NCBI GenBank assembly: GCA_026395335.1
Contig: JAPLYW010000025.1
Span: 1 to 38,281 of the forward strand
Direction of reading: 5' to 3'
Source of the DNA: Candidatus Shapirobacteria bacterium
Lineage (GTDB): Bacteria; Patescibacteriota; Microgenomatia; PFEM01; JAPLYW01
DNA length: 38,281 bases
Shown: positions 1 through 38,281 of the stretch, in pieces
Position numbering within the stretch: the first letter of the stretch is position 1
Layout: every line of letters begins with the position of its first letter
The notes under the pieces: generated by a model
The model's input: only the letters and a program-made list of their open reading frames with translations
Told to the model about the DNA's origin: nothing
Database searches by the model: none
Translations under genes and position numbers: made by a program

Positions 1-1
1 T

Positions 2-760
2 TTTGATGATAATAATGTTACCCGCGAAGGAGAAATTAATCCTAAAAGTGATTTAGAAACAATAAAAACAGAACTTTGTTTAGCAGATTTGCAAACTTTA
101 GAAAAACAAAAAGAACCAAATCCTAATCGGATAACACTTGAGGATAAAAAACGTTCGTTGGTTTTTCAAAAAGCTAAGGAAATTTTGTCTGCCGGCAAAG
201 AGATTAGAGAAATAAAATGGACGGATGAGGATAGAGAGTATTTAAGTCCTTTATTTTTATTAACTGCCAAACCAGTTCTTTTTATTTTAAACATTGCTGA
301 AAAAGAAGTTAGTCTAAGTATCAACGAATTAGCAGAAAAATATAAACTAAAAGAAATAGGGAATATTATTCCGATTTGCGCTAAAGTGGAAATGGAATTA
401 ATTGATTTAAATCCTGAAGAAAGAAAAGAATTTCTAAAAGAATTAGGATTGAAGCAAAGCGGTTTGGAAAAAATGATCCAAGCTTGTTATCAACTTTTGG
501 GGTTGCAGACCTATTTAACAGCGGGGGAGAAAGAAGTTCGGGCTTGGACTATAAACTATGGTGATAAAGCGCCTCAAGCTGCTGGTGTAATTCATACCGA
601 TTTTGAAAAAGGGTTTATTAAAGCTAAGATTGTTAGTTACCAGGACTTTGTTTCTTTTAAGGGTTGGAAAGAAGCAGCGGAAGCAGGAAAAGTTCGTATT
701 GAAGGAAAAGATTATGTAATGCAGGAAGGCGATGTCGTTGAATTTATGGTCAACTCATAG
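2..760 (+). CDS. ychF: Ribosome-binding ATPase YchF (C-terminal part; 5' end outside the window)
   Basis: The frame is open from base 2 (FDDNNVTREGEINPKSDLETIKTELCLADLQTLEK...), so the M at 89 in the ORF track is internal. The C-terminal TGS-type tail (AAGVIHTDFEKGFIKAKIV...GKVRIEGKDYVMQEGDVVEF) is YchF-like. The ychF-rpsF-ssb-rpsR neighbourhood is classic. Confidence 0.85.
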   Translation, partial: FDDNNVTREGEINPKSDLETIKTELCLADLQTLEKQKEPNPNRITLEDKKRSLVFQKAKEILSAGKEIREIKWTDEDREYLSPLFLLTAKPVLFILNIAEKEVSLSINELAEKYKLKEIGNIIPICAKVEMELIDLNPEERKEFLKELGLKQSGLEKMIQACYQLLGLQTYLTAGEKEVRAWTINYGDKAPQAAGVIHTDFEKGFIKAKIVSYQDFVSFKGWKEAAEAGKVRIEGKDYVMQEGDVVEFMVNS

Positions 761-789
761 TTGTATTGAATTTTTGTTTTTGCTATACT
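761..789 (+). promoter_or_regulatory. Candidate sigma70-type promoter of rpsF-ssb-rpsR (TTGTAT-17-TATACT)
   Basis: TTGTAT 761-766, 17-nt spacer, TATACT 784-789. The -10 ends 7 nt before ATG 797 (MNDYELTL, the conserved S6 N-terminus) and 1 nt before ATG 791. No Shine-Dalgarno lies in between. Confidence 0.35.
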
Positions 790-790
790 T

Positions 791-1081
791 ATGCCTATGA
801 ATGATTATGAACTGACTTTGATTTTGGATCCGGATTTAACTTCGGAAAAGCAAAAAAATCTTTTAGAAAAATTCAAAAAATTAATTGAAGACGGTAAGGG
901 TAAATTAAATAATGAAGAAGATTGGGGCAAAAAAGAATTTGCTTATCCCATTAATAAGAAAAAAATGGGAGCTTATTTTTTGTGGGAAGTTAAAACTTCA
1001 GCTGTAAATATCCAACAGATTGATAAAAAACTTAAAGCAGAAGAAGACATTATGAGACATTTAATTATTAAAAAGGAGTAA
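791..1081 (+). CDS. rpsF: 30S ribosomal protein S6
   Basis: 96-aa ORF with an MNDYELTLILDPDL N-terminus and size typical of bS6, in rpsF-ssb-rpsR order. The start may be ATG 797 rather than 791. Confidence 0.9.
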   Translation: MPMNDYELTLILDPDLTSEKQKNLLEKFKKLIEDGKGKLNNEEDWGKKEFAYPINKKKMGAYFLWEVKTSAVNIQQIDKKLKAEEDIMRHLIIKKE

Positions 1082-1086
1082 TTTAT

Positions 1087-1644
1087 ATGGCACGTTCATT
1101 AAATAAAGCTCAGTTAATTGGAAATTTAACCCGTGATCCCGAGTTGCGTTATACACCTCAGGGGACTGCGGTTTGTACTTTTAGTTTAGCCACTAATCGT
1201 AGTTGGATAACTGAAAGCGGTGAAAAAAAAGAAGATACTGAATTCCATCGGGCTGTAGCCTGGAATAAGCTAGGTGAACTTTGTTCCCAGCTTTTATTTA
1301 AAGGCCGTAAGGTTTTTATTGAAGGTCGTTTACAAACCCGTCAGTGGACTGGCCAAGACGGCGCCAATCATCAAACGACTGAAATAGTCATTTCAGATAT
1401 GATTATTTTAGATAGTCGTCGGGCTCCTGGAGAAGAAACTACCAGTGATGTTATTTCAGAAGGAGCAGAAAACGTAACTTCAGGAGAAGTTGGAGAAATT
1501 TCAGCTGAAGAGAACGTGAATATGGCTCCTACTGAAGAAAAGAAAACCGAAAAAAGCACTGCGGTTAAAAATAAAGAAGAAAGCAATAAAGCGGAAGAAA
1601 CGGTAGCTTCAGATGAAGTTAAACCGGAGGATATTCCGTTTTAA
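1087..1644 (+). CDS. ssb: Single-stranded DNA-binding protein
   Basis: OB-fold N-terminus (LNKAQLIGNLTRDPELRYTPQGTAVCTFSLATNR...FHRAVAWNKLGE), a long acidic low-complexity tail ending in the SSB tip DIPF, and GGAG at 1075-1078 upstream of the ATG. Confidence 0.9.
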   Translation: MARSLNKAQLIGNLTRDPELRYTPQGTAVCTFSLATNRSWITESGEKKEDTEFHRAVAWNKLGELCSQLLFKGRKVFIEGRLQTRQWTGQDGANHQTTEIVISDMIILDSRRAPGEETTSDVISEGAENVTSGEVGEISAEENVNMAPTEEKKTEKSTAVKNKEESNKAEETVASDEVKPEDIPF

Positions 1645-1656
1645 TAATTTTTAAAA

Positions 1657-1890
1657 ATGATAAGAAGAAGAATTGAGAAAAAAAGTACTAATAGTTGTCC
1701 TTTTTGCCAATCAGGTAAATTGCCTGATTATCATAAGCCGGAAATTTTGAAAAAATATGTTTCCGATCAAGGAAAAATTTTAAAGCACCTTCGGACAGGC
1801 GTTTGTGCCAAACATCAAAGGAAGTTGGCCCGAGCCATCAAACAGGCACGTTTCTTAGCTTTGCTTCCCTTTACGACTCGCGTTTCTTAA
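1657..1890 (+). CDS. rpsR: 30S ribosomal protein S18
   Basis: 77 aa. The core KKYVSDQGKILKHLRTGVCAKHQRKLARAIKQARFLALLPF is bS18-like, and the gene follows ssb. Confidence 0.9.
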   Translation: MIRRRIEKKSTNSCPFCQSGKLPDYHKPEILKKYVSDQGKILKHLRTGVCAKHQRKLARAIKQARFLALLPFTTRVS

Positions 1891-1891
1891 A

Positions 1892-3109
1892 ATGAAACTA
1901 AAATTAAATTTGCGTCATGCCAGATTAACTATTCTTGTTTGTTTTTTGATTCTTTTTTCGGGCTGGTTTGGATTTTGGTTGGGAACTCATGAAGTTAAAG
2001 TTAGTCTTAGTGAAGAATCTTCAATTAAAATTAATCGTAAAATTCCTGAGGAGAAGCAAGGCATTGATTTTTCTATGTTTTGGACTGTTTGGGATAGATT
2101 AGAAAGTGATTATTTAGATAAACAGGCGATTAATCATAGTCAAATGGTTTTAGGGGCAATTCAAGGGATGGTTGCTTCTTTAGGCGATCCTTACACTATT
2201 TTTCTGAAGCCGACGGAGAATAAAGAGCTGAAAGATGATTTAAATGGTTCTTTTGAAGGGGTAGGAATTCAATTAGGTTATTCAAAAGACAATCAATTAG
2301 TTGTTATTGCTCCTTTAAAAAGAATGCCGGCAGAAAAAGCCGGAGTAAAAGCAGGGGATTTTATTATTAAAATTGATGATGAATCAACCGTAGGTATTTC
2401 TGCTGATGAGGCTGCTAAAAAAATTAGAGGTCCGAAAGGAACAAAAGTAAAATTAACCTTACTTCATGCTAGTGAGAAACAAACTTATGAGGTGGAATTG
2501 ATACGAGAAACGATTATTGTTGCTAGTGTGGAGGTAGAATTTAAAGAAAAAATAGCTCATCTAACGCTTTTAAAATTTGGCGATCGGACTTCAGAAGAAT
2601 GGGGAAAAGCGGTAGAAGAAATTATTAATCATCAACCTGAAATTAGTGGTATTATTTTGGATTTAAGAAATAATCCCGGTGGTTATTTAACCGGTTCGGT
2701 TTTTATTGCTTCAGAATTTATTAGTTCCGGCACTGTTGTTCAGCAAGAGTATGCTAATGGTTCTAAAGAAACCTATTCAGTCAACCGTAAAGGAAAATTA
2801 TTAACTCAGCCTTTAGTAGTTTTGATTAATGAAGGTAGTGCTTCAGCTTCTGAAATTGTTGCAGGGGCTTTACAAGATTATAAAAGAGCTAAAATTATAG
2901 GGGTAAAAAGTTTTGGAAAAGGAACTATTCAGGAAGCTCAGGATTTAACTAACGGGGCAGGTTTACATATTACTACCGCTCGTTGGTTATTGCCTTCTGG
3001 CCAATCGATTAATAAAACCGGTATAACACCTGATATTGAAGTTAAGGATGATTTCCAAACTGATAAAGATGAACAACTTGAAAAGGCAATTGAGACTTTT
3101 ACAAAATAA
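1892..3109 (+). CDS. ctpA: Carboxy-terminal processing protease (peptidase S41) with PDZ domain
   Basis: N-terminal TM helix, PDZ segment (FEGVGIQL...PAEKAGVKAGDFIIKID) and S41 catalytic region (LINEGSASASEI...SFGKGTIQ). Confidence 0.85.
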   Translation: MKLKLNLRHARLTILVCFLILFSGWFGFWLGTHEVKVSLSEESSIKINRKIPEEKQGIDFSMFWTVWDRLESDYLDKQAINHSQMVLGAIQGMVASLGDPYTIFLKPTENKELKDDLNGSFEGVGIQLGYSKDNQLVVIAPLKRMPAEKAGVKAGDFIIKIDDESTVGISADEAAKKIRGPKGTKVKLTLLHASEKQTYEVELIRETIIVASVEVEFKEKIAHLTLLKFGDRTSEEWGKAVEEIINHQPEISGIILDLRNNPGGYLTGSVFIASEFISSGTVVQQEYANGSKETYSVNRKGKLLTQPLVVLINEGSASASEIVAGALQDYKRAKIIGVKSFGKGTIQEAQDLTNGAGLHITTARWLLPSGQSINKTGITPDIEVKDDFQTDKDEQLEKAIETFTK

Positions 3110-3115
3110 GTTTTT

Positions 3116-3814
3116 TTAAGAAGTCGTTGAGGAAAAAGCTCCAACAATTTTAGTTAAATCACCATTAATAATTACTTCTAAATTATGCCAGGATTTACCT
3201 AAACGATGGTCAGTAACCCGATTTTGGGGATAATTATAGGTTCTGATCTTTTCGGCTCGCATACCGCGGCCGATAGCAGAACGATAACCAGCCATAGTTG
3301 ATTCTTTTTTTAGTTCTTCTTGTTCCCAAAGTTTAGCTCTTAATAATTCTAAGGCTAATTGGCGGTTTTGTTCCTGAAATCTTTCTTCTTCGCAAGTAAC
3401 TACCGCTCCGGTTGGCCGATGGATTAAACGAACTGCGGTTGAGACTTTTTGGACATTTTGACCGCCGTGAGAAGAAGCGCGATAAAATTGCCACTCTAAA
3501 TCCTGAGGATTAATTCTAACTTCGGTATCGGCAATCTCCGGCAAAACAACGATAGTAGCAGTAGAAGTATGAATTCTTCCTCTTTTTTCGGTAGTCGGAA
3601 CTCTTTGGACACGATGGACACCGGTTTCATTTTTTAGTGAAGAATAAACATTTTGTCCTTGAATTCTAATAACGCCCTTACTGATAATTTGGGTTTTCCA
3701 ATTATTTTTTTCGGCAAAACGCGAATACATTCGTAACAAATCATCCGCCCAAATTTTAGCTTCATCACCGCCAGTAGCGCCTCTGATTTCTATTAAAGCT
3801 AAATTGTTGTTCAT
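3116..3814 (-). CDS. prfA: Peptide chain release factor 1, short form lacking the N-terminal domain
   Basis: GGQ motif (SSHGGQNVQKVSTAVRLIH) and a P-x-T type codon-recognition tripeptide (RVPTTEKRGRIHTS), which indicates RF1 rather than the RF2 SPF type. By-eye alignment to E. coli RF1 starts near its residue 110 (ALIEIRGATGGDEA). Only 15 nt separate the ATG from the upstream rpmE stop. Confidence 0.75.
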   Translation of the reverse strand: MNNNLALIEIRGATGGDEAKIWADDLLRMYSRFAEKNNWKTQIISKGVIRIQGQNVYSSLKNETGVHRVQRVPTTEKRGRIHTSTATIVVLPEIADTEVRINPQDLEWQFYRASSHGGQNVQKVSTAVRLIHRPTGAVVTCEEERFQEQNRQLALELLRAKLWEQEELKKESTMAGYRSAIGRGMRAEKIRTYNYPQNRVTDHRLGKSWHNLEVIINGDLTKIVGAFSSTTS

Positions 3815-3829
3815 AAAAAGAATAAGATA

Positions 3830-4117
3830 CTAATTTTTTTTCTGAAGCATTTCTTTTAACGTTCGTGGTTTTTCGTCTTTTTCTTCTTGGTTTTTACCCT
3901 TTTTGACATAGCCTTTAGCGGCTGCTTGTTTAGCCTGGAATTTTTCAATTCGGCCTTGAGTATCAACAAATTTCAGTTCACCGGTAAAATAAGGATGACA
4001 ACTGGAACAAATTTCTACTTTAATTTCCGGTTTAACAGAACCAGTTACAAAACTTGCACCACAGGCACAAGTAACTTTAGCTTCTGGATACCAAGTTGGG
4101 TGAATATTTTTCTTCAT
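3830..4117 (-). CDS. rpmE: 50S ribosomal protein L31
   Basis: [23 protein letters not shown]...[10 protein letters not shown] is the L31 Zn-ribbon signature, followed by a Lys/Glu-rich C-terminal extension. Confidence 0.9.
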
Positions 4118-4126
4118 GATATGAGA

Positions 4127-4155
4127 ATTTTATCATAAATTGACCTGGCTGGCAA
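4127..4155 (-). promoter_or_regulatory. Candidate promoter of rpmE-prfA (TTGCCA-17-TAAAAT)
   Basis: On the minus strand: TTGCCA (4155-4150), 17-nt spacer, TAAAAT (4132-4127), then 9 nt to ATG at 4117. No SD. Confidence 0.4.
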
Positions 4156-4163
4156 GATTGTTA

Positions 4164-4192
4164 TTGCTTTTTATGAGCTAAATTTTTAAAAT
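4164..4192 (+). promoter_or_regulatory. Candidate promoter of the phosphohexomutase gene (TTGCTT-17-TAAAAT)
   Basis: TTGCTT 4164-4169, 17-nt spacer, TAAAAT 4187-4192, then 5 nt to ATG 4198. Confidence 0.3.
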
Positions 4193-4197
4193 GAATT

Positions 4198-5571
4198 ATG
4201 GCTATCGATCCTTCTATTTTTAAAGAATACGATATTAGGGGTATTTATCCTGAGACTATAAATTATGAATTAGCTATTTTAATTGGCCGAGCTTTTGCTG
4301 ATTTTGTTTCTGATAATGGTCCAATTGCTGTTGGCCGTGATATGCGTTTATCCTCTCCAAAAATAGCTAAAGGTTTAATTGAAGGAATTACTAAACAGGG
4401 AAGAGATGTAGTTGATGTTGGTTTGATTACCACGGATATGATTTATTTTGCCACCGGTAAATTTCCTTTCGCCGGCGGTATTATGATTACCGCTTCTCAT
4501 AATCCCAAAGAATATAATGGACTAAAACTTTGTTTGGCAAAAGCCGCTCCTGTTTCCGGTGAAGGGGGTATTTACCAAATGAGGGATAATATTTTAAATA
4601 ATAAATTTAAACAAGCAGAAAAAGTAGGCAAAGTTAGTCAAAAAAATATTTTAGCTGATTGGATTAATCATGCCTTATTTTTTGTGGATGAAAAAACAAT
4701 TAAGCCTCTAAAGATTGTGGTGGATGCTGGTAACGGGATGGCCAGTATTTTATTTCCTGATTTAAAAAAAAGATTACCTTTAGAAATAGTTCCTTTGTAT
4801 TTTGATTTGGATGGTTCCTTTCCTAATCATCCAGCGGCTCCGATAGTTCCGGAAAATCTTAAGGATGCTCAGAAAAAAGTTTTGGAAGAAAAAGCCAATT
4901 TAGGTTTAGTCTTTGACGGGGATGGTGATCGAGCTGTTTTAATTGATGAGACAGGTAAAGTCGTTTCTGGAACAATAATGACAGCTATGATTGCTGAATA
5001 TTTTTTAAAGAAAATTAAAGGCGCAACCATTCTTTACAATGCTATTTGTGGTTGGATTGTCCCTGAAGTGATTAATTCTTTAGAAGGAAAGGGGATAAGA
5101 GTTCCGGTTGGTCATTCGTTAATTAAGGAGAATATGAGAAAATATGATGCTTTGTTTGCCGGTGAACATTCCGGTCATTATTATTTTAGAGAAAATTATT
5201 ATGCTGATAGCGCTTTGATTACAATTTTAATTACACTCCAGATTATTTCTCAGGAAAATAAAAAGGTTTCCGAAATTATTCAAAAGTTTGATAAGTATCC
5301 CTCAAGCGGCGAAATAAATTTTGAGATTAGTGATAAAAAAAAGGTTATTGGCGAGGTTGAAAAAATTTATAGTCCAAAAGCCAAATCAACTGATAAAATT
5401 GATGGTTTAACAGTTTGGTTTGATGATTGGTGGTTTAATCTCAGACCTTCTAACACTGAACCGTTGTTAAGATTAAATATTGAAGCTAAAAATCAGGAGC
5501 TGCTTGATTTAAGGAAGAAAGAAATTGTCGATTTCCTTAAGAGTTATGGTTCTTTGGCTGCCGGTCGATAA
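4198..5571 (+). CDS. Phosphomannomutase/phosphoglucomutase (alpha-D-phosphohexomutase family)
   Basis: Active-site loop TASHNPKEYNGLK, metal loop FDGDGDR, sugar-binding GEHSGHYYF and phosphate-binding RPSNTEPLLR. Confidence 0.85.
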   Translation: MAIDPSIFKEYDIRGIYPETINYELAILIGRAFADFVSDNGPIAVGRDMRLSSPKIAKGLIEGITKQGRDVVDVGLITTDMIYFATGKFPFAGGIMITASHNPKEYNGLKLCLAKAAPVSGEGGIYQMRDNILNNKFKQAEKVGKVSQKNILADWINHALFFVDEKTIKPLKIVVDAGNGMASILFPDLKKRLPLEIVPLYFDLDGSFPNHPAAPIVPENLKDAQKKVLEEKANLGLVFDGDGDRAVLIDETGKVVSGTIMTAMIAEYFLKKIKGATILYNAICGWIVPEVINSLEGKGIRVPVGHSLIKENMRKYDALFAGEHSGHYYFRENYYADSALITILITLQIISQENKKVSEIIQKFDKYPSSGEINFEISDKKKVIGEVEKIYSPKAKSTDKIDGLTVWFDDWWFNLRPSNTEPLLRLNIEAKNQELLDLRKKEIVDFLKSYGSLAAGR

Positions 5572-6747
5572 ATCTTTAATCGTTACTTCATTTTTTTTCA
5601 CTTCATTCGGGCCTAAGATAATCACAAAGCGAATTCCTTTTTTATCCGCATATTTAATTTGCTTATCCAATTTTTCTTCATTAAGATAAATTTCTACACT
5701 AATACCTTTATTTCTTAAAAGAGAAACGGTTTGTAGGGAATTTTCTAAATATTCTTGAGAAAAAACAGTCACTAAAACCTGAGTCGACTGGAGAGGAATG
5801 TTTTTAAATAAATTTTCTTTTTCCATAACTTCAATTAACCTGTCAATACCAAAAGAAAAACCAACCGCCGGAAGATATTTTTCGGCGCTAAAACCAATAA
5901 GAGTATCATAACGGCCTCCGCCAGCCAAAGAACCTCCTTGATAATTTTCAACGTAAATTTCAAAAATCATGTTTGTATAATAATCTAATCCTCTTGTTAA
6001 ATAAGGATCAAATTTAATTTCTTCTTCTAGCCCCATCTTTTTTAAGTTATCAAAAATAATATTCAAATCTTTACTTTTTAAAGATTCTCCAATGATTTTT
6101 ATTATTTGTTCAGCTTCTTTAAATCCTTTTTCTTCCAATTCTTTAATAACACCGTCCTTGCCGATTTTTTTAATTTTATCTAAACTTTGACAAATAGAGA
6201 GCTTATTTTGATTGCTTAATTGTTTAAATTGAGAAAGGTTTTGGAAAAGACTCCAACGGTCATTAACATAGATTATAAATTTCTTAAAACCTAATTTTTC
6301 TAAAGCTTTTTTAGCCATTAAAATAATCTCTGTATCGGCGATTAATGATTTACTGCCGACAATATCAGCATCACATTGAGTGAATTCTCGAAAACGGCCA
6401 GATTGTGGTTTGTCAGCTCGCCAAACAGTTTGGATTTGATAGCGTTTAAAAGGGAGGGGAAGATTCTGGTTAATGGCGATAACTCTTGAAAGGGGAACAG
6501 TTAAATCATACCGTAATCCAACTTCTCGTTTCCCAAGATCTTGAAATCGATAAATTAACTTATCAGCTTCTTGGCCATATTTCCCCATTAGAATTTCAAT
6601 TTTTTCTAAAGAAGGGGTTTCTAAAGGTTCAAAGCCATAAGAAGAAAATACCTTCTTTAAGGTATTGATGACAAATTCTCTTTTTCTAGCTTGTTCGGGT
6701 AAAAAATCCCGAAAACCTTTCAAAGGCTGCAAATTCATCTTATTCAT
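5509..6747 (-). CDS. hisS: Histidine--tRNA ligase
   Basis: Class II HisRS features: LKGFRDFLPEQ, RYQIQTVWRADKPQSGRFREFTQCD, GGGRYD and a C-terminal anticodon-binding domain. Its 3' end overlaps the convergent gene by 63 nt. Confidence 0.9.
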   Translation of the reverse strand: MNKMNLQPLKGFRDFLPEQARKREFVINTLKKVFSSYGFEPLETPSLEKIEILMGKYGQEADKLIYRFQDLGKREVGLRYDLTVPLSRVIAINQNLPLPFKRYQIQTVWRADKPQSGRFREFTQCDADIVGSKSLIADTEIILMAKKALEKLGFKKFIIYVNDRWSLFQNLSQFKQLSNQNKLSICQSLDKIKKIGKDGVIKELEEKGFKEAEQIIKIIGESLKSKDLNIIFDNLKKMGLEEEIKFDPYLTRGLDYYTNMIFEIYVENYQGGSLAGGGRYDTLIGFSAEKYLPAVGFSFGIDRLIEVMEKENLFKNIPLQSTQVLVTVFSQEYLENSLQTVSLLRNKGISVEIYLNEEKLDKQIKYADKKGIRFVIILGPNEVKKNEVTIKDLSTGSQRTITLKEIDNFFLP

Positions 6748-6763
6748 GCCTTTATAATATCAC

Positions 6764-6910
6764 AAATAAAGTAAGCTTGTTTCTCTCCGCCAGCTGGCGG
6801 ATCGAAATAAAGCAAGCTTGTTTCTCGTAAAACTCGAAATAAGTAAGACCTTGTTTCTCGTAAAACTCGAAATAAGTAAGACCTTGTTTCTCGTAAAACT
6901 CGAAATAAGC
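6764..6910. repeat. Tandem array of the CTTGTTTC...GAAATAAG repeat family (one variant unit plus 2.8 copies of a 33-bp unit)
   Basis: The variant unit spans 6776-6816 and carries the palindrome TCCGCCAGCTGGCGGA (6786-6801). Identical 33-bp units CTTGTTTCTCGTAAAACTCGAAATAAGTAAGAC lie at 6817-6849 and 6850-6882, with a partial unit at 6883-6909. Confidence 0.95.
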
Positions 6911-6924
6911 TTTTTTAGTAAATT

Positions 6925-7677
6925 TTAGGGAGTTGGGGAAACAGTTTTAGAAGAGGATGTTGCCGTTGAATCATCAGAAATTATATAAACTGTTTCGGCA
7001 GTAATAATTTTATTTTCATTTTCAGAAGGAGTTCCAATAGCAATGAGTTTATCGCCTTTAGAAACAACGTTAAATTTTACTTTTTGGTCTTTATTTTCAA
7101 CTTTTTTAGTAATTATAGTTTTATCGTCAATCTCTATGGTATAAATTAAATTCTTCTTTTCATTTTTAATAGTTATAATTTTTTCTTCAGAAGAGATATC
7201 AGTTACTTTACCAAAAGCCGCTTCTTTGCCATTGGCTTTTGGTTTTTCGACGACTACCAAGCGGCGGACGCCTAAAATATCATTATCTTCTAAATAACCC
7301 ATAGCAATAGCAAAAAAACTGGTTTTAAGTTCACCAATTTTAATTTTTTTGCCAGTTTTATTAATAATGGCCGCATCAGTAGCAATTTTAAGATTTTTTT
7401 CACCTTGGTTAGTTTCAATTTTTAGATCAGCGTCGTTGATAGCGGTTAGTTCACCGGTAAAAGCCATTTTTTGACCCTTTTGTGTTTCTTCAATTTGCTC
7501 TCGAACAATTTCTTTAACTTTATCTCTAATTTCTTGAACAGCCGATTCTGTGGCGGACGTTGGAGTAGGGGAAACGGCATTCGCGCTGTTCAAGCGCATA
7601 GTACAGAGCATAAAGAATATAGTAAAAAACGAAAAAGTCAGAATAAAAATTTTGAATTTTGAATTTTGAGTTGTCAT
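6925..7677 (-). CDS. Hypothetical exported protein
   Basis: N-terminal signal peptide (FILTFSFFTIFFMLCTMRLNSANA|V), a Lys/Glu-rich helical stretch, then two beta-rich segments and Ser/Thr/Pro-rich ends. No family recognised with certainty. Confidence 0.5.
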   Translation of the reverse strand: MTTQNSKFKIFILTFSFFTIFFMLCTMRLNSANAVSPTPTSATESAVQEIRDKVKEIVREQIEETQKGQKMAFTGELTAINDADLKIETNQGEKNLKIATDAAIINKTGKKIKIGELKTSFFAIAMGYLEDNDILGVRRLVVVEKPKANGKEAAFGKVTDISSEEKIITIKNEKKNLIYTIEIDDKTIITKKVENKDQKVKFNVVSKGDKLIAIGTPSENENKIITAETVYIISDDSTATSSSKTVSPTP

Positions 7678-7678
7678 A

Positions 7679-8104
7679 CTATATTTCCGCTGTTGAATAA
7701 ACTAAATTTAAAGTTTTTTGAGCTTCGTTACCTTCGTTGTCAAAAGCAGAAATTTTAACTTCATTGGACCCACTGACTAAAGAAACTTCTTGGGTAAATT
7801 GGCCCTGTTCGTCACTTTGCAAAATATTTTCATTTTTTTCAGAAATAATGGCAATGTTAACATTGGCGAAAGTTTTACCAGTAATTTTAATTTTGTTTTG
7901 ATTAACTAAAGAGTTATCGTCCGGAGAAAGAATTTTTAAAAATATCTTTTCCTCTTCATTAGTTATAGGTCCATTTTCAGTTATGGCCGTCTTTTGAGTT
8001 GAACTCTCGTTCTTTAAAGATTTATTAGCCGTCCAAATACCAAAGGTTATAATAAGACCTAAAACAAAACCTATAACGATAGCAATTAGGATTTCTTTTT
8101 TCAT
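7679..8104 (-). CDS. Hypothetical membrane-anchored protein with Ig-like beta domain
   Basis: The ORF track starts at GTG 8116, but ATG 8104 gives MKKEILIAIVIGFVLGLIITFGIW (N-terminal TM anchor) and lies downstream of the predicted promoter. The C-terminal part (KITGKTFANVNIAIISE...EVKISAFDNEGNEAQ) looks like a bacterial Ig-like fold. Confidence 0.45.
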   Translation of the reverse strand: MKKEILIAIVIGFVLGLIITFGIWTANKSLKNESSTQKTAITENGPITNEEEKIFLKILSPDDNSLVNQNKIKITGKTFANVNIAIISEKNENILQSDEQGQFTQEVSLVSGSNEVKISAFDNEGNEAQKTLNLVYSTAEI

Positions 8105-8108
8105 TAAG

Positions 8109-8117
8109 TTATCCACA
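8109..8117 (+). promoter_or_regulatory. Perfect DnaA-box 9-mer TTATCCACA
   Basis: Exact match to the consensus DnaA box, in the divergent intergenic region between the 8104 gene and the MBL-like/dnaB operon. Confidence 0.35.
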
Positions 8118-8118
8118 G

Positions 8119-8147
8119 AATATAGCTTAAAATTTTACTCTTGTCAA
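8119..8147 (-). promoter_or_regulatory. Candidate promoter of the 8104/7677 gene pair (TTGACA-17-TATATT)
   Basis: On the minus strand: TTGACA (8147-8142), 17-nt spacer, TATATT (8124-8119), then 14 nt to ATG 8104. Its -35 overlaps the -35 of the divergent plus-strand promoter. Confidence 0.4.
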
Positions 8148-8169
8148 GCCTGTTTTAAGATGATAGACT
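8141..8169 (+). promoter_or_regulatory. Candidate promoter of the MBL-like/dnaB operon (TTGTCA-17-TAGACT)
   Basis: TTGTCA 8141-8146, 17-nt spacer, TAGACT 8164-8169, then 10 nt to ATG 8180. Confidence 0.3.
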
Positions 8170-8179
8170 AAAAAATACC

Positions 8180-8782
8180 ATGGAGATTAAATATTTTGGT
8201 AATTCCTGTTTTCGACTTAAAGGTAAACAAATCGTTTTAACAATTAACCCTTTTGATCCTTCTTTGGGAATTAAAATTTCCGGTTTGACAACTGATATTG
8301 TTCTTTTTTCTGAAAAAAAAGATACCTATTTAAGTCCTTTAGTGACTAAAACTGTTTCCAGAGAAAAACTTTTTATAGTTGATGGGCCTGGAGAGTATGA
8401 AGTTGGGGGAGTTTTTATTTTAGGTATTAGCATTGGTAAAAATACTTTATACGTAGTTACTATGGATGACTTGCGTTTGATCTTTTTAAGTGATTTAAAA
8501 GAAAAATTATCTGATAAACAAATTGAAGACATTGATGGGACTGATATTCTTTTCTTGCCGGCCGGAGATGCTAAACAAGCTTTGGAAATTATTAACCAAG
8601 TTGAGCCACAAATAATTATTCCTATGGCTTATAAACTACCGGAGTTAAAATTGGATTTGCCTCCATTGGATAGTTTTTTAAAAGAAATTGGTCAGGAAGC
8701 CACAACTACTGATAAATTGATTATCTCGAAAGATAAACTGCCTTTAGAGAAAGAAGTGGTGGTTTTAAATGCCAGAAATTAA
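8180..8782 (+). CDS. Metallo-beta-lactamase-fold (UPF0173-like) protein lacking all metal ligands
   Basis: The N-terminus MEIKYFGNSCFRLKGKQIVLTINPFD resembles MBL-fold hydrolases of the UPF0173 type. The HxHxDH position reads LFSEKKDT, and the 200-aa protein contains no histidine at all. It overlaps dnaB by 14 nt. Confidence 0.5.
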   Translation: MEIKYFGNSCFRLKGKQIVLTINPFDPSLGIKISGLTTDIVLFSEKKDTYLSPLVTKTVSREKLFIVDGPGEYEVGGVFILGISIGKNTLYVVTMDDLRLIFLSDLKEKLSDKQIEDIDGTDILFLPAGDAKQALEIINQVEPQIIIPMAYKLPELKLDLPPLDSFLKEIGQEATTTDKLIISKDKLPLEKEVVVLNARN

Positions 8783-10085
8783 GATTCCTCCGCAAAACAA
8801 CGAAGCTGAAATTAGCATTTTGGGTGCTATTATGATTGATAAAGATGCGATTGTTACTGTCGCTGAATTTTTACGGCCTGAACATTTTTATAATTCCAAC
8901 AATGGTTCAATTTATGAAGCTTTTTTGGAACTTTACGAAGAACGTCAGCCGATTGATCTGATTACTCTTAGAGAAAAATTAAAATCTAAAAAATTATTGC
9001 AAAAAATTGGCGGAACTAGTTATCTGACAGAATTAGTTAATTCTGTTCCCACTGCTGCTCATATTGAACAATATGCCAAAATTGTTCAAGATAATTATAC
9101 TAAAAGAGAATTAATTTCTTCAGCAGGTAGAATTACCGATGAAGCCTTTGACGATGGGGCTCAAGCAAACGAAATTTTAGACCGAGCAGAACAATCAATC
9201 TTCAGTCTTTCCCAAAAACATCTTCGTCAGGGTTTTATTGCTGTTAAAGATGCTTTGGCTGAATCTTTTGACCGTTTGGATGAATTGCATAAACAAGTTG
9301 GAGGTTTACGGGGAATTTCTACCGGTTTTAAAGATTTGGATAGTACCTTAGCCGGAATGCAAAATTCAAACTTAATTATTTTAGCTGCCAGACCAGGTGT
9401 CGGTAAAACAGCTTTTGCTTTGAATATTATTCAGCATGTAACGGCTAAAGCCAATTTACCTGCTGGTTTTTTCTCTTTAGAAATGAGCAAGGAAGAATTA
9501 GTGGATCGTCTTTTAATATCTCAAGCCGATATTGATGCTTGGAGATTAAAAACAGGAAAATTAGATGAAGATGATTTTAGTAAACTTTCTGAAGCCATGG
9601 GAGCTTTAGCAGAAGCCCCTTTGTATATTGACGATACGCCGGCCCTTTCAATTTTGGAAATGAGGACTAAGGCCAGACGTTTAATGGCAGAATACGGTCT
9701 TCGTTTCTTAGTTGTTGATTATTTACAATTAATGAGGAGTGTTAGGGCTAGAGACAGTCGTGTTTGGGAAGTTTCAGAGATTTCTCAAGGTTTGAAAAAT
9801 TTAGCCAGAGAATTAAAAATACCGATTTTAGCTCTTTCTCAGCTAAACAGAGCTGTGGAGCAAAGAGGTAAACATCGGCCTCAGTTAGCAGACTTGCGAG
9901 AATCAGGCGCCATTGAACAGGACGCTGATGTGGTTATGTTTTTATGGCGCGAAGATGATGATGATATGGAAAATGTGGAGTTAGAAATAGCTAAGCATAG
10001 AAATGGACCATTACGCAGAATTAAATTAAGATTTCGTGGTGATCGTATTAAATTCTACGGAGTGGATAAAAGAGAAAAAGAATGA
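8769..10085 (+). CDS. dnaB: Replicative DNA helicase DnaB
   Basis: N-terminal PPQNNEAEISILGAIMID motif, Walker A ARPGVGKTAFAL, Walker B LVVDYLQLM and a RecA-like C-terminal domain. 438 aa with no intein. Confidence 0.92.
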   Translation: MPEIKIPPQNNEAEISILGAIMIDKDAIVTVAEFLRPEHFYNSNNGSIYEAFLELYEERQPIDLITLREKLKSKKLLQKIGGTSYLTELVNSVPTAAHIEQYAKIVQDNYTKRELISSAGRITDEAFDDGAQANEILDRAEQSIFSLSQKHLRQGFIAVKDALAESFDRLDELHKQVGGLRGISTGFKDLDSTLAGMQNSNLIILAARPGVGKTAFALNIIQHVTAKANLPAGFFSLEMSKEELVDRLLISQADIDAWRLKTGKLDEDDFSKLSEAMGALAEAPLYIDDTPALSILEMRTKARRLMAEYGLRFLVVDYLQLMRSVRARDSRVWEVSEISQGLKNLARELKIPILALSQLNRAVEQRGKHRPQLADLRESGAIEQDADVVMFLWREDDDDMENVELEIAKHRNGPLRRIKLRFRGDRIKFYGVDKREKE

Positions 10086-10095
10086 AATTTATTAG

Positions 10096-10179
10096 TGCCG
10101 AAGGAGGGAGTCGAACCCACATGATCTTTTGGATCACAAGTTTTTGAGACTTGCGCGTCTGCCATTCCGCCACTTCGGC
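10096..10179 (-). tRNA. tRNA-Leu (anticodon CAA), type II with long variable arm
   Basis: Reverse complement: GCCGAAG-UG-GCG-GAAUGGCAGA-CGC-G-CAAGU-CUCAAAA-ACUUG-UGAUCCAAAAGAUCAU-GUGGG-UUCGACU-CCCUC-CUUCGGC-A. It has a 7-bp acceptor stem, 3-bp D stem, 5-bp anticodon stem and 5-bp variable stem. The T stem has one U-U mismatch. CCA is not encoded. Confidence 0.85.
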
Positions 10180-10215
10180 TTTTTAATAAAACAATCAATT
10201 TTATCATTTCTCCTC

Positions 10216-10244
10216 TTGAGACTCAACTTAATTTATTCTAAAAT
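10216..10244 (+). promoter_or_regulatory. Candidate promoter of efp (TTGAGA-17-TAAAAT)
   Basis: TTGAGA 10216-10221, 17-nt spacer, TAAAAT 10239-10244, then 8 nt (TAGCATCT) to ATG 10253. No SD. Confidence 0.45.
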
Positions 10245-10252
10245 TAGCATCT

Positions 10253-10816
10253 ATGATTCCTGTAAATGAAATGAAATCCGGTCGAAACTTTCAAGAGAAT
10301 GGTGTGCCTTATCAGGTCATTGATTATAAACATACGAAAATGGGGCGTGGTTCAGCCAGTATTCGTTTGAAAGTCAAAAATTTAAAAACCGGAGCTATGA
10401 CGGAAAAAACTTTTATTTCCGGGGCGAAGATTGAGCCTATTCAAACAGAAACAAAGATGGTCCAATATTTATATTATGATGATGATTATTTTTATTTTAT
10501 GGAGCCACGGACTTTTGAACAAATTAATATTATTAAGGGTGTTTTGGGAGATAAAAGCCGTTTTTTAAAAGAAGGCGAGGAAATTAAAATTGTTTTTTGG
10601 AACGAAGAGGCTTTAGGAGTAGATTTGCCCCTTTCTTTAGTTTTTAAAATAGAAGAGACAGCTCCGGGAGTTAAAGGTAACTCTGTGAATGCTTCTTTTA
10701 AACCAGCGGTTTTAGATAACGGTTTAGCGGTTAAAGTTCCCTTATTTATTAATGTCGGTGATAAAATTAAAGTTGATACTAGAAGTGGGAATTATATAGA
10801 AAGAGTTTCTGACTAA
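10253..10816 (+). CDS. efp: Translation elongation factor P
   Basis: 187 aa that aligns colinearly by eye with B. subtilis EF-P (MI.VN....G......G.......H.K.G.G.A..R.K..NL.TG). The loop-tip residue 32 is Arg (KMGRGSA). Confidence 0.9.
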   Translation: MIPVNEMKSGRNFQENGVPYQVIDYKHTKMGRGSASIRLKVKNLKTGAMTEKTFISGAKIEPIQTETKMVQYLYYDDDYFYFMEPRTFEQINIIKGVLGDKSRFLKEGEEIKIVFWNEEALGVDLPLSLVFKIEETAPGVKGNSVNASFKPAVLDNGLAVKVPLFINVGDKIKVDTRSGNYIERVSD

Positions 10817-10819
10817 ACT

Positions 10820-11263
10820 TCAATAAAAAAGCGTAAAGACGATAATTAAAACCACGATTTGATAAATTAAACCCCAAGGCAATTTAGCCCGCTGATGTAA
10901 AGTATTATGGAATTTTTCTAAAACGTTGATCGGAAAAGGTCTTTTGCCAAAAAAAAGAGCCGGAAATTCCAATAAATCAGGTAAAATTCCCAAAAAAACC
11001 GCTACCCATAAAAGAGGGGAGAACGGTTTGCCTTTTTGAAAAAAGATAAAAACTAAACTAAAACCAACAATTACGTCAACCAGTGTTTCTAAAACCGCTT
11101 TTTTTTTGCTTTTGTGGCCGTTGGTTAAGCCGGTACCAGTATCCCAATGGGGGACAATATCTAAAAGATAATGACTAGCTAAGACTAGGGGGAGGCTTAA
11201 TTGAGGAGGAAAGATACGGCTGACAATTAACGCTGAAATTAAGGAATGGCTAGTTGATAACAT
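10820..11263 (-). CDS. Small integral membrane protein, possibly a YdjM/DUF457-like membrane-bound hydrolase
   Basis: Four to five hydrophobic helices with His-containing motifs (STSHSLISALIV, SHYLLDIVPHWD). The family call is tentative. Confidence 0.35.
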   Translation of the reverse strand: MLSTSHSLISALIVSRIFPPQLSLPLVLASHYLLDIVPHWDTGTGLTNGHKSKKKAVLETLVDVIVGFSLVFIFFQKGKPFSPLLWVAVFLGILPDLLEFPALFFGKRPFPINVLEKFHNTLHQRAKLPWGLIYQIVVLIIVFTLFY

Positions 11264-11277
11264 ATCTAAGTGTAATC

Positions 11278-11307
11278 ATTATAAAATGTTATAATTATGA
11301 GTGTCAA
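11278..11307 (-). promoter_or_regulatory. Candidate promoter of the 11263 membrane-protein gene (TTGACA-18-TATAAT)
   Basis: On the minus strand: consensus TTGACA (11307-11302), 18-nt spacer, consensus TATAAT (11283-11278), then 14 nt to ATG 11263. The -35 lies inside the first copy of the 28-bp direct repeat. Confidence 0.5.
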
Positions 11308-11351
11308 TGAATAATTATTATTCTAATTATGAGTGTCAATGAATAATTATT
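11292..11351. repeat. Two direct copies of a 28-bp sequence, period 32 bp
   Basis: TAATTATGAGTGTCAATGAATAATTATT occurs at 11292-11319 and 11324-11351, and its first 8 nt recur at 11357-11364 around the lgt start codon. Each copy contains the mini-ORF ATGAGTGTCAATGAATAA (MSVNE*). Confidence 0.9.
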
Positions 11352-11361
11352 CTTTTTAATT

Positions 11362-12156
11362 ATGTTACCAATAATTTTTAATATCGGTTCAGTGACTTTT
11401 TATACTTACGGGTTTTTATTAGCTGTGGGTATATTTCTAGAAAGTTTTATTATTTGGAGGCGTTTGCGCGATGCAGGTTTAAAAGAAGAAAAGATTATTG
11501 ATTTTATTATTTTAGCTTTACTTTTAGGGTTAATTTTCTCACGTCTTATTTTTATTATTCAAAATTTTTCTTACTTTGGCTGGCATTTAACCCGTTGGGT
11601 TTTGTTTGCTCGCTACCCAGGTCTTTCTACACTAGGTTGGTGGTTTGGGATGCTTTTAGCTCTTTGGCGTTTTGTGAAGACGGAAAAATGGAATTTTTGG
11701 CGAATGGCGGATGAGATTACTTTTGGTCTTTTCCCTTTCTTAATTCTTTTACAATTGGGGAGCTTTTTGGATGGTTCCGGTTTCGGCCGTTCAACTAATA
11801 TGCCTTGGGGAATTTATTTCCCAGGTATTCTTTTAAAACGTCATCCTTTATCTTTATTTTCAGCTTTTTTCCTTTTTATTATCTGGTTTTTCTTAATAAA
11901 AATAGAGAGGCATTGGCGAATTTGGGAATGGTATAAAAGTAAGGAGAACGGTTTTATCCTTTTGACAGCTTCAGGTTTAATCTTTTTAACTAACCTTCCG
12001 CTTGCATTTATCAGAGAGGCTAGGGTATACTTATATTGGGGTCAGATAGCTTTAAACTTTATCGCCCTCATTTTTGTTTTTTCCCTTTTTTATTTCCGCT
12101 CCGGGCGGACATTGAAAAAAAATTATGACAAACAAAAAGAAACAAAAAACAATTAA
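11362..12156 (+). CDS. lgt: Prolipoprotein diacylglyceryl transferase
   Basis: N-terminus IGSVTFYTYGFLLAVGIF, multi-pass membrane topology, and the G..GR..N..WG motif region (GSGFGRSTNMPWGIYFP) typical of Lgt. Confidence 0.85.
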   Translation: MLPIIFNIGSVTFYTYGFLLAVGIFLESFIIWRRLRDAGLKEEKIIDFIILALLLGLIFSRLIFIIQNFSYFGWHLTRWVLFARYPGLSTLGWWFGMLLALWRFVKTEKWNFWRMADEITFGLFPFLILLQLGSFLDGSGFGRSTNMPWGIYFPGILLKRHPLSLFSAFFLFIIWFFLIKIERHWRIWEWYKSKENGFILLTASGLIFLTNLPLAFIREARVYLYWGQIALNFIALIFVFSLFYFRSGRTLKKNYDKQKETKNN

Positions 12157-12517
12157 AAACGGTTTTCCTTTAAAGATTTTAAAACCGATATCTGATTTTC
12201 TTTCTCGGGAAATGGCTCGTTTAGAAAACAAAAAGAAAGCTATTGCTAAAGAAGATCCTTTTTTGGATACTCGTCGAATTTCCGATAATGCTTCTCCGGA
12301 TACTGATGTTGTTGAACAAATCGGGCATGAGAGGGTTAAAGCTCTAGAAAATCAAGTTAATCGTAAATTAATCCAAATAAAGAAAGCTTTAGCTAGAATT
12401 AAAATTGGTAAATACGGAATTTGTGAAAAATGCGGAAAGATGATTGATACCGACCGTTTAATGGTTTTACCGGAAACAATAGTTTGTGTCAATTGCGAGA
12501 AGAAAAAAGAGCATTAA
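12125..12517 (+). CDS. DksA/TraR-family C4 zinc-finger protein
   Basis: C-terminal CEKCGKMIDTDRLMVLPETIVCVNCEKK (CxxC-17-CxxC) preceded by a coiled-coil region. The 5' end overlaps lgt by 32 nt, so the start is uncertain. Confidence 0.7.
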   Translation: MTNKKKQKTIKNGFPLKILKPISDFLSREMARLENKKKAIAKEDPFLDTRRISDNASPDTDVVEQIGHERVKALENQVNRKLIQIKKALARIKIGKYGICEKCGKMIDTDRLMVLPETIVCVNCEKKKEH

Positions 12518-12546
12518 TAAATTTTTTTTATTCTTTCTGACTAGAG

Positions 12547-12571
12547 ACCTCTGTAAAACGGAGGTTTTTTT
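12547..12571 (+). terminator. Rho-independent terminator after the DksA-like gene
   Basis: ACCTCTG-TAAAA-CGGAGGT forms a 7-bp stem with one G-U, followed by TTTTTTT. Confidence 0.65.
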
Positions 12572-12589
12572 GTTAAAATTAAAGAAACA

Positions 12590-13324
12590 ATGAATCCTAA
12601 AATAATTTTTGAAGATGAATATTTTTTAATAATTGATAAACCAGCAGGAATGACTGTTAATCGGGCGGAAACAACCAAGGGTCAGGAAACTGTTCAGGAT
12701 TGGGTCGAGAAAGAAGTTTTTAACTCTTTAGATTTAAGTAAAATTGATCAAGAATCGGATTTTATAAAAAGATCAGGAACAGTCCATCGTTTAGATAAAG
12801 AAACTAGCGGTTTGCTGATTATTGCTAAAACTCCCAAAGCTTTTGAAGAACTTCAAAGACAATTTAAAGAAAGACAAATTAAGAAAAAATATTTAGCTTT
12901 AGTTCATGGTCAAGTTATTCCAGAAGAGGGGATGATTGAAGCGACAATTGCGCGTAACCCTTTTAATCGAGAAAAGTTTGGTATTTTTTTAGGGGGAAGG
13001 GAAGCAAAAACAAAATATAAAAGGATTAATAAAGGAGAATTAATAAAAGAGAAAGAAAAATTTAGTTTACTTGAACTTTATCCGGAAACTGGCAGGACCC
13101 ATCAAATTAGAGTTCATCTTAAATTTATTAATCATCCTATTGTATCTGACGAAAAGTATGCCGGTCGAAAAACTGTTAGAAAAGATCGCCAATGGTGCCC
13201 TCGTTTGTTTCTTCATGCGGCTGGTTTATCTTTTGAGCATCCTTTAAAAGAACAAAAAGTTGAGTTATCTTTAAAATTGCCTTCTGATTTGGAACTTGCT
13301 ATGATGAAACTAATATCAAAATGA
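12590..13324 (+). CDS. RluA-family 23S rRNA/tRNA pseudouridine synthase
   Basis: Catalytic motif HRLDKETSGLLIIAK plus GRTHQIRVHL. No N-terminal S4 domain. Confidence 0.85.
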   Translation: MNPKIIFEDEYFLIIDKPAGMTVNRAETTKGQETVQDWVEKEVFNSLDLSKIDQESDFIKRSGTVHRLDKETSGLLIIAKTPKAFEELQRQFKERQIKKKYLALVHGQVIPEEGMIEATIARNPFNREKFGIFLGGREAKTKYKRINKGELIKEKEKFSLLELYPETGRTHQIRVHLKFINHPIVSDEKYAGRKTVRKDRQWCPRLFLHAAGLSFEHPLKEQKVELSLKLPSDLELAMMKLISK

Positions 13325-15033
13325 ACCAAGAATTTTTTTTAGTGGTTTGGCTAGGTTTAATTTTAACGATTGCTTTTTTGGGCGGTTTTTTAGCTAAAAA
13401 AGCCAAACAACCAACTGTAGTCGGTTATTTATTAGCCGGTTTTTTAATTAGTTTAGTAACTTCAAAGTTTATTCAAGCTAAAGATTTAATTTCTTTTCTT
13501 TCAGAAATCGGAATAGCCTTATTAATGTTTACTCTAGGGTTAGAACTTTCTTTAGATTATTTAAAAAAAGTTAAAACTATAGCTGTTTGGGGTGGTTTAA
13601 TCCAAATCCTTTTAGTTATTATTGCTGCTATTTTTATTTTTCCCCGGTTTGGTTTTGATTTTGCCGCTTCTTTATTTATGGGTTGCGCTTTTGCCATGTC
13701 TTCAACTGCGATTGTTGTTAAAATTTTAACGGAAAAGGGGGAAATTGACACTTTACCCGGAGAAATTATGTTGGGTTGGCTTTTAGTTCAAGATTTAGCA
13801 GTTTTACCAATGATGGTAATTTTACCAGTAATGTTGGGTGCTAATATTTCTTTTTGGTCTTTTTCTTTGGATTTATTAAAAAGTGTAGCCATGATTTTTG
13901 GTGTTCTTTTTATTGGCCGTAAGTTAGCTCCGAAATTTATTAGTTGGGTTGCCGATTTTGGTTCACGCGAATTACTTTTATTAGCAGTAGTAGCTTTATG
14001 TTTATTAATGGCTGTTTTGACTTCAGCTTTAGGTTTATCACTCGCACTAGGAGCTTTTTTAGCTGGTTTAGTAATTTCTAAAACTTCAGAAAATCATGCA
14101 ATCTTTTCTGAGATAAGACCATTGCGCGATCTTTTTTCTATTATCTTTTTTGTTTCTTTAGGGATGTTTCTCAATCCTTATTTTTTAATTAGCCATTTTT
14201 GGTTAGTTCTGTCTGTAAGTCTAATTGTTTTGGTCTTTAAATTTATAGTCGTGACGATTTTAACTTTATATCTTGGCTATCATGCTAAAACCGCTATTCT
14301 GGTGGGTTTAGGTTTAATTCAAGCAGGGGAATTCGCTTTTATTTTGGCGCGTTTCGGTTTAAATGGCAGTTTGATTAATGAAGAAACTTATTCATTAATT
14401 TTGTCGGTTGCCTTAATAACTATTTTAGTTACTCCTTGGGCAATGAATGCGGCTCCAAAATTTTATTTTCTTCTACAAAGAACAACTAAAAAATGGCCAC
14501 ATTTGAACCAATATTTATTTGCTAAAAAAGAGCATTTACCAGAAAAAGAAGGTCTAGATTTAACAGAACACGTAGTTATTTGTGGACATGGTCGGGTTGG
14601 CAGTTGGTTAGCTAGAGCTTTGGAACTTTTAGAAATTCCTTATGTAGTTATTGATTATAATCATCAAATAATTACCGAGCTGAAGAGCAAAGGAGTTCAG
14701 GCTCTTTATGGTGATCCGGCTGATATTGATGTTCTGGATTATGCTCAAGTTGACAGAGCTAAAGTCGTGGTAGTAGCAATTCCTGATCAGGCAACCCAGG
14801 AAATTGTGGTGACTAATTGCCAAAATTTAAATCCTAATATAAAAATTATTTCTCGTATTCACCAAAAAGAAGCTTTTTCGCGAATGAAAACTTTAGGCGT
14901 TATTAGCCTGATCCAACCGGAATTTGAAGGAGCTTTGTCGATTATCCATCGTGTTCTACAAATCTTTGGCGTTGATAAAGAGGAAATCGCCGGCAAGATT
15001 AAACGTCTCAAAATCGAACACGGAACGATTTAA
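13321..15033 (+). CDS. CPA2-family cation:proton antiporter (Kef/YbaL type) with C-terminal RCK/TrkA-N domain
   Basis: About 12 TM helices of the Na+/H+ exchanger type, followed by a Rossmann motif VVICGHGRVGSWLA. The start is an ATGA overlap with the upstream gene. Confidence 0.85.
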   Translation: MNQEFFLVVWLGLILTIAFLGGFLAKKAKQPTVVGYLLAGFLISLVTSKFIQAKDLISFLSEIGIALLMFTLGLELSLDYLKKVKTIAVWGGLIQILLVIIAAIFIFPRFGFDFAASLFMGCAFAMSSTAIVVKILTEKGEIDTLPGEIMLGWLLVQDLAVLPMMVILPVMLGANISFWSFSLDLLKSVAMIFGVLFIGRKLAPKFISWVADFGSRELLLLAVVALCLLMAVLTSALGLSLALGAFLAGLVISKTSENHAIFSEIRPLRDLFSIIFFVSLGMFLNPYFLISHFWLVLSVSLIVLVFKFIVVTILTLYLGYHAKTAILVGLGLIQAGEFAFILARFGLNGSLINEETYSLILSVALITILVTPWAMNAAPKFYFLLQRTTKKWPHLNQYLFAKKEHLPEKEGLDLTEHVVICGHGRVGSWLARALELLEIPYVVIDYNHQIITELKSKGVQALYGDPADIDVLDYAQVDRAKVVVVAIPDQATQEIVVTNCQNLNPNIKIISRIHQKEAFSRMKTLGVISLIQPEFEGALSIIHRVLQIFGVDKEEIAGKIKRLKIEHGTI

Positions 15034-15068
15034 TTAGGATCTATTTTTTTATTCCCAATTTTAAATTT

Positions 15069-16232
15069 ATGAAAAACAATTTTTTTAGTCTTTTAAAGAA
15101 AGATATAAAAACAAGAGCCAGGATAGGTAAAATAAAAACTCCTAATGGAGAAATTTTAACACCGACTTTTGTACCGGTAGGCAGTCAAGCTACCGTAAAA
15201 AGCCTAACCCCACAGGATTTAAGAGAAATTGGTGTTCAGGTTTTTTTCGCTAATACTTATCATTTATATTTGAGACCAGGAGTAGAAGTTATAGAAAAAT
15301 TAGGAGGATTACATAAATTTATGAATTGGGATAGGCCTTTAATGACTGATAGTGGTGGTTTTCAGGTATTTTCTTTAGGAAGAAAAAATCGATCCTCAAC
15401 GCTTAGTCCGTGTGCCAATTCATTAGTTAAGATAGATTATAATGGTGTGACTTTTTATTCCCACCTTGATGGTTCAAAACATTATTTTACACCAGAAAAA
15501 TCAATTGAAATTCAACAAAAATTAGGAGCCGATATAATGATTGCTTTTGATGAATGTGCTCCTTACCCAACTACTTATAATTATGCCAAAACTGCCATGG
15601 AAAGGACCCACCGTTGGGCTTTAAGAAGTTTAGAGGCGGTGGTAGTAGGAAGAAGACAAAAACAATTTCTTTTCGGTGTGATCCAAGGCAGTACGTTTAG
15701 AGATTTGCGTCAAGAATCGGCCAAATTTATTAGTTCATTGGCTTTTGATGGTTTAGCTATTGGTGGAGTGGCGGTGGGGGAATCAAAAAAAGAGATGGCT
15801 CAAATTTTAGATTGGATAATGCCTATTTTACAAAAAGAAAAAGAAGTTTGTCCAATACATTTGTTAGGTGTTGGTGAAATTGACGATATTTTTACAGCAG
15901 TGGAGAGGGGAATTGACACAATGGATTGTGTAATGCCCACACGTTTGGCTCGTGTGGGTCACATTTTGGCTAAAAGAAAAAACTTTACTTATGATATTAA
16001 TAAATCTATTTTTGCTAATGATCCTAGCCCGATTGATAAAAATTGCCCTTGTTATGTTTGCCATAATTTTTCTAAAGCTTATCTTCATCATCTTTTCCGA
16101 GCCAATGAGCTTTTAGCTTATCGTTTAGCAAGTTACCATAATCTCTTTTTTATAGAAGATCTTTTTGTTAAGATAAGAGAAGCAATTCGGAAAGATGAGT
16201 TTTTATCTTTGAAAAAACAATGGCTAAAATAG
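15069..16232 (+). CDS. tgt: Queuine tRNA-ribosyltransferase
   Basis: TPTFVPVGSQATVK, DSGGFQVFSL, and the Zn site CPCYVCHNFSKAYLHHL. Confidence 0.9.
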   Translation: MKNNFFSLLKKDIKTRARIGKIKTPNGEILTPTFVPVGSQATVKSLTPQDLREIGVQVFFANTYHLYLRPGVEVIEKLGGLHKFMNWDRPLMTDSGGFQVFSLGRKNRSSTLSPCANSLVKIDYNGVTFYSHLDGSKHYFTPEKSIEIQQKLGADIMIAFDECAPYPTTYNYAKTAMERTHRWALRSLEAVVVGRRQKQFLFGVIQGSTFRDLRQESAKFISSLAFDGLAIGGVAVGESKKEMAQILDWIMPILQKEKEVCPIHLLGVGEIDDIFTAVERGIDTMDCVMPTRLARVGHILAKRKNFTYDINKSIFANDPSPIDKNCPCYVCHNFSKAYLHHLFRANELLAYRLASYHNLFFIEDLFVKIREAIRKDEFLSLKKQWLK

Positions 16233-17164
16233 TAAAAAAAAAGAAAAAAAGACCTTGGTTAATTTTGATATTAATTTTGATTTTTTTGGGTTTTTTAATT
16301 TTTTCTATTTTAAAAATTTACCATTCTTGTAATAACAGTCTCTGGGATGGGGAACACCAATTTAATATTATTGTTAACTCACAACCGGCATCTTTAATAT
16401 CTTTTAACTCTTCTGAAGAAACTATTAGTGTTTTATTAGTCCCTAATGGAACTTTTATTGAAACAACCCATGGTTATGGTCCCTATCGAATTGAATCAAT
16501 TTATAGATTAGGAGAATTAAAAGGAAACGGGGTTGAACTTTTAACTAGCAGTTTACAAAATTACTTTGGTTTACCGGTCGACGGTTTTCTTCAAGGTAAT
16601 ATTTATCAGATAAAATCTTCCGGGATTAAAAATTCACTTTTGAATCAATTTTTTGAGGCGCTTCGTCATGATAAAAAAACAAATTTAAGCCGTTGGGATT
16701 TATTAAGGCTTTGGTGGCAAATTAAAAAAACTCGTGAAGATAAGATTAATTTAATTGATTTGTCCCAGACTAGCGCTAGTCAAGAAGTTGATTTACCGGA
16801 TGGCAGTAAGGCGATGAAGATAGAAACGGAAAGATTAGTAAGAATTTTTAATCAATTTTTTATTGATGGAGAAATTAGACAAGAAGGCTTAACCATTGGG
16901 GTTTTAAATAAAACCGATAAAGCGGGTTTAGCAAATAGCGCCGCTAAAATTATTACTAACATTGGTGGACGGGTAATTAATATTGGTATCCAAAATGATG
17001 TTTCGAAAGAGAAAAACAATTGTGGGCTGAAAAGCAGTAAAAAATATAAAAATTCTTACACGGTTCATAGATTGAACAAAATTTTTCATTGTTATTGGCA
17101 AGGAGAATTAGAGGATGATAATCAAAGGTCTGATATCGTTATTTTATTAGGTGAAGATTATTAG
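16220..17164 (+). CDS. LCP (LytR/CpsA/Psr)-like protein with LytR_C-like C-terminal domain
   Basis: N-terminal TM anchor, a degenerate LCP core (ISVLLVPNGTFIE...YFGLPVDGFL) and a C-terminal LTIGVLNKTDKAGLANSAAKIITNIGGRV segment. The family call is moderate. Confidence 0.5.
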   Translation: MAKIVKKKKKRPWLILILILIFLGFLIFSILKIYHSCNNSLWDGEHQFNIIVNSQPASLISFNSSEETISVLLVPNGTFIETTHGYGPYRIESIYRLGELKGNGVELLTSSLQNYFGLPVDGFLQGNIYQIKSSGIKNSLLNQFFEALRHDKKTNLSRWDLLRLWWQIKKTREDKINLIDLSQTSASQEVDLPDGSKAMKIETERLVRIFNQFFIDGEIRQEGLTIGVLNKTDKAGLANSAAKIITNIGGRVINIGIQNDVSKEKNNCGLKSSKKYKNSYTVHRLNKIFHCYWQGELEDDNQRSDIVILLGEDY

Positions 17165-17787
17165 AGTCGATTGAATTTGCCTTGAGGAAAAGAAGGTGTT
17201 TCAATAAACTTTTTACTTCGGGAAACTTCGCGGATAAAAATTTCTAACAATTGAAGATCAACATTTTTAATATAAGCTTGATATTGATTGCCGCCTTTAA
17301 TAAATTTAATTAATCTTTGTGATAAATCTTCAGGTAAGGCACCTAAATAATTTTTACTGTTATCAAAAATACTAATAAGTCTTTTCTTAATAATAAAAAA
17401 AACTTCATCACCATTATCTTGCTGGGATAAAATTAAAGGAGAAGCGAGGCGTATTAATTTAACCATTTTAGTCTTGCTTGGTTCTTCAAGAAAGATATTA
17501 CCTGAAAGAATAGAATTTTTTTGATTATTATTTTTACTTCTATTTTTACTTAATCTTTTAAGATTTTTATTGGCAATTGGATTAAAAGGATCAATTTTGA
17601 TAACTTTTTTATAAGCTTTGATCGCTTCTTCATTTTTTCCTAGTTCGTAAAAAGCTTTACCTATTCGGTTTAAAGCTGGAGCGTTTTGAGGGGTTTCTTT
17701 AATAATTTTTTTATTAATTTCAATCGCCCTCGTCCAATTTTGATTTAAAGCGGCTTTAATAGCTTGTTCTTCTAAGGTGGCAGTCAT
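17161..17787 (-). CDS. TPR-repeat protein
   Basis: The N-terminal half contains TPR-like repeats (WTRAIEINKKIIKETPQNAPALNRIGKAFYELGKNEEAIKAYKKVIKIDPFNP). The C-terminal half is not recognised. Confidence 0.55.
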   Translation of the reverse strand: MTATLEEQAIKAALNQNWTRAIEINKKIIKETPQNAPALNRIGKAFYELGKNEEAIKAYKKVIKIDPFNPIANKNLKRLSKNRSKNNNQKNSILSGNIFLEEPSKTKMVKLIRLASPLILSQQDNGDEVFFIIKKRLISIFDNSKNYLGALPEDLSQRLIKFIKGGNQYQAYIKNVDLQLLEIFIREVSRSKKFIETPSFPQGKFNRL

Positions 17788-17796
17788 TGGAGTAAA

Positions 17797-17824
17797 GATA
17801 TAATTTTTTCCCAGTAGTTGTCAA
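17797..17824 (-). promoter_or_regulatory. Candidate promoter of the TPR gene (TTGACA-16-TATATC)
   Basis: On the minus strand: TTGACA (17824-17819), 16-nt spacer, TATATC (17802-17797), then 9 nt to ATG 17787. Its -35 overlaps that of the divergent yebC promoter. Confidence 0.4.
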
Positions 17825-17846
17825 GGAGTGATTTCGAGAGTAAAAT
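17818..17846 (+). promoter_or_regulatory. Candidate promoter of yebC (TTGTCA-17-TAAAAT)
   Basis: TTGTCA 17818-17823, 17-nt spacer, TAAAAT 17841-17846, then 8 nt to ATG 17855. Confidence 0.45.
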
Positions 17847-17854
17847 TATCTTTG

Positions 17855-18598
17855 ATGTCTGGACATTCAAAATGGGATACCATTAAACGTCAAAAAGAAT
17901 CAAAAGATATTAAAAAAGGCCAAGTTTTTACTAAATTAGCCAAAGCGATTACGATAGCTGTGCGAGCTGGCGGAGGTATTGGTGATCCGGAAAAAAATTT
18001 TAAATTGCGTTTAGCTGTTGATAAAGCTAGAAATTTAAATATGCCTAAAGAAAATATTCAGAGGGCAATTTTGAAAGGGGAGGGAGAGAAAGATGGAGCT
18101 AATTGGTTTGAAGTAACTTATGAGGGTTATGGGCCAGAAGGAATTGCTATTATTATTGAGGCGGCAACTGATAATAAAAATCGAACAACATCGGAAATTA
18201 AAAATATTTTTGAGAGAGCAGGGGGGACTTTAGCTAGTCCTGGGGCAGTAGTTTTTCAATTTAAAAAAACCGGTTTATTAACAGTTGAGAAAAATAATAA
18301 TCCTAATGAACAAATTTTAAGCCTTATGGATTTAGATCTAGAAGATATTCAAGAGACGAGTGATGTTATCGAGATTTATACCAAGCCAGAACAGACCAGA
18401 GAGGTAAGAAATAAAATAGAAAATTTAAGTTTTAAAGTTTTGAGTGAAGAGTTAATAATGAAACCTTTGGTGGAAGTTAAAATTAATGATCAGTCAAAAG
18501 CCGGAAAAATTTTAAAAATTATGGAAACTTTTGAGGATCATGATGATATTCAAAAAGTTTTTAGCAACTTTGATATCCCTGATGAGATGTTAGGATAA
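17855..18598 (+). CDS. yebC: YebC/PmpR-family transcriptional regulator
   Basis: MSGHSKWDTIKRQKESKD... is the canonical YebC N-terminus. The track start GTG 17828 adds 9 non-conserved residues and would lie inside the predicted promoter. Confidence 0.9.
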   Translation: MSGHSKWDTIKRQKESKDIKKGQVFTKLAKAITIAVRAGGGIGDPEKNFKLRLAVDKARNLNMPKENIQRAILKGEGEKDGANWFEVTYEGYGPEGIAIIIEAATDNKNRTTSEIKNIFERAGGTLASPGAVVFQFKKTGLLTVEKNNNPNEQILSLMDLDLEDIQETSDVIEIYTKPEQTREVRNKIENLSFKVLSEELIMKPLVEVKINDQSKAGKILKIMETFEDHDDIQKVFSNFDIPDEMLG

Positions 18599-18614
18599 AC
18601 TCCAATAAGAAATA

Positions 18615-19409
18615 ATGATCAAATTTAAATTCAAGATCGATAAGAGAAAAAAATTCATTATTGTCGCTTTAATTTTAGCTTTAGGGTTATTGGGAATTCA
18701 ATTATTTGGTTTAACATCATGGCAATATCAAGCTATTGGAGTTTTGGCGATTTTAACTTATTTTTTATCAGCTTGGTCATTAAGCGAGGGTCTTAATGGG
18801 GTTGAATGGTTTACTGTTTTGATTTTACCTTTTCTTTTTACGATTGGTATGGGTTTTTTCTATTTTTTGACTCCTGAATTATGGATAGTCCGTTCACCAA
18901 TAGTGATTCTTTATGGATTTGGACTCTACAGCCTTTTATTGACTGAAAATATTTTTTCTGTAGCAGCGATTAGAACCATTCAGCTTTTACGTTCTGCTCA
19001 CGCTGTGAGTTTTCTTTTAACTTTAATAACTTCCTTTTTTATTTACAATGTCATTCTTTCTTTTCGCCAAAGCCCCTGGTTAAATTTTTTACTCATTTTC
19101 TTCTTAAATTTGTTTTTATTTTTACAAGGTTTGTGGTGCATCAATCTTGAAGAAAGAATTACCAAAAAAATTTGGATTTATTCTTTAGCTTTATCACTGG
19201 TTATTGGTGAGGTTTCTTTAGTTTTTTCTTTTTGGCCAGTAACAGTCGCCGTTGGATCTTTATCTTTAACAACAAGCCTTTATATAGTCTTAGGGCTTGG
19301 TCAGCATTATCTGAGCGAGAGGCTTTTTAAAAGAACTCTTAATGAATATATTGGAGTTGGCGTAGCAGTTTTAATTGTTATTTTTTTAACAACTCGTTGG
19401 GGCGGATAA
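18615..19409 (+). CDS. Hypothetical multi-pass membrane protein
   Basis: 264 aa with about 8 hydrophobic helices. No recognisable motif. Confidence 0.5.
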   Translation: MIKFKFKIDKRKKFIIVALILALGLLGIQLFGLTSWQYQAIGVLAILTYFLSAWSLSEGLNGVEWFTVLILPFLFTIGMGFFYFLTPELWIVRSPIVILYGFGLYSLLLTENIFSVAAIRTIQLLRSAHAVSFLLTLITSFFIYNVILSFRQSPWLNFLLIFFLNLFLFLQGLWCINLEERITKKIWIYSLALSLVIGEVSLVFSFWPVTVAVGSLSLTTSLYIVLGLGQHYLSERLFKRTLNEYIGVGVAVLIVIFLTTRWGG

Positions 19410-19588
19410 AAATTTTTTAAGAGATGAAGGCCGGGGAGGGGGAGGATTATTAATTTTCTTCTTTAAAGAATAAATATCCCATAATATTATAAGTCCTTTT
19501 CACGAAAATTATAGGTTATTTTTCACGACTTTGGCAGAATTTTAAAAGTTTGCTAGTTGATAACCTTTGATATAGTTGTTGGAAGGAG

Positions 19589-19597
19589 TGTGGATAA
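19589..19597 (-). promoter_or_regulatory. Perfect DnaA-box 9-mer (TGTGGATAA on the plus strand)
   Basis: Exact reverse complement of TTATCCACA inside the 1-kb non-coding region. Two-mismatch relatives lie at 19556-19564 (AGTTGATAA), 19727-19735 (AGAGGATAA) and 19401-19409 (GGCGGATAA). Confidence 0.35.
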
Positions 19598-20054
19598 CTA
19601 AAGAGGAGTAGAAAATAATATAAAAATAAATAAAGATGGCAAGATGGTTGAAAGAGAATAAGTTATTGATTGTTTATTGGATATCTCTCTATTGTTTTCT
19701 CCCCTAAATTGAGAGATAAGGTTATTAGAGGATAAGATATTTTGAATTTAGTATAATGTCGCACAATGTAGCTTTTGCGACGTCTTTTGAATTCACACTC
19801 GGGCGGAGAAGGCCTAATTAAAAATTTTAAAAAGAAAAAAATAACGATAATTTTTCCTAAATTTTTTTTCTTCAGTCCTTTATTTTTTCTTATTTCTCCA
19901 CTAATAAGACCTCTATCTGAATTTTACTGATCCCCTAATAAAACCCGAATATTTAGGTTCAATTAGCCTCAAATTAGTTTTATGACTTCCCTACACTTGA
20001 ACTAGAAGAAAGATGGTGCTCAAACTGAGAAAGAAAGACAGGATTGTTTTTCGA

Positions 20055-20195
20055 ATAAGAACCTGTCGAAACGACAGAACCTTGTCCAAAACGATAAGAA
20101 CCTGTCGAAACGACAGAACCTTGTTTTTCAAATAGATAATGTCGTACAATATTATATAAGAACCTATCGTTTAAGACGACAGAACCTTGTCCAAA
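20055..20195. repeat. 141-bp direct repeat, copy A, containing three hairpin sub-repeats
   Basis: Base-for-base identical to 20259-20399 by manual comparison. It contains AAGAACC-CTGTCGAAACGACAG-AACCTTGT twice (hairpins 20063-20077 and 20102-20116) and a variant with ATCGTTTAAGACGAC. Confidence 0.95.
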
Positions 20196-20258
20196 TTTAC
20201 AGAATTTGGGTTGGGTTAACAGTAGTGCTTAAATTGAGGAAGAGGAGTTGTTTTTATT

Positions 20259-20399
20259 ATAAGAACCTGTCGAAACGACAGAACCTTGTCCAAAACGATA
20301 AGAACCTGTCGAAACGACAGAACCTTGTTTTTCAAATAGATAATGTCGTACAATATTATATAAGAACCTATCGTTTAAGACGACAGAACCTTGTCCAAA
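20259..20399. repeat. 141-bp direct repeat, copy B
   Basis: Identical to 20055-20195 at an offset of 204 bp. The 45-55 bp upstream of each copy (20011-20054 vs 20221-20258) are only roughly three-quarters identical. A fourth-type sub-repeat AAGAACCTGCCTCTGGCAGAATCTTGT follows at 20402-20428. Confidence 0.95.
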
Positions 20400-20439
20400 A
20401 TAAGAACCTGCCTCTGGCAGAATCTTGTTTTTAAAAAAA

Positions 20440-21396
20440 ATGACCGAAGAAAAGAATAATCTACTGCGTACTGAGACCGATCGACTGATTGAAGAGTTCC
20501 TCGAGTACCTAGAAGTTGAAAAAAATTGTTCCCCTCTTACCATTAGAAATTATAAACACTATTTAAAACGTTTTTCTGATTGGTTAAAGGCTAATTCACC
20601 ACAAATTGATCCAGCTTCATTTAATCTCGAAATTATCAAGAAATATAGGGTATTTTTATCCCGATTTACAGCCCCAAACGGTGATCCCCTGGCGCGTGTC
20701 ACTCAAAGCTACCATGTGATAGCTTTGAGGGCCTTTTTGAAGTTTTTGATCAAAAATGACTATAGGACAATTGCCCCTGAAAAGATTGAGCTACCTAAGA
20801 TAGAAAGTCGAAGCTTAAAATTCTTAACAACCGAACAAGTTGAACTTCTTTTGTCTCAACCGCAAGTTTCTAATCCAAGAGAGTTACGGGATAAAGCTAT
20901 CTTAGAAACTTTATTCTCAACTGGTCTTCGTGTTAGCGAGTTGACTAAGTTAAACCGTGATCAGATTGACCTTAACCGCCGTGAATTCGGCGTAATTGGT
21001 AAAGGTGGACATGCTAGGGTTGTTTTCCTTTCAAAACAGGCTGTTGAATGGATAAATAAATATTTGGTTTCGCGTCGGGATAAATGGCAACCCCTTTTTA
21101 TACGAATCGTCAAAAATCCGGAAGTTACCGAAGATGGTCGTAAGTTACGTTTAACACCTCGTTCTATTCAAAGGCTTGTAAAAAAATATGTTCGTAAAGC
21201 CAGAATTCCGGTTGATGCCACAGTTCATACTTTACGTCACTCTTTTGCTACTGATTTATTAATGGCCGGAGCGGATATTAGAAGCGTCCAAGAATTATTA
21301 GGGCATAAAAATATCTCCACTACTCAGATTTATACTCACGTTACTAATCGGCAACTTCGTGATGTTCATGAAGCATTTCATGGTAAAGGGAAATAA
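20440..21396 (+). CDS. Tyrosine site-specific recombinase, XerC/XerD family
   Basis: SAM-like N-terminal domain (LEEFLEYLEVEKNCSPLTIRNYKHYLKRF) and catalytic residues R (GLRVSEL), K (GKGGHAR), HxxR (HTLRHSFAT), H (LLGH) and Y (TQIYTHV). ATG 20440 is preferred over the track's TTG 20425. Confidence 0.85.
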   Translation: MTEEKNNLLRTETDRLIEEFLEYLEVEKNCSPLTIRNYKHYLKRFSDWLKANSPQIDPASFNLEIIKKYRVFLSRFTAPNGDPLARVTQSYHVIALRAFLKFLIKNDYRTIAPEKIELPKIESRSLKFLTTEQVELLLSQPQVSNPRELRDKAILETLFSTGLRVSELTKLNRDQIDLNRREFGVIGKGGHARVVFLSKQAVEWINKYLVSRRDKWQPLFIRIVKNPEVTEDGRKLRLTPRSIQRLVKKYVRKARIPVDATVHTLRHSFATDLLMAGADIRSVQELLGHKNISTTQIYTHVTNRQLRDVHEAFHGKGK

Positions 21397-21402
21397 TTTA
21401 AC

Positions 21403-21445
21403 CAAAAAAAAGCCATTGCTTTTGGTAAAGTCAATGGCTTTTATT
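21403..21445. terminator. Bidirectional rho-independent terminator between convergent genes
   Basis: AAAAAAAAGCCATTGCTTT-TGGT-AAAGTCAATGGCTTTT. The core stem GCCATTG/CAATGGC is extended by A:T pairs, with an A-run on one side and a T-run on the other. Confidence 0.75.
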
Positions 21446-21455
21446 CCTATCATAT

Positions 21456-21806
21456 TTAGTTTGATTTAATTTTTTCAATTTTGATCCAAGCATAATTGTT
21501 TGGGTCACCTTCAATTTGTTCTTTTGTTTTTGGATAAAATTCCATGTCGTTATTAATTCTCCACCTTTTTACTAAAATAATTCCTTCCTTAGCTAATCCT
21601 GAAAAATCAATTGACCTTTCTGAACTTATATCTACTTCAGAAACAGAGACTTCATTAAATTGCTGTGGAACAGTTTTAACATCTACATCTGAATTTTTTA
21701 GGAATCCTATTTTGGATGTATCAATATCACCTTTAAAGATTTTTTCTAAAATGTGATTAGCAACAAAACAGGAAGAAATGTTAATTTTCATATCCAGACC
21801 GTTCAT
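21456..21806 (-). CDS. Hypothetical protein
   Basis: ORF with a GGGGAG Shine-Dalgarno 8 nt upstream of ATG 21806 (MNGLDMKINIS...). The track's GTG 21815 overlaps that SD. No family recognised. Confidence 0.4.
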   Translation of the reverse strand: MNGLDMKINISSCFVANHILEKIFKGDIDTSKIGFLKNSDVDVKTVPQQFNEVSVSEVDISSERSIDFSGLAKEGIILVKRWRINNDMEFYPKTKEQIEGDPNNYAWIKIEKIKSN

Positions 21807-22004
21807 AAAAATCACTCCCCTTTTATATTTTTAAATTTTTTTAATGTACTAAATATGATTAAAATAAAAAATAAGCTTTTAACAATGCCTAAAATGTTAA
21901 AGCATTAATTTTTATTATAAAAAAAGTAAATCTTCTAACTAAGGCTAAAAGATGTTTATCATTATAGCATTTCTTTGAAGGAAGTCAAATTGTTATGGGA
22001 TAGT

Positions 22005-22769
22005 TTAGAGAGTTTCGTAACTGATGGTAATATTAATAGTAATTTCTGACTCACCAGCTTGAATTTGAGTTTGTTTATCCTCTACTCCTCCGCCTGCTAA
22101 AGCAGTTGCAGGAGTTCTTAAAGGAGTGGGATTATAGCTAGAAACACTTTCTGTAACATCGACTAGGCGGCCGAGTTTAATACCGCCGGCATTGGCAATT
22201 TCCTTAGCCTTAATTTTAGCTTTCTCAATTGCTTGTTTGCGAGCTTCCATTTTTAAACTTTCCAATTTATCATCGTCGATGACAAAACTTAAATTACCAA
22301 TTTGGTTAGCTCCTTGAGCAGTAGCAATATCAATTACATTATTAATTTTTTGTAAATCTTTAACTTTGATAGTTAGAGTAATATTGACGTTATAACCGGT
22401 AATTTTTTGACCGGCTTGATAATTGTAATCAGGATAGACACTGTAATTAGAAGTTTTAATATATTTTTCTTCAATTCCTAACTTTTTTAGTTCCGAAGTA
22501 ATATTATTGATTTTTTCATTAGCTTCTTTCTGAGCAGCTTCAACTGTTGGTTTGTTGGACTGAATTCCTAAATTGATTTCTGCGGTATCGGGAACGGCGG
22601 TAACTTTTCCTTCAGCTTGAACATCAAAAGTTGTTTTTTTCTCTGTCGTGATTTGATTGACAGAAAAAGGAATAGGACCTATTAACCGAAAATATAAAGT
22701 TAAAATGACCAAGACAGAAATCGTTATTGCTAAAAATTTACCGTAATCAGTATTAAAGAATTTTTTCAT
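22005..22769 (-). CDS. SIMPL-domain (DUF541) periplasmic/exported protein
   Basis: N-terminal TM/signal anchor. The pattern GKVTAVPDTAEINLGIQS...A.......N..I...L...GI....I.T.......Y and the C-terminal QIQAGESEITINITISYE are typical of SIMPL/26-kDa periplasmic immunogenic proteins. Confidence 0.65.
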   Translation of the reverse strand: MKKFFNTDYGKFLAITISVLVILTLYFRLIGPIPFSVNQITTEKKTTFDVQAEGKVTAVPDTAEINLGIQSNKPTVEAAQKEANEKINNITSELKKLGIEEKYIKTSNYSVYPDYNYQAGQKITGYNVNITLTIKVKDLQKINNVIDIATAQGANQIGNLSFVIDDDKLESLKMEARKQAIEKAKIKAKEIANAGGIKLGRLVDVTESVSSYNPTPLRTPATALAGGGVEDKQTQIQAGESEITINITISYETL

Positions 22770-22819
22770 ATTTACTATATATAATAATAATAACTTAAGA
22801 TCTAAAAATCAAGTTTTGG

Positions 22820-22850
22820 GGTTCTTATTTCGTCAGAAACAAGGTTCTTA
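22820..22850 (-). repeat. Single inverted-orientation member of the CTTGTTTC...GAAATAAG repeat family, overlapping the gyrA stop codon
   Basis: The minus strand reads GAG-TAA-GAACCTTGTTTC-TGAC-GAAATAAG-AACC, an 8-bp stem (one G-U) with a 4-nt loop immediately 3' of gyrA. Confidence 0.8.
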
Positions 22851-25478
22851 CTCTTCTTCTAAACAAGTAACGGCGGCGACTGTGTCGGCGGATTTATTAA
22901 ACCGCATAAAGATAACTCCTTGTGTGTCTCTCCCTAATCTAGGGACATTTTTAACCGGCAATTTGATAACGTGAGCTTTTTTGCTGGTCAAAATAATCTG
23001 GATCACTTTTTCGTCAATAATTCGGGAAGCGACAATATTGCCGGTTTTTGGAGAAACATGAGCGGCGCGAATGCCAATGCCACCTCTTTTTTGCAGACGG
23101 TATTCTTCCAGCTTGGTTCTTTTACCTAATCCGTTTTCCATAATAATAAGAATGTCTCGGAAATTTTTCTTTCTTTTATCTTTATTTGCAGCTAGTTTGG
23201 GGGAAAAGACTTCCATACCGATAACAAAATCATCTTTTTTAAGCTGAATTCCTTTGACACCCATGGTATCGCGGCCGGTCGGTCGAACATCTTTTTCCTT
23301 AAATCTGATACATTTTCCCTGATGGGAAACTAACAAGGCATGATCCCCTTCTTCGGCGATTTTAATCCAGACCAATTCGTCATCTTTATTAAGTTTAATA
23401 GCAATTAAGCCAGAGGCACGAATATTACTGAATGCTTTAAGACTGGTTTTTTTAACAATGCCTTTTTTGGTGACCATGATTAAAAATTTATTTTTATCTG
23501 TTTTTTCAGAGCTTAAGGCTAAAACCGACTGAATTTTTTCTTCCTGAGAAATATTGATAAGATTGATAATTGCCTGACCTTTAGCTTGGCGGGAACCTTC
23601 CGGTAATTCCCAGACACGGATGGAAAAGACCCGGCCTTGGTTACTAAAAAATAAAATCGAGTCATGTGTTTTGGCGGTTAAGAATTGAGAAACTTCATCT
23701 TCTTCTTTAGTAGTCATTCCGGAAACTCCCTTGCCTCCCCTTTTCTGGGAGCGATAAGTATTGACAGGGAATCTTTTAACATAACCACCTTTGGTTAAAA
23801 TAACCAAGCAATCTTCTTGGGGAATTAAATCTTCTTCGTTAAAATCTTCTAAAGCTTGGACATAAACCTTGGTTTTTCTAGCGTCAGCATATTTTTCTTT
23901 AATTTCTAAAAGATCAGTTTTAATAATTTCTAATATTTTTTGGGGATGAGCTAGTAAGCCGATCAGATATTCGATCTTTTTAATAATTTCGTTATATTCA
24001 TCTTCTATTTTTTTTCTTTCCAATGCCGCTAGTCTTCTTAATTGCATCTCTAAAATAGCCGTTGCCTGGATGTCAGTCAATTTAAAACGAGTTATTAAAT
24101 TGACTTTAGCTTCTTGAGCATCTTTTGATTTTTTAATTGTTTCAATAACTTCATCTAAATTATCCAAAGCAATTTTTAAACCCTCTAATATATGAGCTTG
24201 TCTTTTGGCTTCATTAAGTTCAAAAATAACTCTTTTAGTAATAACTTTCTGGCGATGTTTTATAAATTCCGTTAGGATTTGTTTTAAATTAAGTGTCATG
24301 GGTATACCATCAACTAAAGCCACCATATTAACTGGATAACTGGTTTGCATTTGAGTATTTTTATAAAGATTATTAAGAATTGTTTTAGGTTTAGCGGATT
24401 TTTTTAGTTCAACAACAATTCTTAGTCCATCCCTATCAGATTCATCTCGTAAATCGGTAATGCCTTCAATCTTTCGGTCTTTAACCAGCTGAGCAATTTT
24501 TGCCACTAAATTTGATTTATTGACTTGATAAGGAATTTCGCTAATTATAATGCGGAATTTTTCTTCTTTAGTCTCTTCAATCTCCGCCTTAGCTTTGATA
24601 AGAATTTTACCGTTACCGGTAGTATAAGCCTGGAGAATATCTTTTTTATTATAAATAGCAGCACCGGTTGGGAAATCCGGACCTTTAATAAATTTCATTA
24701 ATTCTTCTTCAATATTGACATCTGTTTCAAAATTAGCAGACAAAGCTTTTTCTCCCTGATCTTCATTAAGCTCAATCTTTTTCAGTTCAAAAACCGGTTT
24801 TTTATTTTCTTCTTTTTTTTCTGTCGATAAAGATTCTTTAGGAAAGACAACTTTTCCTTTTTCAATCATATAAATAATAGCGTCAGTAACTTCACCAAGA
24901 TTATGAGGCGGGATTTTAGTAGCCATTCCAACTGCGATACCATCAGAACCCATTAACAATAAATTAGGTAATTTAGCTGGTAAGTAAACTGGTTCTTGAA
25001 GACTGCCATCAAAGCTATCACGGAATTCAACTGTTTCTTTATCAATATCAGTTAACATTTCCTGAGTAATTTTAGCCAGTTTAACTTCGGTATAACGCAT
25101 GGCAGCAGCGGAATCACCATCAATTGAGCCAAAATTACCTTGTCCATCAATTAAAGGATAACGCATGGAGAAATCTTGGGCTAAACGGACTAAAGCGTCA
25201 TAAATAGCCATATCGCCATGAGGATGATATTTACCCATAACCTCTCCAACAACCTTAGCACTTTTAGAATAACGGGAGCTATGAGAAAGGCCCATCTGAT
25301 GCATAGAATATAAAATACGACGATGGACCGGTTTTAAACCGTCTTTAACATCCGGTAAAGCCCTAGCGACAATAACAGACATAGCATAATCAAGATAGCT
25401 TTTACGCATTTCTTGAGTAATCTCAGTTGGTTGTAATTTACCAATTGTATTTTTATCTGTATCCATTGATTTAACCAA
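22848..25478 (-). CDS. gyrA: DNA gyrase subunit A
   Basis: Active-site region AAMRYTE, motifs GKYHPHGD and DGQGNFGS, and a C-terminal beta-pinwheel with the GyrA box QKRGGKG. The start is either TTG 25478 or ATG 25466. A Lys/Glu-rich insertion lies before GPDFPTG. Confidence 0.95.
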   Translation of the reverse strand: MVKSMDTDKNTIGKLQPTEITQEMRKSYLDYAMSVIVARALPDVKDGLKPVHRRILYSMHQMGLSHSSRYSKSAKVVGEVMGKYHPHGDMAIYDALVRLAQDFSMRYPLIDGQGNFGSIDGDSAAAMRYTEVKLAKITQEMLTDIDKETVEFRDSFDGSLQEPVYLPAKLPNLLLMGSDGIAVGMATKIPPHNLGEVTDAIIYMIEKGKVVFPKESLSTEKKEENKKPVFELKKIELNEDQGEKALSANFETDVNIEEELMKFIKGPDFPTGAAIYNKKDILQAYTTGNGKILIKAKAEIEETKEEKFRIIISEIPYQVNKSNLVAKIAQLVKDRKIEGITDLRDESDRDGLRIVVELKKSAKPKTILNNLYKNTQMQTSYPVNMVALVDGIPMTLNLKQILTEFIKHRQKVITKRVIFELNEAKRQAHILEGLKIALDNLDEVIETIKKSKDAQEAKVNLITRFKLTDIQATAILEMQLRRLAALERKKIEDEYNEIIKKIEYLIGLLAHPQKILEIIKTDLLEIKEKYADARKTKVYVQALEDFNEEDLIPQEDCLVILTKGGYVKRFPVNTYRSQKRGGKGVSGMTTKEEDEVSQFLTAKTHDSILFFSNQGRVFSIRVWELPEGSRQAKGQAIINLINISQEEKIQSVLALSSEKTDKNKFLIMVTKKGIVKKTSLKAFSNIRASGLIAIKLNKDDELVWIKIAEEGDHALLVSHQGKCIRFKEKDVRPTGRDTMGVKGIQLKKDDFVIGMEVFSPKLAANKDKRKKNFRDILIIMENGLGKRTKLEEYRLQKRGGIGIRAAHVSPKTGNIVASRIIDEKVIQIILTSKKAHVIKLPVKNVPRLGRDTQGVIFMRFNKSADTVAAVTCLEEE

Positions 25479-25517
25479 TTAAACTAAGCGGTTTAATTAA
25501 ATAAACCGCGATAAATA

Positions 25518-28138
<2,621 letters not shown>

Positions 28139-28142
28139 TCTG

Positions 28143-28171
28143 TTGACATTTTAACATTATTTCTTGATAAT
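28143..28171 (+). promoter_or_regulatory. Candidate promoter of the type IV pilus operon (TTGACA-17-GATAAT)
   Basis: Consensus TTGACA 28143-28148, 17-nt spacer, GATAAT 28166-28171, then 24 nt to ATG 28196. On the other strand TAAAAT (28153-28148) lies 9 nt before the holB GTG. Confidence 0.5.
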
Positions 28172-28195
28172 AATAATGAGTAAAGTTTTTTTAAA

Positions 28196-29935
28196 ATGCC
28201 TACTGCCCAAAAATTAAATTCTCAAGCTGCGCTTGCTTCAAATACAATTGCCGATGTTTTGGCTTCAGCAGGTTTTCTATCAGAGGATAAATTAAAAGCT
28301 GTTAAATTAGAACAAGTTAATACAGGGCGATCTTTAAAACAAATTATTTTAGAACATAATTTTGCTAATGATGAACAGGTTTCAAAAGCGGAAGCACAAA
28401 TTTATAATATTCCTTTTATTGATCCTAACGAAAAAGCGATTAGTCCGGAAAGTTTAAGTCTTATTCCCCGCTCGGTTGCTGAACGCTATAATTTAATCCC
28501 TTTTGATTATAATCGTTTAAATAATGAACTTTCAGTGGCGTTAGCCAATCCTTTGGATTTGGAAGTAATTGAATTTATTGAAAAAAAAGCTAAAGCTAAA
28601 ATTAAGCCTTTTATGGCGACAACGGAAAAAATTCAGCAGGCAGTAGCTTCTGCTTACGCTCAAACTCTTTCAGCTGATGTTAAAGCGGCTTTAAAAGAGG
28701 TATCTCCAGGTATTTCTGAAACTCAGACAGTTGATATTACTTCTTTGGGAAATGTTATTCGTGAAGCGCCGGTGGCTAAAATCGTAGCTACAATTTTAGA
28801 ATTTGCTATTAAATCAAGATCTTCTGATGTTCATATTGAACCTCAAGAAGATAGAACCAGAGTCCGTTATCGAATTGATGGTATTTTACATGAGAAATTA
28901 ATTTTACCTAAAAAAGTTCATGATGCAGTTGTTTCGCGAATTAAAATCTTATCGGGAATGAAAATTGATGAAAAAAGAGTTCCTCAAGATGGTCGTTTTA
29001 ATTTTAAGGCCGATAATCAAGAAGTAGATTTACGGGTTTCTTCTTTACCGACTGTTTTTGGAGAGAAAATCGTAATGCGGTTATTGAAAAAATCAGGCGG
29101 TGTTCCTGATTTACCGGAATTAGGTTTACGCGGACGAGCTTTAAAAAATTTAGAGGATTCAATTTTACGTCCGCATGGTATTATTCTTATTTGCGGTCCA
29201 ACCGGTTCAGGTAAAACTACAACTTTATATTCTGTTTTATCAAGAATTAACACAAGCAAGGTTAACATTGTTACTTTAGAAGATCCGGTTGAGTATCAAA
29301 TACAAGGGGTTAACCAAGTTCAAGTTAATCCTGCCGCTGGTTTAAGTTTTGCTTCTGGTATGAGAAGCTTTTTACGTCAAGACCCAAACATTATTATGGT
29401 TGGTGAAATTCGTGATAAAGAAACCACTGAGTTGGCTATTCAAGCTTCGTTAACCGGCCATTTAGTTTTTTCAACTCTTCATACTAATGATGCGACTGGG
29501 GCTATTCCTCGTCTTTTAGATTTGGGTGGTGAGCCATTTTTATTAGCTTCAGCCATGACTTGTATTGTAGCTCAAAGAGTTTTAAGGAAAATTTGTGAGC
29601 ATTGTAAAGAAAGTTATACTCCCCTGCCGGAAGTTATTGAAGATATTAAAAAATCGTTAGGGAATCTTTATCCTAAAAATGGTGAACTTAAACTTTTTCG
29701 TGGTAAAAAATGTTCTGAATGTAATAATACCGGCTATATAGGTCGGGTAGGTATTTTTGAAGTTTTACCGATTTCTGAAAAAATTGCTCGTCTAACTTTG
29801 GAAAGAGCCGCAGCCAATGAAATTCAAAAACAGGCTTTAGAAGAAGGAATGATTAGTTTAGAACAAGATGGTCACTTGAAAGCCATTGAGGGAATAACTA
29901 CGATAGAAGAAGTATTGCGTGTTGCCCGAGATTAA
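28196..29935 (+). CDS. pilB: Type IV pilus assembly ATPase PilB (GspE family)
   Basis: N-terminal T2SSE_N domain, Walker A GPTGSGKTT, Asp/His boxes and the tetracysteine motif CEHCKE...CSECNNTGYIGR. Confidence 0.9.
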   Translation: MPTAQKLNSQAALASNTIADVLASAGFLSEDKLKAVKLEQVNTGRSLKQIILEHNFANDEQVSKAEAQIYNIPFIDPNEKAISPESLSLIPRSVAERYNLIPFDYNRLNNELSVALANPLDLEVIEFIEKKAKAKIKPFMATTEKIQQAVASAYAQTLSADVKAALKEVSPGISETQTVDITSLGNVIREAPVAKIVATILEFAIKSRSSDVHIEPQEDRTRVRYRIDGILHEKLILPKKVHDAVVSRIKILSGMKIDEKRVPQDGRFNFKADNQEVDLRVSSLPTVFGEKIVMRLLKKSGGVPDLPELGLRGRALKNLEDSILRPHGIILICGPTGSGKTTTLYSVLSRINTSKVNIVTLEDPVEYQIQGVNQVQVNPAAGLSFASGMRSFLRQDPNIIMVGEIRDKETTELAIQASLTGHLVFSTLHTNDATGAIPRLLDLGGEPFLLASAMTCIVAQRVLRKICEHCKESYTPLPEVIEDIKKSLGNLYPKNGELKLFRGKKCSECNNTGYIGRVGIFEVLPISEKIARLTLERAAANEIQKQALEEGMISLEQDGHLKAIEGITTIEEVLRVARD

Positions 29936-29953
29936 TTAATTAAAAATTAATTT

Positions 29954-31009
29954 ATGGAAATTAAAGAATTGCTTGAATATACTATTAATAAAAATGCTTC
30001 TGATCTTCATTTGTTGTCAGGAGTACCGCCAATGATAAGGATTAACGGCGTTTTGTTACCTATTACCGGCAAAGAAATTTTAACAGCGGAAGAAACCAGT
30101 AATTTAGTTTTTTCTTTAGTTAATAATGAACAAAAGGAAATTCTTCTTGTTAATAAGGAATTGGATTTTTCTTTTGATTATCAAGGTCAGGCTCGTTTTA
30201 GGATTAATGCTTATTATCAAAAAAGTAATTTGGCAGCGGCTTTAAGATTGATACCAAATAAAATTCCTAAGATTAATGAACTTAATATGCCGGAAATCTG
30301 TCATACTTTTACTCAATTAAAACAGGGATTTATTTTGATTACTGGTCCGACTGGTCAGGGAAAATCAACTACTTTAGCCTCCATTATTGATGAAGTTGCT
30401 CAGACTCGTCCGATTCATATCGTTACTATTGAAGATCCGATTGAATATCTTTTTACTCATCAAAAGGCAATTGTTTCTCAAAGGGAAATTCGGGCTGATA
30501 CTCATTCTTGGCAAATTGCCTTGCGTTCTTGTTTAAGAGAAGACCCGGATGTAGTTATGATTGGAGAAATGCGTGATTATGAAACTATTGCTTCGGCTCT
30601 AACTATTGCTGAAACAGGTCATTTAGTTTTTGCTACTCTTCACACAAATTCTGCAGCACAAACGATTAATCGTATTATTGATGTTTTTCCAGCTAACCAA
30701 CAAGACCAAATTAAAACTCAGCTTTCTTCAACCTTAGAAGCTATTATTTCTCAAAGACTTCTTCCTTCTTTGACTGGTGGTCGTATTCCTGCTACGGAAA
30801 TTTTAGTTAATACACCTGCTATTAGCAACGCTGTTCGTGAAGGTAAATCTGCAATGATCGATACTATTTTACAAACTTCTGCAGAAATGGGGATGAGAAC
30901 CTTAGAGATGGATTTAGCTCGTTTGGTAAAAGAAAGAAAGGTTGATCTTGAAACAGCTCGGGCTTTTGCTTTGAGACCAGAAGAATTAATGAGATTAACT
31001 AAAGGATAA
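29954..31009 (+). CDS. pilT: Type IV pilus retraction ATPase PilT
   Basis: 351 aa with ASDLHLLSGVPPMIRING, Walker A GPTGQGKST, and PilT-type motifs (AIVSQREI, GHLVFATLHTNSA). Confidence 0.9.
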   Translation: MEIKELLEYTINKNASDLHLLSGVPPMIRINGVLLPITGKEILTAEETSNLVFSLVNNEQKEILLVNKELDFSFDYQGQARFRINAYYQKSNLAAALRLIPNKIPKINELNMPEICHTFTQLKQGFILITGPTGQGKSTTLASIIDEVAQTRPIHIVTIEDPIEYLFTHQKAIVSQREIRADTHSWQIALRSCLREDPDVVMIGEMRDYETIASALTIAETGHLVFATLHTNSAAQTINRIIDVFPANQQDQIKTQLSSTLEAIISQRLLPSLTGGRIPATEILVNTPAISNAVREGKSAMIDTILQTSAEMGMRTLEMDLARLVKERKVDLETARAFALRPEELMRLTKG

Positions 31010-31012
31010 GGT

Positions 31013-31112
31013 ATGGATAAATTTAAATAAGCAAAGCTTGTTTTCACTTATATGGAAAAGTTCAAATATCAATCTTTTTTTATTAACATTAAAAAAATCT
31101 TGTTTTCAATTT
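31013..31112. repeat. Two degenerate copies of the pilC 5' end upstream of the real start
   Basis: ATGGATAAATTTAAATAA (31013-31030, MDKFK*) and ATGGAAAAGTTCAAATAT (31052-31069, MEKFKY, out of frame with pilC) resemble ATGGATAAATTCAAATAT at 31113-31130. Each true or pseudo start at 31052 and 31113 is preceded by A(G/T)CTTGTTTTCA (31036-31047, 31097-31108). Confidence 0.8.
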
Positions 31113-32315
31113 ATGGATAAATTCAAATATAAAGCTAAAGATAAAGATAGTAAAACAGTTGAAGGTTTGGTTGAAGCGGCCGATATTAATCAAGCTGCTA
31201 AGATTCTTAGGGAACGTAATCTTTTAGTTATTACTGTCAATAAAAAAAACGAGGATTTATTTGTCCAAGTTAAAAAAGGTTTTGACAGAATTGGTATTCA
31301 GGATAAAGTTAACTTTACCCGTCAACTTTCAACTATGGTGAATGCTGGTCTAACAATTACTGAGTCGTTGAGTATTTTGGAGCTTCAAACTTCTCCAGCA
31401 ATGAGCAATTTAATTACCGATGTTTTACATCAGGTTGAAAGTGGTATAAGTTTGACCGATGCTTTACAAAAACATAGTAACATTTTTGACCAAATCTATA
31501 TTGCTTTAATAAAAGCTGGAGAAACCGCCGGTGTTCTTGATAAAATCTTATTAAGGTTGGCTGATAATTTAGAGAAACAGAATGAATTCCGCCAAAAAAT
31601 TAAAGGAGCAATGATTTATCCAATCGTGGTTATTGGTGGAATGATTGGGGTTGTAGCGGTCATGATTATTTTTGTTATTCCAAAATTAACAGCGATTTAT
31701 GAAGAATTTCAAGCAGATTTACCGATATCGACAAAAATTTTAATTGGGATTTCTAAATTTGCCACTCATTATTGGTTTTTGGCTTTAGGTGTTTTAGCTG
31801 CTTTATTTTTTCTTTTTCGTTATTTATCTCATAATTACTATTTTCGTCGACAGTTTGACCAATTTTCATTTAAGATACCTATTATCGGCAAATTAAGAAA
31901 AGCGATGATTTTAACTGAATTTACCCGTACCCTAGGCCTTTTAGTGGGCAGTGGTATTTTAATTGTTGATGCGATTGAGGTTACCACAAAATCATTAAAT
32001 AGTCCTAATTATGAAGAAAAAATGAAGGAAGTTTCAAAAGAGGTGGAAAAAGGTTTACCGTTGGCTATGTCTTTAGCTAAAACAGAAATTTTTCCGCCAA
32101 TTTTGCCGCAAATGGTAGCGGTTGGTGAAGAAACGGGGAAACTGGACGAAGTTTTAGTTAAGGTTTCCACTTATTTCGAGCAACAGGCTGATGCGATGGT
32201 TAAGGGATTGACAGCCGCTTTAGAGCCACTTATCATGGTAGTATTAGGAGTCGGTGTTGGTTTTTTAATGATGGCTATTATTATGCCAATTTATAATCTT
32301 ACTAATCAGTTCTAG
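31113..32315 (+). CDS. pilC: Type IV pilus platform protein PilC (GspF family)
   Basis: Two GspF repeats (FTRQLSTMVNAGLTITESL... and FTRTLGLLVGSGILIVDAI...) and 3 TM helices. ATG 31113 (MDKFKYKAKDKD) is preferred over the track's TTG 31038. Confidence 0.88.
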   Translation: MDKFKYKAKDKDSKTVEGLVEAADINQAAKILRERNLLVITVNKKNEDLFVQVKKGFDRIGIQDKVNFTRQLSTMVNAGLTITESLSILELQTSPAMSNLITDVLHQVESGISLTDALQKHSNIFDQIYIALIKAGETAGVLDKILLRLADNLEKQNEFRQKIKGAMIYPIVVIGGMIGVVAVMIIFVIPKLTAIYEEFQADLPISTKILIGISKFATHYWFLALGVLAALFFLFRYLSHNYYFRRQFDQFSFKIPIIGKLRKAMILTEFTRTLGLLVGSGILIVDAIEVTTKSLNSPNYEEKMKEVSKEVEKGLPLAMSLAKTEIFPPILPQMVAVGEETGKLDEVLVKVSTYFEQQADAMVKGLTAALEPLIMVVLGVGVGFLMMAIIMPIYNLTNQF

Positions 32316-32375
32316 CTAAGTAAGATTATCGAGGCAAACGAAGTGCCGAAATATAATCTTACGAATCAGTTTTAG
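32284..32375. repeat. Direct repeat of the pilC 3' end with an intervening inverted copy
   Basis: TGCCAATTTATAATCTTACTAATCAGTTCTAG (32284-32315, end of pilC, MPIYNLTNQF*) is repeated as TGCCGAAATATAATCTTACGAATCAGTTTTAG (32344-32375, VPKYNLTNQF*). AGTAAGATTAT (32319-32329) is complementary to ATAATCTTACT (32293-32303) and, over 10 nt, to 32353-32362. Confidence 0.85.
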
Positions 32376-32408
32376 TATATAAATAACAGAATAAATTATA
32401 GAAAGGGG

Positions 32409-33056
32409 GTGAAAAAAATTAAAAATTCAAAATCAAAAATTCAAAATTTGGGGTTTGCCGTTCGGCTGAAGCCTCAGGCTGAAGCCCTGAGGAACGTAGT
32501 GACGAAGGGTTTTACCATGATTGAATTGTTAATTGTAATTGCTGTTTTGGGAATTTTAGCAGTAGCTGTTTTAGCCACTATTAACCCAATTGAGCAAATT
32601 AATCGCGGCCGTGATACAGGTTCCCGAAGTGATGCAGAACAACTTTTATCAGCCATTGATCGTTATAATGCTACCCAAGGGATTTGGCCTTGGCAGGCGA
32701 TAAAGTCTGATGATGATGCTGTTGTTTGGCAATTAGTTTCCGCCCTTAATGATGCGGATAACTGTCCTTTATTAGATAAATTAGCTCAGGGAGGTGGAGC
32801 TTGTACTTCAGGTGCCGATGAAGTTAAAGCAGCTTTTACAGCTCGTTTAAGAGGTACAACATATAATTCTTTATGGATGGAATATGGAGGTGAAGCTGGA
32901 AATAGCGTTTACATTTGTTTTCAGCCACAATCAGGATCTTTTCGGACAGAGGCTCAAAGAAGATGTAATGAAGGTGTTCCAGTAGATTTTCCTACAGGAG
33001 CTGATTGTGCTACTTGTATTAGTACCCCAACCGCTTGTTATATCTGTCTGCCTTAA
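32409..33056 (+). CDS. Type IV pilin-like protein (candidate major pilin) with long leader
   Basis: Prepilin signal ...TKG|FTMIELLIVIAVLGILAVAV with Glu at +5. It sits between pilC and pilD and has a Cys-rich C-terminal half. The start is uncertain: GTG 32409 abuts the AAGGGGG run, and in-frame TTG 32448 and GTG 32499 are alternatives. Confidence 0.75.
   Translation: MKKIKNSKSKIQNLGFAVRLKPQAEALRNVVTKGFTMIELLIVIAVLGILAVAVLATINPIEQINRGRDTGSRSDAEQLLSAIDRYNATQGIWPWQAIKSDDDAVVWQLVSALNDADNCPLLDKLAQGGGACTSGADEVKAAFTARLRGTTYNSLWMEYGGEAGNSVYICFQPQSGSFRTEAQRRCNEGVPVDFPTGADCATCISTPTACYICLP
32472..32492 (+). other. Hairpin inside the leader region of the 32409 pilin gene
   Basis: CCTCAGG-CTGAAGC-CCTGAGG, a 7-bp perfect stem. 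It overlaps the direct repeat GGCTGAAGCC (32464-32473 and 32477-32486). Confidence 0.7.
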
Positions 33057-33844
33057 TGACTATTTTTATTTTTGTTTTCGGCATAGCTATAGGCAGTTTT
33101 ATTGATTGTTTAGTTTATCGACTGAACAAAGAAAAAAACTTTTGGAAAAGGTTTTTAAAAGGAAGATCTTATTGTCCGAGATGTAAGCATCAATTGGCTT
33201 GGTTTGAAAATATTCCTCTTTGTTCTTTTTTTTTACAAAAAGGCAAATGTCGTCATTGCCATTCTTTAATTTCCTGGCGATATCCTTTAGTGGAATTATT
33301 TACGGGATTAATTTTTGTGGGAGTTTATAAATGGTGGTTAATTCCTAATTTTAATCCTTCTTCTGATTTTTATATTTTTATATCTTTATTTTGTCAAAAA
33401 CAAACTTATTTATATCTTTATATCTTTCTTGTTTTATTGGCAGTTTTTCTTTCTGATTTATTTTATTGGACTATCCCCGACCAGATTACTTTTCCGGCAA
33501 TTTTAATTTTTTTTATTTGGAATATCATTCAGGGTCAATGGTTATCTATTTTGGCTGGTTTGGCCGGAGTGATTTTTTTCCTTCTTTTGGTCTTCTTAAC
33601 TAAAGGAAAAGGAATGGGTCTTGGTGATGTAAAATTAGTTGGTTTAATGGGTTTATTTTTGGGTTTTCCTAGGTTAATTGTGGCTTTATATTTAGCTTTC
33701 TTGACTGGGGCCATAACCGGTGTCATACTGATTTTAATTAAAAAGAAAAGAATAGATAGTCGGATTCCTTTTGGTCCTTTTCTTGCCCTATCAGCTTTTG
33801 TCGCTTTATTTTGGGGAGAAAAAATCTGGCAATTTTTTCTATGA
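33056..33844 (+). CDS. pilD: Prepilin peptidase PilD (A24 family)
   Basis: N-terminal Cys motifs (CPRCKHQL...CRHCHSLI), two catalytic Asp regions (FLSDLFYWTIPD and GKGMGLGDVKL) and a multi-pass membrane topology. ATG 33056 (TAATG overlap with the pilin stop) is preferred over the track start 33035. Confidence 0.85.
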   Translation: MTIFIFVFGIAIGSFIDCLVYRLNKEKNFWKRFLKGRSYCPRCKHQLAWFENIPLCSFFLQKGKCRHCHSLISWRYPLVELFTGLIFVGVYKWWLIPNFNPSSDFYIFISLFCQKQTYLYLYIFLVLLAVFLSDLFYWTIPDQITFPAILIFFIWNIIQGQWLSILAGLAGVIFFLLLVFLTKGKGMGLGDVKLVGLMGLFLGFPRLIVALYLAFLTGAITGVILILIKKKRIDSRIPFGPFLALSAFVALFWGEKIWQFFL

Positions 33845-34587
33845 ATAATCGTAAAGGATTTACTTTAATAGAACTTCTTATTGCTGTAGCCATTATTGGT
33901 ATTTTAATCTTAGCTACCTTAAGCCTTTATCGTTTACAATTGCTTAAGGGTCGGGATGCTCGGAGGAAAGCGGATTTGGTTAAGATACAGAAAGTCCTTG
34001 AGGATTATTTAAACGATCATATTTGTTATCCGGAAAGTTTAGAATGTGGTTCTGATTTTTCTCCTTACCTTTCTTCAGTTCCTTGTGATCCGGTTAATGT
34101 TAATAATAATATTTATTTTTATTCTATTTCTCAAGATACTAATTGTAAAAAATGGTATAAAATTTTTACCACGTTAGAATATGATAAAGATCCGATAATC
34201 AAAAAAATTGGTTGTACCCCAGAATTTTGCGGTCCTTACAATTATTTGGTTTCTAGTCCGAACGTTGAATCATTAAAACGTCAGTTGGGAGAAATTTATC
34301 CTTGGGGTGAACCATCACCAACACCAATACCAATTTTAGTACCGACTAATACGTCTGTACCGACAATAACCAATACACCTACTCCGACGTCAATATCAAC
34401 ACCAACTAATGTTCCAGCTCCAACCAGTATCCCGACTTTTGTTACTCCCTGCATTGGAGGTTGGTTTACCTGTATTGGTCAAGGTGGTCATTGTAATACA
34501 AGCTATGAAGGGGCGTCGGGAGCGGTTTGTAGCTCAACTTGTAATAATTGTAAAGCAATAAGTTGTAGTGATCCAACTTGTTATTAA
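33841..34587 (+). CDS. Type IV pilin-like protein with Pro/Thr-rich linker and C-terminal Cys-rich module
   Basis: MNNRKG|FTLIELLIAVAIIGILI, then a GspG-like helix (KGRDARRKADLVKIQKVLEDY), then PSPTPIPILVPTNTSVPTITNTPTPTSISTPTNVPAPTSIPTFVTP, then a 49-aa tail with 9 Cys. The ATG overlaps the pilD TGA (ATGA). Confidence 0.8.
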   Translation: MNNRKGFTLIELLIAVAIIGILILATLSLYRLQLLKGRDARRKADLVKIQKVLEDYLNDHICYPESLECGSDFSPYLSSVPCDPVNVNNNIYFYSISQDTNCKKWYKIFTTLEYDKDPIIKKIGCTPEFCGPYNYLVSSPNVESLKRQLGEIYPWGEPSPTPIPILVPTNTSVPTITNTPTPTSISTPTNVPAPTSIPTFVTPCIGGWFTCIGQGGHCNTSYEGASGAVCSSTCNNCKAISCSDPTCY

Positions 34588-34609
34588 CCCGTGTTACAAT
34601 AAAAATAAG

Positions 34610-35062
34610 ATGAAAGAAAAAAGAAATATCCAAAGAGGGTTCACCCTTGTCGAACTTTTAGTGGTGATGGCTATTCTAGGTTTATTAGCAACTATTGGTT
34701 TAGGAAGTTTTATGAGTACTCAAATTAAGGGTCGTGATAGTCAGAGGAAAAGTGATTTAGGCCAAATACAAAAAGCTTTAGAAATGTATTATAATGATTA
34801 TGGGCAATATCCTGACTCTTTACCGGCTGGTGGCAGCAGTTGGGAAGATACTAAAGGGACTTTATATATGAAGGCAATACCTGCAGACCCTAAATTTGGC
34901 AATTATGCTTATTCTTCTAATGGTTCTTCTTATCGTCTTTATGCCAGATTAGAAAATACTCAAGATTCTTGTTTTACCAATGGTCTTTGTAAAGATTATG
35001 GTCTTTTATGTGGAACTGCCAATTGTAATTATGCTATGTCTAGCCAGAATATAATGCCATAA
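34610..35062 (+). CDS. Type IV pilin-like protein (GspG-like fold)
   Basis: MKEKRNIQRG|FTLVELLVVMAILGLL, KGRDSQRKSDLGQIQKALEMYYND, and C-terminal YRLYARLEN. ATG 34610 is preferred over the track start 34568. Confidence 0.8.
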   Translation: MKEKRNIQRGFTLVELLVVMAILGLLATIGLGSFMSTQIKGRDSQRKSDLGQIQKALEMYYNDYGQYPDSLPAGGSSWEDTKGTLYMKAIPADPKFGNYAYSSNGSSYRLYARLENTQDSCFTNGLCKDYGLLCGTANCNYAMSSQNIMP

Positions 35063-35616
35063 TGAAAAAAACTAAAAAGAAAATTATCCATTTTTGGCAG
35101 AGGCAAGCGGGTTTTACTTTCGAAGAAAGGAAGACTCGAAGAGGGTTCACTCTGATAGAGCTTCTAGTGGTTATTTCTGTTATTGGTCTTTTAACCGCTT
35201 TAATTATGGTTAATTTTAATGCGGCTCGGGAAAGAGCCAGAGATGTACAACGCAAGTCTGATTTGGATCAGATTAAAAAATCTTTAAGAATGTATTATAA
35301 CGATGCTAATCTTTATCCAGAAGCCGCTAGCGGTAATAGGATTAAAGCTTGTGGTAATCCAACAACCACCACTTTTGAATGGGGAACAATGTCTTTTACT
35401 TGTAGCAGTATGGTTTACATGAAGCTTTTACCTCATGATCCATCATGGAAACAAGTTGGTGATAATGATTATAATTATACTCAAGCTGCTTCTGGCCAGG
35501 ATTTTTGTTTATGGATAGCTTTGGAAAATAGTTCTGATGGTGATTTAACTAATTCTCAAACACGTTGTTCTAGCTGTGGTCTTAATGGTGCTAATTACGT
35601 TGTTTGCGCAGATTAA
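35062..35616 (+). CDS. Type IV pilin-like protein with 28-aa leader containing a duplicated GFT motif
   Basis: MKKTKKKIIHFWQRQAGFTFEERKTRRG|FTLIELLVVISVIGLL, RARDVQRKSDLDQIKKSLRMYYND, and LWIALENS. Confidence 0.8.
   Translation: MKKTKKKIIHFWQRQAGFTFEERKTRRGFTLIELLVVISVIGLLTALIMVNFNAARERARDVQRKSDLDQIKKSLRMYYNDANLYPEAASGNRIKACGNPTTTTFEWGTMSFTCSSMVYMKLLPHDPSWKQVGDNDYNYTQAASGQDFCLWIALENSSDGDLTNSQTRCSSCGLNGANYVVCAD
35119..35140 (+). other. Leader-embedded hairpin, type A
   Basis: TTCGA (35119-35123) pairs with TCGAA (35136-35140) across the loop AGAAAGGAAGAC. The counterpart at 36141-36162 reads TTTGA...TCAAA. Confidence 0.55.
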
Positions 35617-35640
35617 AAGGGAGGTGAATAAAAATTTAAA

Positions 35641-36117
35641 ATGAAAAACTTAAAAAAAATGTTTACCCTGAGGATCCGCCAGCTAACGGAGACAAAGGGG
35701 TTCACTCTGATAGAGCTTTTAGTGGTTATTTCTATTATTGGTATTTTGGCCTCTTTAACATTAGTTAGTTATAGCGGGGCGCAAAAGCAAACCCGGGATA
35801 CCCAAAGAAGAAGTGATTTAAATCAATACCGGAATTCTTTGGAAAACTATGCCGGTTCCAATAACGGTCTTTATCCGCTTGGAATAAATACTATAGCTAA
35901 TCTTTGTGGTACTGGTAAACCTTTAACCACCAGTTATATTGCCAGTTGTCCGGCTGACCCAATTACAACTTATCTTTATGGTTTTTACTCGTCTTCTACA
36001 GGTGATGGTTATGTTATTTATGCTCAGTTAGAAACTGGCGGTTATTGGGAAGTCTGTTCAATCGGTAAATCCGGAAAAGTTACGGTTAAGCCGACTGATA
36101 GCAGCTGTGATTTATGA
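35641..36117 (+). CDS. Type IV pilin-like protein with 20-aa leader
   Basis: MKNLKKMFTLRIRQLTETKG|FTLIELLVVISIIGIL, QKQTRDTQRRSDLNQYRNSLENY, and VIYAQLETG. Confidence 0.8.
   Translation: MKNLKKMFTLRIRQLTETKGFTLIELLVVISIIGILASLTLVSYSGAQKQTRDTQRRSDLNQYRNSLENYAGSNNGLYPLGINTIANLCGTGKPLTTSYIASCPADPITTYLYGFYSSSTGDGYVIYAQLETGGYWEVCSIGKSGKVTVKPTDSSCDL
35675..35690. repeat. Degenerate copy of the 16-nt palindrome (TCCGCCAGCTAACGGA)
   Basis: Differs at 2 positions from TCCGCCAGCTGGCGGA and lies in the same leader context as 37486-37501. Confidence 0.8.
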
Positions 36118-36551
36118 AAAAGAAATTTAGTGGTTTTACTTTTGAAGAAAGGAAGACTCAAAGAGGATTCACCCTAATTGAATTACTGGTAACAATGACG
36201 ATTATGGCGATGTTGATGGGAATTGCTTTAGTTTCCTATCAGGGAGCCAGAAAGTCGGCGCGTGATGGGAAAAGAAAAACTGATTTAGAACAAATTCGTA
36301 GCGCTTTGGAAATGTGTAGGACCGATTCTGGCAGTTATCCGATTGGCAATTTGTCTTCAGGCGGTACGATTATCTGTAATACTAAAACGTATCTGACAAT
36401 TCCTGCTGATCCTTTAACTGATAGAATTTATTCTTATACTGGTACGGCTAATACTTATACGTTATGCGTTACGTTAGAAGTTAGCAGCGGAACAGTAATT
36501 GGTTGCGGTTCTTGTACTTTAAATTGCAATTATAAAACAGTAAACCCATAA
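36114..36551 (+). CDS. Type IV pilin-like protein with 18-aa leader containing a duplicated GFT motif
   Basis: MKKKFSGFTFEERKTQRG|FTLIELLVTMTIMAML, ARKSARDGKRKTDLEQIRSALEMC, and TLCVTLEVS. ATGA overlap with the upstream gene. Confidence 0.8.
   Translation: MKKKFSGFTFEERKTQRGFTLIELLVTMTIMAMLMGIALVSYQGARKSARDGKRKTDLEQIRSALEMCRTDSGSYPIGNLSSGGTIICNTKTYLTIPADPLTDRIYSYTGTANTYTLCVTLEVSSGTVIGCGSCTLNCNYKTVNP
36141..36162 (+). other. Leader-embedded hairpin, type A (second copy)
   Basis: TTTGA (36141-36145) pairs with TCAAA (36158-36162), with the same loop as at 35124-35135. Confidence 0.55.
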
Positions 36552-37024
36552 TGAAGAAAAACTGCCTAAAGTCTCCCGGCTTCACGCTTGTCGAACTTCT
36601 TATTGTTATGACTATTATTACTCTTCTTTTTGCTATTGGTGTAGTTCAATATAATCAATTTAATCGCAGGCAAGTTTTAACTAAAGCTAAAGACGAATTA
36701 ATTAGTAATTTAAGATTAATTCAGGGAAAATCTTTGGCTGGTGAAAAGCCAGAAAATTGTTTAGCAGAAACTCTAGAAGGTTTTAAATTAATTTTTGCTG
36801 ATAATCATCAAAATTATAAAATTGTTGTTGTTTGTAATGGAGAATTTGATGTTAAGACTTCTTTAGCTTTTCCAACGGGAGTGATTAAGCAATCAGGCCC
36901 AGATGAAATTTTTTTCAAGGTTTTAAGCCAGGGAACAGATATTAATGGTCAAGCAGAAATTATTTTATCCGGTTTTAATGAGACTAAAACGATTATTGTT
37001 ACCGGAACGGGAGAAATAAGATGA
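36551..37024 (+). CDS. Minor pilin-like protein (GspH/FimT-like)
   Basis: MKKNCLKSPG|FTLVELLIVMTIITLLFAIGV followed by a QYNQFNRRQVLTKAKDELISNLRLIQ helix typical of FimT/GspH-type pseudopilins. TAATG overlap with the upstream gene. Confidence 0.65.
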   Translation: MKKNCLKSPGFTLVELLIVMTIITLLFAIGVVQYNQFNRRQVLTKAKDELISNLRLIQGKSLAGEKPENCLAETLEGFKLIFADNHQNYKIVVVCNGEFDVKTSLAFPTGVIKQSGPDEIFFKVLSQGTDINGQAEIILSGFNETKTIIVTGTGEIR

Positions 37025-37036
37025 TAATTAAGCCAT

Positions 37037-37059
37037 CTTGTTTCTCGTAAGCTCGAAAT
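37037..37059 (+). repeat. Single member of the CTTGTTTC...GAAAT repeat family between two pilin genes
   Basis: CTTGTTTCTCGTAAGCTCGAAAT is nearly identical to the 33-bp unit at 6817-6849 (CTTGTTTCTCGTAAAACTCGAAAT) and ends 3 nt before ATG 37063. Confidence 0.85.
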
Positions 37060-37062
37060 TAA

Positions 37063-37452
37063 ATGAAAAAAATTTTCAATTTCGCCAATCGCGGCCAATC
37101 AATTATTGAAGTTGTTATCGCCTTAGCTATAGTAGCTATTGTTATCGTTGGTTTGGTAAAAGTGACAACAATTTCGATGAATAATGGCAGTTTTGCTCGT
37201 GACCAACAAACAGCCACTAAGTATGCTCAAGAAGGATTGGAAAATGCAAGAAAACTTAAGGAAGAAGATATCAATGTTTTTTGGAAGAAATCAGGGGTAG
37301 AAACAGAAATAATCGGTAAATTTGTTCGGCAAATAACTTACACTATTATAGAGGCTAATCAAACAATGAAAGTTGAAGTTTTGGTAACTTGGCAGGATAG
37401 CAAAGGAACCCATCAATCAAGCTTAGAAACATCTTTAACTAAATGGAAATAA
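37063..37452 (+). CDS. Minor pseudopilin-like protein with degenerate prepilin signal
   Basis: MKKIFNFANRG|QSIIEVVIALAIVAIVIVGLV. Gly at -1 and Glu at +5 are retained. Confidence 0.55.
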   Translation: MKKIFNFANRGQSIIEVVIALAIVAIVIVGLVKVTTISMNNGSFARDQQTATKYAQEGLENARKLKEEDINVFWKKSGVETEIIGKFVRQITYTIIEANQTMKVEVLVTWQDSKGTHQSSLETSLTKWK

Positions 37453-38015
37453 TGAAAAAACAAAATTCTGGTTTTACTCTGAGGATCCGCCAGCTGGCGG
37501 AGACGAAGGGTTTTACAATGATTGAGATTTTGGTGGTAATCGGGATTTTAGGAATAATTGCTGTGATTGGTTCTAATATGTTTTTTACAACCCTTAAAGC
37601 TTCCAACAAAACTAAAGTCTTAGCAACTGTTAAACAAAATGGCGATTATGCCCTTTCAGTTATGGGAAGAATGATCAGAGATTCTCAGAAAGTAATTACT
37701 AATTCCGAAACACCTAATAAAATATGCGAAATAGGAATGAATAAAATTAAGGTTAAAAGACTGGACGGTAGCGAGATAGAGTTTAGTTGTGATCAGGAAG
37801 GGACTGTAAATGGCAACATTGCTTCTAATTCTGCCCGTTTAACTAGCAGTGAAGTTAAAGTTGATAGTTGTTCATTTGATTGTAGCACTAAAGGTGAATT
37901 TTATCCTCAAAGCGTAGTTATTAGTTTTACTTTAAGTCAAGCTACTGTCACTACTCGTGTTGAAGAACAAGCTTTAGTTAATTTTAAAACTACCATAAGT
38001 GTGAGAAATTTTTAA
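37452..38015 (+). CDS. Minor pilin-like protein with duplicated GFT leader
   Basis: MKKQNSGFTLRIRQLAETKG|FTMIEILVVIGILGIIAV. ATG 37452 (TAATG overlap) is preferred over the track's ATG 37443. Confidence 0.7.
   Translation: MKKQNSGFTLRIRQLAETKGFTMIEILVVIGILGIIAVIGSNMFFTTLKASNKTKVLATVKQNGDYALSVMGRMIRDSQKVITNSETPNKICEIGMNKIKVKRLDGSEIEFSCDQEGTVNGNIASNSARLTSSEVKVDSCSFDCSTKGEFYPQSVVISFTLSQATVTTRVEEQALVNFKTTISVRNF
37486..37501. repeat. 16-nt perfect palindrome TCCGCCAGCTGGCGGA inside the pilin leader-coding region
   Basis: Identical to 6786-6801 in the intergenic repeat array. GC-rich in an AT-rich window. Confidence 0.95.
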
Positions 38016-38074
38016 TTATATTGCGACGATTCTTCCTCTAAACTATTGAATTAATTTTTTTTTGAAAAAAAATC

Positions 38075-38103
38075 TTGACATTACAAGCTTTTTATTCTTA
38101 AAT
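38075..38103 (+). promoter_or_regulatory. Candidate internal promoter (TTGACA-17-TTAAAT)
   Basis: Consensus TTGACA 38075-38080, 17-nt spacer, TTAAAT 38098-38103, then 8 nt to ATG 38112. Confidence 0.4.
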
Positions 38104-38111
38104 TAAACAAG

Positions 38112-38281
38112 ATGTTAAAAATTAATTTCTGTCCATTTACAAAGTCATCAGGCTCAAATTCCGGTCAGAGTCTTTTAATCATTTTACTAGTGACTGCAGT
38201 TATTTTAACTATCGGTTTAGCTGTTGCTTCTTATTCCATTACAGATATTAAAATTTCTCAACAAGAAGAAGAATCAGCTCG
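38112..38281 (+). CDS. PilX-N-like pilus assembly protein, 5' part only (runs off the window)
   Basis: My translation is MLKINFCPFTKSSGSNSGQSLLIILLVTAVILTIGLAVASYSITDIKISQQEEESAR. The G-Q-S-L-L plus hydrophobic helix followed by an S.QEEES.A segment resembles PilX N-terminal domains. This ORF is not in the supplied track because it is open-ended. Confidence 0.5.
   Translation, partial: MLKINFCPFTKSSGSNSGQSLLIILLVTAVILTIGLAVASYSITDIKISQQEEESA

Follow-up and report, generated by a model that had tools for sequence, protein, structure and literature searches.

The pilus locus of Candidatus Shapirobacteria bacterium (assembly GCA_026395335.1, contig JAPLYW010000025.1, positions 1 to 38,281, forward strand; this whole 38 kb stretch is termed the window) raises the question of why the leaders of several prepilins contain additional in-frame DNA. 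The host is an ultra-small (CPR) bacterium with an AT-rich genome. The pilin genes are type IVa-like, with Phe at +1 and Glu at +5, and their neighbours are pilB, pilT, pilC and pilD, the peptidase A24 (PilD) gene sitting between pilins A and B (Table 1). Pfam N_methyl is matched in 9/9 prepilins, at the downstream G↓F site only (↓, cleavage site). Prepilin A, the first gene after pilC, is likely the major pilin and shows no convincing canonical start codon. As the earlier note had described, five of the nine prepilin genes (A, D, E, F, and I) carry an in-frame leader insert, which separates an upstream xFT motif from the canonical G↓FT site, and the leaders read ..AGFTFEERKTRRG↓FT in D, ..SGFTFEERKTQRG↓FT in F, ..MFTLRIRQLTETKG↓FT in E, ..SGFTLRIRQLAETKG↓FT in I, and ..LGFAVRLKPQAEALRNVVTKG↓FT in A. 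The leaders of B, C, G, and H are short, those of B and C serving as empty-site controls.

Table 1. Coordinates of prepilin genes, leader modules and related repeats in the window
Feature	Position	Strand	Description
33-nt repeat tandem array	6760..6915	+	CTTGTTTCTCGTAAAACTCGAAATAAGTAAGAC; intergenic
Second copy of the 16-nt module-2a palindrome	6786..6801	.	Intergenic, nested in repeat unit
Prepilin A	32409..33056	+	ORF; Pfam N_methyl at residues 33-55 only; orthologues in related loci
Module 2b in prepilin A	32448..32507	+	60-nt in-frame insert LGFAVRLKPQAEALRNVVTK
Prepilin peptidase PilD (peptidase A24)	33035..33844	+	Pfam A24_N_bact and Peptidase_A24; removes leaders
Prepilins B and C	33841..35062	+	Leaders MNNRKG and MKEKRNIQRG; ORFs, Pfam
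Prepilin D	35062..35616	+	ORF, Pfam
Module 1 in prepilin D	35110..35142	+	33 nt, 11 codons, GFTFEERKTRR
Prepilin E	35641..36117	+	ORF, Pfam
Module 2a copy in prepilin E	35659..35697	+	MFTLRIRQLTETK, weakened palindrome CCGCCAGCTAACGG
Prepilin F	36114..36551	+	ORF, Pfam
Module 1 copy in prepilin F	36132..36164	+	GFTFEERKTQR; 2 differences from D copy
Prepilins G and H	36551..37452	+	Short leaders; ORFs, Pfam
33-nt repeat copy, 5'UTR of prepilin H	37026..37058	+	Family D13, 88% identity
Prepilin I	37452..38015	+	ORF, Pfam
Module 2a in prepilin I	37470..37508	+	GFTLRIRQLAETK

Similarity within the D/F and E/I insert pairs far exceeds that of the flanking pilin N-termini, and the earlier counts were reproduced exactly. 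The D and F copies of module 1 differ at 2 of 33 nt and the next 33 nt at 13, while positions 35668-35697 and 37479-37508 in E and I differ at 3 of 30 nt and the next 30 nt at 8. E and I are indeed not close paralogues otherwise, their mature proteins being 26% identical once the first 30 residues are left aside. Module 1 in D directly precedes the canonical Gly codon (35143), and the D leader consists of a complete leader, MKKTKKKIIHFWQRQAG, then FT, then module 1; similar MKKKIxHFxQxxxG leaders stand alone in other pilins. Module 2a in I contains a perfect 16-nt palindrome (TCCGCCAGCTGGCGGA, 37486-37501), and module 2b contains GGCTGAAGCC twice with a 13-nt period, a hairpin (CCTCAGG/CCTGAGG, 32472-32492), and a 31-nt core identical in the related locus L013. 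The direct repeat of GGN-TT(T/C)-(A/G)CN codons said to bracket each insert does not extend to E, where the first motif is ATG-TTT-ACC (Met-Phe-Thr). Within the window, the module cores match these leaders only, with a chance expectation of 0. The mature N-terminal coding sequences of D and E show 6 differences in 60 nt, yet their modules differ, and the genes are therefore mosaics. Module 1 in F is identical at 41 of 42 nt to that at L028 14887, the remainder of the gene being visibly more diverged.

Related Shapirobacteria-like loci, 89 in all and about 1 Mb of DNA, served for comparison. For every window pilin, most orthologues there have 4-10-aa leaders. Inserts are sporadic, and one module occurs in different paralogue lineages by genome: module 1 in C, D, F, B-like, and I-like pilins, the 33-nt CFS repeat in B, F, and I pilins, and module 2c in A and E pilins. 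Filled and empty orthologous sites align cleanly. Prepilin A orthologues are mostly without insert, those of E mostly have MKKG-type leaders (with module 2c in L013), those of I in L013 and L011 have empty sites, and B and C have orthologues with modules in other genomes. Loci L006, L007, and L008 are 99.4-99.8% identical across 7-9 kb; despite an identity of 99.6% between the strains that differ, the major-pilin leader of L006 is entirely different and holds a 60-nt module, the swapped cassette being limited by the TTG start codon and GGTTTTACG. Inserts are always in frame and stop-free, with no out-of-frame allele among 328 motif hits (307 after filtering), and usually lie directly 5' of, or overlap, the Gly(-1) codon.

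At least one insert family is conserved as nucleotides and not as peptide. The palindrome GCCATGCCTGCCGACAGGCAGG encodes GHACRQAG in L061 and, in another frame, AMPADRQG in L032 and L072, and in a variant CCTGTC/GACAGG becomes CCTGCC/GGCAGG with pairing kept. The 13-nt period of the GGCTGAAGCC repeat in module 2b, not divisible by three, likewise points to conservation of nucleotides; at L013 15737, GGTGCGGG(G)TTTAC is repeated in two different frames. Related elements also occur outside leaders. The composite of palindrome and repeat at 6786 is present in L011 with a different loop, and the family of the 33-nt array provides, in other genomes, the in-frame leader module KQACFSQARNK, so that this repeat is found in intergenic arrays, in 5'UTRs (pilin H; pilT in L013), and in in-frame leaders. 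A two-hairpin element of L004 is found in intergenic DNA as well as in a leader. LigA of L004 contains three GC-rich inserts, all in frame, of which at least two form hairpins; L002 is without all three, and in L005 two are missing and the third site holds a shorter related insert. PilD of L004 likewise has three in-frame inserts, repeat elements are also in frame inside HolB, and elements occur in both orientations. Whether the modules are limited to prepilin genes, as the earlier note had asked, received a divided answer: across about 1 Mb centred on pilus loci, rather than whole genomes, modules 1, 2b, and 2c were found nowhere outside pilin leaders, whereas other elements extend beyond pilins.

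The hairpin or palindrome ascribed to each insert is present, but its strength is unequal, with folding z values of -3.1 for the I module (-21.3 kcal/mol), -2.7 for A (-28.7 kcal/mol), -2.3 for D, -1.5 for E, and -0.6 for F, and values near 0 in the four short-leader genes. GC-rich perfect hairpins number 0.76 per kb in leaders versus 0.19 per kb elsewhere, which marks the leaders as a hot spot; module 1 is not GC-rich and its palindrome is weak. Such hairpins bring up the possibility, which we consider unlikely, that the inserts are selected cis-regulatory mRNA structures, namely a translation-coupled attenuator, pause site or stability element, in which relative pilin amounts would be set by a stable hairpin that ends on the Gly codon, with UUU(U)AC after it; in so compact an operon, whose genes overlap, the dispensable leader would be the sole room available. 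Long leaders do fold better than short ones (Mann-Whitney p = 8e-8; median z about -1.0 and 0.0, respectively), in 9 of 14 cases the stem reaches 0 to 4 nt into the Gly codon, hairpins such as CCTGTCGGCAGACAGG+TTTTACATT are terminator-like, and a pilin gene of L004 takes its Shine-Dalgarno sequence from a related element, its orthologue in L005 being without one; the strict position beside the Gly codon could reflect function, because a hairpin with UUU(U) resembles a terminator. The structured leader RNA suggested earlier is only weakly supported, by the hairpins and by a few pairs that change on both sides while staying paired. Against it, the region has no Rfam match, a simple terminator scan flagged none of the window modules, the antisense strand folds as well as the sense strand, one site holds many unrelated sequences, the majority of orthologues are without any insert, the same elements lie within LigA and PilD, elements occur in both orientations, and 5 of 16 module-1 units have a broken stem.

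The 33-nt GFTFEERKTRR unit is partly a separate case, mimicking the cleavage motif. It is identical at 33/33 nt in L006, L007, L008, and L028, with three tandem copies in L028, and since PilC identity is only 57-79% between genomes sharing it, very recent transfer or sequence-level constraint is needed. Residues F1, F3, E5, K7, and T8 are kept across distant genomes, mimicking G↓FTxxE, which suggests selection beyond mere tolerance. The pattern G-F-(T/S)-F-x-E-(R/K)-K-T-(R/Q)-(R/K/S) might work as a peptide, a soluble mimic of the pilin N-terminus that acts as an extra PilD site or pseudo-substrate and delays or tunes the processing of particular pilins or frees small peptides, although this appears more doubtful still than a regulatory RNA. 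Its occurrence as 1-3 tandem units in many pilins and genomes, the invariance of F1, F3, and K7 with E5 and T8 mostly kept, the retention of residues despite synonymous change (TTT/TTC, ACT/ACG, AAG/AAA), and a decayed L009 copy, DFPFKEKKSRR, that still fits the pattern are all consistent with a peptide role. However, entropy at codon positions 1, 2, and 3 is 0.37, 0.47, and 0.57, a slight third-position excess unlike the mark of strong protein-level selection; several units have Asp or Asn in place of the first Gly, the upstream copy has no Pfam N_methyl match, and the unit is absent from most orthologues. A peptide role is also inapplicable to the module-2 family, with Trp or Met at -1, and to the two-frame palindromes. 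For the same reasons the decoy first cleavage site proposed earlier conflicts with the two-frame family and was rejected for the module-2 family, which has Trp, Met or nothing in place of the first Gly; for the 11-codon GFTFxE unit such a decoy is conceivable.

It is very improbable that the leaders form a phase- or expression-variation switch, with slippage altering repeat number and turning pilin genes on and off. Copy number does vary (1 versus 3 for module 1, 1 versus 2 for the CFS repeat), and pilin A contains, with periods that are not multiples of three, an internal 13-nt repeat and an AAAAATT x5 tract; but the main units are 33 nt, so a change in copy number keeps the frame, the repeats with such periods are imperfect and of low copy, and the motif hits include no out-of-frame allele. 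Least credible is programmed translational bypassing of the kind known from phage T4 gene 60 or the mitochondrial 'byp' elements, in which the ribosome would jump from the first to the second Gly-Phe-Thr, skip the hairpin, and yield a short-leader prepilin: some modules have matched flanking codons (e.g., GGTTTTACT and GGTTTTACA in pilin I), gaps of 24-51 nt with a hairpin inside, and a GA-rich, Shine-Dalgarno-like stretch just 5' of the second site, but the matching take-off codon is missing in E, A, and the GHACRQ, PLSLRS, and CFS families, and all inserts seen are stop-free multiples of 3 nt, which makes bypassing unneeded and indicates that the reading frame is under selection.

Among the three options of the earlier note, a small hairpin element spreading at the cleavage codons came closest, in view of the sporadic modules, the swapped leaders in near-identical strains, and the related repeats outside pilins. 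Its classical target-site duplication is unsupported for module 1, whose first GGTTTTACT is constant in 7 of 9 near-canonical copies, in contrast to the variable resident second one. The inserts look like tolerated repeat DNA more than dedicated regulatory RNA, and we assign a probability of roughly 60% to their being short repeats or duplications, conserved as DNA, that colonise leader DNA just upstream of the Gly(-1) codon. Also in favour of this reading are the hairpin hot spot in leaders, with stems that reach the Gly codon in 9 of 14 cases, the mosaic genes, the tandem amplification of modules, and the restriction of N_methyl matches to the downstream site. Some inserts are GC-rich palindromes also found elsewhere in these genomes, and others tandem duplications of the cleavage-site block. 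The highly conserved GGN-TTY-AC motif may be where such repeats originate, through insertion or template switching; the terminal ..GGAGGGTTT of several elements is readable as Gly-Phe codons. Unequal recombination between flanking direct repeats would multiply them, and gene conversion or homologous recombination could move them between tandem paralogues and strains, with possible recombination arms in two conserved stretches, the ribosome-binding/start region and the codons of the N-terminal helix. Translation would include the insert in a longer basic leader, and PilD would still cleave the distal G↓F beside the hydrophobic helix, leaving the mature pilin unchanged. High copy similarity would then reflect recent spread or homogenisation instead of the constraint of a dedicated riboregulator, and hairpin effects on mRNA, if any, would be secondary.

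Literature searches found no described equivalent, in agreement with the earlier note, and several known systems share individual features. Type IVb and Tad/Flp pilins have 15-40-residue leaders that end in Gly and are removed by an A24 peptidase, whereas the genes here are type IVa-like with short-leadered orthologues, the extra length being a recent insert and not a family trait. Neisseria opa leader sequences contain CTCTT repeats that switch expression on and off by slippage; the repeats likewise lie in signal-sequence DNA, but the main units here keep the frame. Neisseria pilE/pilS shares recombination between tandem pilin paralogues that yields mosaic genes, but here the discarded leader varies instead of the exposed C-terminal domain, and silent cassettes are absent. 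Yeast mitochondrial GC clusters, 'byp' elements, and T4 gene 60 share GC-rich hairpin inserts of 27-55 nt in coding sequence of an AT-rich genome, sometimes with matching flanking codons; here the frame is always kept without stops, which argues for translation rather than bypass. For MITEs such as Neisseria Correia elements a review is available (PMC10969869). Small non-autonomous form, inverted ends (e.g., AAACCC(T/A)CC ... GGAGGGTTT), and the ability to bring a Shine-Dalgarno sequence to a gene are shared with MITEs, but the elements here are smaller than typical MITEs and target-site duplication is inconsistent, the constant first GGTTTTACT of module 1 not being gene-specific. Imperfect palindromes of 20-40 nt in many copies, also between operon genes and in tandem arrays, with conserved stems and variable loops, recall REP/BIME sequences. 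REP/BIME are repetitive extragenic palindromes associated with RAYT transposases and are extragenic by definition, whereas here many copies are intragenic and in frame, and Pfam scans of the window ORFs found no transposase or REP-associated tyrosine transposase (RAYT).

Rickettsia palindromic elements (RPE) are selfish palindromic repeats that lie in frame within protein-coding genes. As with RPE, the repeats are palindromic, scattered through a reduced, AT-rich genome, and translated after in-frame insertion where otherwise conserved proteins are permissive, and orthologues differ in whether they have them; the likeness is one of features. The inserts here differ in being 21-60 nt instead of roughly 100-150 bp, in occurring in another phylum (CPR), in having one pronounced hot spot, the prepilin cleavage-site codons, and in residing in a host peptide that is later cleaved off. 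RPE are mentioned in PMC1779305 and PMC10969869. In concept, the finding belongs with known palindromic repeats that insert in frame, here at a site that may tolerate inserts because PilD removes the leader.

Within this chromosomal DNA (G+C 34%), the type IV pilus cluster follows a set of housekeeping genes (table). The PilC of the window is 44-77% identical to the PilC ORFs of related loci, and the closest genomes by this protein are metagenome-assembled, several of them labelled Candidatus Shapirobacteria (CPR/Microgenomates lineage). Type IVa-like prepilins have Gly at -1, Phe at +1 and Glu at +5 followed by a hydrophobic helix, the N-terminal methylation motif. In all nine prepilin genes (A to I) this motif scores above the cut-off of its Pfam model, N_methyl, in each case at the downstream G|F and in none at the upstream xFT. 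The neighbourhood also contains the gene of a dedicated A24 prepilin peptidase (PilD), along with pilB, pilT and pilC. Type IVa-like prepilin leaders are short and basic, roughly 5-10 residues long, whereas five of the nine window pilins (A, D, E, F and I) carry leaders of 14-33 aa or longer; their orthologues mostly have leaders of the short kind.

Positions of the genes, inserts and repeats discussed (window coordinates)
Feature	Position	Basis or remark
Genes for S6, SSB, HisRS, DnaB, EF-P, TGT, GyrA/B, XerC/D-like integrase		Housekeeping set; type IV pilus cluster follows
Release-factor-like ORF, 232 aa	3116-3814 (-)	Directly downstream of L31 gene
33-nt tandem array, intergenic	6760-6915	Unit CTTGTTTCTCG..CTCGAAAT
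16-nt palindrome TCCGCCAGCTGGCGGA, array copy	6786-6801	Nested in the 33-nt array
GC-rich hairpin within tgt	15934-15964	-17.6 kcal/mol
152-nt direct repeats	20044-20195; 20248-20399	98% identical
XerC/D-like tyrosine recombinase gene	20425-21396	152-nt repeats just upstream
GC-rich hairpin within gyrB	26246-26298	-19.2 kcal/mol
pilB	28196-29935	T2SSE match (Pfam)
pilT	29954-31009	Assigned from reading of the ORF alone
pilC	31038-32315	Similarity to PilC ORFs of related loci; T2SSF at that position in orthologous loci
Pilin A		Follows pilC
Pilin A start region	32376-32450	No convincing canonical start codon
AAAAATT units, pilin A	32414-32448	Five imperfect copies of 7 nt
Module 2b (insert of pilin A)	32448-32507	
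pilD	33035-33844	Follows pilin A
Pilins B to I		Follow pilD
Module 1 in pilin D	35110-35142	33 nt, 11 codons
Stretch shared by D and E	35143-35200; 35698-35755	Mature N-terminal coding
Module 2a in pilin E	35659-35697	
Module 1 in pilin F	36132-36164	33 nt, 11 codons
33-nt repeat, 5'UTR of pilin H	37026-37058	
Module 2a in pilin I	37470-37508	
Palindrome TCCGCCAGCTGGCGGA, pilin I copy	37486-37501	

Two further observations concern the region before the pilus cluster. Each 152-nt repeat contains an 18-nt tandem repeat, AGAACCTGTCGAAACGAC, in 3.4 copies. In the release-factor-like ORF, only the latter half of the PCRF domain is matched, together with the RF-1 domain; the ORF may encode a release factor of reduced length or represent prfB with a frameshift.

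Re-reading confirmed the leaders of all nine pilins as written in the earlier note, and its nucleotide counts proved exact: module 1 differs between D and F at 2 of 33 positions against 13 of 33 in the following stretch, and the inserts of E and I differ at 3 of 30 against 8 of 30. E and I are indeed not close paralogues, with 26% identity in the mature protein past the first 30 residues. The earlier note had placed a hairpin or palindrome in every insert. Hairpins are predicted for I, A and D (z -2.3 to -3.1), with weaker ones in E and F; they are absent from the four short leaders, and within the window matches to the module cores are confined to the leaders in question. The mature N-terminal coding segments of D and E are near-identical over ~55 nt (6 differences per 60 nt), with about 39% protein identity elsewhere and different modules. 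Sharing this stretch while differing in module marks the genes as mosaics of separately exchangeable blocks, and the stretch itself suggests that these adjacent paralogues recently underwent gene conversion.

Relatives were gathered by PilC, giving 85 pilus loci (0.97 Mb) to which four were added later, and pilin 5' ends were defined by a G|FTxxE motif scan. Leaders of at least 14 aa occur in 67 of 295 distinct pilin 5' ends and fold better than short ones (median z about -1.0 vs 0.0, p = 8e-8). When the pilins of these loci were assigned to the window paralogues A to I, ordinary leaders of the MKKG or MKRKNLG type were found in the majority of orthologues of every group, while identical modules were found in differing paralogue lineages across genomes: module 1 in C, D, F, one B-like and one I-like pilin, the 33-nt 'KQACFSQARNK' unit in B, F and I, and module 2c in A and E. 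Orthologous sites with and without an insert can be aligned cleanly, and the additional DNA then falls immediately 5' of GGNTTYAC.

Three related loci, L006, L007 and L008, are 99.4-99.8% identical across 7-9 kb, and from the TTG start to GGTTTTACG the major-pilin leader of L006, which carries a 60-nt module, is entirely unlike its counterpart in L007 and L008. This amounts to a strain-level cassette swap. Module 1 (GGTTTTACTTTCGAAGAAAGGAAGACTCGAAGA) is identical at 33/33 nt in L006, L007, L008 and L028, loci whose PilC is only 57-79% identical to that of the window; in a gene-long alignment the module is identical at 41/42 nt and the remainder of the gene is visibly more diverged. Modules of the window recur in relatives; their absence from all other genomes and loci, implying a one-off local duplication, was what the earlier note had set against its proposal. 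By these alignments they are evidently sporadic insertions rather than conserved gene parts.

For several families at least, the conserved entity appears to be the DNA rather than the peptide. The module-2 family has conserved ends, xTTTRCC-YTGAGGA ... GYGACGAAG-GGT, and differing interiors. The palindrome GCCATG-CCTGCC-GACA-GGCAGG encodes GHACRQAG in L061, and in L032 and L072 one extra base shifts the reading to AMPADRQG or AMPAGRQG. In L004 both sides of the stem CCTGTC/GACAGG are changed with pairing kept. Module 2b repeats GGCTGAAGCC with a 13-nt period, and at L013 15737 copies of GGTGCGGG(G)TTTAC stand in two different frames, separated by a complementary segment. Pilin leaders have a fourfold higher density of perfect GC-rich hairpins than the remaining DNA, with the Gly codon marking the end of the stem in 9 of 14 cases. 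The ends of several elements, ..GGAGGGTTT(C), code for Gly-Phe, and the G|F codons may thus provide a compatible or microhomologous junction.

Occurrence in prepilin genes alone, which the earlier note had raised, stands for modules 1, 2b and 2c, none of which was seen outside pilins in the related loci (~1 Mb), and fails for several other elements. The module-2a palindrome TCCGCCAGCTGGCGGA recurs in the intergenic array, this composite is also present in L011, where the loop differs, and related copies lie in L004 LigA, L011 and L022; repeat families F2, F3 and F5 each occupy several contexts. A palindromic repeat is thus present at several unrelated loci, as in Rickettsia-type elements. The 33-nt repeat forms the 5'UTR of pilin H and of pilT in L013, intergenic arrays in L027 and L028, and, in frame, the leader module of B, F and I orthologues. 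A two-hairpin element of L004 has one intergenic copy and one within a pilin leader, and the CCTCCCTT..GGAGG hairpin forms, depending on the gene, either an in-frame insert of the leader or a 5'UTR that bears the Shine-Dalgarno. Separately, a 42-nt hairpin element, AAACCCACCCTACCCTCCCTTGAGGAAAGGAGGGTTTAAAAG, is inserted upstream of a pilin start in L004 (15540-15585) as the sole source of that gene's Shine-Dalgarno, and the empty-site orthologue in L005 (about 15370) has no Shine-Dalgarno.

Insertion extends to conserved proteins. In L004 LigA (3247-5409, -) there are three GC-rich inserts in frame, of which at least two form hairpins; L002 has none of the three, and in L005 two are missing and the third site holds a shorter related insert. 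L004 PilD (12142-12972) carries three in-frame inserts, and a HolB-like gene of L022 (DNA polymerase III delta'-like; 6526-7197, -) contains a TCCGCC palindrome. The inserts in these three genes are in frame, GC-rich, mostly palindromic and missing from at least one sister-genome orthologue. LigA, PilD and the pilins all show in-frame insertion absent from orthologues. L004 is heavily colonised and L005 nearly free. The tgt and gyrB genes of the window also contain strong GC-rich hairpins within coding sequence.

These comparisons suggest, with a probability of about 0.6, that the segment coding for the prepilin leader is a hot spot for short, dispersed palindromic repeats and for local tandem duplications, to which it offers a safe harbour. 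These inserts would be translated and then removed by PilD, and would spread through recombination between paralogues and between strains. Among known systems, the Rickettsia in-frame palindromic elements and REP or MITE-type repeats come closest. Rickettsia palindromic elements are about 100-150 bp long, whereas the inserts here measure 21-60 nt. REP elements are extragenic and have a cognate RAYT/Y1 transposase; many copies here are intragenic, though intergenic copies exist, and the Pfam search of the window ORFs gave no transposase candidate, only the XerC/D-like integrase. MITEs have terminal inverted repeats and a target-site duplication per insertion. Inverted ends are present here and the direct repeat of pilin I matches at 8/9 nt; the first repeat copy of module 1 is constant (GGTTTTACT in 7 of 9 near-canonical copies) and the second varies. 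New features are the short length of the elements, their CPR host, a hot spot at a single motif and the use of a leader that is cleaved off; as the earlier note had surmised, literature on CPR pilin leaders, Patescibacteria REP elements, in-frame palindromic elements and bypassing yielded no described equivalent.

The best-placed rival, though unlikely, is that the modules are selected cis-regulatory hairpins. The stronger folding of long leaders fits it, and hairpin effects on mRNA are possible. An intrinsic terminator has a GC-rich stem followed by a U run; some relatives are terminator-like (e.g. L004 16865), and a simple terminator-consensus and promoter scan flagged none of the window modules. 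An Rfam 15 scan of the whole window gave no match in 32409-38015, even at E <= 1, and sense and antisense folding, compared as a test of G-U dependence, did not differ, which is neutral on an RNA role. Covariation on the proposed TTCGA/TCGAA stem of module 1 is weak, with 88.5% of cells paired vs 84% in shuffled data and one pair broken in 5 of 16 units. A dedicated riboregulator receives no positive support from these RNA tests, and the sporadic distribution argues against it.

A role of the 11-residue unit as a peptide pseudo-substrate is less probable again. Module 1, which encodes this unit, stands partly apart from the other families. Residues F1, F3 and K7 never vary among 16 distinct module-1 units, and E5 and T8 are mostly retained, so the unit mimics G|FTxxE plus a basic tail, and a peptide-level role is possible. 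Variation at codon positions 1, 2 and 3 is 0.37, 0.47 and 0.57, the third only slightly higher. The 'EERKTRRG' part resembles the ordinary leader of pilin C, KEKRNIQRG (family D7), and the first part of the D leader is found elsewhere as a complete leader. The L028 D-orthologue has three tandem copies, and wider searches gave many variants (GFTFKGRKTRRG, GFTFKEKKARRG, GFSFVERKTRSG) and arrays of two or three diverged units. Most simply, module 1 would have arisen when blocks of leader plus cleavage site were duplicated in tandem or fused, with gene conversion homogenising them later. When the first 62 residues of pilin F were searched exhaustively against representatives, most of the pilins returned aligned from residue 13-16 on, which indicates that module 1 is rare among 50%-identity representatives; the search also uncovered further GFT..GFT leaders, and protein word-index searches with leader-only or N-terminal queries gave no usable matches. 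Three public pilins (P0006, P0025, P0147) have three successive G-F-T-like leader motifs, e.g. RGFTLISKACKGFTLISRACERG|FTLIELL, so repeated cleavage-block duplication extends past the families examined.

Phase variation is very unlikely as a general account. The AAAAATT units occupy the first codons of pilin A, likely the major pilin; their period is not a multiple of three, slippage would shift the frame, and the tract could be a phase-variation tract. Concerning the start of this gene, its only GTG (32409) sits within the Shine-Dalgarno-like AAAGGGGGTGA, and in the L013 orthologue (about 11200-11312) in-frame ATG, GTG and TTG are all absent. Close relatives have a TTG start 9-10 nt past AGGAGGTGA, where the window and L013 have ATT, making an ATT start likely. 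Translational bypass is the least credible rival: programmed bypass (gene 60/byp) involves a gap out of frame or with stop codons and matched take-off and landing codons, whereas all inserts here are stop-free multiples of 3 nt with matching codons in only some.

Several narrower readings were rejected. An internal start codon with Shine-Dalgarno within the modules (GTG in pilin A, Met at +3) fails because the L013 copy has GCG for GTG and the in-frame G-F-T is conserved. A decoy first cleavage site, offered in the earlier note, does not serve as a general explanation, given that the first 'Gly' (-1) is often Trp or Met in the module-2 family and one element is read in two frames. Copies are too few, and of several unrelated sequences, for a DNA uptake sequence; the palindromes differ too much among modules for a single regulator's operator; and IS200/IS605-type insertion 3' of TTAC seems inconsistent with which flanking-repeat copy is constant.

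A broader and tentative alternative to the hot-spot and safe-harbour reading, itself improbable, takes the modules as functional rather than tolerated passengers. Pilin stoichiometry would be set by GC-rich hairpins that end on the Gly codon with UUU(U) behind them and work as translation-coupled attenuators or as stability elements, the GFTFxE-basic repeat would act on PilD as a pseudo-substrate or additional cleavage site, and the discarded leader would be an unrecognised regulatory compartment, a cassette passed between strains.

Type IV pili are central to host attachment in CPR/Patescibacteria and probably also to DNA uptake, and to our knowledge almost nothing is known about the control and evolution of CPR pilin genes. 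The tiny genomes compared here contain very short palindromic and tandem repeat families, in frame even in the essential LigA and PilD, and on the hot-spot and safe-harbour reading the DNA for the cleaved-off prepilin leader would be their preferred site of landing and exchange. Long leaders, two apparent cleavage motifs and start codons of non-canonical type will mislead gene callers and signal-peptide predictors on such pilins. Should the modules act on expression or processing as well, they would offer a simple, portable means of tuning pilus composition between strains.
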